56,425 nt of DNA from a virus (Duplodnaviria > Caudoviricetes). Position numbers and translations under genes: made by a program. The DNA is taken from IMG/VR virus record IMGVR_UViG_3300032212_000010, positions 1-56,425 of that record. One strand, given 5' to 3'. The notes under the pieces are model-generated. The model ran no database searches and had not been told where the DNA came from. It saw nothing but the letters and a program-made list of their open reading frames with translations. Position 1 is the stretch's first letter; the number at the start of each line of letters is the position of its first letter. This document shows positions 1 through 56,425 of the stretch, piece by piece.

Positions 1-142
1 CGAACGCTTTCGCTTCGCCACCCTGCGCTTCTGCCATTACTTTGGTCAGCGCAGCGGTTAATGTAGTTTTACCATGGTCAACGTGACCGATAGTGCCCAC
101 ATTGACGTGGGGTTTATTACGTTCAAACTTTTCCTTGGACAT
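1..142 (-). CDS. tuf: Elongation factor Tu, 5' part (runs off the window)
   Basis: Minus strand reads [47 protein letters not shown] (G1 motif GHVDHGKT); lies downstream of the Tyr-Gly-Thr tRNA cluster as in tufB loci. Confidence 0.98.
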
Positions 143-195
143 TGCAGTCTCCCCGGGAATATTAAATTAAAAAAAACAAAAATCTCAAAACAATC

Positions 196-271
196 TGGAG
201 CTCATAACCGGATTTGAACCGGTGACCTCTTCCTTACCAAGGAAGTACTCTACCGACTGAGCTATATGAGC
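196..271 (-). tRNA. tRNA-Thr(GGT)
   Basis: 76-nt cloverleaf GCTCATATAGCTCAGTCGGTAGAG...CTTGGTAAG...GGTTCAAATCC...GAGCTCCA. Confidence 0.96.
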
Positions 272-360
272 AAAACTCTTACCGCCAGCTCAAACTATGG
301 CTACAGCAGCTTTTAAACATACAACCTCTATACCTTATAATATATAGGCTGCACATTAAT

Positions 361-434
361 TGGAGCGGGCGGCGGGAATCGAACCCGCGTCATCAGCTTG
401 GAAGGCTGAGGTAATACCATTATACGACGCCCGC
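361..434 (-). tRNA. tRNA-Gly(TCC)
   Basis: 74-nt GCGGGCGTCGTATAATGG...CCTTCCAAG...GGTTCGATTCCC...CGCTCCA. Confidence 0.96.
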
Positions 435-488
435 AAGTAGACCCGCACTCTCTACCAGAACAGATCATCAAATCTGCACTTACAAATT

Positions 489-572
489 TGGTGGAGGGGG
501 GAGGATTTGAACCTCCGAAGCCGAAGCAGCAGATTTACAGTCTGCCCCCTTTGACCACTCGGGAACCCCTCC
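489..572 (-). tRNA. tRNA-Tyr(GTA)
   Basis: 84-nt GGAGGGGTTCCCGAGTGGTCAAAGG...CTGTAAA, long variable arm, GGTTCAAATCC...CACCA. Confidence 0.96.
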
Positions 573-590
573 AAAAACTGGAAGCCGCAT

Positions 591-619
591 ATTTTGAAGG
601 AGCACAGCCTGGCTGTCAA
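591..619 (-). promoter_or_regulatory. Putative host sigma70 promoter for tRNA-Tyr-Gly-Thr-tuf
   Basis: TTGACA-17 bp-CAAAAT followed by a GC-rich stretch just upstream of tRNA-Tyr. Confidence 0.55.
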
Positions 620-722
620 TAAAAAGCGGCCCAATTCCTGCTTATATTTTCAAATGAAAATACATCTACAGTCTGTTTGGGCCGCCAGGTTTATTAAGTA
701 CACTTAAAAATATGCAGCGATA

Positions 723-739
723 GCCTCACTGTATGAGGC
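723..739 (-). terminator. Short hairpin downstream of the tRNA-Thr(TGT) 3' end
   Basis: GCCTCA-5-TGAGGC; no clear U-tract. Confidence 0.3.
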
Positions 740-749
740 CATCTATATA

Positions 750-795
750 TGGTGCCGGCACCATGAGTCGAACACGGGACCTACTGATTACAAGT
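750..795 (-). pseudogene. Displaced 3' half of tRNA-Thr(TGT) = left att core
   Basis: ACTTGTAATCAGTAGGTCCCGTGTTCGACTCATGGTGCCGGCACCA: anticodon loop, T-arm and CCA, but no D-arm or 5' acceptor strand; identical to 53894-53939. Confidence 0.92.
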
Positions 796-947
796 TATGC
801 AGCAGGTCATTGCCAAACCCTTGTAATCACTAACAAAACACCTTTAAAATCTTTTACAAAAACCGCTTTTCGTGTCGTTTAAATACAATACGTTACACCG
901 CGGTTTTCAGAATCAATTCCGATCATTGCTCTCCTTAGCGAGGGCGG

Positions 948-976
948 ATTCTATAACCTCCTAAACACCCGGTCAA
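948..976 (-). promoter_or_regulatory. Outward-facing sigma70 promoter in the phage arm, stable-RNA type
   Basis: TTGACC-17-TAGAAT plus discriminator CCGCCCTCG; same boxes and spacing at 54093-54121. Confidence 0.7.
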
Positions 977-1009
977 CCCCTTTTAACAACAAGCAAACGC
1001 AATCCTCAA

Positions 1010-1022
1010 TAAATCATTGATT
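1010..1022 (-). promoter_or_regulatory. IHF consensus site in att arm
   Basis: AATCAA-TGAT-TTA fits WATCAANNNNTTR; copy 2 has AATCAA-AGGC-TTG at 54155-54167. Confidence 0.5.
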
Positions 1023-1131
1023 TAGAACGATATATTTTTAATTCAAAGCTTGCTTGCACGCCCAAATCAAGCATTACTTTAGGCATTGAAAACAACTCAC
1101 ATTTAACTATCAATCTATAAGGAAAAACCCA

Positions 1132-1563
1132 ATGCCAATATCAAAAGCTCAAACACACATTCTTGAACTCGCTTTTGCCAATAATGGTTTTTTTGATCCA
1201 GCCATGTCAGCTCTTCGCGGTAGCGCATTAACTAAAGTCATCACCGCATTACAAAATAAAGCATTTCTTACAACTAGAACCAAACAAGGCTACCCCATTA
1301 CCAATACGGGCAGAGAGGCACTGGGCATTCAAGCCCAAAAACCAACCCCGCGCAATGCCCGAGAAGGCTCAAAAACCGCAACGCTTATAAAAATGTTACA
1401 ACGCAAAAATGGCGCAACCAACGCACAGATACAAACCGCCCTTAACTGGCAGCCTCATTCGGTACGCAGCATGATTTCGGGAACACTGAGAAAGAAAATG
1501 GGTTATGACGTCATCACTGATATCAACAATTCAGGCGACCTGATTTACAGAATCGCCATTTAA
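1132..1563 (+). CDS. DUF3489 winged-helix protein
   Basis: C-terminal REGSKTATLIKMLQRKNGATNAQIQTALNWQPHSVRSMISGTLRKKMG; paralogue at 54277. Confidence 0.8.
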   Translation: MPISKAQTHILELAFANNGFFDPAMSALRGSALTKVITALQNKAFLTTRTKQGYPITNTGREALGIQAQKPTPRNAREGSKTATLIKMLQRKNGATNAQIQTALNWQPHSVRSMISGTLRKKMGYDVITDINNSGDLIYRIAI

Positions 1564-1611
1564 TTACGCCTTAATAAAAATAGTCAAACGACACGATAAG
1601 GATTTGCAATC

Positions 1612-1941
1612 ATGCCCCAACACACAATTACCCCCTTATTCCCAGAACATGGATGGGAGGAAAGCAACAACCTGCTAGATACCTTTTTCTATCAGGAACT
1701 CACCAAAGCAGAATATCGCCGAAGCCATGAAAATGAAAGCATCAAACAATCAGCACAAATTATTCATGAGAATATGTTAAATCGAATTTTAAAAATACAA
1801 ACACAAACGAACACGTGTAGCACAAAAAATCTTACACCTGAATTAACGCTCAACGATAACATTTGCAAAACATTAAACCTGCCAGCACAAAGCATTACAT
1901 CACGCTTAAACGAAGCATATCTTCTGAAAGACAGTGTTTGA
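1612..1941 (+). CDS. Hypothetical phage protein
   Basis: AAGGA SD; ORF conserved at 54756-55073. Confidence 0.7.
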   Translation: MPQHTITPLFPEHGWEESNNLLDTFFYQELTKAEYRRSHENESIKQSAQIIHENMLNRILKIQTQTNTCSTKNLTPELTLNDNICKTLNLPAQSITSRLNEAYLLKDSV

Positions 1942-1967
1942 CAAATACAAATTTTATTGACTACTAT
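1938..1967 (+). promoter_or_regulatory. Putative sigma70 promoter
   Basis: TTGACA-18-TACTAT, retained in copy 2 (~55082-55111). Confidence 0.45.
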
Positions 1968-2073
1968 TGGCGTGTTATTTTTACGTTACTTAAATAACAT
2001 AACAACCCCATAAATCGATAAGAAATAAACAAGCGAGGTAACAAAGAAATGAAATTTTTAAATAATTAAAAAA

Positions 2074-2146
2074 ACGCAAGTTCAAGGTGCGCTAACACCC
2101 TGAACCCACTAACCACCAACAACTGAAAGAGGAGTTGCTAATGGCT
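2074..2146 (-). ncRNA. SymR-like antisense RNA / symE-type leader
   Basis: GGTGCGCTAACACCCTGAACCCACTAACCACCAACAAC...GGAGTTGCTAATGGCT resembles the symE 5' leader as recalled; conserved at ~55228-55299. Confidence 0.5.
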
Positions 2147-2446
2147 AATTGTAATATTACGTCACGACCCCCCATTGTCGGAAGCTTTTTTTCCACAATA
2201 GGTTATATCCCACCAGCGCCGACCCGTTTTTGTGTTTCTCGGCCGTTTTTACCCACTATTCAATCGCTTAAATCCATGACTTATATGGAAACCCTGTGCG
2301 CGCAAGTATGCTTCCTGCCCACATCAATTAACGTCAATGCGGATAACCATCGGTTAATAATCGAGGTCCGGTCTATTGAAATACACTTGAGTTTGTCACT
2401 GGTGCAAAAAAGGCCGCCATGGTTACATGCGGCCCTTTCACCTTAA
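2141..2446 (+). CDS. Divergent SymE-like (type I toxin-like) protein
   Basis: GGAG SD and ATG behind a symE-type leader; weak resemblance only (TIGY...PTI...F..TSINV...LII); same length in copy 2. Confidence 0.4.
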   Translation: MANCNITSRPPIVGSFFSTIGYIPPAPTRFCVSRPFLPTIQSLKSMTYMETLCAQVCFLPTSINVNADNHRLIIEVRSIEIHLSLSLVQKRPPWLHAALSP

Positions 2447-2519
2447 CCGGGCGATATGTACGTAAAAAACACATTAGCCAGGTGGTTGCTACCGACGCTT
2501 TTTTAAAGCGCCGGTTTCC
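2406..2519 (-). ncRNA. Candidate structured sRNA ending in a rho-independent terminator
   Basis: Three hairpins whose mismatches are G-U pairs on the minus strand, then a U-tract; differences from copy 2 fall in loops or keep pairing. Confidence 0.5.
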
Positions 2520-2550
2520 AATAATTGACAAACATTTCAGGGATAACACT

Positions 2551-2796
2551 ATGACGTTAAAAGATCGTTTTATCGAAGCGGTTAAAAACGGTGAGCTAGG
2601 TACCATGGACGACCAGGGTACCATGGTCACATTGCAGGAATTTAGAGACTATTTTTCAGATATTAAAACCCAGTACATCTTATCGTTTTTACCCGCCGCA
2701 ACTATTGAGCCGGGGCAACGCACGATGACACACACCAAGTTTGTTTTTAGAATCAGCAAAGGCGTTTATCGGGTGCATAAAGATGCTTTACGTTAA
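2551..2796 (+). CDS. Hypothetical protein (MTLKDRFIEAVKNGELG...), possibly DNA-binding
   Basis: AGGGA SD before ATG 2551; near-identical paralogue 55704-55961; the longer upstream extension is not conserved. Confidence 0.7.
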   Translation: MTLKDRFIEAVKNGELGTMDDQGTMVTLQEFRDYFSDIKTQYILSFLPAATIEPGQRTMTHTKFVFRISKGVYRVHKDALR

Positions 2797-2931
2797 TTGT
2801 GCCTAAATATTTTATCGCACTCAAAAAGACAGCATTATGATTTGGCACGAAAAGATAATGGATTGTCACAAAATGATTCGCTTCAGCATTTAATTTCATT
2901 ATGCTTACATTAAGACAACCAACCCCTTAAG

Positions 2932-2947
2932 TGTGATTTATATCACC
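2932..2947. promoter_or_regulatory. CRP-like site upstream of the lipoprotein-TPS operon
   Basis: TGTGA-tttata-TCACC (9/10 match to TGTGA-N6-TCACA). Confidence 0.4.
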
Positions 2948-3043
2948 CTATAGAAAATCCTTCGCATGGCTAGAAATACCGATTTTCGGTATACTCGGGC
3001 GTAAATTTTGCTAAAAAACCACCTTACTACACAGGATGATGTA

Positions 3044-4234
3044 ATGAACTCAACCAAGCTCCCTAGAACCACTCAGCGTTTACCTCTTTTTACAGCGGCC
3101 ACACTCAGCCTGTTTGCGCTGTTTGGCCTACAGGCCTGTGGTGGTGGCGGTGGTGGCGGTACACCCGCAGCCCCTACATTAAGCATTGCGGCAGCCAGCG
3201 GGCTTGAAGGTAATACCGGGGCAACCGATACACTTGATTTCAACTTGGCACTGAGTGCCGCGGCAAGCAGTGATGTAACCGTAACCTATAGCACCAGCGA
3301 TGACACCGCGACTACGGCTGATTCTGATTACGTTGCCAGCACAGCGGCAACGTTGGTGATTCCAGCAGGTGAAACATCAGGCACCATTAGCATTACGGTT
3401 ACAGGCGATGATTCTATCGAAGCCGATGAAACCTTTAATTTGCAAATCAGCAATGCTCAAAATGCAACCATTGCAAATAACACTCAAACCGTAACCGGCA
3501 CCATTCAAAGTGATGACACATTGGCCGGGTATTACACAGGCGATTCATCCATTGTTGAAGTGGCTGGTAATTCAGCCGTTGACCTTACCGGCAATATGCA
3601 GGTGATAGCTAATGGCATTAGTCAGATGGCAGTAATGGATATTACTGACCCAGACCCGATAAATCATCTTGTGTATATTGTTAACTTAAATAATGATGTT
3701 TCTCAAACAGAATTCACTGCAACTGCACGTATATATAAGGGAGGGAATTTCGTAAGAACCACAAGTGTGAGTGGAGCATTTGTAGCAAGCACCTCTGTTG
3801 AACTTACAATGAGTGGCACAGGTGATTATGCTAATGGCACGATAACGTTGAGTTATAGCGATAAGAATGATGATGTGCCTTTGGTGTTTGCTGATACGAA
3901 CCAATGGCAAGATACTGGGCCACCAGCTGCTGGTTTAGGATTTACTTCAAACACCGACATGAGCATAACTACGATCGGAGATGTACCATCAACAAGCATT
4001 AGTGATTGTGCCGCTGATTCTGTTAGCCTTCAAAATGTAGTGTCTGAACAAATAGGCCGTATTCGCTCATTTAATGCTATGAGCGATGGAAACTGTAATC
4101 CTTCTATTATTCTTGATGGCTATATCACCAGTTACGATACTGCCCCATCTACACTGCCTGATGAAGATAGGGTGTTATTTATCTGGTTTAATGATGATAG
4201 CGTTCATGCGGCAAGCCTAACACGAGTTTTTTAA
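3044..4234 (+). CDS. Lipoprotein with Calx-beta domain
   Basis: Lipobox LQAC then poly-Gly; Calx-beta pattern (VTVTYSTSDDTAT...DY...LVIPAGETSGTISITVTGDDSIEADETFNLQISN); ATG 3044 preferred to TTG 3008. Confidence 0.8.
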   Translation: MNSTKLPRTTQRLPLFTAATLSLFALFGLQACGGGGGGGTPAAPTLSIAAASGLEGNTGATDTLDFNLALSAAASSDVTVTYSTSDDTATTADSDYVASTAATLVIPAGETSGTISITVTGDDSIEADETFNLQISNAQNATIANNTQTVTGTIQSDDTLAGYYTGDSSIVEVAGNSAVDLTGNMQVIANGISQMAVMDITDPDPINHLVYIVNLNNDVSQTEFTATARIYKGGNFVRTTSVSGAFVASTSVELTMSGTGDYANGTITLSYSDKNDDVPLVFADTNQWQDTGPPAAGLGFTSNTDMSITTIGDVPSTSISDCAADSVSLQNVVSEQIGRIRSFNAMSDGNCNPSIILDGYITSYDTAPSTLPDEDRVLFIWFNDDSVHAASLTRVF

Positions 4235-4289
4235 AAATTTTAAGCGTAAAAAAACAATTCTGTGATGTTTTGTAAATAGGGAAATTATT

Positions 4290-7200
4290 ATGAAAACTGG
4301 AAATAAAAATACAGCTTTTTCAGGATCATTAGCTGTAATAAGCACAACATCGCAGATTTTATTTTACTCACTGATTTTATCAAATTTAACACTAACCCCT
4401 TACGCTCACGCAGGCCCCACCGGTGGCAACATTGTCGGCGGGGCCGGCAGCATTAATCAATCCGGTTTAAACACCACCATTAATCAAACTACCGGCTCAA
4501 TGGCGATTAACTGGGACACGTTCAATATCAACACCAACGAGCGAGTTCAGTACCTGCAACCCGATGTTTCATCTATTTCATTAAATCGTATTCTCGATAA
4601 TAGTGGCTCAAAAATTCTGGGCAGTATAGATGCTAATGGAAAAATAATTCTGGTTAACCCCAATGGCATCTTCTTCGGTGCCAACTCACAGGTCAATGTC
4701 GGCAGTTTAGTCGCATCAGGTTTAAGCATTTCTCCCACAGATTTTATGAACGGCAACTATATGTTTAATGAAGTGCTGGGCAGTAAAGGCACAGTCATTA
4801 ATAAAGGTTTATTAAATGCGGCTTCAGGTGGCAGCATTACCTTGCTCGGCAAGCAGGTCACAAATGAAGGCGTAATTAGTGCAACGTTAGGCCGGGTAAA
4901 CATGGCCGCCGGACGACAGGCCGCATTAATTTTTAATAACGAAGGCACCATCGGCGTAAAAATCACCAAAGAGATTTTACAGGATGAATTAGGCATTGAC
5001 CCTGCCCTGTTAAATAGCGGTGAAATTAATGCTGCAGGTGGACAGGTTTTGTTAACCGCCAGTGTGAGTCGGGATGTGTTTTCACAGGCGGTGAATTCTG
5101 GCACATTATCTCAGGCCACCAGCGTGGTGGTAAATCCCGATGGCAGTATGAGCTTAAAAAAAGGCGCTGATGTGGTTAATAGCGGTGCGATTAATGTTTC
5201 AAGCAGCACCGACATTAAGCGTGCGGGTGATGTGGTTGTTCTTGGCGAGAACATAAGCCAAACCGGCAACATTAAAGCCGACTCTCAAGCTGGTAGTGCC
5301 GGCAATATTGAATTACATGCGGGTAATAAAGTTGAATTACTAAACACGGCCACATTAACGGCCCGAGCTGACATAACCGAACCAGAAACCATGGGCACCG
5401 GTGGCAATATTAAAATACTCGGTGATAAAGTAGGTTTACTGGATAACAGTGTGGTGGATGTTTCAGGCACCCATGGCGGGGGTGAAGCTTTAATTGGTGG
5501 CGACAGGCAGGGAGAAAATAAAAATATTCGCAATGCCGAGTTTTTATATATGGGCGAAAACGCGAAAGTGTATGCCGATGCAATTGAAAACGGTAACGGC
5601 GGTAAAATAATTACTTATGCTGATAACACGGCAAGAATTCATGGTAATTTATTTGCACGGGGTGGCGAGCTAAGGGGTGACGGTGGCTTTATAGAAACCT
5701 CAGGCAAACTGGGCTTTAAAATTTCAAATGCGCCAGACACATCCGCTGTTAAGGGTGATGGCGGTTTATGGTTGATTGATCCACGCAATATCATCATTCA
5801 AAATGGCGATGGCACTAATGATAATAATTTTTTAGAATCCGGCACAACCATTTATACCTCAAATGGCTCTTTATCCGTCATAGAAACTGCAACTCTGCTA
5901 ACCGGACTTGATAGCGGCAGCATTGAAATCGTCACGGGCGGTGGCAGTAGTGACAATGGTGACATTACCTTTAATGCCAACCTTGATTACAATGGAAAAG
6001 GCACCGGGAAAAGCCTCACGTTAAGCGCCTTTAATGAAATTAATTTTTCAGATAATGCGAGTATTTTTGATTCCGTACCTCTGGGTGATAGTTTAAGCGT
6101 AGAACTTCAAGCCAATACCGGAGGAAACTCTAATAATGGCACAGGGAATATTAGTTTTGGAACCAACACATCTATAAATACGGGTGGAGGCAGTTTTATC
6201 GCATCAGGTGTTGGCTTTAATAGTGGGACTACGACGATTAGCGTGGGTGTTGGCTCTATTAATTTAGATGGAATTAGTGGTGACGTTACTTTGGGCGATC
6301 TAACAGCTAATGGAACAATCGCATCTAATTTAAGCATTCAAAATGCAACAAACATATTTCAACAATCTGGTTCAACTATAATAGTTGGTCGTGATACCTT
6401 TTTAGGTGACGCCTCAACCAATACAGTTTCATTAGACCAACCATTTAATACATTTGGTCGAAATATTGTAGTAAAAGCAGACACTGCAACAGTAACCGGC
6501 ACTGGAAGAATTCGACTCGATTCCGGCTCAAATATCACAACCGCACTAAATCTAACCTCTACAAATGGCGGCACTCTTGCCTCAACCAACTCAGGCACCA
6601 TCTCCGTAAGCAACGGCTCAAACAATGCCATCGCCACCTTCAACACCACTGGCGATGTCGATTTCAACAACAATAACAACTTCGATAATGTTAGCATTTT
6701 ATCTGCTCGAGATGTCACCCTACGCGACACCTCGGGAAATATCGCCTTAAGCGCCAACAACGGTGCAGATACCGGCGGCCTAACAGGCAAGTTAATCGTA
6801 ACCGCAACCGCAGGCGATATTACTGACTTTGGCGAAATCAATGTCGGCGGCACAACCGATTTAACCGTCGGCAATAATCGAAATATTATTTTAGATGAAG
6901 CTTTAACTACCTTAAGTGGTCAGATTACAGTTTCTGCCGGTACCGGTAACAGCTTTGATAATTTAACCTTAACAGATACCACTGGTATTAGTTTACAGAG
7001 TGTGGCCGTTAATAATAATCTTTTTTTAACCGGTGATACGGTTAATCTAGGACGCACGGCGGGTACAACTACCGCAGCAAATTTAACTGTGAACACTACA
7101 TCTACTAGTTTCCTCACTACAAATCCAATTACACAAACTAACCCCCTCAACATCTCCGGCACAACGACACTAGCTGTAAGTGAGGTATTTCAAGGTATTT

Positions 7201-10200
7201 TACTGAGCAACACTGCGAATGATTTTTCAATAGTTAATGCAACTGCACGGACCGTTAACCTGAGTGACATCAATGCAATTTCATTAGACACCATCAATGC
7301 TTTTAACCTCACCATTAACGCCGCCATTACAGGCACGGGCAATTCAGACACAAATGTAATTACCAACGCAACTAGCACTTCGAATGTATCGGTTACGGGC
7401 ACAGCCAATCTGACCGCCCGTAACACCACGTCCAATACTAACTACAGCATTCTTTTAAACTCAGACAATAATAATTTTAGTAGTGTTTCACTGAATAATG
7501 CACATAATGTGACACTAACTGACAATGCCGATGCGATTAATTTACGCAGCCTGAACAACAGCCTAAATTCACTCAATGTCATATCAACAGGCACCCCCAC
7601 AACCGGTAGTGCCATCGGCAATATCGGAACAACGGGCGTTAGTGTGAGTGGCGCGGCTAATTTCACTGTGGCCGATAATCAATCCATTAACCTGAACGGC
7701 AGTAACACATTTACGACCGATCCGATTTTTTCTTCAGCCACACCCGATAATATAAATAACTTAATCGTCACCGACACCACCGACTTCACCCTACAGGATG
7801 ATTTAATTACCCTGGGCGATTTAAACATTAACGCCAGTAATATTGTTTTACAGAACACCAATGTGGGCAACGACCTCACATTAACCGCCACCGCCGTTGA
7901 TGCCACGCCAATGCTCATTGGTACCATTACACAATCAACTAACTTCGCGACGACTTTAACCCTGGGCGGTTTAAGCACCCTTGATGCCCGCACCATTACA
8001 CTTAACCAGTCGACTAATGATTTTCAGGGCAATGTGGTGGTTAACAATTCACTGGCTGCGGTAAATTTACGCGACAGTGCCGGGGGCATTGTATTGGGCG
8101 ATGCCAGTAACGCATTTGTTTCCAATCGCCTTACGGTTATATCAACCGGCAATATTAGCCAGGCCAATTCTATCACCACGGGCATCACTTCACTCCATGC
8201 GGGTATCGCAGATGTTTTATTCGATACCAGTGACGCGAATAATTTTACGGGTAATATTTCTATTGTTAATGCCAATGATGTCAATATCAACGATACCACG
8301 GCAACATTTATTGAATCGGCGTCCGTGGTTAACGACCTGACGTTAAATTCGGGAGGTGCGTTAACGCTAGGCAGTTCAGGGAGAACGGTAAGTGTCGGCA
8401 ATGACTTAATTGCCAACGCTGCGGGTGCTATTTCTCAAACGGGTAATTCATCGACACTAACGGTAACAGGCAGCACGCAATTTACTACAGCAATAGACCA
8501 GAGCATTACCCTTAAAAACACCACTAACCGATTTAGTGACATTAACATTATTAGCGCGGGCAATGTAGACTTATTGGACAGTGCTGACGCACTTAGTCTT
8601 CAGGGTGATGTCACCGGTTTTTTAAATGTGCGTGCCAATGGAACAAACACAGCCGGCTTTGTCATCACAACACCCGCTGAATTAAACGTAACGGGCCTGG
8701 CCACGTTTACGGTGGTTGGTGGTGAGTCAATTAATTTAAATACCGCGGGCAATACGTTTTTAAGCGACCCTATTTTTAACACGGTAAATACCGGCGATAG
8801 AATTAATCATTTACTGATTAACGACGATACGGCCCTTACATTTCAAAACAACTTAAATTTAGATGGCGACCTAACCGTTAATGCCACTGGCATTACTTTT
8901 AACAACACTCAATTATTTGCGGGTGAATTATTGGCCACCAGCAGCACCGGCCCAATACAACAAACTGCGAACACCACCCTGACGGTTTTTGGCAGCTCTA
9001 CACTGGATGGGGGCACCGGCGGCATTAACCTGGGCGAGGCGAATAACTTTCAAAGCACGGTATTCTTAACCACCAATTCACCAGACACGATCAACCTGCC
9101 CAGCAATGTTATTATTCGTGATGCCAATGCCCTTAATATTGGCACCTCCACCATTGCAGGTGATTTAACCGTAACGGCGAACATAGTCACACAATCCAAT
9201 GACACCATAGATGGAAATGGTGATGGGATTAGCGTAGCCAATGCAGCGTCTTTTACCCTCGCCGATAATAGCTCTATTACACTGGATAACATTGACAACC
9301 AGTTTAATTCCATCAGTTTTTCAGCCACGACAACCGGTGCCATTTTAAATAACATTACCATCAGCAACAGTGGTGCACTTGATTTGCAAGGTATTCAATC
9401 CAATAACCTGAACGCCACTTCACTTGGCAACATTACCCAGAACAATTTAACCGGTAACGGTGCGTTAACCATAAATAATTTAATGCAATTAGATGGCAGT
9501 AACATTACCTTAAATAATGTGGCAAACAATTTTAATGATGTCACCATTCTATCCGGCTTAGCGGTTTCTATCACCGATCGCAATGCGCTCAATTTTATGG
9601 CCACATCAAACATTAACGATTCGTTAACCCTCGAAGTACTGACGGGGGATATTAGTAATGATGTGGCGGCCTCACTCAATATTACCAACAACGCATTATT
9701 AACCGCGAGAAATGGCGACATTGTATTGGACAGTGGCCTGCATGATTTTAACAGCGTGCAGTTAACTTCATCGGGCGATGTCACCCTCACCGATACCAAC
9801 GCGATTGACCTAAGAAACTCGATTATTAATGGCGATTTATTGATTAGTGCCGATACCAGCATGGGCGGTGTTGATAACAACATCATTAACACCAGCGGTA
9901 ATATTCAGGTGGATGGCAGCAGTCGTTTTATTAGCTCTGCCGGTGCCGATATATTATTGGCGCGTACCGGTAGCAATCATGCATTTACGGGGAACATATC
10001 AGCAACGGGTGCAAATAGCACCCGCTTAAATGATGTGCAAATTAACAATAGTAACGACACCCGTCTGCAGGATATTACGGCAACTAATTTACAAATTGAT
10101 ACTAGCAGCAACATCATTGATGTGGGCATAATTGATATCAGTAATTTAACCGACCTGTCCACCAGTGCTGATATTAATTTAGCCGATACCCTCAGTGATA

Positions 10201-11459
10201 ACAGCCTGAATCGTGTTAACGTGCGCAATGCGACTGATGTCAACATTAACAGCACCACCGCCGTGACACTGGAAACCATTAATCAAACCGGCCAACTGAA
10301 TATTGCCGCTAATGGCATTACCACCAATACCAATCTAACTGCCAATGCAGAGCTTAATTTAAATGCGGGCACCGGCAGTTTAAATATTAATAATGATCTT
10401 ACGGTAAACAATGCGCTTGTCGATGAGCGCGTTATTTTTCTCAGCGCCGAACAGGATATTAATATTGCCGCCAATACCACCGTAACCGGATCATTTATTC
10501 TTGCTAATGCCAGTGCTGGGGATATTAATCAGGCGGGCAATATTATTCAGGATCAGACAACCGGAGATGGGAACGTTTATCTAATCGACCTGAATGCTCA
10601 ATCCATTATTATGAGCGGAACCGCATCAACCCAGGCAACCAATGAAATTTTTTATACGTCAACGGATGATCAATCCATCACATCACTTTCCGCAAACGTT
10701 GTTTCCCTCACATCAAATAGCGGTGCCATTACAGATGCGAATGGTGATGAGATAAATATCAATGCAGGGGGGCTTTTCATTAACGCTGACAGCGGGATTG
10801 GTATGGGCGATACCTTTGAGACCTCAGTTTCTGAATTAAACATCACCAATAATGGTGCCGTTATTGGCACCCGCACCGACAACAATGGCAACATCATTGA
10901 CATCAGAAGCTCTATTAATCTTAATAATGTAGGCGATGTACTTGTCACCAACCTGGTTAATACCGGCGATATTAATTTCAATAACACCACCGATGTGACG
11001 GTTGATAAAATTGATGCGGGACTTACCGTCGGTAGAGTCACCATGAATGTTGACAATGGTTCGGTGTTTGGAATTGATCGTGGCATTGGTAATGGCTTTT
11101 TAAACATTCCAGACATCACCGCCGATGTCGGTGTATTCTCTACTAACGGTAACTTTGGTACCTTTGAGAGACCCATCGTACTCAATATAAATTCCGAGTT
11201 CGTATTAAGCGGCATCATCAGTAGTACTTTTTTCCCCAATGGCAAGCCGCCCATTTATGTTGATACATCTGATATCAGTTTTGATATTTTTGATTCCATT
11301 AACAGCGTATCCGGGCAGCAGTTAATCGAAGTAGAATCGGTTGCGGATATTGATAAAGCCATTTTTACAAACTTGCAAAACTTTAACTCGCAGGAAATAG
11401 CCATCCGTTTACCCCGTGATCAAATATTTGATGATGAACTGGAACAGTACGACCAGTAA
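4290..11459 (+). CDS. Filamentous haemagglutinin-family TpsA exoprotein (2389 aa)
   Basis: Signal peptide ending AHA; TPS domain (INWDTFNI...SLNRI...ILVNPNGIFFG); GGFIETSG/GLWLIDP motifs; long N/T/G-rich beta-helical repeats. Confidence 0.92.
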   Translation: MKTGNKNTAFSGSLAVISTTSQILFYSLILSNLTLTPYAHAGPTGGNIVGGAGSINQSGLNTTINQTTGSMAINWDTFNINTNERVQYLQPDVSSISLNRILDNSGSKILGSIDANGKIILVNPNGIFFGANSQVNVGSLVASGLSISPTDFMNGNYMFNEVLGSKGTVINKGLLNAASGGSITLLGKQVTNEGVISATLGRVNMAAGRQAALIFNNEGTIGVKITKEILQDELGIDPALLNSGEINAAGGQVLLTASVSRDVFSQAVNSGTLSQATSVVVNPDGSMSLKKGADVVNSGAINVSSSTDIKRAGDVVVLGENISQTGNIKADSQAGSAGNIELHAGNKVELLNTATLTARADITEPETMGTGGNIKILGDKVGLLDNSVVDVSGTHGGGEALIGGDRQGENKNIRNAEFLYMGENAKVYADAIENGNGGKIITYADNTARIHGNLFARGGELRGDGGFIETSGKLGFKISNAPDTSAVKGDGGLWLIDPRNIIIQNGDGTNDNNFLESGTTIYTSNGSLSVIETATLLTGLDSGSIEIVTGGGSSDNGDITFNANLDYNGKGTGKSLTLSAFNEINFSDNASIFDSVPLGDSLSVELQANTGGNSNNGTGNISFGTNTSINTGGGSFIASGVGFNSGTTTISVGVGSINLDGISGDVTLGDLTANGTIASNLSIQNATNIFQQSGSTIIVGRDTFLGDASTNTVSLDQPFNTFGRNIVVKADTATVTGTGRIRLDSGSNITTALNLTSTNGGTLASTNSGTISVSNGSNNAIATFNTTGDVDFNNNNNFDNVSILSARDVTLRDTSGNIALSANNGADTGGLTGKLIVTATAGDITDFGEINVGGTTDLTVGNNRNIILDEALTTLSGQITVSAGTGNSFDNLTLTDTTGISLQSVAVNNNLFLTGDTVNLGRTAGTTTAANLTVNTTSTSFLTTNPITQTNPLNISGTTTLAVSEVFQGILLSNTANDFSIVNATARTVNLSDINAISLDTINAFNLTINAAITGTGNSDTNVITNATSTSNVSVTGTANLTARNTTSNTNYSILLNSDNNNFSSVSLNNAHNVTLTDNADAINLRSLNNSLNSLNVISTGTPTTGSAIGNIGTTGVSVSGAANFTVADNQSINLNGSNTFTTDPIFSSATPDNINNLIVTDTTDFTLQDDLITLGDLNINASNIVLQNTNVGNDLTLTATAVDATPMLIGTITQSTNFATTLTLGGLSTLDARTITLNQSTNDFQGNVVVNNSLAAVNLRDSAGGIVLGDASNAFVSNRLTVISTGNISQANSITTGITSLHAGIADVLFDTSDANNFTGNISIVNANDVNINDTTATFIESASVVNDLTLNSGGALTLGSSGRTVSVGNDLIANAAGAISQTGNSSTLTVTGSTQFTTAIDQSITLKNTTNRFSDINIISAGNVDLLDSADALSLQGDVTGFLNVRANGTNTAGFVITTPAELNVTGLATFTVVGGESINLNTAGNTFLSDPIFNTVNTGDRINHLLINDDTALTFQNNLNLDGDLTVNATGITFNNTQLFAGELLATSSTGPIQQTANTTLTVFGSSTLDGGTGGINLGEANNFQSTVFLTTNSPDTINLPSNVIIRDANALNIGTSTIAGDLTVTANIVTQSNDTIDGNGDGISVANAASFTLADNSSITLDNIDNQFNSISFSATTTGAILNNITISNSGALDLQGIQSNNLNATSLGNITQNNLTGNGALTINNLMQLDGSNITLNNVANNFNDVTILSGLAVSITDRNALNFMATSNINDSLTLEVLTGDISNDVAASLNITNNALLTARNGDIVLDSGLHDFNSVQLTSSGDVTLTDTNAIDLRNSIINGDLLISADTSMGGVDNNIINTSGNIQVDGSSRFISSAGADILLARTGSNHAFTGNISATGANSTRLNDVQINNSNDTRLQDITATNLQIDTSSNIIDVGIIDISNLTDLSTSADINLADTLSDNSLNRVNVRNATDVNINSTTAVTLETINQTGQLNIAANGITTNTNLTANAELNLNAGTGSLNINNDLTVNNALVDERVIFLSAEQDINIAANTTVTGSFILANASAGDINQAGNIIQDQTTGDGNVYLIDLNAQSIIMSGTASTQATNEIFYTSTDDQSITSLSANVVSLTSNSGAITDANGDEININAGGLFINADSGIGMGDTFETSVSELNITNNGAVIGTRTDNNGNIIDIRSSINLNNVGDVLVTNLVNTGDINFNNTTDVTVDKIDAGLTVGRVTMNVDNGSVFGIDRGIGNGFLNIPDITADVGVFSTNGNFGTFERPIVLNINSEFVLSGIISSTFFPNGKPPIYVDTSDISFDIFDSINSVSGQQLIEVESVADIDKAIFTNLQNFNSQEIAIRLPRDQIFDDELEQYDQ

Positions 11460-11504
11460 CACTTTTCACTTACCCATCATCAATCATATAAAACAGGGAC
11501 TGCT

Positions 11505-13403
11505 TTGTTGCGTACAACTTCTTATCTATTAATCTTTATTATCGGCTCCACTTTAACTGCCACCCCTTCATTTGCAGGGTTTCTGGATATGCCAGAAATC
11601 ACCCAAATGCCTGAGCTAAAACGCGAATCTTTACTTAAAGATTTAGATGTCCCCAGTGTGCGTGATCGCGACCCCGACCCCGAATCAGGGCCACGTCTAA
11701 ATGTGACTCGTTTTAAATTGCAGGGCATTGTTGAGTTTCCCGAGCTGGGCATTACAAAATTAAACATTGAAAAATTAATCGAACGTTATCGCTTTGAATT
11801 AATGCAGGAATATAAACTCATGGAGTCCGGTTATACCGAAGCGGAAGTCAATGCGGTAATTGACCTGCTTGTTGAAATCGAAAAAGAAACCCTGGATCGG
11901 CACGTTACCGATCTTGAGCTACAAAAACTGGTGTGGCTCATTCGCGAGCAACGCTCAAAGCGCGGTATTACATTAGGCGCAATCGAAACTGTTGCCGATA
12001 AAATCACTCAGTTTTATCGTGAGCGGGGGTTTATACTGGCAAAGGCCTATATTCCTGAACAGGAAATTCGCGATGGCATTGTCACCCTCACATTACTACT
12101 GGGGGCACTGGGTGAAGTTAAAGTAAACGACAATGAAATGTATAACGAAAAAATTATATCATCTGTTTTTGATGACATGCTCACAATGCCCGTTACCAGT
12201 GATGCAGTTGAAGAAAATTTGTATTTAATCAATGACTTTCCCGGTCTGGCAGTAGTCGGTTTATTTGAACCCGGCGCACAGGTGGGTGACACTTTGCTTA
12301 ATCTCAACGTTAAAGCCGAACAGCGCTACCATGCTAATATTCGCTATGATAATCATGGCACGGATGAAACTGGTAACCAGCGACTTTATGGTGAGGTATT
12401 AATCAATAATTTAGCGGGGCAGGCAGATGTGTTACATATTGGCGCATTGAATGCATTCTCGCCCAGCAATACTACCTACTACCAGTTACGGTACTCATTA
12501 AATTTATTCAGTCCGCGTTGGCGATTGATTATGGGTGCGACTCAAAACCAGTTTGTACTGGCACAAAATCAGGCTGATTTTCTTGGCACTTTAGAGCTGG
12601 GGGGTGAAACGGAACAAACCGATATTAGTGTGCAATATAAATTAAAACGCAGCCGTGTTGAAAACTATAACCTTGAACTGGTACGAGAAAACATTCTTTC
12701 TGACTTACAGCTGGGCAACATTCCCGACCCCGGCGGATTACTTGATGATGAAATCACCAATAACAAGCTTATTTTTAATTACGATATTTTGCAGGAAAGT
12801 AGCCAGATACTCCATCAGGGATTTGTGAGCGTCACCTCTGGCGAGTTTTTAAAAGGTATCGACCTGGGGCAGGATAAAAACTTTAACGTCTTACATTCTG
12901 ACTATACACTGATGACTTTTCTTAAGGTGCCCTATTTCGATTCAGAATCACGGTTGATCTTTAGAACCTCACTGCAATACACCGACTCAGCATTATCTTC
13001 TATCAGTCAGTTCTTTTTAGGTGGTCCAACCCGAGCCCGTGGTTATCCCGTCGATCAGTTTTCAGCCGATAATGCTGCTTATGCCGGTGTCGATTGGGTA
13101 CTACATTTTCCTTCATGGTTAGACTTTAATATTGGAAACGCATTGAGTTTAAAAGATATTGGCCAGCCTTTCTTTTTTGCCGATGCTGCTTATGGTGTTA
13201 AAAAAGCATTAAAAGCATCTAATGAAGATAGCAAGGCCACCCTGTATGATATTGGCATTGGCTTTCGTGTTTTTTATCAGAATACATTTCAGGGGAATAT
13301 TCAATTTGCTTTTCCTGTGAGCAATGACTTTAGTGATGTTGACCTGGAGCAGCCTGATGATAGCATCAGGGTGGTATTTGATTTTCAGTATAGTTTTAAA
13401 TAA
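11505..13403 (+). CDS. TpsB (ShlB/FhaC/HecB) outer-membrane transporter
   Basis: Signal peptide; POTRA motif (ITQFYRERGFILAKAYIPEQEIRDGIV); DNHG; loop-6 FFLGGPTRARGY; C-terminal FQYSF. Confidence 0.92.
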   Translation: MLRTTSYLLIFIIGSTLTATPSFAGFLDMPEITQMPELKRESLLKDLDVPSVRDRDPDPESGPRLNVTRFKLQGIVEFPELGITKLNIEKLIERYRFELMQEYKLMESGYTEAEVNAVIDLLVEIEKETLDRHVTDLELQKLVWLIREQRSKRGITLGAIETVADKITQFYRERGFILAKAYIPEQEIRDGIVTLTLLLGALGEVKVNDNEMYNEKIISSVFDDMLTMPVTSDAVEENLYLINDFPGLAVVGLFEPGAQVGDTLLNLNVKAEQRYHANIRYDNHGTDETGNQRLYGEVLINNLAGQADVLHIGALNAFSPSNTTYYQLRYSLNLFSPRWRLIMGATQNQFVLAQNQADFLGTLELGGETEQTDISVQYKLKRSRVENYNLELVRENILSDLQLGNIPDPGGLLDDEITNNKLIFNYDILQESSQILHQGFVSVTSGEFLKGIDLGQDKNFNVLHSDYTLMTFLKVPYFDSESRLIFRTSLQYTDSALSSISQFFLGGPTRARGYPVDQFSADNAAYAGVDWVLHFPSWLDFNIGNALSLKDIGQPFFFADAAYGVKKALKASNEDSKATLYDIGIGFRVFYQNTFQGNIQFAFPVSNDFSDVDLEQPDDSIRVVFDFQYSFK

Positions 13404-13530
13404 CACATTACCTTTTATTAGTTTAATGCCGATCTAATACAAATGGGACATCATACCCCACTACTTTTTAATTTTTTATTAATCATTAAAACAAATCTCA
13501 TCTATTTTCTTTTTAATTCATTCTAAACTT

Positions 13531-14205
13531 TTATCTAATCATCAAATCAACCCCCGAATACCGCGTAATCATCGCAAAAATTTTACTCTCTGTGACCAAT
13601 GCACCCACCGCATTGGTTGAGGCCGCTTCCAGTCGCAAGCTTAAGTTCCCACCTCGTAACACTAATAGTTTAGTGGTTGGGTTATCGAAGGTATTTCGAA
13701 AAATTTCAGCTGCACGTACATAAAAGTTCCATGATATACCCCCATTAAAAAGCTGCGTATCATATGAGCGAATTTGTGCTGTACCTAATGTTCGCATTCT
13801 TACTGTTACAAAACCATCCGCCCGCGCACGACGTATATCGGGCCGACATTGTACATCAATAATATCCCCTGCCTGTACGGGGCCTATTTCCAGAAGATTA
13901 ATAGTTTGCCCGCCACTGCCGGTTAGAATTCTATTCCACTCACCTGGCCCATGCCGGGTAATTTCCATTGTCGGCACCGGGGGTACCACAACGGGCGGCC
14001 CAATCATTTCACTAATGGCTTCCTGTAGTTGCCCATCGTTCTGCTCATCCAGTGTTAACCCGGCTCCCTCCACCACATTCACCAACTCACGCTGCACAGT
14101 GTTCATATATTTGGCTTCGAGCGTGGTTGCCGGTACACCGCTTTGTGGATCACCATCGGTAAATTCATTCGCCGGCGTTGCCCCCGGCGCATCTACTTTA
14201 TGCAT
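13531..14205 (-). CDS. Tail fibre / receptor-binding protein (short)
   Basis: N-terminus FTDGDPQSGVPAT...MNTVQRELVNVVEGAGLTLD...QLQEAI typical of fibres following gp48-like genes. Confidence 0.75.
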   Translation of the reverse strand: MHKVDAPGATPANEFTDGDPQSGVPATTLEAKYMNTVQRELVNVVEGAGLTLDEQNDGQLQEAISEMIGPPVVVPPVPTMEITRHGPGEWNRILTGSGGQTINLLEIGPVQAGDIIDVQCRPDIRRARADGFVTVRMRTLGTAQIRSYDTQLFNGGISWNFYVRAAEIFRNTFDNPTTKLLVLRGGNLSLRLEAASTNAVGALVTESKIFAMITRYSGVDLMIR

Positions 14206-14243
14206 ATATCACTCCTAATCTTTCGTTTAAATTTCAGACGCAG

Positions 14244-14837
14244 TTATGATGAACGATTAAAGCCAAACACAACAAACGTATGCGCCGGTTTTACCCGGCT
14301 AATCGCACATTCTAAAATTTCATTTCCCCACAAACGCAACGGTTCCCCCATGCCACTTTGCCCGATTGTAAAAACACGTACCGTCACCGCGGGTGCATTC
14401 ACCCGCCAGGTAAATTGCCAGTCGTTTCCATTGATACTGTCCCCCATGTGTGACGTGCCCACCCGAAACGGTTTGAACTCAGTGATGGTAACGTCATAAC
14501 CCAACGCATTGGCAACCTCGATATAATAACGGGGTGAGAGTGATGCAAGACGGGTGAGTTTTTCCACTACGGCTAAACGACGCTGTTGCAGTGTTTGTGT
14601 GAGATTCACACAGGGATCGGGTAAGCCCGTTACGGTTTCCCATTCATTGATGAGCTCCACAGAGGTACGTGGATCAACTTCGTTTATTAATTGCAGTGAA
14701 CGCGCATGCAACCGAGTAAACTCTAACGCCATGCCTTCCAACAGTTTTGTAAAATTTGACTGCTCGGCTATTTCCCAAAGTTTTCCTTTGGGTAATAAAC
14801 TTTTTAACAACCGAACATAATCCTCCACTATTGCCAT
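14244..14837 (-). CDS. Baseplate wedge protein, Mu gp48/YmfQ-like (DUF2313)
   Basis: LLP.G..W, WE...GLPD.C, LEC.I...KPAHT; gene order. Confidence 0.85.
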   Translation of the reverse strand: MAIVEDYVRLLKSLLPKGKLWEIAEQSNFTKLLEGMALEFTRLHARSLQLINEVDPRTSVELINEWETVTGLPDPCVNLTQTLQQRRLAVVEKLTRLASLSPRYYIEVANALGYDVTITEFKPFRVGTSHMGDSINGNDWQFTWRVNAPAVTVRVFTIGQSGMGEPLRLWGNEILECAISRVKPAHTFVVFGFNRSS

Positions 14838-15880
14838 GTCATATTCCCTAACGTTGCTATTTGATTTTCACCTAAGATGATGGATGCAACCGGTAATACC
14901 AAAACATGATCGACCTCACCCGCCGCAATACTGATCGCTTCATTAATATGGCTGAGCAAAATGGTGTGTCCGGGTTGTGACTCTCGCCTGAATAAATCCA
15001 GTAACTCATTGCGAACCGCTTGCTGCACATCATTCACATTCGGTGATAAGCGAATAATAAAATTAACCTCCACATTAATTGGTGCGAACACCGACACATT
15101 CACCATCAGTGGACGGTTCACTTCAACCACAGCCCGCACCTCGGCCACCTTTAACTCATCCGGGATAATGTTTGGCGCATTGTCGGTGACAAAGGACACC
15201 CCCACCGTGCCACCGCCTAAATAGTTTTCAAACACAAAGGCGCGGGTCACCCCCGGCACACTTAATGCCCATTGGCGATAGTCTTCAACGGTGCCACCCT
15301 GCGCCGGTGTTTGTATACGGGCCATTAATCGCGCACGTAACGCCGTATCGTTTTCAATATCTGATCCGTTCACTAAGCCATTGTTATCAATCACCGCGAC
15401 GGTTTGAACACCGGCGATGGGTGAGATAAGTGAAAGATGCGTTCCGGCCTGTGCATTACTGTTTATGCCCCCCTCAATGGCTGACACGGGCACATTGATG
15501 AAGCCTGCTATGATGATCGCGTTTTGAGTCGTTTGATATTCAGCTCCGTCGTTACGTTGCAAAATCGTTCCCGATAAAATCACACGGCCATCGGCTCCAT
15601 TAAATGTCACTACACCACTGGCAACACCCGCCGGTTTTCGGGTGATTTTCCAAAGCGAGGCCCAACGATCTAAAAACCGTTCCTCGGCGGTTAATGGATG
15701 TGCCTGCTCTGCAATCGTATCCAGATAGCCGTACAGAGAATGCACCGCCGCGGCATACACATGGGCTAAAATACCCACCACTGAACGGCGCAGCACGGCA
15801 CCGGTTAAACCTAAGCGGGTTTTCAAATCCGTGCCAATACGCTCAATCAACTGCGTCAGCGTTGGGCGAGAGAATGCCAT
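14828..15880 (-). CDS. Baseplate J / Mu gp47-like protein
   Basis: RPTL..LI; GSDIENDTALRARL...PAQGG...DYRQWALSVPGVTRA. Confidence 0.88.
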   Translation of the reverse strand: MAFSRPTLTQLIERIGTDLKTRLGLTGAVLRRSVVGILAHVYAAAVHSLYGYLDTIAEQAHPLTAEERFLDRWASLWKITRKPAGVASGVVTFNGADGRVILSGTILQRNDGAEYQTTQNAIIIAGFINVPVSAIEGGINSNAQAGTHLSLISPIAGVQTVAVIDNNGLVNGSDIENDTALRARLMARIQTPAQGGTVEDYRQWALSVPGVTRAFVFENYLGGGTVGVSFVTDNAPNIIPDELKVAEVRAVVEVNRPLMVNVSVFAPINVEVNFIIRLSPNVNDVQQAVRNELLDLFRRESQPGHTILLSHINEAISIAAGEVDHVLVLPVASIILGENQIATLGNMTWQ

Positions 15881-15915
15881 AAACATGACCTTTTTAATTT
15901 AATATAAAGATGTTT

Positions 15916-16419
15916 TTATGAATGTTTTAAAGATTGCTCACGCCAGTTAATTTCCCATGCCAATGCAACTCGAACGTTAGCGTCATCACCTAAGCGATTA
16001 GCAAACGGTGGACGTGTGATGAAAATTTTTATTTGTAAGGTTTCCCGATCCAGAAACCGCACATCGGATTGAATCGCTTTGGCTACTCCATCATCGAGCA
16101 TCCATTGCAAGGCTTCGGCGATCATTTCCTTTGCCCGGTTCACAACACCGGATGCAGATTTTTCCCGCGACAATAACCACAGCCGGGAGCCGATCAAATT
16201 ATTTTCAACCTCAGGGTAACTGTCTATCCAGCACCCGCGTTTATCGTCAACGCCGTCAGCCAAAAAATCATAAAGGCGCGCATCATCATTCGATGCGCGC
16301 CGATCCGTAAACAATGAAATAGACACCGCGGTTTCTAAACCCTTATCGGTGTTTATGTCATTCAGCTGTACACTCAGGTCGGTTTCCAGGCCAGTAAAAA
16401 TAAATGCTATATCCGTCAT
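15916..16419 (-). CDS. Mu gp46-like baseplate protein
   Basis: LETAVSISLFTDRRA...RGCWID...IGSRLWLLSREK...EALQWMLDDGVA. Confidence 0.88.
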   Translation of the reverse strand: MTDIAFIFTGLETDLSVQLNDINTDKGLETAVSISLFTDRRASNDDARLYDFLADGVDDKRGCWIDSYPEVENNLIGSRLWLLSREKSASGVVNRAKEMIAEALQWMLDDGVAKAIQSDVRFLDRETLQIKIFITRPPFANRLGDDANVRVALAWEINWREQSLKHS

Positions 16420-16495
16420 GGTTTTTAAAACGTTTTAAGTTAAAGAGACGTAACAAGAGAAACAAGAAAATAGACATAAAAAGAGAAAAACAAAA

Positions 16496-17074
16496 CTACA
16501 TGGGAGGTGCAGGCCCACTGGATGCACCATGCTTATGTCCGTTATACACATCACGCATACCTTGCATAGTGCCCGTTGAATCGGCAACGGATGTAGCCGA
16601 TGACAATGCCCCCTGAACCTGAGCCGCACCCGCAACACTGACATTGCCATCAATCGACACATTGCCGGTGATGGTTGTGTCAGGCGCATTAATCGTTACC
16701 GACGTTGCGCTTTTAATGTCTATTTTGTTACCCCGTTTAAGCTGAATGACATCCCCCTCATCGGTATACAGTGCAACCTCGCCTTCTCCCAGTTTTTTTA
16801 AACGGTAACGCGAATCATCCACCGCAATCACTAAGCCGTGATCACGGTTGCCCCCCACAAAAACCACGGCACATTCACTTTGTGGTTTGGGGTGCGAGGT
16901 AAATCCGTATTGCTGGATGTGATTAATGTTTTCTCGTATTTCATCTTTACCCAGTTTTATTTGTAGCTTTTGAATGGACTGACTATCATCCACCGCCGTA
17001 AGGGTGGCGGGTGCGATCATCAACATCACACGACGTTGTAAGGGTTCCAGCATTTTTTTAATCGCACTCAGCAT
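16496..17074 (-). CDS. Baseplate spike, Mu gp45/gpV-like
   Basis: QQYGFTSHP...GGNRDH...GEVALY; C-terminal HxH (YNGHKH). Confidence 0.88.
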   Translation of the reverse strand: MLSAIKKMLEPLQRRVMLMIAPATLTAVDDSQSIQKLQIKLGKDEIRENINHIQQYGFTSHPKPQSECAVVFVGGNRDHGLVIAVDDSRYRLKKLGEGEVALYTDEGDVIQLKRGNKIDIKSATSVTINAPDTTITGNVSIDGNVSVAGAAQVQGALSSATSVADSTGTMQGMRDVYNGHKHGASSGPAPPM

Positions 17075-17112
17075 TTCTTTTTATCCAGAGAGTTTTAGGT
17101 ATTTATTGAGGA

Positions 17113-18201
17113 TTATGAATTGCCGCTTAAATTCCACAAATCTGTATTAGGTGGTATTTCAGGTTTAGGCTCAAACGCATCCGGGCGCATTAATGTTAAT
17201 TGCGTTGTGGTGCCGGTCTGGTTATTTTTTGAAAATGTGACACCGGTAATTAACAAATCCCCTTCTATCGAAAGCCCCTTACTTTTAACCGGCACCCTGG
17301 TATTCACCGACCACAACTCACCATTGACTTGCGTCCAGCCGGGGGTGGTGATCTGGTAGGTGCCTGAGCGCCCGGCGCGAACCACCGCCTCCCACTGCGC
17401 ACGGCTTTGTGCCTGCGCGGTTGAACCCGCCGCTTCGGCTTTTATTATTTTGGGGCGGTACCGTAAGAGGGCTTTATCTTTTGCCTCGCCTTCTATGGCG
17501 TTCGCCAATTCAGCAGGCAGGTCATCCGACCATGGGGCGGTGGCTTGTACTTTATATAAACTAAATCGGTCACTGTGATTAAACTCTGCGCTGGCCGAGA
17601 GGATGTTCTCTCCCTGAATTAATGCGGTGGCGGCACGCTTGTTTTTCTCCTGTTTGCTATTGCCCTGGACAATCACGACATCACCGTCACCATCAGACAC
17701 AATCAACACGCCGCGCAACCGCATGGCCCGTTCAATCGCTTCCCATACCGATTCACCCGGTTGAATTGAAAACACCTCTATCGGCTCGCCAACATCGGTT
17801 TCAACCTTGACTGCAATCCCGAAGGGTTTACACAAGATCGCAACAATGCGATCGAGTGTTAACTGATTAAACTCACCCGGTGTATTTATAATTGAACAGT
17901 CGACTAAATCACCGGTTTTATCTCTACCCGAAATACTTAAACCGTGCTGGCTTGAATCAAACGAAGGGCTGACTTTATCAACATAACCGGTCATGATGCG
18001 CTGATCATTTAATTCAATGGCACAGGCATCACCGGGATAAACAGGGATTGATAAAATGAATTCGGATGGTGTTTTACGGTTCGCATTCTCTGAAACACTT
18101 AATGAAAACCCCGCCGACACCGCCTGTAAATTTTTAGTGATCTGCACGGTTTGCCAGCCTGTATATTTCTGACCCTTAATAAATAAAACAACATTCGACA
18201 T
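17113..18201 (-). CDS. Baseplate hub, Mu gpP/gp44-like
   Basis: TGYVD...ISGRDKTGDLVDCS; QPGESVWEAIER; RFSLYKV. Confidence 0.88.
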   Translation of the reverse strand: MSNVVLFIKGQKYTGWQTVQITKNLQAVSAGFSLSVSENANRKTPSEFILSIPVYPGDACAIELNDQRIMTGYVDKVSPSFDSSQHGLSISGRDKTGDLVDCSIINTPGEFNQLTLDRIVAILCKPFGIAVKVETDVGEPIEVFSIQPGESVWEAIERAMRLRGVLIVSDGDGDVVIVQGNSKQEKNKRAATALIQGENILSASAEFNHSDRFSLYKVQATAPWSDDLPAELANAIEGEAKDKALLRYRPKIIKAEAAGSTAQAQSRAQWEAVVRAGRSGTYQITTPGWTQVNGELWSVNTRVPVKSKGLSIEGDLLITGVTFSKNNQTGTTTQLTLMRPDAFEPKPEIPPNTDLWNLSGNS

Positions 18202-18219
18202 CTTTATGAACCCGCTAAT

Positions 18220-19410
18220 TTATAAATCCACTAGAACTTCAAGCGCCTGTTCGGCAGGGACAAAACCCGGATGCGCTATTTTATTTTTATTACGATTAAT
18301 AATTTCTGACTCCCGCGTGGCATCACCATACACCTCATAAGCAATCACAAGGGCGGGTAAGGTTTGCTTGGGTACGTATTCAATAATCCGGGGGAGTGAT
18401 TGATCCGGGGATGGCACCGCCTGACTAAAGACACTGCGCAGGGATTGCACGTTTAAGAACACATCATCTGCCACCGCCAGTTCCAATACATCAAGGCGTT
18501 CTAACAGTTGAACGCGCACCGAAATAGCATCCTCAAAACTCGCAAAGGCAACCGCACTGGACAGACGTAGTGTTTCAACTAAAGCCATGCCCTGCACCAG
18601 TTGATTAAGCGCACGTTGATTGTTTTGCACCTGTTTACGTGAGGGGGTTATCGCCGGTGCAGGATCATCGGGTATAACCTGTGTCGCTAATGTTTGTAGT
18701 GCATTAATGGATTCAGGTGATCGACTTAGTGAACCGCTTAAGGCCGTCAGTGTTTGTTTAAAGCGATTGGCCATGCGCCCCGGCGTGGCCATGAGGTTAT
18801 AGATTGTACTTTTAAAATCATTAATGCTTTGCTGTAAATCGGCAACCGGGTTAAGAATATTGTCCGCGATGGTTTGCATTTGTGTGATGGACGCATCCAT
18901 AAAGGCCACCGCCTGACCTAATACAAACTGGGGTTGTTGCAGTACACTGAACGTGTCAGCAAATGATGTTTCCATTTCATTGAGAACCGACTCCACCTGT
19001 ACATCAACTGCTGCTGGCAAATCGATTGTCGCGGTTGGAAATTGCTGCTGACCGGCTTCATTAAAGCTGAGTGAGAAACGCGCCACCCCGCCATCATTAA
19101 TCGCTTCACGAATGCGCACCGAGGTACACAACACCTGACGTGAACCATAGTAGGGATGAATGAGCTCCCCCGGCCCTGTGCTTTCACAGGCATCGAGTAA
19201 GGCATTTTTCTGGGTGAGATAATCTGCGCCCAATACGAACGCATCCAGGGTAAAGCTTCTCGCCTGTCTGCCTAAGTCTTCAGCATATGGCACATCGCGT
19301 TGTGGATACTCATGTACGACCACCCGCCGCCCACTTTGCAGGTCCGCTGAATTAACATTGAATGCCGCCCCCTTAAAACTCGCCGGTTGTAATTCATCTC
19401 GCCATGCCAT
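18220..19410 (-). CDS. Mu N-like DNA circularisation / tail protein
   Basis: WRDELQPASFKG...GRRVVVHEYPQRD.PYAEDLGR...GPGELIHPYYG; C-terminal HPGFVP. Confidence 0.9.
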   Translation of the reverse strand: MAWRDELQPASFKGAAFNVNSADLQSGRRVVVHEYPQRDVPYAEDLGRQARSFTLDAFVLGADYLTQKNALLDACESTGPGELIHPYYGSRQVLCTSVRIREAINDGGVARFSLSFNEAGQQQFPTATIDLPAAVDVQVESVLNEMETSFADTFSVLQQPQFVLGQAVAFMDASITQMQTIADNILNPVADLQQSINDFKSTIYNLMATPGRMANRFKQTLTALSGSLSRSPESINALQTLATQVIPDDPAPAITPSRKQVQNNQRALNQLVQGMALVETLRLSSAVAFASFEDAISVRVQLLERLDVLELAVADDVFLNVQSLRSVFSQAVPSPDQSLPRIIEYVPKQTLPALVIAYEVYGDATRESEIINRNKNKIAHPGFVPAEQALEVLVDL

Positions 19411-19421
19411 TTAATTTCACC

Positions 19422-21008
19422 TTAAGGAGTTATCATTGAAAAACCTAAATCTAAATTCACGTCCGTATTATTATCCGAAAGGGCGTCGACCCGTGTGCCT
19501 TTGGGTGCATTTTCAAATTGCACTTTGATTGAGGATTCACTGCGTTGTTGTGAGGCATTGAGTTGGCTGCCGATCTGGTTGGCATTGAGGCTGGGGGTAA
19601 TACTGGCGTCCAATCCAAGCTGCTCTTTTACAAAGTCCGGTAAAATATCGGTCATAGATAAAAGTTTATCCTTGAGGGTTTTAATGCCGTTATCAAACAA
19701 CTGAGACACACCGTCCCAAAGGCCCTTAAAAAAACCTTTGATGTTTTGCACACGGCTAAAAAAGGTGTCGGTTATGCCATCCCATAATTTTATAAAAAAG
19801 GTTTTAATCGGCTCCCAGTTTTTAATAATTAAGAAAACCGCTGCGGCAATGGCTGCAATCGCCGCCAGTATCCAGCCCACGGGTGTCGCAAGAATAGCTA
19901 ACCCTAATGCCTTGATCACTAACACCGCTGACCACAATGCACTGACCAGTGAGCCGCCGATGATCACGGCCAGTGCGCCAAACGCTGCATTCATCAGCCC
20001 GACGTTTTGAATTAACCAGCGCCCAAAGGTAATGAGAGGTTTTATGGCATCGAGCATTTGTTTAAAGCCCTGCCATATTTTTTGTAAGCGTTGTGGCAAA
20101 TTTTGTGCAAAGCCTTTGGCCCATTGTTCTATTTGGGGGCGCATCTTGACAATGAGGCTGGTCAGGCGACCAATTAATACATTAAACACGGGCAGCACTT
20201 GACCCACCACCACATTGCGCACTCCGGCAAACGCTTCACTTAACTGAAACATTTGATCTTTATAATCCGCAGCGGATTTTATGCCTGCGTTATCAATTAA
20301 CCCTAAGCGACGTTTTTCTTCACGCTGATGGGCAATGGCGTTTGCACCGGCGTTCATAATATTGGTCAGCGGTAGACCTGCGCGTGAAAAGGCGGCTGAC
20401 GTTAATGCGGCTTTTTTGGATTCATCTGTAACTTTACCGACGGCATTAATATAAAGGTTAAAAGCGGCTTCAACCGAGTTGGCGCTTTTGAGTTGTTCTA
20501 ATAACGCAGGCGAGACTTTTTTAAGCAAGGTTGTCAGTCCACCGGTGCCGGCTTTGGCCTCCCCTAGTCGTTTACCAAATGCGGATAATGAGTTATTAAA
20601 TAAATCCTGTGAAACGCCATTGAGTTCAGCAACATGTTGCCATTCCTGTAATGCCTGACTACCAAATCCTAATCGCCGTGCGGTTTTATCAATTTTATCC
20701 CCGGCGGTGGCAAAGCTATTAATGAGCGCGATGCCTGCACCGCCGGCAACGCCGGTGATCAGTCCGAGTTTTTTAAGTACCCCGCCAATACTGCTGGCGA
20801 CATTTCCCGCGTGGGTACGGGCGCTTTTTAGAGAACGAATAAATTTATCAAGGCCGGCGGCTTTGTTGAGGTTTCTGAGAGAGCGGTTAACAATGCGGAT
20901 GGGGCGGGAAAGTTTTTGGATGCTGCGATTGATCTTTTGCATGGGCGCAGTGATCCTGTCAATTGCGGAGACCACAACTGATAGGACGGGGCGTTTTGCC
21001 ATAGACAT
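19422..21008 (-). CDS. Tape measure protein
   Basis: Helical Ala/Gly-rich; AIDRITAP start; ATPVGWILAAIAAIAAAVFLIIKNWEPIK segment; position before N-like gene. Confidence 0.85.
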   Translation of the reverse strand: MSMAKRPVLSVVVSAIDRITAPMQKINRSIQKLSRPIRIVNRSLRNLNKAAGLDKFIRSLKSARTHAGNVASSIGGVLKKLGLITGVAGGAGIALINSFATAGDKIDKTARRLGFGSQALQEWQHVAELNGVSQDLFNNSLSAFGKRLGEAKAGTGGLTTLLKKVSPALLEQLKSANSVEAAFNLYINAVGKVTDESKKAALTSAAFSRAGLPLTNIMNAGANAIAHQREEKRRLGLIDNAGIKSAADYKDQMFQLSEAFAGVRNVVVGQVLPVFNVLIGRLTSLIVKMRPQIEQWAKGFAQNLPQRLQKIWQGFKQMLDAIKPLITFGRWLIQNVGLMNAAFGALAVIIGGSLVSALWSAVLVIKALGLAILATPVGWILAAIAAIAAAVFLIIKNWEPIKTFFIKLWDGITDTFFSRVQNIKGFFKGLWDGVSQLFDNGIKTLKDKLLSMTDILPDFVKEQLGLDASITPSLNANQIGSQLNASQQRSESSIKVQFENAPKGTRVDALSDNNTDVNLDLGFSMITP

Positions 21009-21066
21009 TACCTTTGCTTTATTTATGGTTTTATTTGGGCTTAATGATTGTGTTTAGATATTTCGC

Positions 21067-21095
21067 TTAACCGTTCCCTCCAGAATTGATATAAT
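21067..21095 (+). promoter_or_regulatory. Putative moron promoter, opposite to the late operon
   Basis: TTAACC-17-TATAAT with TG extended -10, followed by inverted repeat TTCGGTT/AACCGAA. Confidence 0.45.
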
Positions 21096-21114
21096 TCGGT
21101 TGTTTGAGAAATAA

Positions 21115-21321
21115 CCGAATGGCAGCGGTACCGGGAAAATAATAACAAAGGAACACAAACAAGGTGAATTGTTTGACGATAGTAATATCGACTATTCCGA
21201 AGCGGATGCGTTGACTAACGAGCAAATCGAGAAAGCAGCAAAATCTGATCCTGATGCTCAACCACTAACCACCGAAGCCATCAAAGACTTAAAACGGGAA
21301 GGCAATAGCAAGCACAATTAA
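21115..21321 (+). pseudogene. Antitoxin N-terminal fragment (BrnA/HTH-antitoxin-like); possible TTG start 21169
   Basis: DYSEADALTNEQIEKAAKSDPDAQPLTTEAIKDLKR resembles the D(W/Y)..V.A.T.E.I..AA..DPDA.PLT segment of such antitoxins; no C-terminal DNA-binding domain; not in the ORF track. Confidence 0.45.
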
Positions 21322-21380
21322 AACAAAAAGCTTAGTCTCTCAACAGCTACCTAAATAATTCTGAATAAATTGCATATTGA

Positions 21381-22031
21381 TTAAAAAAAGAGTGTTTTAT
21401 AACTTATATTATTTCTTAGTTCAGCCCATGGCTGTGAACTTCCATCTTCAAAGTGGCCTTGAACAATACCTGAAAGCATATCTGAAAACTGAACATTTCT
21501 ACTTGTCGCGCTATCACAGGGTATCGTTTCAAGAATAGTTTTTACATTTAATTCAAGCCATAACTTTGTTTGTAAATAATCATGCAGACTATTCCCGCTT
21601 TCTACTTTTATACTCCTTGGATCGGGTATAAAAGAAACATTGGGATGTTTTCTCATTTCGTCTAAAAGAGAAAGGCCAATCATATAATTATAAAGTTTAT
21701 TAGCATCATTTCTAATATGACCCTGCACATTTTCTTTCTTAACGGTAATAGAAATGTACCGTATATCATTTGGATTCTTTAGACGAAGCTCATTAGCTTT
21801 TTTAGCAAACCAGACCCTCTCATTAAAAGTCATATCAGACCATTTTTTTTCAATATTCGTAGGCCATTTGAACTTGGTATAGAGCTTTTTTATGAGACGC
21901 TTAGGAAGGTGTTTTTTATTTTGCGAAGCTACTAAACTGGCAATTGTTAGATGTCTGCTAGACCCTCCCCTACGGTAAGGAGCATCAAATTTCCAGCCTA
22001 GATCACCACTTTCGTCTAGATATATTATCAT
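21381..22031 (-). CDS. DUF3800 family protein (predicted RNase H-like fold)
   Basis: N-terminal IYLDESGD, central FIPD, C-terminal VQFSD (QxxD); AT-rich insertion in the tail operon. Confidence 0.85.
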   Translation of the reverse strand: MIIYLDESGDLGWKFDAPYRRGGSSRHLTIASLVASQNKKHLPKRLIKKLYTKFKWPTNIEKKWSDMTFNERVWFAKKANELRLKNPNDIRYISITVKKENVQGHIRNDANKLYNYMIGLSLLDEMRKHPNVSFIPDPRSIKVESGNSLHDYLQTKLWLELNVKTILETIPCDSATSRNVQFSDMLSGIVQGHFEDGSSQPWAELRNNISYKTLFF

Positions 22032-22054
22032 ATATGCTATTATTTTTTTCAGGC

Positions 22055-22145
22055 AAAAAAAAACGTGACCCCTAGATCCGACGCCTTTACAAGACGCTTA
22101 CGATACACACATTGCGTCGCGGACAACCCAGGATTTACTCACGCG
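22055..22145 (-). ncRNA. Structured ncRNA upstream of the DUF3800 gene
   Basis: GC-rich nested stems CGUGA/UCACG, CCUGGG/UCUAGG, UCCG/CGGA, GACGC/GCGUC, then U9; TGcTATAAT promoter at 22151-22159. Confidence 0.72.
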
Positions 22146-22192
22146 GAGATATTATAGCAGACCTACTTCAGCATTACCATAAGCACAACAAA

Positions 22193-22345
22193 TTAGGTAT
22201 ATTTAGTGATCTCCTTCAACCGTTCTATCCAAAATTCAACATCCTCTATATCCATATCCCAGCAATGCGGGGGCTGAATATGCAAGTGATAAGCAAACAA
22301 CCCCATCGCCTGCCGCCAGTCTACTGGCCAGCATCGATAAAATTT
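22193..22345 (-). CDS. Tail chaperone -1 frameshift extension (G-T / P2 GpE'-like)
   Basis: Slippery A AAT TTT (22339-22345); -1 frame reads YRCWPVDWRQAMGLFAYHLHIQPPHCWDMDIEDVEFWIERLKEITKYT*. Confidence 0.72.
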   Translation of the reverse strand, partial: KFYRCWPVDWRQAMGLFAYHLHIQPPHCWDMDIEDVEFWIERLKEITKYT

Positions 22346-22578
22346 CCAACAACGGTTAACACCTCGGTCATATCGTTCATAGACATCTCATCAATGACCG
22401 AGGGAGGTTGGCCTGCTAGTTTTGCGGCTAAATCCAACAGGTCACCCGTATTAGGTTCCAAGGGCATACTGCGTAAATGTTTCGCTTTGGGTGGTTTAAT
22501 TTCCAGTACAGAAATGGTTTCGGTGCCGTGCTCAACCGGTTCACTTAAAGTAATTGTCTTAACTTTGTCTTTTACCAT
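22321..22578 (-). CDS. Tail assembly chaperone (FluMu gp41-like)
   Basis: ITLSEPV...LEIKPPKAKHL...LAGQPPSVIDEMSMND; lies after the tube gene. Confidence 0.8.
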   Translation of the reverse strand: MVKDKVKTITLSEPVEHGTETISVLEIKPPKAKHLRSMPLEPNTGDLLDLAAKLAGQPPSVIDEMSMNDMTEVLTVVGNFIDAGQ

Positions 22579-22931
22579 TATCGAATCTCCTCACCATTAG
22601 CGGCTTCAAATTTAACGGTTATGTTGGCCTCTTCACTGGAGACATTGCCGTCCCCGGCATACCAGGCATTTCTTAACAGGAATACTTTGCCATTGGCTAA
22701 CTCCAACGTGGCCGTTACACCATCAAGGGTGACCAGTTGTTTTAAATCCAGCTCCGGGTGATCGGTAATTTCCCCTTCAATAAACGCCGCTTGCTCGGTT
22801 TCTTTAAAGCCTTCAGAGCCGGGTATAAATTCCCGTGTGGGGATACCCAGATTATAAGTAAACCCACCTTTTACCTGATACATTTCACCGTCGATTTTCA
22901 GGAACAGGATTCCCGCGAGACGATTGGACAT
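22578..22931 (-). CDS. Tail tube protein (Mu gpM-like)
   Basis: RLAG..FLKIDG...GFKE....AFIEGEI...TATLELANGKVFLLRNAW. Confidence 0.85.
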   Translation of the reverse strand: MSNRLAGILFLKIDGEMYQVKGGFTYNLGIPTREFIPGSEGFKETEQAAFIEGEITDHPELDLKQLVTLDGVTATLELANGKVFLLRNAWYAGDGNVSSEEANITVKFEAANGEEIR

Positions 22932-22974
22932 AGCTCACCTCTTTTTTAAATTAAAAAGTTTAAATGAAAAAGAC

Positions 22975-24474
22975 TTACAGTCTAAAGTCGATACGAACCG
23001 CGAGAATACGCAGCTGGTTAACCAGATTCGGTGGCAAAATAACATCCAACCGATTCGGATCATCTGTGTTTATTTCAACAATTAAATCCCGTTTAAATTG
23101 ATCAAGATCTTCCACCAGACCTATGCGCTCCCAATCACCAAACAGGGCGATCAGTTCAGCGCGCATGATTTTAGGTGTAACAATGGCCTGCCCCGGCCCG
23201 AAACGGGTACCATCTTTGGCGAGTTTATGTCGTGCATATTTTTGCGCAATACGTGCGCGCATCGTAAAGCGCAAATACGACAAAGTCAGTAGCGTATTCA
23301 CATCGAGGTAGCTCGGATCGGGGGAACCGAAGGCATTGGTTTTATAGGTGGTTATCGCGCGTTCAAGTCTCACCGCATTACCCGCATCGGTGACACTGGT
23401 GGCAATGCCATCAAACAGTAAAAGGTTGCGCTCCCCAAAGGTTAAACGATCGGTTTCGGCTGGTGGCATATCGCCTTTTAGTACCAGCGTTTGAAAAGGT
23501 CGCGCTGGATCGTTTTGTGCAGCACGTGAAATAGTACCTGCAATCATCGCGGCTCGCACATAAGGGGCTTTGGGATAAGCGTGGGATTCAAACAAACAAA
23601 CGTGGGGGGAGTTGCGACTATCGCCTATGGTTGATAGTTCGGAGAAGTTACCCGCTACCGCACTAATGGCCACTCCATCAATGGCCCGAATCGGTTCAAA
23701 GCGTGAGGCCAGTTCCTGTTCGATGACGGATAGATTTTCTGCATCGGTAAAGGGGTTAATAATCAGGTTGTACCAGGTGTCGCCGATCGCACTAAACACG
23801 TCCGCAAGATCCGGGTTACCCGCACCCCCGCTCAGTGGAACAATATCCAGATCTAAACCGGCTGGGACTTGTTCACCGCTATGGTAGTTCACGCGCACAT
23901 CTATGCCGTTTGCAGCCTCCCCACTGTGCACCGAGGTTAATTCAACCGTGCTACCTGCACTCAATGCGCGCACCGGCACATCACTTCGGTTAATCGCATC
24001 CGTCATCGCCGTGGCGACTTGTGTGGATGTCATGGCAACGCTCACCACAACGCGTAATCGGGTCCCGCCAATATAGAGAATAATTATTCCGGCCTGTGTA
24101 GCGTCGCCTGATATATTTATCTCGCCCGTTGCTGCAATGCCGCCGGGTATTTCAACTTCATCGTCACCACTATTATCTTCAAACGCAATCACCACCAATT
24201 CACTCAGCGGGTCATTATCCCGAAAGGCTTTTACCATGGCGGTGATCATTGAATTGCGACCAAAAAACTCAGCGGCCTGATCGGCACTGCTCACTTGCAC
24301 TGGGGTTAAGGGTTCAACACTACCGGATTCAGGCCCCTGCCCTGCACTTTGACCTATGAGCAATATTTTATAGGGTTGCTTGACTAAACCCGTGACCGCA
24401 AAGCTATTATTAAATTCACCATAAAGTCCGGGCACTCGCAGGTTGTTGGGAATTAACTCAAAACTAATGGCCAT
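22975..24474 (-). CDS. Tail sheath protein (Mu gpL-like)
   Basis: ISFELIPNNLRVPGLYGEFNNS...DPARPFQTL...ERNLLLFDGIAT...PPNLVNQLRILA. Confidence 0.93.
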   Translation of the reverse strand: MAISFELIPNNLRVPGLYGEFNNSFAVTGLVKQPYKILLIGQSAGQGPESGSVEPLTPVQVSSADQAAEFFGRNSMITAMVKAFRDNDPLSELVVIAFEDNSGDDEVEIPGGIAATGEINISGDATQAGIIILYIGGTRLRVVVSVAMTSTQVATAMTDAINRSDVPVRALSAGSTVELTSVHSGEAANGIDVRVNYHSGEQVPAGLDLDIVPLSGGAGNPDLADVFSAIGDTWYNLIINPFTDAENLSVIEQELASRFEPIRAIDGVAISAVAGNFSELSTIGDSRNSPHVCLFESHAYPKAPYVRAAMIAGTISRAAQNDPARPFQTLVLKGDMPPAETDRLTFGERNLLLFDGIATSVTDAGNAVRLERAITTYKTNAFGSPDPSYLDVNTLLTLSYLRFTMRARIAQKYARHKLAKDGTRFGPGQAIVTPKIMRAELIALFGDWERIGLVEDLDQFKRDLIVEINTDDPNRLDVILPPNLVNQLRILAVRIDFRL

Positions 24475-24696
24475 TTATTTTCCTCCGGTATTGGGTTTAT
24501 TATTGGTTTTTTCAGCCACCCCTTTTCCAACATTGGGAGGCTGTTCAAACGATTGTGTTTGGGTTGTCAGTATCACACTGCCGTCTTTTAAACGTCGACG
24601 AAGAAATAAGCTATCCGGTACATTCAATGGTTTTTCAGTCACAACTTGACCATCGGGAAACGGGCAACGTTTCCCATGTGGGGTTTTAACAAACAT
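24475..24696 (-). CDS. DUF2635 / Mu gp38-like small protein
   Basis: MFVK...G..CP.P...VP.S.F..RRLKDGSV directly before the sheath gene. Confidence 0.7.
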   Translation of the reverse strand: MFVKTPHGKRCPFPDGQVVTEKPLNVPDSLFLRRRLKDGSVILTTQTQSFEQPPNVGKGVAEKTNNKPNTGGK

Positions 24697-24758
24697 GGGG
24701 TTCTCCAGAAATATTAATGGAAACAGAATATGGAAAAAGCAATTAAAAGAACGAAGTA

Positions 24759-25280
24759 CTAATCAGTTTTAAATTGAATGTGGGTTTTTATTTCAACGCT
24801 TTGATCGTTATTTAAATCCAGATCAAACTCCGCACTATCAAAGTCGTTCGGTTCGATATAGATATTGGTAAAGGTGAAATACTGCACATCGAAAGTAAGC
24901 CGTGCCACACAAAACGGTTTTGCGCCTTCATTAAAAAACTCGATGTCCGTATTGGAGAGCAATACATCGTTGACCAGCTCACCAAAACTATCATCCTGGT
25001 GAATCAGATCTTCGACTTGACCGGCAAACTGATCGGCAACATCATCACAGTCATAAAGGCCATCGACTTTTATTTCCACCAGCAGCTCTAGATTACGATC
25101 TAACTCACGCGGTGCCTCAGCGAACTTCTCTGTCGACTCCGTTCGGGTATAAATTAAAATAGCCGGGAGGTTTTCATTATTTAACGCCCGCAGTCGTGAA
25201 CTGAATACCTGTACGTTTTGAATATTATCGCGTAGCAATGTAGTGACATGTTCACGAATTTCTAGTCGTTGATGACTCAT
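24759..25280 (-). CDS. Tail terminator / completion protein
   Basis: MSHQR..IR......L...LPAILIY...E; position between head and tail genes. Confidence 0.6.
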   Translation of the reverse strand: MSHQRLEIREHVTTLLRDNIQNVQVFSSRLRALNNENLPAILIYTRTESTEKFAEAPRELDRNLELLVEIKVDGLYDCDDVADQFAGQVEDLIHQDDSFGELVNDVLLSNTDIEFFNEGAKPFCVARLTFDVQYFTFTNIYIEPNDFDSAEFDLDLNNDQSVEIKTHIQFKTD

Positions 25281-25572
25281 AACAATAAAATACCGTTAGT
25301 CCCGTTGAATCGGGTTGAATTTCACGTACCCGATACGCTTTGTTTTTAATAATCACTTCATCATCCATTTTCAAATCTAGGGTATCCTGCGTTTTGCAGG
25401 TGATTTGCGGAGATGAAGAGGCGATAATGGCATCATTACCGATGCTGACAAAGTCATCATCAAAGATGGCTTCAATGGTCCGCGGCGCTTGGTTGTTGGG
25501 GTGGATTTGTATTGGAATAGCAAAGTGCACAAAAAAATCATCATTGGCGAGGGCCAGATCATCATCGAACAT
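25252..25572 (-). CDS. Head-tail joining protein (FII-like)
   Basis: AIFD...P.ITC...D.V.I....YRVREIQPDSTG; position. Confidence 0.65.
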   Translation of the reverse strand: MFDDDLALANDDFFVHFAIPIQIHPNNQAPRTIEAIFDDDFVSIGNDAIIASSSPQITCKTQDTLDLKMDDEVIIKNKAYRVREIQPDSTGLTVFYCYESSTTRNS

Positions 25573-25604
25573 TTTTAACGTCCATTTATATTTTTTTCGA
25601 TCGC

Positions 25605-25629
25605 AAAAAAAGGCGCATGACGCGCCTTT
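25605..25629 (-). terminator. Rho-independent terminator after the membrane-protein moron
   Basis: AAAGGCGC/GCGCCTTT stem with U-tract on the minus strand. Confidence 0.6.
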
Positions 25630-25661
25630 ATATTTTTACTACATAATTCTTTTAAATCTAT

Positions 25662-26282
25662 TTAATCTCTTTTTTCTTTTTCAAGTTTTTTTACAAAGCT
25701 CATGGCATCGTGGTACTTAGACAACACATACCACTGAATAAAACTAATCATAAACACAAGGAAGCCATTCCAAATAAGCACCTGACCAATCCAATTATCA
25801 CCTTTCGCCATATTACTAAAGCCTGCAAACATTAATGCAACACCGGCAAGAGCGGTTATTAAAAAGATGATAACAGCTCTAATATATACGACTGTACGAC
25901 TTTTATAAAAATCATGAATTGATACGACCCCATCACAATCAATACTTAAAAAATCAAAATAGCCAAAAAATTTTCTGACATTTTTAATATCATAAGATTT
26001 TATCAATGCATAGTATTTATCAAACGCCAACTCCTTACCCCAAAGGCTAGAAACGGACATTTCAATTAAATGTTTTTCTTTTAGGTTGGCATTATCAAAA
26101 TCAATCTCTTTTAACAGTGAAACAAAATTATAAACACCTTGTTTCTTATGTTTTTTATTCTCAATAAACAGCTGATAAGGCTTGTGCAAATAGCTGAATG
26201 TTGCTAACAGTATTACAACAACCAGAATCTCTATTGCGTAACCTTTCTCAAGTAACTCAAAAAATGTCCCTGCTTTAATCAT
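25662..26282 (-). CDS. Moron: hypothetical membrane protein (about 3 TM)
   Basis: AT-rich; one N-terminal and two C-terminal hydrophobic segments; between capsid and FII-like genes. Confidence 0.7.
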   Translation of the reverse strand: MIKAGTFFELLEKGYAIEILVVVILLATFSYLHKPYQLFIENKKHKKQGVYNFVSLLKEIDFDNANLKEKHLIEMSVSSLWGKELAFDKYYALIKSYDIKNVRKFFGYFDFLSIDCDGVVSIHDFYKSRTVVYIRAVIIFLITALAGVALMFAGFSNMAKGDNWIGQVLIWNGFLVFMISFIQWYVLSKYHDAMSFVKKLEKEKRD

Positions 26283-26398
26283 ATTGATATCCTCAGTATT
26301 ATATTGAGGATAAGCATATCATTAGATAATACATAAGTTCAGCTTAATGCGGGTCATTAATGACCCTCCTTAAGCCCTTTTTTTACACTGTATATATG

Positions 26399-27406
26399 TT
26401 ATGTAGTGAGCACTTTAACCAACACCGCCGGACGATAACAAATCGGCAACGGGTTGGACTGGGTATGTATATCAATTCCTCGATTGTATTTACGCGCGTC
26501 CTGCTTGGCATAAATCGGTTGACCGAGGGTGTTCGTCGTTTCTAAAAAGTCTGCGGGGGCACCCAGCGTTTCAAAACTGTTCAATGTCCCCGTGGGAAAG
26601 GCATGACCTTCATTCTCTGCAATGAAGCGGCGCGTTGTGCCGTCTAAATCCACCGCTTTCCCCCGGTACTCTTCAAAAGACACACCGGCAAAGGTAAAGC
26701 CGTTTCGCATATCGGTTCTGAACAGCTCACCGTCACGCCAACGCTCATAAGCTTCACGCACTTTAGGGTGATCGACCAGTGCATCGAAAAACTCTTCACT
26801 CACCAGGACATGTATACCGGTCATCACCTCGCCCAGCAGGTTATCTTCCATGTAGCGCTTTAAATCAATGCATTTTTGTTTTACATCGGTGTCCACATCA
26901 CCGAGTTCAAAATCCAGCTCGAAGGCGGTGATACTAAATTCATCAAACAGGTTATAAAGTACCGATCCATCTGAATCGAGTATCTCGCCCTTTAAGGCAC
27001 CCATGCGTAAATGCTCTAAAGTAATGGCGTGGTTATTACGCATGTCCTGCAGCTTGTCATTCATTAGTTGCGACAAGGCCACCATGTCACTCTCACTACC
27101 GAAGGCGCGAAGTCCGGCGTATTCTTCCGGTAAGATATTCGCATCATGGGGAATGTGTGGCACCACAAACGATCTTACATTGCGTTTGGTTGTTTTGTGA
27201 ATCGTACCCGCTGACCCCACCGGTTTAGTGGGCAATAAGGTTAAGATACCGTTGCGCATTTCAACGATACAGGAGCGGGTGCGCAGGCCTTTAAAGGGCA
27301 TGAGGTTCATTTCACGCAAGCGGCCATAACTGTTGGGCAATAAGTTAATGGATTTGGTCAGTTGCGTCATTTCAAACGCGGGATTGTTAAACGGATTTTG
27401 TAACAT
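26399..27406 (-). CDS. Major capsid protein, lambda gpE family
   Basis: NPFNNPAF....LT..IN.LP...PHIPHD...TLEHLRMGALKG...QSNPLPICYRPAVLVK. Confidence 0.9.
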   Translation of the reverse strand: MLQNPFNNPAFEMTQLTKSINLLPNSYGRLREMNLMPFKGLRTRSCIVEMRNGILTLLPTKPVGSAGTIHKTTKRNVRSFVVPHIPHDANILPEEYAGLRAFGSESDMVALSQLMNDKLQDMRNNHAITLEHLRMGALKGEILDSDGSVLYNLFDEFSITAFELDFELGDVDTDVKQKCIDLKRYMEDNLLGEVMTGIHVLVSEEFFDALVDHPKVREAYERWRDGELFRTDMRNGFTFAGVSFEEYRGKAVDLDGTTRRFIAENEGHAFPTGTLNSFETLGAPADFLETTNTLGQPIYAKQDARKYNRGIDIHTQSNPLPICYRPAVLVKVLTT

Positions 27407-27465
27407 GAAAAATCACCTATAGATGTTTTAAATAAATTTTAAAGACGCAAGACTGAACTCAAGCA

Positions 27466-27846
27466 CTAACGTCGAATTAAAATACCCAATGCCTGTAGTT
27501 GCTCGATGGCCGTGACCCGTGCTTCTGGCGTCATGTCCACGGGCCAAACCAGTCCGTCGCGTTTAACAATGCAGTGACGGGAGAGTACGACGGTTTCAAC
27601 TGGCTCATCTGTTGCGTCAATATCGCGTATAGCAATTGCGGCGGCCACATCACGGCCTGCGCCTTCACCCTCTGCAAGATTAAGTGCGACATAGTCCCCA
27701 CTGTCATCATCTTGGGCTAACACTTGACCCATACTAATGATCTCCTCCTGGGCAATGGTGATTTCATCACGGCTGTAGTAATAGTTTTCCTCTTCGTACA
27801 AAAGCACTTCACCTAAATTTTTAGGTTCGTTTAATACTTCGGGCAT
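27466..27846 (-). CDS. Head decoration protein, lambda gpD family
   Basis: E....GE.L.YE....YSRDEIT...GQVL...AIEQLQALGILIR; between protease and capsid genes. Confidence 0.85.
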   Translation of the reverse strand: MPEVLNEPKNLGEVLLYEEENYYYSRDEITIAQEEIISMGQVLAQDDDSGDYVALNLAEGEGAGRDVAAAIAIRDIDATDEPVETVVLSRHCIVKRDGLVWPVDMTPEARVTAIEQLQALGILIRR

Positions 27847-27878
27847 CGGGTTTTCTCCCAGTCATTTTTTTAAGGCAT

Positions 27879-27898
27879 AAAAAAACCGCAATGCGGTT
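27879..27898 (-). terminator. Terminator-like hairpin after the protease gene
   Basis: AACCGCA/TGCGGTT plus U-tract on the minus strand. Confidence 0.45.
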
Positions 27899-27942
27899 CA
27901 GAATACAGTTACGAATTAGATAAGCTTTAAATCATTGAAAAA

Positions 27943-29223
27943 CTAAACGCTAATATTATTGGCGCGTTGTTGTGCATTTTTGATTAAGGGATTTTCTTCT
28001 CCGCTATTGGGGTAAGGGGTGACCGTTGATGAAATCTGACTTTGATCAGATTCATCTGCCAGGGTGTTTAAAATTTGATGGCTGGCTTCTTCTACAGTTG
28101 AACCTTTTTCAATAAAGTTCATGGCCATGTCAAACCGGTTCATGGTGGCACAGGCATTTAATATTCTGGTTGTCCGTGCGCGTTCGGCTTTTAATATATC
28201 GTTTGTTAGTGTGCCGGTTAAGCGGGTGGTTATTTCTGTTTCGAGTTGTTGTTGGTTTTTGTTTTGGTCACTGGGTACGCTTTGACTTTCTGTACCACTT
28301 TGTTGTTTGGTCTGCTGATCGACCTGCGATTCAGGCTGCGGTGTTGCGGATGGTGTAATGGGTGTTTTTTCTGTCATGCTAATGGCCTCTTGGTGAAGTT
28401 GTGTTAATGCGTGATGAATCGGTGAAACAGCATCGGCCAGTCCGATGTCGACGGCTGCACCACCAAAGTAAATACCGGCCTGGGTGTTTTTTACCACCTC
28501 AACACTTAAGCCCCGGTTACGGGCAACGGTATCGACAAATAAGTCATAGGTGTCATCAACCTGTTGCTGCAGATTAATTAAGGCCTCATCGGTTAACGGT
28601 GCATGGGGACTTAAGTCATTTTTTCGATCCCCGGCAAACACAGTGGTCACCGCCAGTCCGTTTTGTTTATCATGCTCTGATTGATCGATGTGGGCCGCAA
28701 TCACACCGATGGAACCGACCCCGGCTGTACGCGGCACGATGATGGTATTAGCTGCACTGGCGAGCGCAAAGGCGGCTGAAAAACCGGATTCATTAATTAA
28801 GGCGGTAATGGGTTTTATTTGTCGCGCTTCATAAATACGATCCACTAAATCAAACACGCCATTAACTTCACCGCCGGGGGAATCAATATCGAGTACGATA
28901 TGTTCGACCTGATCATTTTCTAATGCAGCCAGAAAGCTGTTTTCAATTTCCGTATAGGACATTAAACCGGATAGCGCATCCATGCCTAAACTTCGGTGCA
29001 TTAACGAGCCATGGATCTGCACTACGCCCACATTATTATGTTGAGTAAATTTCGTACCATTACTGGATGGGTGATTGGCTTCTTTGAGTAGGTACTCACC
29101 ATCGAGTACCAATTCACCCTGGTCTAGTCGCGGTGATATCACCGAAAGTATTGTATTGAGCTTATGCCGGGCGAGCATAAGTGGGCTGCCCAATATTAGG
29201 GAAGCGATGTGTGGATATTTCAT
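27943..29223 (-). CDS. S49 capsid maturation protease (gpC-like) with C-terminal scaffold region
   Basis: LDIDSPGGEV, SAAFALASAA, GSIGVI, FVDTVARNRG. Confidence 0.92.
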   Translation of the reverse strand: MKYPHIASLILGSPLMLARHKLNTILSVISPRLDQGELVLDGEYLLKEANHPSSNGTKFTQHNNVGVVQIHGSLMHRSLGMDALSGLMSYTEIENSFLAALENDQVEHIVLDIDSPGGEVNGVFDLVDRIYEARQIKPITALINESGFSAAFALASAANTIIVPRTAGVGSIGVIAAHIDQSEHDKQNGLAVTTVFAGDRKNDLSPHAPLTDEALINLQQQVDDTYDLFVDTVARNRGLSVEVVKNTQAGIYFGGAAVDIGLADAVSPIHHALTQLHQEAISMTEKTPITPSATPQPESQVDQQTKQQSGTESQSVPSDQNKNQQQLETEITTRLTGTLTNDILKAERARTTRILNACATMNRFDMAMNFIEKGSTVEEASHQILNTLADESDQSQISSTVTPYPNSGEENPLIKNAQQRANNISV

Positions 29224-29290
29224 AGATACCTTTAACTGTTTTTAAACATGCCCAAAATTGGCATTCTGGATAGCGCGTATTAAGAACGCT

Positions 29291-30559
29291 CTACTTTGAT
29301 AACATTGCCGCTTTTAATAAGTATTGTGCATACTGGCCCTTTTTAACAAAATCATTAAAAATATCTTGCTGTTTAATAATAACTTGTATGCCTTTTTCGT
29401 CAGGGTCTTCTTTTCTTGAGTAACCACTCATCTTTTCAATTGGTACTAAATAATGATAATTGGGTGAACGAGATTCACCTCCTAACCCCAATGCAACCCA
29501 TACTGGCATTGGCTTATTTTTAGAAAAATTAATATAGCGAATCATCTGATAGAGCTTTGCCCAACTAATCTCTTTTACATTTTTTTGACGACGATAATAA
29601 AAGTCACTTCTGTATTTACACTCGATTGCAAGCACTTCTCCCTCGGGCGACTCAACAATCAAATCCGGATTTTCATTGGCTTCAACTTTTATATTCGATT
29701 CAAATCCTTTATCCGGTGTCCATTCTAATATTTTATACTGCCCCTCATTAACCAAATTGGCAGCAACACATATTTCATAACGCCGCCCAGTTAATAATCG
29801 CTGATAATTTTTATCATTAAAATCCACACCAAAATCTTTCGCTTCATCAACCACCCGTTGGTATTTTTTTAACAACCGATCATAAGATGTTTTCATCTCA
29901 TCAACACTAGCCTGATAACGAGCTTCTGATTCTCTTTTTGCTGTTCTCCTTAATTCTAAATGAAGCCGATTCATTTCCTGCTTCATACTTTCTGAAAGCT
30001 GCTTTTCTTTTTCTAAATATGTTTTTTGTTGCAGTTTAATAATTCGCTTAAGCTCAGAGTTTTCCGTCTCTTTTAAATCTGATTGTTCCTTATAATAATA
30101 TGCTTCAGCCAGATACTGATTTGACTCATTATGAGTCGTCTTTCTTTTTGAGGATTTCAACAAAAACACGATCAATAAAAACAATAGACCACTGCTTAAC
30201 AACGTCCATAGATAAATTACATCTAACCATCTCGACGACACATACCAACGACGTTCAATTTCATAACTTAATGCTGCACCTTTATCGTGAATAACGACCA
30301 CCTTATTTTCAAAGCGCACATATTTCCAGTTCCCTGTTTCACCTTTATAAGAAAATGGCAATGAATCACCTGATTTAAGATAACCAACAACTAAATGATT
30401 TTCTGAATCAACTGCGTAAAGGGGAATAGCGTCGTTAAGCGGATTTGTCACTACTTTTTTTGAATCAATTCCTAAATTGATATGATATTGACGGGTAATC
30501 TGCCCTGAGAGAATATGAATGAATACCGAGAAAACAAATAATAGGATTAAGAGTTTCAT
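29291..30559 (-). CDS. Moron: membrane-anchored PD-(D/E)XK nuclease-like protein
   Basis: N-terminal hydrophobic segment, SH3-like region, TM, coiled coil, then GRRYE...PDLIV...LAIECKYR. Confidence 0.65.
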   Translation of the reverse strand: MKLLILLFVFSVFIHILSGQITRQYHINLGIDSKKVVTNPLNDAIPLYAVDSENHLVVGYLKSGDSLPFSYKGETGNWKYVRFENKVVVIHDKGAALSYEIERRWYVSSRWLDVIYLWTLLSSGLLFLLIVFLLKSSKRKTTHNESNQYLAEAYYYKEQSDLKETENSELKRIIKLQQKTYLEKEKQLSESMKQEMNRLHLELRRTAKRESEARYQASVDEMKTSYDRLLKKYQRVVDEAKDFGVDFNDKNYQRLLTGRRYEICVAANLVNEGQYKILEWTPDKGFESNIKVEANENPDLIVESPEGEVLAIECKYRSDFYYRRQKNVKEISWAKLYQMIRYINFSKNKPMPVWVALGLGGESRSPNYHYLVPIEKMSGYSRKEDPDEKGIQVIIKQQDIFNDFVKKGQYAQYLLKAAMLSK

Positions 30560-30658
30560 TTGATTAAGTCCATTAAACCAGATGACCGCATTATACTATT
30601 ATTCGTCTTTTAACTTAAATATTTATATTCGGGCTAATTGACACCTATTAACCTTAAA

Positions 30659-32215
30659 TTAACTTGTCATAGCATTAGTTTTTTCCGATACATTATCTTC
30701 CTTATCATCTTCACCGTTTTCAATTACTTGCAAATTTCCTTGCTGCATAGCCCCACTTCGATTTAGTTGCGACGGGTCAGTATCAAACACCAGCCCTAAC
30801 TCTTCAGCCCGCTCATGATCCTCCTTAAACTGTTTATCCACATCTTCTATATCCAGTCCCCGCTCGGCCACCTTGGTTGCACGGGGAATATAACCGGCAC
30901 GGTTTTCTAAAATATCCGCTTGAATATCTTTCAGCGGTTCAACGTGTTGTAAACGCGGTGGACGCCAGTCGATGTTTAAATACTCGTGTCGGTTTTCAGC
31001 ATAGTTTGGAATATTTATCGCACCGGATAACACCGCGGTATCTAACCAACGACTCGCCACCTGACGACACAGTTGAAACTTTAATAACTGGCGTTGCAAC
31101 ATTTCCAGACGGCGACGAAATTCTAAAAGCCCTGCACGGATAGAGGTGTAATTCACCCCGGATAAATCCCCGGTCATTTGCTCATAGGTCACACCGATAC
31201 CGGCGGCCACATCTCGCAGTTGTTGTTGTACCCATAACAGCGTTGCTTTACCGGTTTCTGGTGGTTGGGATAAATTAACTTCTTCGCCCGGTTCTAAATA
31301 ATGTAAAGCGCCGGGCTGGATTCCACGAAGGTCATTGCCCGCATCGTCTTCACCTTCATCCCTGCCGATACCATCACCGTCTTCATCCAGGGGCTGTGTG
31401 ACAAATGCGGTGATCATGGCGGCGAACTTTTTACGCACCAGTTCCGCATCTTCGTACTGATCCAGCTCATACATGCGAACCAGTACCGCACTTAACCACG
31501 GGATGCCTCGAATTTGACCGGGGCGCAGTACGCGATAAACGTGAATAATTTCAGACGCGGGAATACGGATTTTTCCGGTATTAGCAATATTCATTTCACC
31601 GGGATGCTCTCGACTTAAATGATAAGCTGTGCGCTGACCGATACGGTTAAACTCAATGCCCATTTTTATCGGGTTGCCGTTTCTTGCAAGGGTGTCATCA
31701 AAGGCGTCCAGATGATCCGCTTCAATCACTTGCAGCTGTAAGGGCACACATAAACCATCAGCCATACGTCGTTGTCGAAAACGGATCAACACCTCGCCAC
31801 TTTCCATGGTGCTTCGTGCAATTAATGCCTGCAGGCCATAGAAATCTAACTGGCCATCCGCATCGGCTTCCAGCACCCAGCGGTTCCAGAGTGTCTGGAT
31901 TTGTTTTTTTATCTCTGGGTTGTCTTGTATTTGCCAGCGGGGAATAATGCCGGTGCCCACCATATTTGCGACATAGGATTCAATGGCGCTGGCCGCATGG
32001 GGGTTATTACGGATCACTTCCCGTGAGCGAGTGCGCAGCGTCTCCAGTGAGCCTAGCAGTAATGTATTGGGACCTGCCGATGTGGCTCCCCATTGCCCTA
32101 AGCGTCTGCCATGGCTTGCGCCTTCAAAGCTGGCATTCAATTTCTTATTAATATGATCCTGGCCACCTGCTCTTAATAATGCTGCACCGGTTTTTTGTAA
32201 TAACGCTTTAAACAT
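30659..32215 (-). CDS. Portal protein, lambda family
   Basis: LRTRSREVIRNNP, PLQLQVIEADHL, RPGQIRGIPW, TYEQMTGDLSGVNYTSIRAGLLEFRR. Confidence 0.95.
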   Translation of the reverse strand: MFKALLQKTGAALLRAGGQDHINKKLNASFEGASHGRRLGQWGATSAGPNTLLLGSLETLRTRSREVIRNNPHAASAIESYVANMVGTGIIPRWQIQDNPEIKKQIQTLWNRWVLEADADGQLDFYGLQALIARSTMESGEVLIRFRQRRMADGLCVPLQLQVIEADHLDAFDDTLARNGNPIKMGIEFNRIGQRTAYHLSREHPGEMNIANTGKIRIPASEIIHVYRVLRPGQIRGIPWLSAVLVRMYELDQYEDAELVRKKFAAMITAFVTQPLDEDGDGIGRDEGEDDAGNDLRGIQPGALHYLEPGEEVNLSQPPETGKATLLWVQQQLRDVAAGIGVTYEQMTGDLSGVNYTSIRAGLLEFRRRLEMLQRQLLKFQLCRQVASRWLDTAVLSGAINIPNYAENRHEYLNIDWRPPRLQHVEPLKDIQADILENRAGYIPRATKVAERGLDIEDVDKQFKEDHERAEELGLVFDTDPSQLNRSGAMQQGNLQVIENGEDDKEDNVSEKTNAMTS

Positions 32216-32433
32216 TAAAGTCCTTTACTGGATGTCAGTAATGCATATTTTTTACGCCCGTTACTTTTTGCTAATTCGCTTCGAATTTCTTTGCGTAAAC
32301 TTTTAAGCGACGAAATATCTGCCGGGCCATAGGCCACTGTTCTACCGTTCATAGAGATGGATACCACGCGCTTTCCCTGCGCTAAACTTAAAATCGCGAT
32401 TTCGATTTCTTCCAGATTCGTTTGTGTGTACAT
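32215..32433 (-). CDS. Head-tail adaptor, gpW-like
   Basis: AI..L..GKRVVSI...GRTVAY...DI..L; between terminase and portal. Confidence 0.85.
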   Translation of the reverse strand: MYTQTNLEEIEIAILSLAQGKRVVSISMNGRTVAYGPADISSLKSLRKEIRSELAKSNGRKKYALLTSSKGL

Positions 32434-32458
32434 ATCTTTTTCCTGATCTCGATGGTGC

Positions 32459-34351
32459 TTAATGTAGAAGGTTGCTCTTAACGACTTTGGGTCGACGTTT
32501 CTTTTTTATGGAGGTTTGCGACACCTCTTTTTCCATTAAAACCAAACGATGGAGTTTTTCCAGATTCACCTTGCGGTGTTGTTGCAATATCCGAATCGCC
32601 GCAAAGGCATACACCCGACAATCCAGTGCTTCGTTGCGCTGACCCGCGCCTTTTGTCCATTCAAAATATTCCATCCCTCGACGATACTTTTTAACTTTGG
32701 TTTCTGCGGTGGCCTGTTTAAAGTATTCCTCATCGTAGGTGTCACTAATCGGCCAGTGGCAGTAACCGGGGCCGGGTTCTAATAAACTGTATCGCTGGTA
32801 GATGGTTTCCTTTGCGGTGTCGGTACCGACCAGGGTGAGGTACACGCCTTTTTTATTTTTGCTGCGGGGAAAATCGGCCACGGGCCTGCCCGGTGTGCTT
32901 GCCCCTTTGATGGGGATCATCCAGCGCACGCCGTTCTTTTTGCTGAACTGGTAAACCTCATCGGTGAAGTGGCCACCGGAATCAATGCACACCGCTTTTA
33001 TATCCATTAAAATTCCATCTTCACGTTGGTGGGTTTTACGCAGCATCTCTGCGAGGATATTCCATATTTGTGGTTTGGTTAGATCACCGTACAACCGAAT
33101 GTAATCCACGGAGTAAGATTCCTCCCCCAAACCCCATGCCACGATTTCACATTCAAGACGATCATCCTGACAATCCACACCCGCGGTTAAAATTAAACTG
33201 CCTGCGGGTACTGGCGCGTTGTAATGCTCACGGCGCTGATATAAAAAGTGATGCTCGACGGTATCGCCAGTTTCTTCCCATGTTTCACCCAGGGAGGTAT
33301 TGGTCCACGTAATCATTAACGTGGGATCGCCCTGCTCTAAATATTTTTTCGCCTCCAGAAACTTGGCCACCACATCCTGAACGCGCGCTTTGGGAAAGGG
33401 CGAGTATAATTCGTTTAAATAAAACCCGGCAATGCCATTAAAGGGTTTATCCGCTCGCCACTCACCCTGTTGTAGGGCTTTGTTTTTTTGTGCGTTACTA
33501 AAGTCTTGCTCGCAGTGTTTGCATTTAAAGCAGGCGGTTTCAGGATCGTGTTTACCGTACACTAAATGATCCTGCGCTTCATTATCATTGTCGATTTGGT
33601 CCCACACCACCATCGTCCATTCTAGTTTTTGGAATTCATGACAATGGGGGCACGGAATATAAAAATGGCGCTGATCTGAGAGTTCCATCTCACGTTCAAT
33701 TTCAGAGACGGTTTTGATGGTGGGTGATCCGCCGAGTATTATTTTGCGGTTATGAAAAGTTTTACCGCGCTCGTACACCAACTTAAGTGAGTTACCCTCG
33801 CCGCCTGCATTGCGTGAACAGCGATCCGGTTCTTCGACCAGAATAATTCTAATCGGGGATGAGGCTAATTTACTCGGTGCATTGGAACCGACCAACTCCA
33901 GATGCCCACCGTGGAAGTTTTTACTTTCTAGCGTGTTACCACTGTCGCGGCTTTTTGCTTCGGCCACTTTGTCATTGAGCAGCTCCGTGTCCCGAATCAT
34001 CGGGGCCAGTTTTTCTTTGCTGTAGCGTTTTGCCATACCATCGGTTGGAAACAGTATCAGCATGGGTGCGGGGTCTTGATCGATGTAGTACCCCACCGCA
34101 TTATTAATCACCCCATCTGTCCAGGCGACCTGTGCAGATTTTTGGCAGACGATACGCTCAACGTAACGATCCGTTATACAGTCGAGTATTTCTTTTAGGT
34201 AGGGGGTCACGCTGACCCGATAGGGACCGGGTAGCGCACAGTTTTCTCGGGAGAGTATTCGGTTTTCTTCGGCCCACTCGGTGACGGTTATATCCGGCGG
34301 CGGGGCATAATACTGCGCCACATCCTTTACTAAACCTTGTGTCGCGTTCAT
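32459..34351 (-). CDS. Terminase large subunit, lambda GpA family
   Basis: TPYLKEI, KSAQVAWT, SPT, CPHC, WTNTSLGETW, TAGVDCQDDRLE, DSGG, RNEALDCRVYA. Confidence 0.95.
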   Translation of the reverse strand: MNATQGLVKDVAQYYAPPPDITVTEWAEENRILSRENCALPGPYRVSVTPYLKEILDCITDRYVERIVCQKSAQVAWTDGVINNAVGYYIDQDPAPMLILFPTDGMAKRYSKEKLAPMIRDTELLNDKVAEAKSRDSGNTLESKNFHGGHLELVGSNAPSKLASSPIRIILVEEPDRCSRNAGGEGNSLKLVYERGKTFHNRKIILGGSPTIKTVSEIEREMELSDQRHFYIPCPHCHEFQKLEWTMVVWDQIDNDNEAQDHLVYGKHDPETACFKCKHCEQDFSNAQKNKALQQGEWRADKPFNGIAGFYLNELYSPFPKARVQDVVAKFLEAKKYLEQGDPTLMITWTNTSLGETWEETGDTVEHHFLYQRREHYNAPVPAGSLILTAGVDCQDDRLECEIVAWGLGEESYSVDYIRLYGDLTKPQIWNILAEMLRKTHQREDGILMDIKAVCIDSGGHFTDEVYQFSKKNGVRWMIPIKGASTPGRPVADFPRSKNKKGVYLTLVGTDTAKETIYQRYSLLEPGPGYCHWPISDTYDEEYFKQATAETKVKKYRRGMEYFEWTKGAGQRNEALDCRVYAFAAIRILQQHRKVNLEKLHRLVLMEKEVSQTSIKKKRRPKVVKSNLLH

Positions 34352-34366
34352 GTAGTGTCTTTTTAA

Positions 34367-34900
34367 TTAACTGGGTTGTGTGTTCTCTATATCGTCTTGG
34401 GTTTCTGTTGTTTCGCGCTGGGTGTTTTCATCATTGTCCGGTTTATCTTCATAGGTCGAAAGATTCGTTAAGATAACGCGCACTTCCACGTCAATAATAT
34501 CTCGCTCTTTATCACTCAATGTCAGCATTTGTTTTAGCCGATCCGGCAGCGCAAGAAAACCGATTTTAGTAGCGATGACTAATCGCGACCAAACCGCTTT
34601 CACTTCATGTGCCGGTAGCAGGTGACCGCGCTTTGCTTGCAGCTCTAACTCTTTGTCATCGGCCTGCGCTTTAATGAGCCTTAATCGCTGGGCTTGTATG
34701 TCCGTGGTTTTCACTTCCTGTCCCAGTGCGCGATCTTGTAAATACGTAACATACCCTCGCACGGCTCCCACCAGTTCATATTTACCGCGCTCGGCTTTTG
34801 GGATTATTCCTTCTTTCGCTAATTGTTGTATGCGACGCTCACTTAAGTTAAACAGTTTTGCGATGGTGGACGCGGGGTACAGCGGTAGCTTGTTACTCAT
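34367..34900 (-). CDS. Terminase small subunit, Nu1-like
   Basis: N-terminal wHTH IAKLFNLSERRIQQLAKEGII...GKYEL, then coiled coil. Confidence 0.88.
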   Translation of the reverse strand: MSNKLPLYPASTIAKLFNLSERRIQQLAKEGIIPKAERGKYELVGAVRGYVTYLQDRALGQEVKTTDIQAQRLRLIKAQADDKELELQAKRGHLLPAHEVKAVWSRLVIATKIGFLALPDRLKQMLTLSDKERDIIDVEVRVILTNLSTYEDKPDNDENTQRETTETQDDIENTQPS

Positions 34901-36501
34901 TACGCGGCCTCAGTATTTGATGTCTCGTTTTTATTTTTCTCTCGTTTATTTTTAACCTCATCAAAGCTTCGCTCATCACTTTCTAATGTGGCCTTTTTTC
35001 CGGTGTAGGCTTGCCAGCGTTTAATGATGACGTCCACCCACTCGGGTAACAGTTCCATGGTGTAGCACGTTCGACGGGTTGTTTCACAGGCCATGAGGGT
35101 TGCACCGCTGCCACCGAAGGGTTCAATGATGATGTCATTTTTTTCGCTGCTGGATTTCATCGCCCGTGCAATCATTTCCACCGGTTTGGGTGTGGCATGG
35201 CCGTGACGATCATCACCTTTGACGCGCTCGAAGCACCAGACGTTGGTCATGTTTTCATGAGCGTTATTAAAGTAGGCGCGGGTTTTATAAAATTCTGTGC
35301 GGATACTTTCATGATCTTTGAGCAGGGATGTGTGCTCGGACTTGGTTTCATCGTAAGGGCGCAGAAATGCTTTACCCTTTGCGGCGTTTTGAAGCTTTTC
35401 ATAGTTTTCTTTTGAGATCATTGTCCATTGTGATGGGGTAAACCAGTGGGAGAACATATGAGTGCCAGTCATCTCATGGATGTCTTTTGCCGCCCAGTTC
35501 ATTTTTTTGCGCTCAGTATCTAAGTATTGGCGCAAGGGTTCCCAGCCTTCCCAATAGTTTTCCGCATTGTTATTAAAACCCTGCTCACCGAGCATGAAAA
35601 ACAAACAGCGTTCGGTTTGTTCCGGGTAGCCGCGCATTTCTGGGGAGGACATGCCGATGGCATCGGCATTGCCTTTGATGGTGACTTTGGCCCAGACGAT
35701 TTCATTGCGCAGGGTGAGATGTTCACTTTTTTGTAACCCACCCCTATACCAGAGCCGCCATAGGTCTGGGGCATTGCCCCAGATATAGACGCTGGCGTTA
35801 TCAATTAAAAAAGGTCTAAAGGTCGCCCACCATTCCAGTTGGAATTGATCGAGCTTGTCTTCGTATAAATTATCGTTGGCAACGCCGTCTTTTTGTTTAC
35901 CCATGCCATAAGGGGGATCGGCGTGAAGCAGTGTGGCACGTTTACCGTTCATTAATTTATCCACCGCATCAATATAGGTACTGTCGCCGCACATGACGCG
36001 GTGTTTACCCAGCAGCCAAACATCACCGGGTACACTGACAGGGTCTTCGGGTATTTCAGGGATGTCATTTGCATCGGTGAGGCCTTCTTCATCTTCGAAC
36101 AACTCTTCAAGCTCCATCAGTTCGGATAGCTCATCCTCATCAAAACCGGTCAGATCTAAATCAAAATCCAGACCATCCAGTTCGTGGAGTTCGAGTGCGA
36201 GTAATTCGCTGTCCCATTCGGCCTCCTCCCCTACGCGGTTATCCGCAAGGCGATAAGCTTTTACTTGCTCGGGGGTTAAGTCATCGGCTATTAAGATGGG
36301 CACCTCTTTGAGGTTTAACTGTTGGGCGGCGAGCAGCCGGGTGTGACCCACGATGATGACCATTTTGATGTCTACGACGATGGGTTGTTTCCAGCCAAAT
36401 TCTTTTATTGATGCAGCGACCTTACCCACAGCCTGCTCGTTACACCTTGGATTGCGGGCATAGGGAACTATCTGTTCAATGGGCTTCCATTGGACCTTCA
36501 T
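34900..36501 (-). CDS. ParB-N-fused DNA amino-methyltransferase (N6/N4, beta class)
   Basis: PYARNPR...SIKEFGW..PI...GHTRL.AA (ParB); DPPY; HATPKPV; EPFGGSGAT; ATG 36501 preferred. Confidence 0.9.
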   Translation of the reverse strand: MKVQWKPIEQIVPYARNPRCNEQAVGKVAASIKEFGWKQPIVVDIKMVIIVGHTRLLAAQQLNLKEVPILIADDLTPEQVKAYRLADNRVGEEAEWDSELLALELHELDGLDFDLDLTGFDEDELSELMELEELFEDEEGLTDANDIPEIPEDPVSVPGDVWLLGKHRVMCGDSTYIDAVDKLMNGKRATLLHADPPYGMGKQKDGVANDNLYEDKLDQFQLEWWATFRPFLIDNASVYIWGNAPDLWRLWYRGGLQKSEHLTLRNEIVWAKVTIKGNADAIGMSSPEMRGYPEQTERCLFFMLGEQGFNNNAENYWEGWEPLRQYLDTERKKMNWAAKDIHEMTGTHMFSHWFTPSQWTMISKENYEKLQNAAKGKAFLRPYDETKSEHTSLLKDHESIRTEFYKTRAYFNNAHENMTNVWCFERVKGDDRHGHATPKPVEMIARAMKSSSEKNDIIIEPFGGSGATLMACETTRRTCYTMELLPEWVDVIIKRWQAYTGKKATLESDERSFDEVKNKREKNKNETSNTEAA

Positions 36502-36561
36502 ACATGACCTCGTGGGTAGGGATTTTGTGTTTGAGTGCTTGTTACATTTTCTACAAGCCAT

Positions 36562-36592
36562 AAAAAACCCAGCAACCTTATCAGCGCTGGGT
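36562..36592 (-). terminator. Terminator after the HEPN gene
   Basis: ACCCAGC/GCTGGGT stem with U-tract on the minus strand. Confidence 0.55.
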
Positions 36593-36625
36593 AAATACTT
36601 AGGTAATAATTACTTTCTTATCAGC

Positions 36626-38014
36626 TCAAATGTAATGTATAGCCCTTTCAAGTTTAGCCGATAATTTCCAATTATTTTTTACAGAATCTGCCGATTCCTC
36701 AATACTACATTCAAGCAATAGCAGTAAATTAAGCTGAAATAATATTTCCATAAAATCACATAAGTAACTCATACTTGTTATAGATGCAGCTTGCTTCGTT
36801 AATGACTCATCGTAGTGAGTCAAATAGTTTCTATTATTAACAATTTTTGTTGTAATCCGACTTCTTTTCTCTGAGTTCCCAAGCAAGAACGAAAATGGCT
36901 TAATTAGCTTCTTTAGTCTAAACCTAAGATTTGGTTCATTTCCATACTTAAGCCTTCCTTCTATCCATTCTCTATGCTCTTTTGGAACAGAATCAAGAAC
37001 TTCATGTACTTTAGTCTCGTACTCACTTTTCGAAAACACACTATTACAATACAATCTTCTATGCAATGACTCTAAAGCATTCACCATAGAAGAAAAACGT
37101 TGTTCAATAAGAATATTTTTCCCGTGCATTACAGAAAAATAAAGATTAAGTGAAGGTAATATTTTATCGTACAGAATACGCCACCGATTCACAATTTCAG
37201 GAAATCTATCTTTTATATCTTCATAATTTAACAGTACATCCCGTCCATAAAAAGGAGATATAGAATCATGATCCATGAATGACTGAGAATAAATATCCAT
37301 ATATATTGGATTGCTTCTCTCATCAACTATTTCTGAATTAAACGCATGTATAATTTTCAACGGTAAACGATGATTTGAAACGAAACAAAAAAAATTAGAA
37401 AATTTCCACACGTACCGTAACAATTCATTAATACTGAATATTTCCTCATTGCTTTCTATAGATACTACTGGCTTTTGAGATAATTCGACACTCTCATGGT
37501 AATAGTATGTCATTGGTAAACTGGAAAAAAATTTAAACCCAAATAACAACCCCGGACAAATTGTATATTTTTCTTTTTCCAATAAGTTAAATTTTACAGT
37601 GCTTACTTTAAGATCATCAGAATGTTCTATCTTTATCCCTGATTTCAATAGCCATGAACCAAGATGCTCTAGCTCAAAATCGACTCCGGTAAAGGCAACA
37701 TCATCTATACTGCAAAAACCATATCCAATAACCGTATGCTTAGAATACAACTCTGTATACGCGTACCCATTACCCCAAAAAGATGAACTTTCAACATAGC
37801 TATCTATAAGAGTTACGTCTTTACTGTTTTGCAATCGCCCTAAAATTATCGAGTATTTACTTATTTCTTTAACATCATGACCATCAAACTTGCCCATAAG
37901 TTTCAAACAACATCGCCCATTAGATTCAATAACCAATGTGCCAGGGATTTTTTTATCCGGGTACTCTGGTAGCCACCAATACCCCCGCTTCTCCATCAAC
38001 TCTTCTATTTTCAT
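36626..38014 (-). CDS. ApeA-like HEPN RNase (anti-phage candidate)
   Basis: N-terminal GYWWLPE....IPGTL; ALESLHR; HEPN RxxxxH motif RNYLTH; AT-rich. Confidence 0.8.
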   Translation of the reverse strand: MKIEELMEKRGYWWLPEYPDKKIPGTLVIESNGRCCLKLMGKFDGHDVKEISKYSIILGRLQNSKDVTLIDSYVESSSFWGNGYAYTELYSKHTVIGYGFCSIDDVAFTGVDFELEHLGSWLLKSGIKIEHSDDLKVSTVKFNLLEKEKYTICPGLLFGFKFFSSLPMTYYYHESVELSQKPVVSIESNEEIFSINELLRYVWKFSNFFCFVSNHRLPLKIIHAFNSEIVDERSNPIYMDIYSQSFMDHDSISPFYGRDVLLNYEDIKDRFPEIVNRWRILYDKILPSLNLYFSVMHGKNILIEQRFSSMVNALESLHRRLYCNSVFSKSEYETKVHEVLDSVPKEHREWIEGRLKYGNEPNLRFRLKKLIKPFSFLLGNSEKRSRITTKIVNNRNYLTHYDESLTKQAASITSMSYLCDFMEILFQLNLLLLLECSIEESADSVKNNWKLSAKLERAIHYI

Positions 38015-38169
38015 ATAAAAAATTCTTTAATATATGTTATATCTGACTCTCTAAAGATGCACTATTTCGTATTACAGATCAACAACAATCAAAAATAATC
38101 AATAAAATCAATTGCTTATTAAAAGCGACGCCTGCTTTAACGAAACGAAATGCGTTTTTAAATTCTGTG

Positions 38170-38228
38170 ACTAGAAAGAGAACGCGCTGCGAATGACCCT
38201 CGCCTTTTTAGGCTTTAGGAAGAACCTA
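38170..38228 (-). other. Candidate cos site
   Basis: Minus strand AGGTTCTTCC (cosQ-like) followed by GC-rich GGCGAGGGTCATTCGCAGCGCG, non-coding, upstream of the packaging genes. Confidence 0.4.
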
Positions 38229-38356
38229 TGACTCTTGTGCTGGTTGTTCTCTCATCATGCAAGGAGATATGTACGCCCTGATTAACATTGCTTAGAAACA
38301 ATTACAGGGCGTTATATTTTATTGATTTCTGTTTATATATTAGAGCAGAGAGATTG

Positions 38357-38512
38357 TTATTTCTTGTTCTTGAATTTTTCCACTGACTCTTTCTGTTTAG
38401 TGATTTCAGATACCATCATTTTTACTGCCTGCGAATTATTCTTTAAGACTTGTTTAGCCTCGTCAACATCTGATACTTCTTTAGGAAATTTTTCAGAATT
38501 ATCATTACTCAT
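38357..38512 (-). CDS. Microprotein 2 of GNAT module A (51 aa)
   Basis: MSNDNSEKFPKEVSDVDEAKQVLKNNSQAVKMMVSEITKQKESVEKFKNKK; start overlaps the previous gene's end; below ORF-track cutoff. Confidence 0.55.
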   Translation of the reverse strand: MSNDNSEKFPKEVSDVDEAKQVLKNNSQAVKMMVSEITKQKESVEKFKNKK

Positions 38513-38714
38513 CACCATCAACCTCTTCATTATTTTTTAAGCGTTTTTTTAAGCGCTCAAGACTGACATCGTCAGTAGGCCCATTAATTACAGATGGTAA
38601 ATCAGCCTCATCTTCGACTTCAAGAGACTTCTTAATATATTTTTTCACAAAATCACTACCGGATTTCATTCTCTCGATTGCTTCTTGTGTCTCAATGTTA
38701 TCTTTGTCAGCCAT
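38505..38714 (-). CDS. Microprotein 1 of GNAT module A (charged, 69 aa)
   Basis: Starts 1 nt after the GNAT-like stop; ends EEVDGDE. Confidence 0.65.
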   Translation of the reverse strand: MADKDNIETQEAIERMKSGSDFVKKYIKKSLEVEDEADLPSVINGPTDDVSLERLKKRLKNNEEVDGDE

Positions 38715-38715
38715 A

Positions 38716-39267
38716 TTAATACTCCAGCTTCAAACTTGAATACTCAGTAACACCAAGGCGATTTTTAACAGGCTTATAACCAAGCGTCTTATAATAAGAA
38801 ACCACTTTATCATTCACCGGATTCATCATCCTTAATTCATCAGCACCTAACAACATTGCATAGTTAATTGCAGCCGATGTAACTATTGTTGTTAGTTGGT
38901 TTCTTAACGGGTTATCACTTAATGGTGATGCCTCAACTAGTTCCAGCCTAAGCTTTGTTTTTCTTTTGGTCGGTATACCATAACTTAACCCACATAATTG
39001 TCCACCTTGCCATACAGCAATATCAAAACGCTTTACTTCTTTGCTGTAATTATTATACATAGACATCCAACTCCACTGCGACCGAGATTTTCGATATGCC
39101 CCCTCTGTCACATTCTTCCAACTATCCGCTGTTTGTGCTGCACCAAACGATATTTCATCTAGGTCAAAGGCACTAATACTTCCCTTATATTGATCTAAGG
39201 TATGCTGATAACATACTTCGCGTAACTGCTGATAGTGTTCCCTAGTTTGTTTATACGTCCGAACCAT
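38716..39267 (-). CDS. GNAT-fold-like protein, module A
   Basis: RFDIAVW...LCGLSYG...LRLELVEASP...YAMLLGADELRMMNPVN...YYKTLGY; clear homologue at 52717. Confidence 0.65.
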   Translation of the reverse strand: MVRTYKQTREHYQQLREVCYQHTLDQYKGSISAFDLDEISFGAAQTADSWKNVTEGAYRKSRSQWSWMSMYNNYSKEVKRFDIAVWQGGQLCGLSYGIPTKRKTKLRLELVEASPLSDNPLRNQLTTIVTSAAINYAMLLGADELRMMNPVNDKVVSYYKTLGYKPVKNRLGVTEYSSLKLEY

Positions 39268-39394
39268 GGTATATCCCTTTGTTTTTATTAATAAAACAAC
39301 ATAACCTTACGCTGCATTTATTTATAATATTAACAAAGCTTTTTATATTCGGATACCCCTAAAATTATTTAACAACACCCCTGTTTGCCTATGC

Positions 39395-39994
39395 TCATCT
39401 CGCCGTTCTTAACGCCCTAGCCATTGCCAGATTAAAATTACGAACTACCACCTGCTTTACCCGCTTTTCAGCCACCTCATGAAATTGATACTGCGGCTTG
39501 TACTTAGCCACCGACTCAAAGGCCAGCAATAATTGAGTACCACGGCGTGTACGCTGATAAATACCCGCCACTCCACCCACCACTCCACTGAAAACATCTG
39601 CGCGTCGTAATAACTTTTGTACTTTGCCCCGTGGAATATTGCCGTATTTGTTGCGTTTTAGTGTCACGGGTAACAGGTGCGCTTTATTCTTTGGCTTGCG
39701 CGTACCCCCTTCCACCACCCACTTTAAATACTCTGCCTGACTATCTTTTATAAACACCTGGGCTTGCCAGTTTGTTTTTGTGGCTTTGCGTATAGCCACG
39801 CCTCGCTTAGTAAAGGGGGTGGGCCGATCGAGTTGCCGATCCATGGCAATCTTTTCTGATCGTTGTGCGCTTTGTACTGTTCTGGTTAATGTTAACGCCA
39901 TGGCAAACGGGATTTGTTTTTGAGCGATGTCATCCAGACCTTGTGTAAGTTGTTTAAGGTTTGATCGGACATTCACCGCGAGACCATTCATCAA
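39395..39994 (-). CDS. Phage virion morphogenesis protein (gpZ-like)
   Basis: Basic; KQIPFAMALTLTRT...LDRPTPFT...F..AMARALRTAR. Confidence 0.6.
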   Translation of the reverse strand: MMNGLAVNVRSNLKQLTQGLDDIAQKQIPFAMALTLTRTVQSAQRSEKIAMDRQLDRPTPFTKRGVAIRKATKTNWQAQVFIKDSQAEYLKWVVEGGTRKPKNKAHLLPVTLKRNKYGNIPRGKVQKLLRRADVFSGVVGGVAGIYQRTRRGTQLLLAFESVAKYKPQYQFHEVAEKRVKQVVVRNFNLAMARALRTAR

Positions 39995-40269
39995 AGCACC
40001 ATAAGCTTAAATAATAAAGCGATGCCTGCACCCAATAAAGCCCATAAGAAACGGCTGATAATATTGATGCGGGTTTCACGTTGTCCCGCATTGAGCTGAA
40101 GCTCACGAACCAACTTGTCCTGATTGTTTAAACGCTGAACCAGTTGAGCCGTCTCGTTACGTTGCGCAAGAAGGCGCTCATCAAAGCGAGCAAGTTCAGC
40201 CAGGGCGCTTGCCATTTTCTCAAGACTCTCTTCAATTTTATCTAAGCGTTTTTCTATCGTCTGACTCAT
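39991..40269 (-). CDS. Small coiled-coil/1-TM protein, holin-like candidate
   Basis: Coupled to the endolysin gene; C-terminal TM. Confidence 0.45.
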   Translation of the reverse strand: MSQTIEKRLDKIEESLEKMASALAELARFDERLLAQRNETAQLVQRLNNQDKLVRELQLNAGQRETRINIISRFLWALLGAGIALLFKLMVL

Positions 40270-40745
40270 AGTACGCCTGCAATATAATGATTAAAATGTT
40301 GAATAAATTGCTCTGTGCTGCCTTTACCTTTTACAGTGTTGTAATGCTCCTTCCAGTAACGGGCCAAACCTCGAATATCATCTGCTGCGGGTAGCTTTTC
40401 TTTTACCCGACGATAATGTAATCGGCACATCACCACGTTATAACGCAGGTCATATATCAGGCGATCGGCATTCGGATCATTTATATCAAATACGAGTTTT
40501 AGACGATCAACCAATTCTGGTTTATAGCGCAGATAGTTTAGCCATATATCGTCATGGGTAACGGGTTCCATTTGTATGATACCCAGTGCTGGCCCACCGA
40601 CTTGTTTGATAAACCGACCAGACAGGGACTCATGTGCAATCGTTCCCATGATTAATGCTCGGGCTGCGGGTTGAGAGAATTGTTTTCCTAGCGACAATAG
40701 CGCAGGCTTCACAACAAGATCGTGAAGTTGGTTGGCTTCAATCAT
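40266..40745 (-). CDS. Lysozyme-fold endolysin candidate
   Basis: GTIAHES...GPALGIIQME...YNVVMCRLHY...YWKEHYNT..GKG; first late gene. Confidence 0.65.
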   Translation of the reverse strand: MIEANQLHDLVVKPALLSLGKQFSQPAARALIMGTIAHESLSGRFIKQVGGPALGIIQMEPVTHDDIWLNYLRYKPELVDRLKLVFDINDPNADRLIYDLRYNVVMCRLHYRRVKEKLPAADDIRGLARYWKEHYNTVKGKGSTEQFIQHFNHYIAGVL

Positions 40746-40938
40746 GGGATTCCTGTTACTGTATTAATTGGCTGGATTATTTGAGTGTTTTTTCAGGCAA
40801 AAAAAAGTCCGCTCATTTAGGGCAAATGGCGAACTTAAATTTTAAAGCCTGAAAAGGGTTCAGGCTTCGATTAAGTCAGAGTTTTTTCCAACTTAGATAT
40901 ATTGTAGTCAAGTTGGGACAGTCATGGAAGGGAAAAAT

Positions 40939-41868
40939 CTATTCAAGTATATTTTTATCTACATTTTCTTCATCATCAAACTCATAATCTTTTCTATTCG
41001 GCCTCCGCATACCATCTACCCATTTAGAAAACAAAGAGCTTTCATCCCAAAGCATTATTTTATGCCCATATATTATATCAATTGCTAATGCCTTACGCTT
41101 ACTATCAGAAAAAGAACACAAAAAATCATGCTGATTCATAACTTTATATATTTCTTTTGTATATATCTTTTTAACTCGATTCTCAAAAAAATAGAAAAAT
41201 CGTGATAGAATTGGCATCGCTATTAAAATCATAAACCCAACACCAAATAAAACTACTCCTACTAAAACCTTTATAATTGTTTTTTCTTGTTTTATATAAG
41301 CTGGGCTATTCTCATAATCATAAATTCTTTTAGTTAGACCTGTTTTTTGTATTTGCACATCCACATCTGGCTCCACATCACCTTTTAAGTATATATACGA
41401 CTTAAAAATTGGTTCACTTTTCTCAGTTCTATTTACAACTTTAATAGTATATTTAAATAATTTATTATCAATATAATGACTCTCTATACTTTCCTTTTTA
41501 ACGCCGTCTTTAATATCACCGGCACCAAAAGCCACACCACCAAAGACGGTTAATTTATTATTATTTTTATCTTTTATTGATATAATAACAGGTACATCTG
41601 TATAGTCTGTATTTGAAAAATTATAAATACCAACATTGATTCTAGTTAATTTTTCACTCTTATTCTTCCCGATGGACACAAAAGAATCTTTTCCGAACAA
41701 ATATGGTGCGTTTAAAAATTCATTTTCCACCTCAGTATACACATCAAGGTATTGCATTTCATTGCTTTTCTCATAAAACCACGACGTAATTAGATAAGTA
41801 AAAAAAACAGGAACCAAAACCATTAAATATTTTTCAACATGTTTAAATTTATTCATTTGACACTCCAT
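40939..41868 (-). CDS. Moron: hypothetical 2-TM protein with a large loop
   Basis: AT-rich; TM near the N-terminus and near residue 200. Confidence 0.65.
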   Translation of the reverse strand: MECQMNKFKHVEKYLMVLVPVFFTYLITSWFYEKSNEMQYLDVYTEVENEFLNAPYLFGKDSFVSIGKNKSEKLTRINVGIYNFSNTDYTDVPVIISIKDKNNNKLTVFGGVAFGAGDIKDGVKKESIESHYIDNKLFKYTIKVVNRTEKSEPIFKSYIYLKGDVEPDVDVQIQKTGLTKRIYDYENSPAYIKQEKTIIKVLVGVVLFGVGFMILIAMPILSRFFYFFENRVKKIYTKEIYKVMNQHDFLCSFSDSKRKALAIDIIYGHKIMLWDESSLFSKWVDGMRRPNRKDYEFDDEENVDKNILE

Positions 41869-41892
41869 ATCACTAGTTCTTTCAAAAACATA

Positions 41893-42828
41893 TTATCTCA
41901 TTAAACCGAATGCATTTTCATCATAATGACACTCATGTTCAGGCGTCATCATCAACAAATCTTTAGGTATTCCCTTAAGCAAAGAATATTCTTCTATTAA
42001 TGGTTTAAACTTATTACCCCCTAAATCACTAAGGCAGTTATAAAATATCAACATCATTTCATTCACAGATAGCTGAGCCCTTAAAAGATTACTATATAGG
42101 CACTTATCTTCTATATCGCTTGTGTGAATAAATTTTGCGATATTATACAAGCTTCTAAAATAATGACCTATTTCCGATTGATTCTTATCGTAAAAATCCA
42201 GATAAGCAGAGTTTATTACTTTTAATTTAGGCTTAATCAACGCCTCTTTTTCAGGATCACGATACATGGCTTTTTCTTTTTCGATGCCCACAATATTAGT
42301 TTTTTCTACATTATTAATTAAACAATATACAGTATCATCAAACTCTCTTTTGAACCTATCATAAAACACCTTAAAACAGTCTCTACCTTTGGTTGTTCTC
42401 TTTGTTCTTGAATTATAGAGATCTATGGACTTAACTATTTCCTGATGAAGTGATAATAATTGAAAAAATGTCCCCTCAAATCTTTGTCTAGACTGAGTCA
42501 ATGCCTGCTCTTTTTGAGCCTTACTGGTTTCCTCTAGCGCTTCAGCTGTTTTACTAAACTCCTTTTTCTGAATCAAAACAGAAACAGTTAACCAGTAAAA
42601 TGCTGAAAAAGCCACGAGAGGATTTAATATGCCACCTACAAAATCACCAAATGTACCCCAATCACCACTATTTAAACTTAGTGCCTGGTGTTGTACTACA
42701 TAAAACCAAACTGCATAGCCACCAATCACCAAACAAAATAAAATTCCAATAAATAGCCGACTACTTTTTATAGCACCTTCGAGATCATCATTTTTCATAT
42801 GCTTATCGCCAAATCTAGTCAGAGACAA
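41893..42828 (-). CDS. Putative phage abortive infection protein (putAbiC-like)
   Basis: WGTFGDFVGGILNP TM motif; FEGTFFQLL; GHYFRSLYNI..F; YSNLLRAQLS.NE...IFYN. Confidence 0.8.
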   Translation of the reverse strand: MSLTRFGDKHMKNDDLEGAIKSSRLFIGILFCLVIGGYAVWFYVVQHQALSLNSGDWGTFGDFVGGILNPLVAFSAFYWLTVSVLIQKKEFSKTAEALEETSKAQKEQALTQSRQRFEGTFFQLLSLHQEIVKSIDLYNSRTKRTTKGRDCFKVFYDRFKREFDDTVYCLINNVEKTNIVGIEKEKAMYRDPEKEALIKPKLKVINSAYLDFYDKNQSEIGHYFRSLYNIAKFIHTSDIEDKCLYSNLLRAQLSVNEMMLIFYNCLSDLGGNKFKPLIEEYSLLKGIPKDLLMMTPEHECHYDENAFGLMR

Positions 42829-42895
42829 AAACCCTGATTATCACCAAAAATAGATTAAGAGCAACTAGTCCTCTATTGACATCATCTCAATCATA

Positions 42896-43402
42896 TCACC
42901 CCAACATAGTCACCATGCCTTCAAATTGCCACATAACCCAATCATCAAGCAGTCGGGAAACTTTACCATAATTTTTAAAATCATTACGAATAAACGTCTT
43001 AGGATGAATCTTCATAAATCGCGCCCTAGCTGCAAGCGAAGTATATTCTTGAGGCGAAGCCATCTCCTCAATCGCCAAACAACAATATTTTCTCAGTAGT
43101 TTAATATTGTCTTCCTTCTTCAAGTCAAACCAGTCCTCTTCCATGGCAAGCTTAATCGCATCATTAAACAGATAATCGCATAGCAGGAGTTGGCGCTTTG
43201 TATGCCCCGATGCTTTTAGCTCAGCCGCCATATCATATTTAATATGTCGGCCTGCGCGTACAGCACTAATATCCGCTTTGGTTCGTTGCTCCGTTCCCCC
43301 GCCACTCCCCGGTACCTGATCATATTGCACCCCTCTGGCCTGCTGGGCTGCATAAAGTTTGGCTCCTCGATCTTCTATATAATCATAGTAATCACTGCTC
43401 AT
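42896..43402 (-). CDS. Late-gene regulator, antiterminator Q-like (tentative)
   Basis: Last early gene; C-terminal HTH-like AARARFMKIHPKTFIR; GGAG SD before ATG 43402. Confidence 0.45.
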   Translation of the reverse strand: MSSDYYDYIEDRGAKLYAAQQARGVQYDQVPGSGGGTEQRTKADISAVRAGRHIKYDMAAELKASGHTKRQLLLCDYLFNDAIKLAMEEDWFDLKKEDNIKLLRKYCCLAIEEMASPQEYTSLAARARFMKIHPKTFIRNDFKNYGKVSRLLDDWVMWQFEGMVTMLG

Positions 43403-43415
43403 TTCTATCTCTCCC

Positions 43416-43931
43416 CTATGCGGCCTGATGGTTATTATCAATCAAGGTATCTATACATTGATCTTCAACGCATTCACAAATGGGCATGTATTTCATGAGC
43501 ATTTGTGCTGTTGCTTTACTTGGTTTTCGGCATTCACTTTTGATGGTGAGACAGGCTTCGATGTAGGGTGTCGGATCGGTTACATCCAGTATGTCCATTT
43601 CTTTTAAGATGCGTTGCACCCAGGCGGTTTCAATACTCATTTCTTCCAGCTCTTTTATTTGGCTTGAGTAGAGGTAAATTATGGCCATGGCTTTTCCGGT
43701 GACACCGGCACCATTTAAGTACAAATCTTCCATTGCCTGATACACAATGGCTAAGCGAAGCCTGGCATCACTTTTTTGGTGCTCATCTATCTGGGCCAGC
43801 ACCTCTTTTTCTATTTTCTTTTTTGCCAGTGCTACACGCTGATTGATTGCCAATGAAAGTACGGCGGCTTTCTTTGCAATGCTTTTATCGGCAATGACTT
43901 TATCCCTGTTTACTGTAACGACTCTTTTCAT
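43416..43931 (-). CDS. Hypothetical phage protein
   Basis: GAGG SD; in the replication operon. Confidence 0.65.
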   Translation of the reverse strand: MKRVVTVNRDKVIADKSIAKKAAVLSLAINQRVALAKKKIEKEVLAQIDEHQKSDARLRLAIVYQAMEDLYLNGAGVTGKAMAIIYLYSSQIKELEEMSIETAWVQRILKEMDILDVTDPTPYIEACLTIKSECRKPSKATAQMLMKYMPICECVEDQCIDTLIDNNHQAA

Positions 43932-44024
43932 TCAGTGTTTTCCTCTTTGTTGTTTGTTTGTTGTTTTATGCTTATTTTTTAGTTAATTTTTATGTCTGTT
44001 TTTATTTTCATTTATTTTTTTGGT

Positions 44025-45287
44025 TTATTTTTCATCAGAAACTTTCATATATTCTTCAAGCCAATAACAACACACAAAACCAATGGGGCCATGGCGGTTT
44101 TTTTGTACGTCTATTTCCATTAAGCCTTTTTGATCGGTGTTCTCGTTATACACTTCATCCCGGTAAAGCAACATAATGCAATCCGCTTCCTGCTCAATCA
44201 CACCGGAGTCTTTTAGATCCCCCATACGAGGTCGTTTATTACTGCGCTTTTCCACTTCACGGTTCACCTGTGCGAGTGCCACCACCGGAATATCTAATTC
44301 GCGGGCGAGCTCTTTTAGCGCCATCACTACATTGCCGACCTGCTCATGTTTAGGAATATTTTGATCTGTCCATTTAATGCGTTGTATGTAATCCACATAG
44401 AGGGCTTTTATGTTATGCAGGTGTTTCCAGACTCGGGCCTGTCTCACCACATCCATAATGCTGGGGGCGGGTTTGTCGTAGAGCCAGAGATTGGATTGCT
44501 GATGCAGGGTTGCCACCGTGTTACTGACTTTTGTGAAGTCTTCCTCTGTCATTTTTCCGGTGCGCATGTGGTTGGCATTCACCCGCCCGTGAATAGCGAT
44601 TAACCGCATACCCATTTGTTCATTGGGTTGCTCGGCACTGATAATCCCCACGGGTTGTTTGGCGTTATTGGCAAGGTTTAACATAAAGGCGGTTTTACCC
44701 ATGGCGGGTCTTGCACCGATGATGGTTAAATCTGAATTATGTAATCCACTTAAAATTGCATCGAGACGTTTTAAGCCCATGGGGATACCGACGATGTCTT
44801 CTGACTCATACGCCGCTTCAATATTGATGATGGCTTTTTGCAGGGCTTGCCCGATGGAGCTGTCATATTGCTTTTGGGTTTGCGCCAGTGCCATTAAACC
44901 CCGCACAGCTTGATCAACTACTTGCAGGCTGTTTTCGGCATGGTCTATGGTGTTGAGTAATTCGACGGCGACTTCTTTGGCTTTTTTGTTTCTGGCATCT
45001 TTTTTTACGATGTGAGCATAAGCCACCGCGTTAACGACGGTGGGACAATCTTTTGCAGCTTGCCCTATCACTGACAGGGCTTTCATGTTCGGGTGGGATT
45101 TGTTTAAACGTTCTGCGACGGTAATAATATCTACCACGTCATTGGCAGCCACCATATCCAGCACGGCTTGATAGGCAATGGCGTAGCTTTGGGTTTCAAA
45201 GTCTTCGGCCAGTAAATCCATTTCCGCCACCAGGGTGGGCTTTTTCATGACCGCACCCAGTACCGCATGTTCCGCATCAAAACTCAT
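44025..45287 (-). CDS. dnaB: Phage replicative helicase, DnaB family
   Basis: GARPAMGKT, VDYIQ, LAQVNR, DLKDSGVIEQEAD, KNRHGP. Confidence 0.95.
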   Translation of the reverse strand: MSFDAEHAVLGAVMKKPTLVAEMDLLAEDFETQSYAIAYQAVLDMVAANDVVDIITVAERLNKSHPNMKALSVIGQAAKDCPTVVNAVAYAHIVKKDARNKKAKEVAVELLNTIDHAENSLQVVDQAVRGLMALAQTQKQYDSSIGQALQKAIINIEAAYESEDIVGIPMGLKRLDAILSGLHNSDLTIIGARPAMGKTAFMLNLANNAKQPVGIISAEQPNEQMGMRLIAIHGRVNANHMRTGKMTEEDFTKVSNTVATLHQQSNLWLYDKPAPSIMDVVRQARVWKHLHNIKALYVDYIQRIKWTDQNIPKHEQVGNVVMALKELARELDIPVVALAQVNREVEKRSNKRPRMGDLKDSGVIEQEADCIMLLYRDEVYNENTDQKGLMEIDVQKNRHGPIGFVCCYWLEEYMKVSDEK

Positions 45288-46189
45288 CCGACTAATTCCT
45301 TGCGGGGTCGGTTGTCATCTTGTTGGTTGCGATAGCTTTGTAATTTGCTCGGTGGGTTCAAGCGGTTTTTTAACCAGGCGGGTTTAATGCTTTGCCAACC
45401 GGCGTCGATGGTTTCATCGACGATTTGATTTAAGTCCAGGCCACAGTCGGTGCAGGTTTGTAATGCACTCAGGTACAAACTGAACCCGTGTTGGGTTAGT
45501 GGTTTTTTGATGGCCTTGCGGTGGTCGATGAAATTTTTAGCCGATTGAATGCTTAAACCGTCAGGCAGGTTGATTAATTCAATGCCTTTGTATTTTTCTG
45601 TTTTTGGTTTTTCACTTTCGAACTTTTCTTTTGTTAGTTTTTGTTTTTTTAAACTGGTAGGTTCTTTGGTAGATTCTACTGATAGGTTCTGTAGCCCATA
45701 TATGGGCTGCTTCACTAACCCGTATATGGGCTCCTTCACTACCCCATATACGGGCTCCTTAGATGCGGCTATTGAAACGATCCCTTTTATGGGTTCATTA
45801 CCTATTTGGGGTTGTACAGGCGTGATTACAGCGCTATCTTCAGGGCGGTTTTTTGTAAGTGACCCGTTTATGGGCGCATTAGCTCTTGGCACTGGTTTAA
45901 CTTGCGCAGGGTTATATCGATCAGGCACACCCACCAGTTGGTAGACCTTCACCTGTCCGGTTCGCCCTTTTCGTTTGCCCGTGTCCAGAATTAAACCGCA
46001 TTCGACCATACGTGAAATCGCGCCCTGTACGGTTTTACGATTCAACTCCGTGTCAAACGTTAATCGACTAATGGATGGATAGCAGCAATGCGCTTCATCC
46101 GCCCGATCCGCCATCGACATTAAAACCAACTTATCAACGCCTTTACCGCAACGTTGTTGCCACGCCCAGCGCGTGGCATCAAGGCTCAT
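45284..46189 (-). CDS. Replication initiator (O-like, N-terminal HTH)
   Basis: KLVLMSMADRAD....CYPSISRL...ELNRKTV; C-terminal FIDHRKAIKKPLT...GWQSI; internal iterons. Confidence 0.85.
   Translation of the reverse strand: MSLDATRWAWQQRCGKGVDKLVLMSMADRADEAHCCYPSISRLTFDTELNRKTVQGAISRMVECGLILDTGKRKGRTGQVKVYQLVGVPDRYNPAQVKPVPRANAPINGSLTKNRPEDSAVITPVQPQIGNEPIKGIVSIAASKEPVYGVVKEPIYGLVKQPIYGLQNLSVESTKEPTSLKKQKLTKEKFESEKPKTEKYKGIELINLPDGLSIQSAKNFIDHRKAIKKPLTQHGFSLYLSALQTCTDCGLDLNQIVDETIDAGWQSIKPAWLKNRLNPPSKLQSYRNQQDDNRPRKELVG
45695..45874. repeat. Origin iterons inside the initiator gene
   Basis: CCC-N6-GGG near-palindromes at 45695, 45719, 45743 (24-bp period), 45782 and 45863. Confidence 0.75.
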
Positions 46190-46356
46190 TGTCTACTCCG
46201 ATTTGATTTCATTATTGTTTGCTCCATAACAGGTCATCTTCCCCAACCTCACGTTGGGTTAATCTGAAATAATGTATAACATAACAATATACGCACATGG
46301 AAGTAACTGATTAAAATAATCTACATTTATTTTTCAATTGGGTTATCATCTTCACC

Positions 46357-46776
46357 ATGAAGACGATTACGGATATACGCTATACCAACCTGCAACGCCT
46401 GATGCAGTCCGTGGGTGGCACCAATTCAAAGCTGGCTCACTTTCTGGGAAAAGAGCGTGGATTCACCCACGCTTATGTGCGGGAAAACAACCCCAAAAAT
46501 GTCGGCTCAGCCTTTGCGCGGTTTGTTGAAGAAAGGTTTAACAAACCCCATGGCTGGATGGATACAGAGCATTCGATTAAGTCCCCACAGCTTTTAGAAA
46601 CCCTGCGCTATATTGATGAGGAGTTGTGGGCTTATTACGAGGTCGCCACCGCACAGGAGAAGATGGAGCTGATTGATCTGGTCTTTGAGGAGCTGAGTGA
46701 TCTTGAATTAATTCAGGTGAACCCCAATCACCAGTTATTGTCAAAACTCATTAAACCCAAACTCGGGTTAACTTAA
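46357..46776 (+). CDS. CI-like repressor, DNA-binding domain without peptidase
   Basis: IRYTNLQRL...LA..LG......KNVGSAFAR.VE..FNKPHGWMD; divergent from the replication operon. Confidence 0.7.
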   Translation: MKTITDIRYTNLQRLMQSVGGTNSKLAHFLGKERGFTHAYVRENNPKNVGSAFARFVEERFNKPHGWMDTEHSIKSPQLLETLRYIDEELWAYYEVATAQEKMELIDLVFEELSDLELIQVNPNHQLLSKLIKPKLGLT

Positions 46777-46798
46777 AAACGGACAGGACGCCTTAATT

Positions 46799-47494
46799 AT
46801 GACTGATGAAAACATACTGCACTTTAAGAACAACTCTGCAAAAGAAAATGACACCCCCGCACCAACTTCAAATCGCTTAAGTGAATTAAAAAACACCTTG
46901 GATAAGCGATTAGAAGATAAGCTGGCGCAGGAACAGGCCATCGAGACACGCCAGGTTGAGCGTGAAACCCAGACCAGAAACACCTTTAAAAAGCTGATTA
47001 CAGGGTTATCTGCAGCCATACTACTGGGTGGCTTAACCAGCGCTGGCTGGGCATTAGCGCAAAAAGATAATCACCTGATACAAAAAGATAAAGACAAACT
47101 GTCTCTGGACTATACGCAACTTAAAAACCGTAACCAGCAACTGGAGCGGGAAAATGCCCGCTTACATGCGCGGCTGGATACCTCAGAAACAAATTCAATC
47201 ACCCTGGATAAGTTGTCATCGAATTTAGGCAAAGCGGTGGATGAGTTAAAAGCCAATCGCGCTGAACTCGTTGCGAAGCTCAATCAATCCAATACCGTCA
47301 TTGAGCAGCTGTATAAAGATAAGGCGTCACAGGAAAAGGCGTTTAAAACATTAACCCTGTCCTATCAGGCTTCGGAAAAGAACAATGCGACGCTGAATGA
47401 AAAGCTCAACCTGCTACACAGTATTTTCGATCAGGGGCGCAGCGTGTTAAGCCAGTCAAAACCCGAACCGATAGCGCCCAAAAAAGAAGGCTAG
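46799..47494 (+). CDS. Hypothetical 1-TM coiled-coil protein
   Basis: TM at about residues 66-86 followed by heptad repeats. Confidence 0.7.
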   Translation: MTDENILHFKNNSAKENDTPAPTSNRLSELKNTLDKRLEDKLAQEQAIETRQVERETQTRNTFKKLITGLSAAILLGGLTSAGWALAQKDNHLIQKDKDKLSLDYTQLKNRNQQLERENARLHARLDTSETNSITLDKLSSNLGKAVDELKANRAELVAKLNQSNTVIEQLYKDKASQEKAFKTLTLSYQASEKNNATLNEKLNLLHSIFDQGRSVLSQSKPEPIAPKKEG

Positions 47495-47727
47495 TTGCCT
47501 TTATTGATCAGAATTTATCATCATTGATCACAACTCGGCTCGTTAATCATTTTTGATTAGTGGGAACGGGTTTGTTTTTTTGTCCTTTCCCCGTTTAATC
47601 ACACAATCAGCTCTTAGGCCACTTCATAACCGTATAACTTTATAAGCTACACATCTTCCGTGTTTGGGGGTTACAGGCTATATTGTCGTTAACCTGAAAT
47701 CATTCATAACATCATCCCGGAGATTAA

Positions 47728-48096
47728 ATGAAGTTGATGAGCCTTGAGCAATATCAGAAAAACCGATTTATGCCCGGTAGCGCCCCAAGCACCCGCACCC
47801 TGCGCAGCTGGATTGAAAGCGGCGAGTTAACCGGGGTTAAGCGCGGGAAATGCTATTTCGTGGATATTGAGGCTGAAAACAAACGATTAAGCCCACACAG
47901 TCAATTAATGGGCCTGCCTGAGTATATTAAGGCGCGTTTTGTTGAGGGTAGCCAGCCGGATGTACGTACGGTGCGCAATTGGGTTGAAAATGACGATATA
48001 CCAGGCCTTCGCTATGGAAAGCTTTACTTCATTAATGTAACAAGCGAGTGTTGGGCCACAGGCAACCCACTCATGGATAAAGTACTGGCGGCATAA
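47728..48096 (+). CDS. xis: Excisionase with two tandem Xis-like domains
   Basis: LMSLEQY...RF..GSAPSTRTLRSWIESGEL..GKCYFV repeated as LMGLPEY...RF..GSQPDVRTVRNWVENDDI..GKLYFI; abuts int. Confidence 0.8.
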   Translation: MKLMSLEQYQKNRFMPGSAPSTRTLRSWIESGELTGVKRGKCYFVDIEAENKRLSPHSQLMGLPEYIKARFVEGSQPDVRTVRNWVENDDIPGLRYGKLYFINVTSECWATGNPLMDKVLAA

Positions 48097-49299
48097 ATGG
48101 CACGACCTCGCACCCAAGGTAGACGCGATCTACCGGACAATCTGCATCCGGTTGTAAAAAACAGGATCACTTATTACAGTTATCGCAACCCTGACACCGG
48201 GGAGCGAACCGGCTTTGGAACAAATAAAAAACTCGCCGTCCTTGCAGCCAAACGCATGAACGCCCTGATTTACTCTGCCGATGATCGGGTCTTACAGCTG
48301 GTGAATTTAGCCCAGCAGCCAGTTGAGCTACGCCAGACAAAAACACAGGCCGATACCCTGTTCACGGATTATCTGGATCACTTTAACACCACCGTTCTTC
48401 CCAAACGACGCAACCGTAAAGGTCAGCCGCTTTCACCTAAAACCCTGCAGGATTATGCCAACCAGATTGAGCACCTAAAAAACAGTCAACTGGGGGCGAT
48501 GTCAATTGGGTTTATCGGCTCAAACACCCATAGCCGTGAAGCCCGAAAAGCCATTAACCAATATTTAAATCAATTCCCGGACACCTCTTCTAATCGTCGC
48601 CGGGGTTTAATGATTCAAATTCTGAAACAGGCGATAGGGGATGGTGAATGTGACCGCAATAATGCGGATGACACCATTAAGAAAACCGAAGAGATTAAGC
48701 GCCAGCGCCTGCCGTTGGCGGCCTTCCAACAGATTTATGAGACTGCTGCCCCATGGTACAAAAATGTACTGGACTTAGCCTTGCAGACACTACAGCGCCG
48801 GGAAGATTTAGTGGTGATGGAATTTGCACAGATTGAGAATGCACAGCTGCGTTTTGTACAAATTAAAACCGGTCGAGCGATGGCGATTAATATTGGGCCA
48901 GAGCTGGATAGCATTATTAAACGGTGTCGGGATAATATTCCCTCTCCCTATCTTATCCATTACAAGCCGATCAAAGCCACCCGCACCCAACTGGACTCGA
49001 AGAATCATTGGACATCGATAACAGAGGATAAAGCGACTAAGCATTTTAGTACGTTGCGCGATACGCTGGGGCTGTTTGATGAACTGGAGCCTCGGGAGCG
49101 GCCTTCGTTTCATGAGATACGAGCCTTGGGGGCTGATTTGTATCGGGAGGCTGGGTGGGCGGAGGAAGCTATTCAGCAGCTGCTGGGGCATGCTGATGCT
49201 AAGATGACGCAGGTTTATTTGGATCGGCATCGTAGGGATGCAGTTGAATATAATGTTGTAGATTCTGGTTTAAAGACATTAACAAAACAAACAACCTAA
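48097..49299 (+). CDS. int: Tyrosine integrase, lambda Int type
   Basis: Arm-binding N-domain (LPDNL...YYSYRNPDTG...G); catalytic QRRED, QIKTG, FHEIRALG, LLGH, Y. Confidence 0.95.
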   Translation: MARPRTQGRRDLPDNLHPVVKNRITYYSYRNPDTGERTGFGTNKKLAVLAAKRMNALIYSADDRVLQLVNLAQQPVELRQTKTQADTLFTDYLDHFNTTVLPKRRNRKGQPLSPKTLQDYANQIEHLKNSQLGAMSIGFIGSNTHSREARKAINQYLNQFPDTSSNRRRGLMIQILKQAIGDGECDRNNADDTIKKTEEIKRQRLPLAAFQQIYETAAPWYKNVLDLALQTLQRREDLVVMEFAQIENAQLRFVQIKTGRAMAINIGPELDSIIKRCRDNIPSPYLIHYKPIKATRTQLDSKNHWTSITEDKATKHFSTLRDTLGLFDELEPRERPSFHEIRALGADLYREAGWAEEAIQQLLGHADAKMTQVYLDRHRRDAVEYNVVDSGLKTLTKQTT

Positions 49300-49313
49300 T
49301 AATCACACTAGCG

Positions 49314-49823
49314 CTACTTATCTATGTCCACTTGAAAATCATAATCACCCGATTTTATTTTTTTTTGAGTAGCTTTAAAAAAACGTTCTGGCGGAGTAAG
49401 ACTATGCTTACGAATAGAATCTTGCTCATCCATAAGAGATATTACCTCCTTCTCAAATTCCTCAATACTTTTGCATGAAAAAATATTACCCGCAATTCTA
49501 AAACGATCTTGTAGATGCTTAAATGCAGCAGCTGATTCAGCCACACGACCAATATCTACATCTAATTTTAACGCTTCATATATTGCTGGAATTAGAGACG
49601 CTAAAAGAGCAAAAGATGCTGCTAGAAACTTTAAATTAGTATTACCTGAATCTACCAATATTGACCATGTAGCTAATCCTCCAAAAATAATAGGTAAAAC
49701 AATTAGTGCTTTTTTCCAAAACCTAATTGACCTTAACCAAATATAAAAAATAGTAGAAGTATACTTACATGACTCTTCCTGCCTTAAGCATTCATCAATA
49801 AGCCTTTCAAATCGTTTGTCCAT
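49314..49823 (-). CDS. SLATT-family 2-TM effector
   Basis: Two TM helices then a helical tail (A..FK.L.DRFR); overlaps the nucleotidyltransferase stop region. Confidence 0.75.
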   Translation of the reverse strand: MDKRFERLIDECLRQEESCKYTSTIFYIWLRSIRFWKKALIVLPIIFGGLATWSILVDSGNTNLKFLAASFALLASLIPAIYEALKLDVDIGRVAESAAAFKHLQDRFRIAGNIFSCKSIEEFEKEVISLMDEQDSIRKHSLTPPERFFKATQKKIKSGDYDFQVDIDK

Positions 49824-50707
49824 ACCACTTCCATCTGAATTTGATTACCAAATATTAATTGCCACTGTTCGCTCGCGAGTTTAATCATATCTAAATACTC
49901 ATATTCGCATGCTTTTTCTGCCCGATAATAAGCAGTAACAACTTGAGATTGCCAATTATCTCCAAGACTTATTAACTCACCAGTTCCTGGCACCACTACG
50001 CATTTATCTGCTTTATTATAAAGAAATACCAAAAAATCCCTAACCATCCAATCATAATAAAAAGCCGTTTCCTTGCGATACTTATACTGCCTCAAAAACT
50101 CCACTGCAATTAATTCTATATAAAAAGATTTTAATGGAACGTTACAATTTCTTTTCCAGCATTTCATCATTTTTATAAGAGGGATTAAGTTATTTGCACA
50201 CTCTGAATCTACACTAGATATAATATTGTATTCTGCTGCAGGATCAGCAGTTATGTAACTACCTCCATTCCGAGTATTACACAAAAAATAAGCCCCAGAT
50301 GTAAGCTCAAATACTGGAATCAGCTCAACATTCTGACTTTTAAAATTAATAGCCACTACTGGCCCGTCGCCCCTAATATCAGTGCTTGGGTATGCCGGTA
50401 GTAATAGGCTTTTCACTTCCTGCAAAAGACTTGATTGCTTATTACCTGCTCGGATTTGGTATCGATGATATACAGATATGGGCAATTTAAAATAAAGATC
50501 AATGTCTCCTGTAGGACGTATTTTTGTCTTTTTAAGCCATGACCCTGCAAAAAAAGCAGTATTATTAATATCAGCACTTCCATAATAATACTTATTCAAC
50601 ACATTAATTACGCCTAAAGCATGCCTGGATCCTTCATTTTCTTGTACATCAGTGTAGTTTAAATTTGCAATAAACGAATCAAACCTTCTTTTTACACCAA
50701 TCCACAT
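49784..50707 (-). CDS. CD-NTase / SMODS nucleotidyltransferase
   Basis: GSWLKKTKIRPTGDIDL; QSSLLQEVK; VELIPVF; LIKMMKCWK...LKSFYIEL. Confidence 0.88.
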   Translation of the reverse strand: MWIGVKRRFDSFIANLNYTDVQENEGSRHALGVINVLNKYYYGSADINNTAFFAGSWLKKTKIRPTGDIDLYFKLPISVYHRYQIRAGNKQSSLLQEVKSLLLPAYPSTDIRGDGPVVAINFKSQNVELIPVFELTSGAYFLCNTRNGGSYITADPAAEYNIISSVDSECANNLIPLIKMMKCWKRNCNVPLKSFYIELIAVEFLRQYKYRKETAFYYDWMVRDFLVFLYNKADKCVVVPGTGELISLGDNWQSQVVTAYYRAEKACEYEYLDMIKLASEQWQLIFGNQIQMEVVWTNDLKGLLMNA

Positions 50708-50871
50708 ACTTTACTCCCATATATAAGCAAAACAAATCATACTCAACAACCAAATAAAAGCCAATGACTACCATATGGTGTGGTTTTGACATATTTAAAC
50801 CCCTATATGCAAAATAAATGAAAAATAATGACGAATTTTAGAAATATTAAAATAAACCCAAATTAAATCCA

Positions 50872-52395
50872 TTAATCCTCAGCGACAGGCCCGAACTCAC
50901 CTATCAATTTCGCATCCCCAATATCTGATGAATCGATAGAAGGCGAGGAAAGCACAACTGGAACAGTGCTTTCGCCATCTTGAACATTAAAAACCACATC
51001 CCCATCATTCACAGCATCTATAAAAGCCTCACTCTCAACAACTTCACGCTTGCTTACCATTTTAGGTGCCGATGGCTCCCATTTACTGAGATGCTGCACG
51101 ATACCCATATAATAATCCGTCAACATCTGCTCTATAATTTCGACAAATTTTCTGGGTGAAGAAAATTTCTTACTAAAGTCTTTCAGGTAAATAATTTTAA
51201 ATTCACGAATCTCCCTACCTTTCAGTCTTTCACCTGCATTTACAAAATCATCAATCGAAAATCGCTCAGCCACAGGACTCTTTTTGATTAATACCTCCAG
51301 ATAAATCTCTTTCACAAGCTCAGACAGTAAGGCGTCATTCTTTTTCACACAGGTATCCAGCTGCCGTTTAAGCCACCCTAGCTGACCTTTTAGTGTTTTA
51401 TCTTCAGGTGATTTTAGAGATACACTCATTTCTATCGTCCGTTTTTCAAATAAGGGCTGCACCTGAATATCTGATGCAGCGCCTCTTACACGCAGCACTG
51501 ATGACAACTGCTTAATCGATACCAATTCTTTACAGTCAGATTTTAGCCTCTCATCCAGCTTCCCTTTAAACTTTGTTGCTCCAGATTGCACCAGAACACC
51601 CAGTTTGCGACTCAAGAGTAGAGCCATATCACGTTCCTCTTGCTGCCAGCTTAATACAGCCTCCTGGACACACTCATCGGTAGCTTTAAGGCTTGCACCG
51701 GCATTAATCTTATCAACTACATCGACCCAGCCTGCCTTCATTTGGTTGAGACCAAAAACACCTGATTTATCCCACTCAAGGTAATTGACTACCTCTCGCA
51801 TAATCTCAACCTGATCTTCATCCTCTATTGCGGCATCCCCCTCGAACAACAACACATGCGCAATAGTTAGGAGATATGTCCATGAGAAGTGATGCATCTC
51901 CAGCCCGCGAATATTTTTAATGCTCACGGGTGACTGTGTGCTATCTGAAACAAACTGATTTGATATAGTAATAAATTTAGGGATAGCGTATTTTTTTGCT
52001 ATCTGTTGATAACGTTCAAGCTGCTCTTTTTCGAGTTCATTTTTGCCATTCTTAACTTCAACAATAGCAGCATCACGAATCGTGCCGGATTTAACAACTA
52101 AGATTAGCCCATCAATGCGAGAATCTGGAAAATCTTTAAATTCCACCTCGGAATAAACATATAGTGTTCCGCCAATTTGCATTTTTGCCTCTGACAGCAA
52201 GGCCTGTTTGAACTCCTTAACTAGCCGTATTGATGACAATAGCACCGAAGTAAGAGCCATTTCATCACCTAGCTTATAAACTGGGATGAGGCGGGGTTTT
52301 CTCAAACTAATTTCTTTTGAAACAATTAATTGATTAAATTCAGATTTTTTTAGCCCAATTAATTTACCTATTTTCTTCTGCACTAGATCAACCAC
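50872..52395 (-). CDS. PD-(D/E)XK nuclease-like protein
   Basis: YSEVEF...RIDGLI...AIVEVKNGKNEL..EQLERY...ITISNQ; AAGGAG SD before GTG. Confidence 0.65.
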   Translation of the reverse strand: MVDLVQKKIGKLIGLKKSEFNQLIVSKEISLRKPRLIPVYKLGDEMALTSVLLSSIRLVKEFKQALLSEAKMQIGGTLYVYSEVEFKDFPDSRIDGLILVVKSGTIRDAAIVEVKNGKNELEKEQLERYQQIAKKYAIPKFITISNQFVSDSTQSPVSIKNIRGLEMHHFSWTYLLTIAHVLLFEGDAAIEDEDQVEIMREVVNYLEWDKSGVFGLNQMKAGWVDVVDKINAGASLKATDECVQEAVLSWQQEERDMALLLSRKLGVLVQSGATKFKGKLDERLKSDCKELVSIKQLSSVLRVRGAASDIQVQPLFEKRTIEMSVSLKSPEDKTLKGQLGWLKRQLDTCVKKNDALLSELVKEIYLEVLIKKSPVAERFSIDDFVNAGERLKGREIREFKIIYLKDFSKKFSSPRKFVEIIEQMLTDYYMGIVQHLSKWEPSAPKMVSKREVVESEAFIDAVNDGDVVFNVQDGESTVPVVLSSPSIDSSDIGDAKLIGEFGPVAED

Positions 52396-52716
52396 GCTCC
52401 ATTCTCCTTATCATTTTAGTTTTGAGGCTAGAGTTGTGAATTATCCAGCCGAATCATTCAACAATGATTAAATCAAGATAAAAATACAGCATCCGCTCTA
52501 TCCAACACAAGCATTAAAATCTACATTTTTTCATTACTTTATTAACAACCTCTAATGCTATTAACATATCTTTGTTCTCTCGACCTTTAAAACTAACAAT
52601 AACCAAGCAAAGTAAAGCCCATGATGTTATCCATATCTGATTTATTAATTTTCTTGCATACTACAATAATCACCTCATAATAATGCGTATATTTTTTCGC
52701 AAGGGAGAGCAGTAGA

Positions 52717-53241
52717 ATGCTAGCAACACATATTGATGCAGAACAACGCTACACAAAACTTCGTAAAATGGCACTCGACACAGCCCAACGTACATTCCAA
52801 AGTGCAGGCAATCAGAACATTACCGCCTCAGCTATTACGCCTATGGCGCTATCCGCATCTAAGCTGTGGGGTCAATCCCCTAGCCGGCAGGTTGATTGGG
52901 ACTGGTTTGAAGGATATAACGCATTTAAATTCAGATACCCTAAACGCTTTGAGATTGCCCTGTGGGAAACGAACAAGCTTATTGGACTATCTATGGGCAG
53001 GCCAACCTATCATGGCACGGCATTAAGGCTGGACGTGGTTGAAGCTTCTCCACCAGATTTAGGGGATAGACCACCAATATTCGATATGATATTAGTCGCG
53101 TATGGAATATATGCGCGCTTTATCAATGCTTCTGAAATAAGAATAATGAACCCAATCAATGATGACGTGAAACATTATTATGAAAGCTTTGGATATACCT
53201 ATGTTGACAAGAAAGATTATCTATTTCGAGAGGTTCTGTAA
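52717..53241 (+). CDS. GNAT-fold-like protein, module B
   Basis: RFEIALW...LIGLSMGRPT...LRLDVVEASP...YARFINASEIRIMNPIN...YYESFGY. Confidence 0.65.
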   Translation: MLATHIDAEQRYTKLRKMALDTAQRTFQSAGNQNITASAITPMALSASKLWGQSPSRQVDWDWFEGYNAFKFRYPKRFEIALWETNKLIGLSMGRPTYHGTALRLDVVEASPPDLGDRPPIFDMILVAYGIYARFINASEIRIMNPINDDVKHYYESFGYTYVDKKDYLFREVL

Positions 53242-53438
53242 TGAATAACATAACCGATCTTAAAAAAGCTCAAAAGAAAAAACGTGAGAAAACGGGCTGG
53301 ACACAGGAAGAAATTGAACAAATGGCGGCAAAGGAAATGCAGGAACATAAGAAAAAAGCTGAAAATGAACCTGAACAGCTCGTTTCGGGTGATATGCAAA
53401 AAATTATCGACGGAGATGATGATGAAGAAAACAAATAA
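53241..53438 (+). CDS. Microprotein 1 of GNAT module B (charged, 65 aa)
   Basis: TAATG coupling to the GNAT-like gene; ends IDGDDDEENK. Confidence 0.65.
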   Translation: MNNITDLKKAQKKKREKTGWTQEEIEQMAAKEMQEHKKKAENEPEQLVSGDMQKIIDGDDDEENK

Positions 53439-53583
53439 TAAACCTATGCTAGACCATGAAAAACAAAGCCAGCCGCTTGCCGGTGAGACCTCTCCTGAGG
53501 AGGCTCTCCTCAAAGCCAATATTTTTGCTGAACTAGAAAAGAAACAGCTTGAGACCAAAAAAACCAAAGCTGGGCAAAAGTAG
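53422..53583 (+). CDS. Microprotein 2 of GNAT module B
   Basis: GGAG (53412-53415) before ATG 53422, overlapping the previous gene end; alternative start 53446. Confidence 0.5.
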   Translation: MKKTNNKPMLDHEKQSQPLAGETSPEEALLKANIFAELEKKQLETKKTKAGQK

Positions 53584-53809
53584 CCATCATATTATTCTTT
53601 AAAATCAAATTCAGGGCGCTTTTTGCGCCTTATTTAGACTTACCCACATCTACCCCTTTAATACCAGCATTAAAAGCCTCTACAGCCCTTTAAGCACTAT
53701 ATATAAAACACCTGGCAAACAGCATCACAATTCAGGCAATAAAACACAGGCAATTGATCAAATAACAACCAGAAGAATAACCGGGAAACTGTTTTTAAGG
53801 AGTGGGGTT

Positions 53810-53838
53810 TTCAGAAAATATTCAGAAAGTATTCAGAA
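53810..53838 (+). repeat. Three tandem TTCAGAA repeats (11-bp period), probable Int arm-type sites
   Basis: At 53810, 53821, 53832; the same motif GTTTTCAGAATCA occurs in the other arm at 903-915 and 54048-54060. Confidence 0.65.
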
Positions 53839-53839
53839 T

Positions 53840-53880
53840 CAGTTACCGCTAATATAGACAAAAGCGGTAACTGCTTGATT
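53840..53880 (-). terminator. Hairpin after the tRNA 3' end, overlapping an IHF consensus
   Basis: CAGTTACCGCT/AGCGGTAACTG 11-bp stem; AATCAA-GCAG-TTA on the minus strand at 53868-53880. Confidence 0.55.
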
Positions 53881-53893
53881 CTAAACATAAATA

Positions 53894-53939
53894 TGGTGCC
53901 GGCACCATGAGTCGAACACGGGACCTACTGATTACAAGT
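53894..53939 (-). pseudogene. Second tRNA-Thr(TGT) 3' half = att junction between tandem elements
   Basis: Identical to 750-795; again lacks the 5' half and is followed by phage-arm sequence. Confidence 0.92.
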
Positions 53940-54276
53940 TATGAGACGGGTCACTGCCAAGCCCTTGTAATCACTAACTAAACACCTTTAAAACTTTACT
54001 ATGAAAACTGCATTTCGAGTCGTTTAAAAACAATACGTTACACCACAGTTTTCAGAATCACTTCCGGCTATTGCTCTCCTTAGCGAGGGCGGATTCTATA
54101 ACCTCCTAAACACACGGTCAACCCCTTTTAACAACAAGCAAACACAATCATCAACAAGCCTTTGATTTAAAACGAAATATTTTTAATTCAAAGCTTGCTT
54201 CAATGACCAAATCAAGCGTTACTTTAGGCATTGAAAACAAGCCACATTTAACTACCACCTTACTAAGGAATAACCA

Positions 54277-54708
54277 ATGCCAATATCACAAGCACAGACC
54301 CGGATTCTTGAACTCGCTTACGCCAATAATGGATATTTTGATCCGTCCATGACACCCCTTCGAGGTGGCGCACTCAAAAAAGTCATCACCGCACTACAAA
54401 ACAAATCCCTACTAACGACCCAAACAAAACGCGGCTACCCCATTACAAACAAGGGTATCGAAACCCTTGGGATTCAGATCCAAAAACCAACTCCACGCAA
54501 TGCCCGAGAAGGCTCAAAAACCGCAAAGCTTATAAAAATGCTACAACGCAAAAATGGCGCGACCAACATACAGATACAGGACGCCTTTAACTGGCAGCCT
54601 CATTCGGTACGCAGCATGATTTCAGGAACACTGAAAAAGAAAATGGGATATGAGGTGATCACTGATATTAACAACTCAGGTAACTTTATTTACAGGATCG
54701 ACATTTAA
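54277..54708 (+). CDS. DUF3489 protein (paralogue of 1132-1563)
   Basis: Same length, same WQPHSVR motif. Confidence 0.8.
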   Translation: MPISQAQTRILELAYANNGYFDPSMTPLRGGALKKVITALQNKSLLTTQTKRGYPITNKGIETLGIQIQKPTPRNAREGSKTAKLIKMLQRKNGATNIQIQDAFNWQPHSVRSMISGTLKKKMGYEVITDINNSGNFIYRIDI

Positions 54709-54755
54709 TTACGTCTTAATAATAGTCAAACGATACCTGACAAGGATTTGCAATC

Positions 54756-55073
54756 ATGACTCAACACGCAATTGCCCCCTTATTCCCAGAACACGGATGG
54801 GAGGAAAGCAATAACCTGCTAGATACCTTTTTCTATCAGGAACTCACCCAGGCAGAATATCGCCGGTGCCATGAAAATGAAAGCATCACGCAGTCGGCAC
54901 AAATTATTCATGAAAACATGTTAAGTCGAATTTTAAACATACAGACGAAAGTGAACTCGCATAACGTAAAAACTTTTGCACCGGAACTAACACTCACCGA
55001 TAACATTTGTAAAACATTAAACCTGCCAAAACAAAATTTTACATCACGACATAACGAAATAATTTCACGCTAA
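54756..55073 (+). CDS. Hypothetical protein (paralogue of 1612-1941)
   Basis: Shared PLFPEHGWEESNNLLDTFFYQELT. Confidence 0.7.
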   Translation: MTQHAIAPLFPEHGWEESNNLLDTFFYQELTQAEYRRCHENESITQSAQIIHENMLSRILNIQTKVNSHNVKTFAPELTLTDNICKTLNLPKQNFTSRHNEIISR

Positions 55074-55227
55074 GACAGCGTTTGACAAATACAAATTTTA
55101 TTGACTACTATTGACGTGTTATTTTTTACGTTACTTAAATAACCGAACTAGTCCATAAATAAACGAAAATAAATAAACAAGAATAAACAAGCGAGGTAAT
55201 AAAGATGAAATTTCAATAATTAAATAG

Positions 55228-55299
55228 ACGCAAGTTCAAGGTGCGCTAACACCCTGAACCCACTAACCACCAACAACCTCTTAGGAGTTGCTCATGGCT
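55228..55299 (-). ncRNA. SymR-like element, copy 2
   Basis: Near-identical to 2074-2146 except in the loop of the SD hairpin. Confidence 0.5.
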
Positions 55300-55599
55300 A
55301 ATTGTAATATTACGTCACGAACCCCCATTGTCGGAAGCTTTTTTTCCACAATAGGTTATATCCCACCGGTGCCGACACGTTTTTGTGTTTCTCGGCCATT
55401 TTTACCCTCGATTCAATCGCTTAAATCCATGACTTACATGGAAACCCTGTGCGCGCAAGTGTTCATCCTGCCCACATCAATTAACGTCAATCCGGATAAC
55501 AGCCGATTACTGATCGAGGCCCTGTCCTTTGAAATACCATTGCGTTTGTCACTGTTGGAAAAAAGGCCGCCCTTGTTACTTGCGGCCCTTTCACCTTAA
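55294..55599 (+). CDS. Divergent SymE-like protein, copy 2
   Basis: Frame and length kept relative to 2141-2446. Confidence 0.4.
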   Translation: MANCNITSRTPIVGSFFSTIGYIPPVPTRFCVSRPFLPSIQSLKSMTYMETLCAQVFILPTSINVNPDNSRLLIEALSFEIPLRLSLLEKRPPLLLAALSP

Positions 55600-55672
55600 C
55601 CGGGCGATGTGTACGTAAAAACACATTAGCCAGGTGGTTGCTACCGACGCTTTTTACAAAGCGCCGGTTTCC
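55559..55672 (-). ncRNA. Candidate structured sRNA, copy 2
   Basis: Stems conserved with 2406-2519. Confidence 0.5.
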
Positions 55673-55703
55673 AATAATTGACAAACATTTCAGGGATAAC
55701 ACT

Positions 55704-55961
55704 ATGACGTTAAAAGATCGTTTTATCGAAGCGGTTAAAAACGGTGAGTTAGGCACCATGGACGATCAGGGCACCATGATCACATTGCAGGAATTTAGAG
55801 ACTATTTTTCCGATATTAAAACCCAGTACATCCTATCATTTTTACCCGCCGCGACCATTGAACCGGGGCAGCGCACCATGAGCCACACCAAGTTTGTGTT
55901 TAGGGTACGTAAGGGGGTTTATCGGGTGCATCCGGATGCGATTGATCACAAAACTGAATAA
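55704..55961 (+). CDS. Hypothetical protein (paralogue of 2551-2796)
   Basis: Near-identical up to GVYRVH. Confidence 0.7.
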   Translation: MTLKDRFIEAVKNGELGTMDDQGTMITLQEFRDYFSDIKTQYILSFLPAATIEPGQRTMSHTKFVFRVRKGVYRVHPDAIDHKTE

Positions 55962-56094
55962 TTTCCAGAGATATACCGATCTCCCACGCTTTTCGGCTTG
56001 CAGTTATGGGCTTTAACTGTTTATAGTACGCCACTGGACAAATGACAGATTGTAAAGTCATTTGCAAACACAAGGATTTGAAAGGAAACGCACT

Positions 56095-56211
56095 ATGTCT
56101 ATTTTTGGAGTATGCCTGTCAGTGATGATGATGGGCTTTATCATTTTATTCTGGATCATCAAACCACAGGCACCCATCGCCAATCCCCCTCATTCACATA
56201 ATAGAAACTAA
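56095..56211 (+). CDS. Small single-TM peptide (38 aa)
   Basis: AAAGGA SD; MSIFGVCLSVMMMGFIILFWIIKPQAPIANPPHSHNRN. Confidence 0.35.
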   Translation: MSIFGVCLSVMMMGFIILFWIIKPQAPIANPPHSHNRN

Positions 56212-56231
56212 GGCTATTACGTATTTTTAAT

Positions 56232-56425
56232 ATGTCGTTTGCTCGTTTATTTTCAGCCTCTTTTTTCAGTTTAATACTATCGTCCGCTCAAGCCGGTGTT
56301 ATTGAAATGCCTGTCATCGAAGAGGCACCGTCATTGCACGGCACCTCTATTTATGAAAACTACAATATTCCCAGCATTAACAACCGCGACCCTGACCCGG
56401 TCAACGGGCCACGCTTGTGGGTTAA
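56232..56425 (+). CDS. TpsB-like protein, 5' part (runs off the window)
   Basis: MSFARLFSASFFSLILSSAQAGVIEMPVIEE...NIPSINNRDPDPVNGPRLWV aligns with AGFLDMPEI...DVPSVRDRDPDPESGPRLNV of 11505. Confidence 0.8.
   Translation, partial: MSFARLFSASFFSLILSSAQAGVIEMPVIEEAPSLHGTSIYENYNIPSINNRDPDPVNGPRLWV

Follow-up and report, generated by a model that had tools for sequence, protein, structure and literature searches.

A three-gene cassette, in which the gene for a GNAT-fold enzyme is followed by two small overlapping open reading frames (ORF2 and ORF3), recurs in marine bacteria and occurs twice in the phage-related element analysed here (the window, that is, the whole stretch of 56,425 nt). The recurrence of the module is confirmed, and its layout is far beyond chance. 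The best explanation, to which we give an even chance, is a new tripartite, toxin–antitoxin (TA)-like module with reverse gene order, here part of a prophage's cargo, with ApeA and CBASS alongside.

Both modules of the window (A and B; Table 1) have the layout and the coordinates claimed in the preliminary description, a large gene followed by two small ORFs. In module A the ATG of ORF2 lies 1 nt past the stop codon of the 183-aa ORF and is preceded by a GGAG 8 nt upstream, and ORF2 and ORF3 overlap by 26 nt. Module A ORF3 contains further internal ATGs at codons 5 and 7, either of which may be its true start. The corresponding ORF2–ORF3 overlap in module B is 23 nt, with a GGAG ahead of the ORF3 ATGs. 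The cassette is less than 1 kb long. Promoter and terminator scans of the window gave nothing informative. The promoter scan returned 10 matches where 5.2 are expected in shuffled sequence, so the weak match upstream of module A is not decisive, and the hairpin at the end of module B is not listed by the terminator scan because the scan rule needs a longer T run. The one sequencing run listed that contains the stretch is a DNA run, possibly from the source sample; no RNA run is listed for it. The idea that the modules are integron cassettes was dropped, as inspection by eye revealed no attC-like ends downstream of either.

Table 1. Features of modules A and B and of the element that carries them, in window coordinates.
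Feature	Positions	Strand	Remarks
Module A enzyme gene, 183-aa ORF	38716-39267	-	GNAT-fold, unnamed family, A-type clade
Module A ORF2, 69-aa acidic microprotein, putative inhibitor (antitoxin-like)	38505-38714	-	pI 4.57
Module A ORF3, 57-aa (51-57) basic microprotein	38357-38530	-	pI 9.52; Lys-rich tail
Sigma-70-like promoter match upstream of module A	39364-39391	-	weak, 9/12
Module B enzyme gene, 174-aa ORF, GNAT-fold paralogue	52717-53241	+	B-type clade; family profile E 1.7e-56
Module B ORF2, 65-aa acidic microprotein	53241-53438	+	NEPEQLVSG motif; TAATG overlap with 174-aa ORF
Module B ORF3, 55-aa basic microprotein	53416-53583	+	EKQxxPxxGExxPEEA motif, Lys-rich tail
GC hairpin GGCGC-TTTTT-GCGCC, then TTATTT	53615-53635	+	terminator-like end of module B, read from sequence
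Integrase gene	48097-49299
46-bp exact direct repeat, first copy	750-795
46-bp exact direct repeat, second copy	53894-53939

The two sites were said to be AT-rich and to lie in one prophage. The first point holds: GC content is 0.33–0.35 at 37–39 kb and 0.38–0.39 at 52–54 kb, and that of most of the phage structural region is higher (0.44–0.51). The second holds in part, in that the 46-bp direct repeat encloses both modules; against it, module B is found past the integrase gene, at a distance of 3.4 kb. An ApeA gene (PDC-S58, E 9e-83; Pfam ApeA_NTD1 and HEPN_Apea) is found directly downstream of module A, and a CBASS cyclase with a 2TM effector is encoded near module B. The enzymes of A and B are paralogues (BLASTP, 32% identity over 177 columns, E 1e-26), and the shared motifs listed earlier for the large proteins are present in their alignment. 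They fall in two deeply split clades of the family (branch support 96/93), a separation that rules out local duplication as the origin of the pair. The small proteins are only 14% (ORF2) and 19% (ORF3) identical between the modules, as expected of the fast-evolving partners that had been proposed.

To follow the cassette beyond the window we examined 34 loci, namely the two window modules and 32 others (L036 was left out and L007 was too short). Both small ORFs are present in 25 of the 34 loci, which bears out a conserved three-gene unit in the neighbourhood check for downstream small ORFs, and at least one abutting small ORF is present in 32. Wherever both occur, ORF2 abuts or overlaps the enzyme stop codon (25/25). 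The remaining loci carry a single downstream ORF of 83–91 aa (5/34) or of 53–65 aa (2/34), or no recognisable small ORF (2/34); the Klebsiella grimontii clade represented by L013 has an intact enzyme gene and no recognisable small ORF within its 3.7-kb contig. The 83–91-aa ORF, which belongs to one subclade, was considered as a fusion of ORF2 and ORF3, and the hhalign alignments are collinear but insignificant (E 0.0075 with a probability of 5%; E 0.3). The neighbours of the cassette are highly varied. Because no other gene family recurs across loci beyond pairs, the module is an autonomous, self-contained three-gene operon.

Examination of the small ORFs highlights a consistent division of properties. 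ORF2 is 55–72 aa long and acidic (median pI 5.2, n = 22), and ORF3 is 46–60 aa long and basic (median pI 10.1, n = 22). An alignment of module A ORF2 with 21 relatives (A3) contains a near-invariant E-P within an EEPxxLASG-like motif, and the last 15 residues carry a net charge of −1 to −7 in 22/22. It is this acidic tail that is conserved; the DGD(E/D) ending proposed for ORF2 is not a family feature, and in the window copies the DGD falls where the overlapping ORF3 has its Shine-Dalgarno-like GGAG/GAGG and its ATG(s). The tail of ORF3 is rich in lysine (net +3 to +6 in 21/22). Module A ORF3 groups in the A-type subgroup of the ORF3 alignment (A4), and the ORF3 sequences have no hydrophobic segment. 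ORF2 and ORF3 overlap in 21 of the 22 aligned loci, and the relative frame is the same in 21/22. Differences at first, second and third codon positions number 1/1/6, 2/3/10 and 18/7/38 for ORF2, and 2/1/9 and 2/8/15 for ORF3. Substitutions thus fall mostly at third positions, and the small ORFs are therefore genes. Profile searches recovered 59 ORF2 clusters and nine ORF3 clusters, the latter rarely annotated; ORF3 is usually missed by gene callers. By Pfam, neither small protein contains an RHH or HTH domain, and at E values up to 1 the only matches are unrelated and below cutoff (best, KORA, E 0.0038, with 17.8 bits where the cutoff is 26.7). This lack of DNA-binding domains leaves autoregulation unexplained.

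The enzyme belongs to a large, unnamed family of 797 representative clusters. Scans of the six module proteins against Pfam, NCBIfam and PADLOC returned no families, and none of the six matches a defence-system model in PADLOC-DB 2.0. Across the enzyme family, one of 101 members touches PF00583 (E 6.7e-4). The sole library family that matches both window enzymes is phrog_4350 (E 1e-8 for A, 2e-6 for B), which is without annotation and so gives a name but no function. All three protein families are labelled ‘hypothetical’ in their sources where they are named, save for one UniRef ‘N-acetyltransferase domain-containing protein’. When PDB sequences were searched with the family profile, the matches were marginal, to TFIIA (E 0.0046) and to two acetyltransferases (E 0.19–0.36); the TFIIA match covers the N-terminal helix region and is probably spurious.

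An AF2 model of the module A enzyme, built from a 101-row alignment, has a pLDDT of 94.9 and a pTM of 0.90, with its elements in GNAT order (β1-α1-α2-β2-β3-β4-α3-β5-α4-β6(-β7)). The GNAT fold suggested in the preliminary description, for which a Foldseek search had been proposed as a check, is thereby confirmed: the search against the PDB gave 497 matches at E ≤ 0.001, all those listed are GNATs, and the nearest solved structures among them are Ard1, SpeG, PaiA and RimI. An Atlas model of the family likewise has RimI-like neighbours (TM by query 0.61–0.71), and 63 viral models match at E ≤ 0.001. Features of the family are an additional N-terminal helix, three conserved tryptophans (W50, W65 and W67) and a basic character (median pI 9.4, n = 101).

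In GNATs, motif A forms the pyrophosphate loop (Q/R-x-x-G-x-G/A) between β4 and α3, and a tyrosine of α4 acts as general acid. Among residues of catalytic type, G97, P150 and Y159 are invariant in 101/101 members, and E112 is present in 84/101; Y159, a candidate general acid, lies within helix 153–161 (α4), β5 ends with the invariant Pro, and β4 with the conserved Glu. Because this Tyr, Pro and Glu are conserved, the enzyme is, judging from its sequence, most likely an active acyl-CoA-dependent acyltransferase. The R/QxxGxG loop, noted earlier as missing, is indeed absent from both window copies, in which the segment reads NPLRNQ (A) and DRPPIF (B). Family-wide, the claim is too strong, as a partial variant, [HN]-P-L-[KR]-G, is kept, with the Gly present in 65/101. 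With the loop missing or partial, the enzyme may use a donor other than acetyl-CoA, or activity may be low in the window copies.

Complex prediction points to ORF2 as a partner of the enzyme. In a three-chain model of module B, ORF2 as enzyme partner scores 0.88, and the best of three controls scores 0.00. Of 80 solved complexes 58 attained that score, as did 2 of 110 pairs that were mismatched; the counts hold only roughly here, since custom alignments and three chains went into the model. At least 76% of contacts are shared between runs, and ORF2 has a pLDDT of 74 or more. In the prediction ORF2 spans the β4-α3-β5-α4 face of the enzyme, contacting residues 105–113, 120–137 and 143–158 and the N-terminal helix. 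This face holds acetyl-CoA in GNATs. The same three-chain model gave no confident ORF3–ORF2 contact. The model describes module B, to whose small proteins those of module A are 14% (ORF2) and 19% (ORF3) identical. A peptide in the cleft could be a substrate instead of an inhibitor, and we regard the antitoxin role of ORF2, which draws on this predicted complex and on how disrupted copies have decayed (see below), as putative.

The cassette is patchily distributed. Among 400 genomes sampled from the class, just three carry the family, two of them with four matches each, and other carrier genomes hold three or four. Paralogues within a genome belong to different subtypes, and enzyme clade and partner type are tightly co-inherited. 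The majority of copies sit in chromosomes, away from any recognisable prophage, and most chromosomal loci have housekeeping genes around them. In the viral contig collection one locus was found besides this record, and a tblastn search matched none of 50,697 phage records. Clear defence neighbours are found at only two of 19 scanned genome loci (L005 and L012), and arguably at L006. The enzyme gene is disrupted or truncated in seven copies, six of which (L004, L011, L016, L019, L024 and L041; the seventh is L023) retain their small ORF(s) intact. We count this enzyme-first decay, the patchy multi-copy spread and the subtype paralogues in favour of a TA-like module, as TA-like population genetics.

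Several known systems share parts of this arrangement. Like the GNAT–RHH TA systems (TacAT, AtaRT, ItaRT and KacAT), the cassette pairs a small, basic GNAT-fold enzyme with a small, acidic protein, and its distribution is likewise patchy, multi-copy and linked to mobile elements. The partner is also predicted to lie over the cofactor region, comparable to KacA, which impairs the AcCoA binding of the toxin KacT (PMC6698736). Unlike in those systems, the partner here is encoded downstream and lacks RHH/DUF1778, a third gene is present and the AcCoA motif is a different one. In sequence the enzyme does not significantly match their toxins (none of TacT, AtaT and KacT at E ≤ 1 in the profile search of PDB sequences), and none of these solved toxins is among the top matches listed in either Foldseek search. 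The upstream RHH antitoxin reported as lacking is indeed not found: the gene upstream of module A is phrog_1924, and no small ORF matches RHH. An upstream RHH partner is, however, not a general rule for GNAT toxins, as had been assumed, since the GNAT–Xre system PacTA of Pseudomonas aeruginosa has its antitoxin gene downstream of the toxin gene (PMC9561280), the reverse order seen here. PacA differs in having an HTH-Xre domain, which ORF2 and ORF3 lack by Pfam, and PacTA has one small gene to the two of the cassette. Tripartite TA modules include omega-epsilon-zeta, PasABC and HipBST; these similarly combine an effector and its neutraliser with a third protein of accessory or regulatory function, but belong to unrelated protein families and have another gene order. 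The best structural matches, the Nα-acetyltransferases RimI and Ard1 (for Ard1, TM by target up to 0.75) and the polyamine acetyltransferases SpeG and PaiA, are just 9–17% identical to the enzyme and differ from it in the N-terminal helix, the three Trp, the non-canonical loop and the small partner genes. Within the main texts of a limited literature collection, no account turned up of a GNAT gene followed downstream by two small genes that overlap.

We infer the following scheme for the TA-like module. The first gene would encode a growth-arresting effector, a basic enzyme of ∼180 aa with a complete GNAT fold. The second, translationally coupled to the first, would encode a stoichiometric inhibitor that lays its helix and EEPxxLASG segment across the β4-α3-β5-α4 face; ORF2 would inhibit because GNATs bind acetyl-CoA on the face to which it is predicted to attach. 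The product of the third gene, which overlaps the second, may be a regulator, a nucleic-acid adaptor or a second neutraliser. The whole would then constitute a reverse-order, tripartite type II TA module, of which two non-identical copies travel as cargo beside other defence genes, and a role in addiction or in abortive-infection-type defence is plausible. Points that count against this reading are the missing or partial pyrophosphate loop, housekeeping acetyltransferases as the nearest structures with no GNAT toxin among the top matches listed, small proteins that lack RHH and HTH domains by Pfam, the housekeeping surroundings of most chromosomal loci, and the intact enzyme gene of Klebsiella grimontii that has no recognisable small ORF. 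It is tempting to go further, to an undescribed tripartite TA/abortive-infection family in which a cleft-plugging microprotein silences a non-canonical GNAT, a second, Lys-rich microprotein with a constant overlapping frame (as decoy substrate, sensor or nucleic-acid adaptor) sets the trigger, and two mutually insulated paralogues serve as defence cargo beside ApeA and CBASS. We offer this fuller picture tentatively, as possible though doubtful.

The cassette may instead encode a non-toxic enzyme complex, in which the GNAT acylates its own small partner (e.g., ORF3, at its N-terminus or its Lys-rich tail) or uses its partners as specificity or regulatory subunits, the output being a modified microprotein with a cellular or phage-related role. 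The nearest structures, Nα-acetyltransferases (Ard1, RimI and NatC/D/E) and polyamine acetyltransferases (SpeG and PaiA), are in keeping with such a complex, as is the conserved Lys-rich tail of ORF3. The predicted placement of ORF2 in the cleft region is possible for a substrate too, and the co-inheritance of enzyme clade and partner type fits enzyme–substrate co-evolution equally well. However, the predicted footprint of ORF2, read in the light of what is generally known of GNATs, takes in the entire cofactor face and not the acceptor side alone. Patchy, multi-copy, divergent paralogues with enzyme-first decay (6/7) are more typical of selfish modules, and genes for transporters, proteases or additional biosynthetic steps do not recur in the neighbourhood. 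On balance we consider a non-toxic complex rather unlikely.

Reversed roles, with ORF3 (or ORF2) as the harmful component and the GNAT as its antidote by acylation, would recall the acetyltransferases that confer immunity to peptide antibiotics. GNAT immunity enzymes exist for peptide-nucleotide antibiotics, and ORF3 is small, basic and Lys-rich. Yet six loci carry intact small ORFs beside a broken or truncated enzyme gene; if the enzyme served as antidote, this combination ought to be harmful. ORF3 is also without a hydrophobic segment, and we find this reversal improbable. Acetyltransferase anti-CRISPRs are known, and both window copies are part of an integrated phage-related element and have defence genes next to them, so that the enzyme might acylate and disable a host immune protein with the small proteins as cofactors. 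The single further viral-contig locus, the lack of tblastn matches among phage records and the chromosomal location of most copies make such a counter-defence function very improbable. That the small ORFs are chance open frames, with the GNAT-like gene alone being real, is scarcely credible: they are short and without family matches, and ORF3 is seldom annotated, but position, length, frame and motif are conserved in 25/34 loci at 13–46% amino acid identity, substitutions are biased to third positions, and the ORF2 profile finds 59 clusters.

If the cassette is indeed a reverse-order, tripartite TA-like module, it would add a new partner architecture for GNAT toxins, two overlapping microproteins without a DNA-binding domain, and would supply names, and a role that can be tested, for three protein families now labelled ‘hypothetical’. 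It would also provide a compact model of microprotein inhibition at the cofactor site of an enzyme, and would explain part of the unannotated cargo in marine gammaproteobacterial genomes and prophages.

Modules A and B share one layout: a gene for a GNAT-fold enzyme followed by two small genes, encoding an acidic microprotein (ORF2) and a basic microprotein with a Lys-rich tail (ORF3). Their enzymes are clearly paralogous (32% identity, E 1e-26), and both sites are AT-rich relative to the phage structural region (GC 0.33–0.35 and 0.38–0.39 versus mostly 0.44–0.51). As the layout is shared and the enzymes are paralogous, the preliminary description was correct in reporting this arrangement twice, with the coordinates and overlaps it gave. 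It had also taken a DGD ending as characteristic of the first microprotein. This ending is not conserved in ORF2; in the window copies it is the site of the ORF3 Shine-Dalgarno-like GGAG/GAGG and ATG codons, which are nested in ORF2. A short GC hairpin lies 3′ of module B ORF3.

Features of the two modules and their surroundings in the window
Feature	Coordinates	Strand	Details
Two-partner-secretion-like pair	4290-13403	plus	2389-aa protein with DUF5649 repeats; 632-aa ShlB/FhaC-type transporter
ApeA-type HEPN defence protein	36626-38014	minus	PADLOC PDC-S58 E 9e-83; Pfam ApeA_NTD1 + HEPN_Apea
Module A ORF3	38357-38530	minus	26-nt overlap with ORF2; extra in-frame ATGs at codons 5 and 7
Module A ORF2	38505-38714	minus	69 aa; begins 1 nt past enzyme stop; GGAG 8 nt upstream
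Module A enzyme	38716-39267	minus	183 aa
putAbiC-domain ORF	41893-42828	minus	311 aa; Pfam E 9e-24; PADLOC AbiP/AbiC
Type I-like CBASS pair	49314-50707	minus	Oligonucleotide cyclase (PADLOC E 5e-116) + 2TM/SLATT effector; directly past integrase gene
507-aa ORF	50872-52395	minus	Divergent from module B
Module B enzyme	52717-53241	plus	174 aa
Module B ORF2	53241-53438	plus	65 aa; A of TAATG common to enzyme stop and ORF2 start
Module B ORF3	53416-53583	plus	55 aa; 23-nt overlap with ORF2
46-bp direct repeat	750-795 and 53894-53939
Repeated DNA, ~2 kb	744-2800 and 53888-55940
DUF3489 genes	1132-1563 and 54277-54708		Within the ~2-kb repeated DNA

The enzyme matched no Pfam, NCBIfam or PADLOC model, and its sole family match is phrog_4350 (unknown function). 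A five-sequence profile recruited 797 representative clusters at E≤0.001, 456 of them also at E≤1e-10; where sources name the members, nearly all are ‘hypothetical protein’. The AlphaFold2 model, based on a 101-row alignment (pLDDT 94.9, pTM 0.90), has the full GNAT order of strands and helices plus an extra N-terminal helix. Foldseek returned 497 PDB matches at E≤0.001, upholding the GNAT fold first proposed from the sequence; Ard1, SpeG, PaiA, Ta0374 and RimI are among the matches listed, and no GNAT toxin is among them. An earlier, shallower model gave the same Foldseek picture, and the Atlas model has RimI-like neighbours (TM 0.61–0.71). Across the alignment G97, P150 (end of β5) and Y159 (helix α4) are invariant, Y12, W50, W65, W67, L91, L94 and G163 are nearly so, and E112 at the end of β4 is kept in 84 of 101 rows. 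In place of the classical Q/RxxGxG/A loop the family keeps [HN]-P-L-[KR]-G, with the Gly in 65 of 101. In both window copies, for which a missing R/QxxGxG loop had rightly been reported, this cofactor loop has degenerated still further. It is by fold that the enzyme belongs to the GNATs, as it has neither a Pfam match nor motif A. We take it for a GNAT that departs from the canonical type yet probably retains activity.

Both small ORFs qualify as genes and go with the enzyme. We counted 34 loci, comprising the two window modules, 20 of 22 first-search loci, the viral contig L025 and 11 later loci; L007 (too short) and L036 stand outside this count, and L026–L030 and L042 duplicate places already covered. 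The pair of downstream ORFs is present in 25 of the 34. Five loci have a single 83–91-aa ORF, two have a single 53–65-aa ORF, and two have no recognisable small ORF, one on a Klebsiella grimontii contig and the other a remnant where a contig ends. ORF2 starts from 4 nt inside to 10 nt past the enzyme stop; among 22 aligned loci, it overlaps ORF3 in 21, and ORF3 occupies the same relative frame in 21. ORF2 carries a near-invariant E-P inside an EEPxxLASG-like motif and has an acidic tail in 22/22, and ORF3 keeps an [ED]-K-[QN] core (EKQxxPxxxExxPxxA in the larger B-type group) and has a Lys-rich tail in 21/22. Between close pairs, most differences in both ORFs fall at third codon positions (positions 1/2/3: 1/1/6, 2/3/10 and 18/7/38 for ORF2; 2/1/9 and 2/8/15 for ORF3). 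Profile searches found 59 clusters for ORF2 and 9 for ORF3, all unnamed or ‘hypothetical’ and none with a Pfam domain. In one enzyme subclade (L011, L021, L038, L040 and L041) the two small ORFs are replaced by the 83–91-aa ORF, which has the motif ELFPDELEEYxPEERR and a Lys-rich end. Outside this subclade ORF3 always keeps one frame relative to ORF2, so that a fused or frameshift ORF2-ORF3 product is conceivable; profile comparison with ORF2 and ORF3 gave no significant support for fusion.

We modelled one complex, of the enzyme, ORF3 and ORF2 chains of module B, chosen because its alignments are deeper; ORF2 was the scored partner. It scored 0.88 (runs 0.88, 0.89 and 0.88), and the best of three controls scored 0.00. 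Of 80 solved complexes 58 attain the 0.88 mark, as do 2 of 110 mismatched pairs; given the custom alignments and the three-chain job, this calibration is only rough here. At least 76% of contacts are shared between runs, and the ORF2 pLDDT is at least 74. Confident contacts involve enzyme residues 105–113 (β4), 120–137 (loop, α3) and 143–158 (β5, α4) and the N-terminal helix, and ORF2 residues 19–58, with L47 and V48 against the end of β4. The acyl-CoA site of GNATs is formed by β4, α3, β5 and α4, so ORF2 is modelled over the cofactor face. The prediction supports binding of ORF2 to the enzyme in module B.

The cassette stands on its own, and its distribution is patchy and multi-copy. Of 400 genomes sampled evenly from the class, 3 have the family, two of them with four matches each; genomes reached via the loci have 1, 1, 3, 3 and 4 matches. 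All-against-all comparison of neighbour ORFs found no other family common to more than three loci, the sole three-locus set being ABC-type proteins, and the neighbours are diverse, with housekeeping genes at some loci and restriction-type nucleases, a C5 methylase, SoFic, ApeA, integrases or transposases at others. Across a 26-enzyme tree, small-ORF type tracks the enzyme clades (five label changes against a minimum of four; 0 of 200 shuffles do as well), with A-type clade support of 96/93. The deepest supported split separates the window's two enzymes, which were therefore acquired separately. The enzyme encoded on the 611-nt contig L007, labelled Halorubrum tibetense, matches its Simiduia litorea counterpart (L006) at every listed residue; the contig is probably a contaminant in an archaeal assembly and not an archaeal family member.

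The enzyme gene is damaged in seven copies, by a frameshift (L004), an in-frame stop (L011 and L016; the search listing also gives ‘1 TAA’), 5′ truncation (L019 and L024) or reduction to remnants (L041 and L023). Downstream small ORF(s) are intact in six of these. The reverse case, an intact enzyme without a partner, occurs once (L013); the N-terminally short enzymes of L021, L032 and L035 were counted neither way.

The window is an entire virus record, whose tail, head, portal, terminase, replication, repressor, excisionase and integrase genes span ~13.5 to 49.3 kb. Module A lies between lysis-region genes and a ParB-methyltransferase/terminase block, with the ApeA gene as its immediate downstream neighbour; L012, too, has an ApeA gene, ~1.8 kb upstream of its cassette. 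Module B is situated 3.4 kb past the integrase, after the CBASS pair and the 507-aa ORF. Searches of Pfam, PHROGs, NCBIfam and PADLOC gave no match for this ORF; the sole other viral contig, L025, has it colinear with module B (93.7% identity, 2612 nt), and it was not found beside the cassette at other loci. The putAbiC stretch, with an adjoining 309-aa ORF of no family, is very AT-rich (GC 0.29–0.34). An exact 46-bp direct repeat encloses both modules, and ~2 kb of DNA, 86–92% identical, follows each copy. This looks like a tandem pair of related integrated elements, or else a duplicated att site with a conserved element end. In sequence the repeat is similar to the 3′ portion of a tRNA; ARAGORN and Rfam called no tRNA there. 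The two-partner-secretion-like pair also falls within the bracketed region, outside the phage structural genes. Assignment of both modules to one prophage is defensible for module A and, for module B, depends on where the element ends.

A basic enzyme (median pI 9.4) tightly coupled to an acidic predicted binder, ORF2 (median pI 5.2), fits the logic of type II toxin-antitoxin systems. The autonomous, patchy, multi-copy cassette with divergent paralogues in one genome is likewise toxin-antitoxin-like, as are its location in variable regions, prophage cargo sites and some defence islands, and its enzyme-first decay. Two reports offer precedents: KacA impairs AcCoA binding by the GNAT toxin KacT (PMC6698736), and in PacTA the antitoxin lies downstream of the GNAT toxin (PMC9561280). 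Given these features and precedents, we place roughly even confidence in a tripartite, reverse-order toxin-antitoxin-like module, in which the enzyme would be the effector and ORF2 its neutraliser. The main rival, a non-toxic enzyme with the small partners as substrates or subunits, draws on the Nα- and polyamine-acetyltransferases among the structural neighbours and on the Lys-rich ORF3 tail; we judge it rather unlikely.

The cassette lacks the upstream RHH gene that defines GNAT-RHH systems, and its enzyme showed no relationship to TacT, AtaT or KacT, their second hallmark, among the matches listed; its likeness to GNAT-Xre systems is limited to gene order. None of the literature searched describes such an architecture. 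All three protein families, that of the enzyme and those of the two microproteins, are uncharacterised, and the function assigned to the cassette is putative. Taken one step further, the neighbouring ApeA, CBASS and putAbiC genes may point to a defence or addiction role for the toxin-antitoxin-like module in its element.
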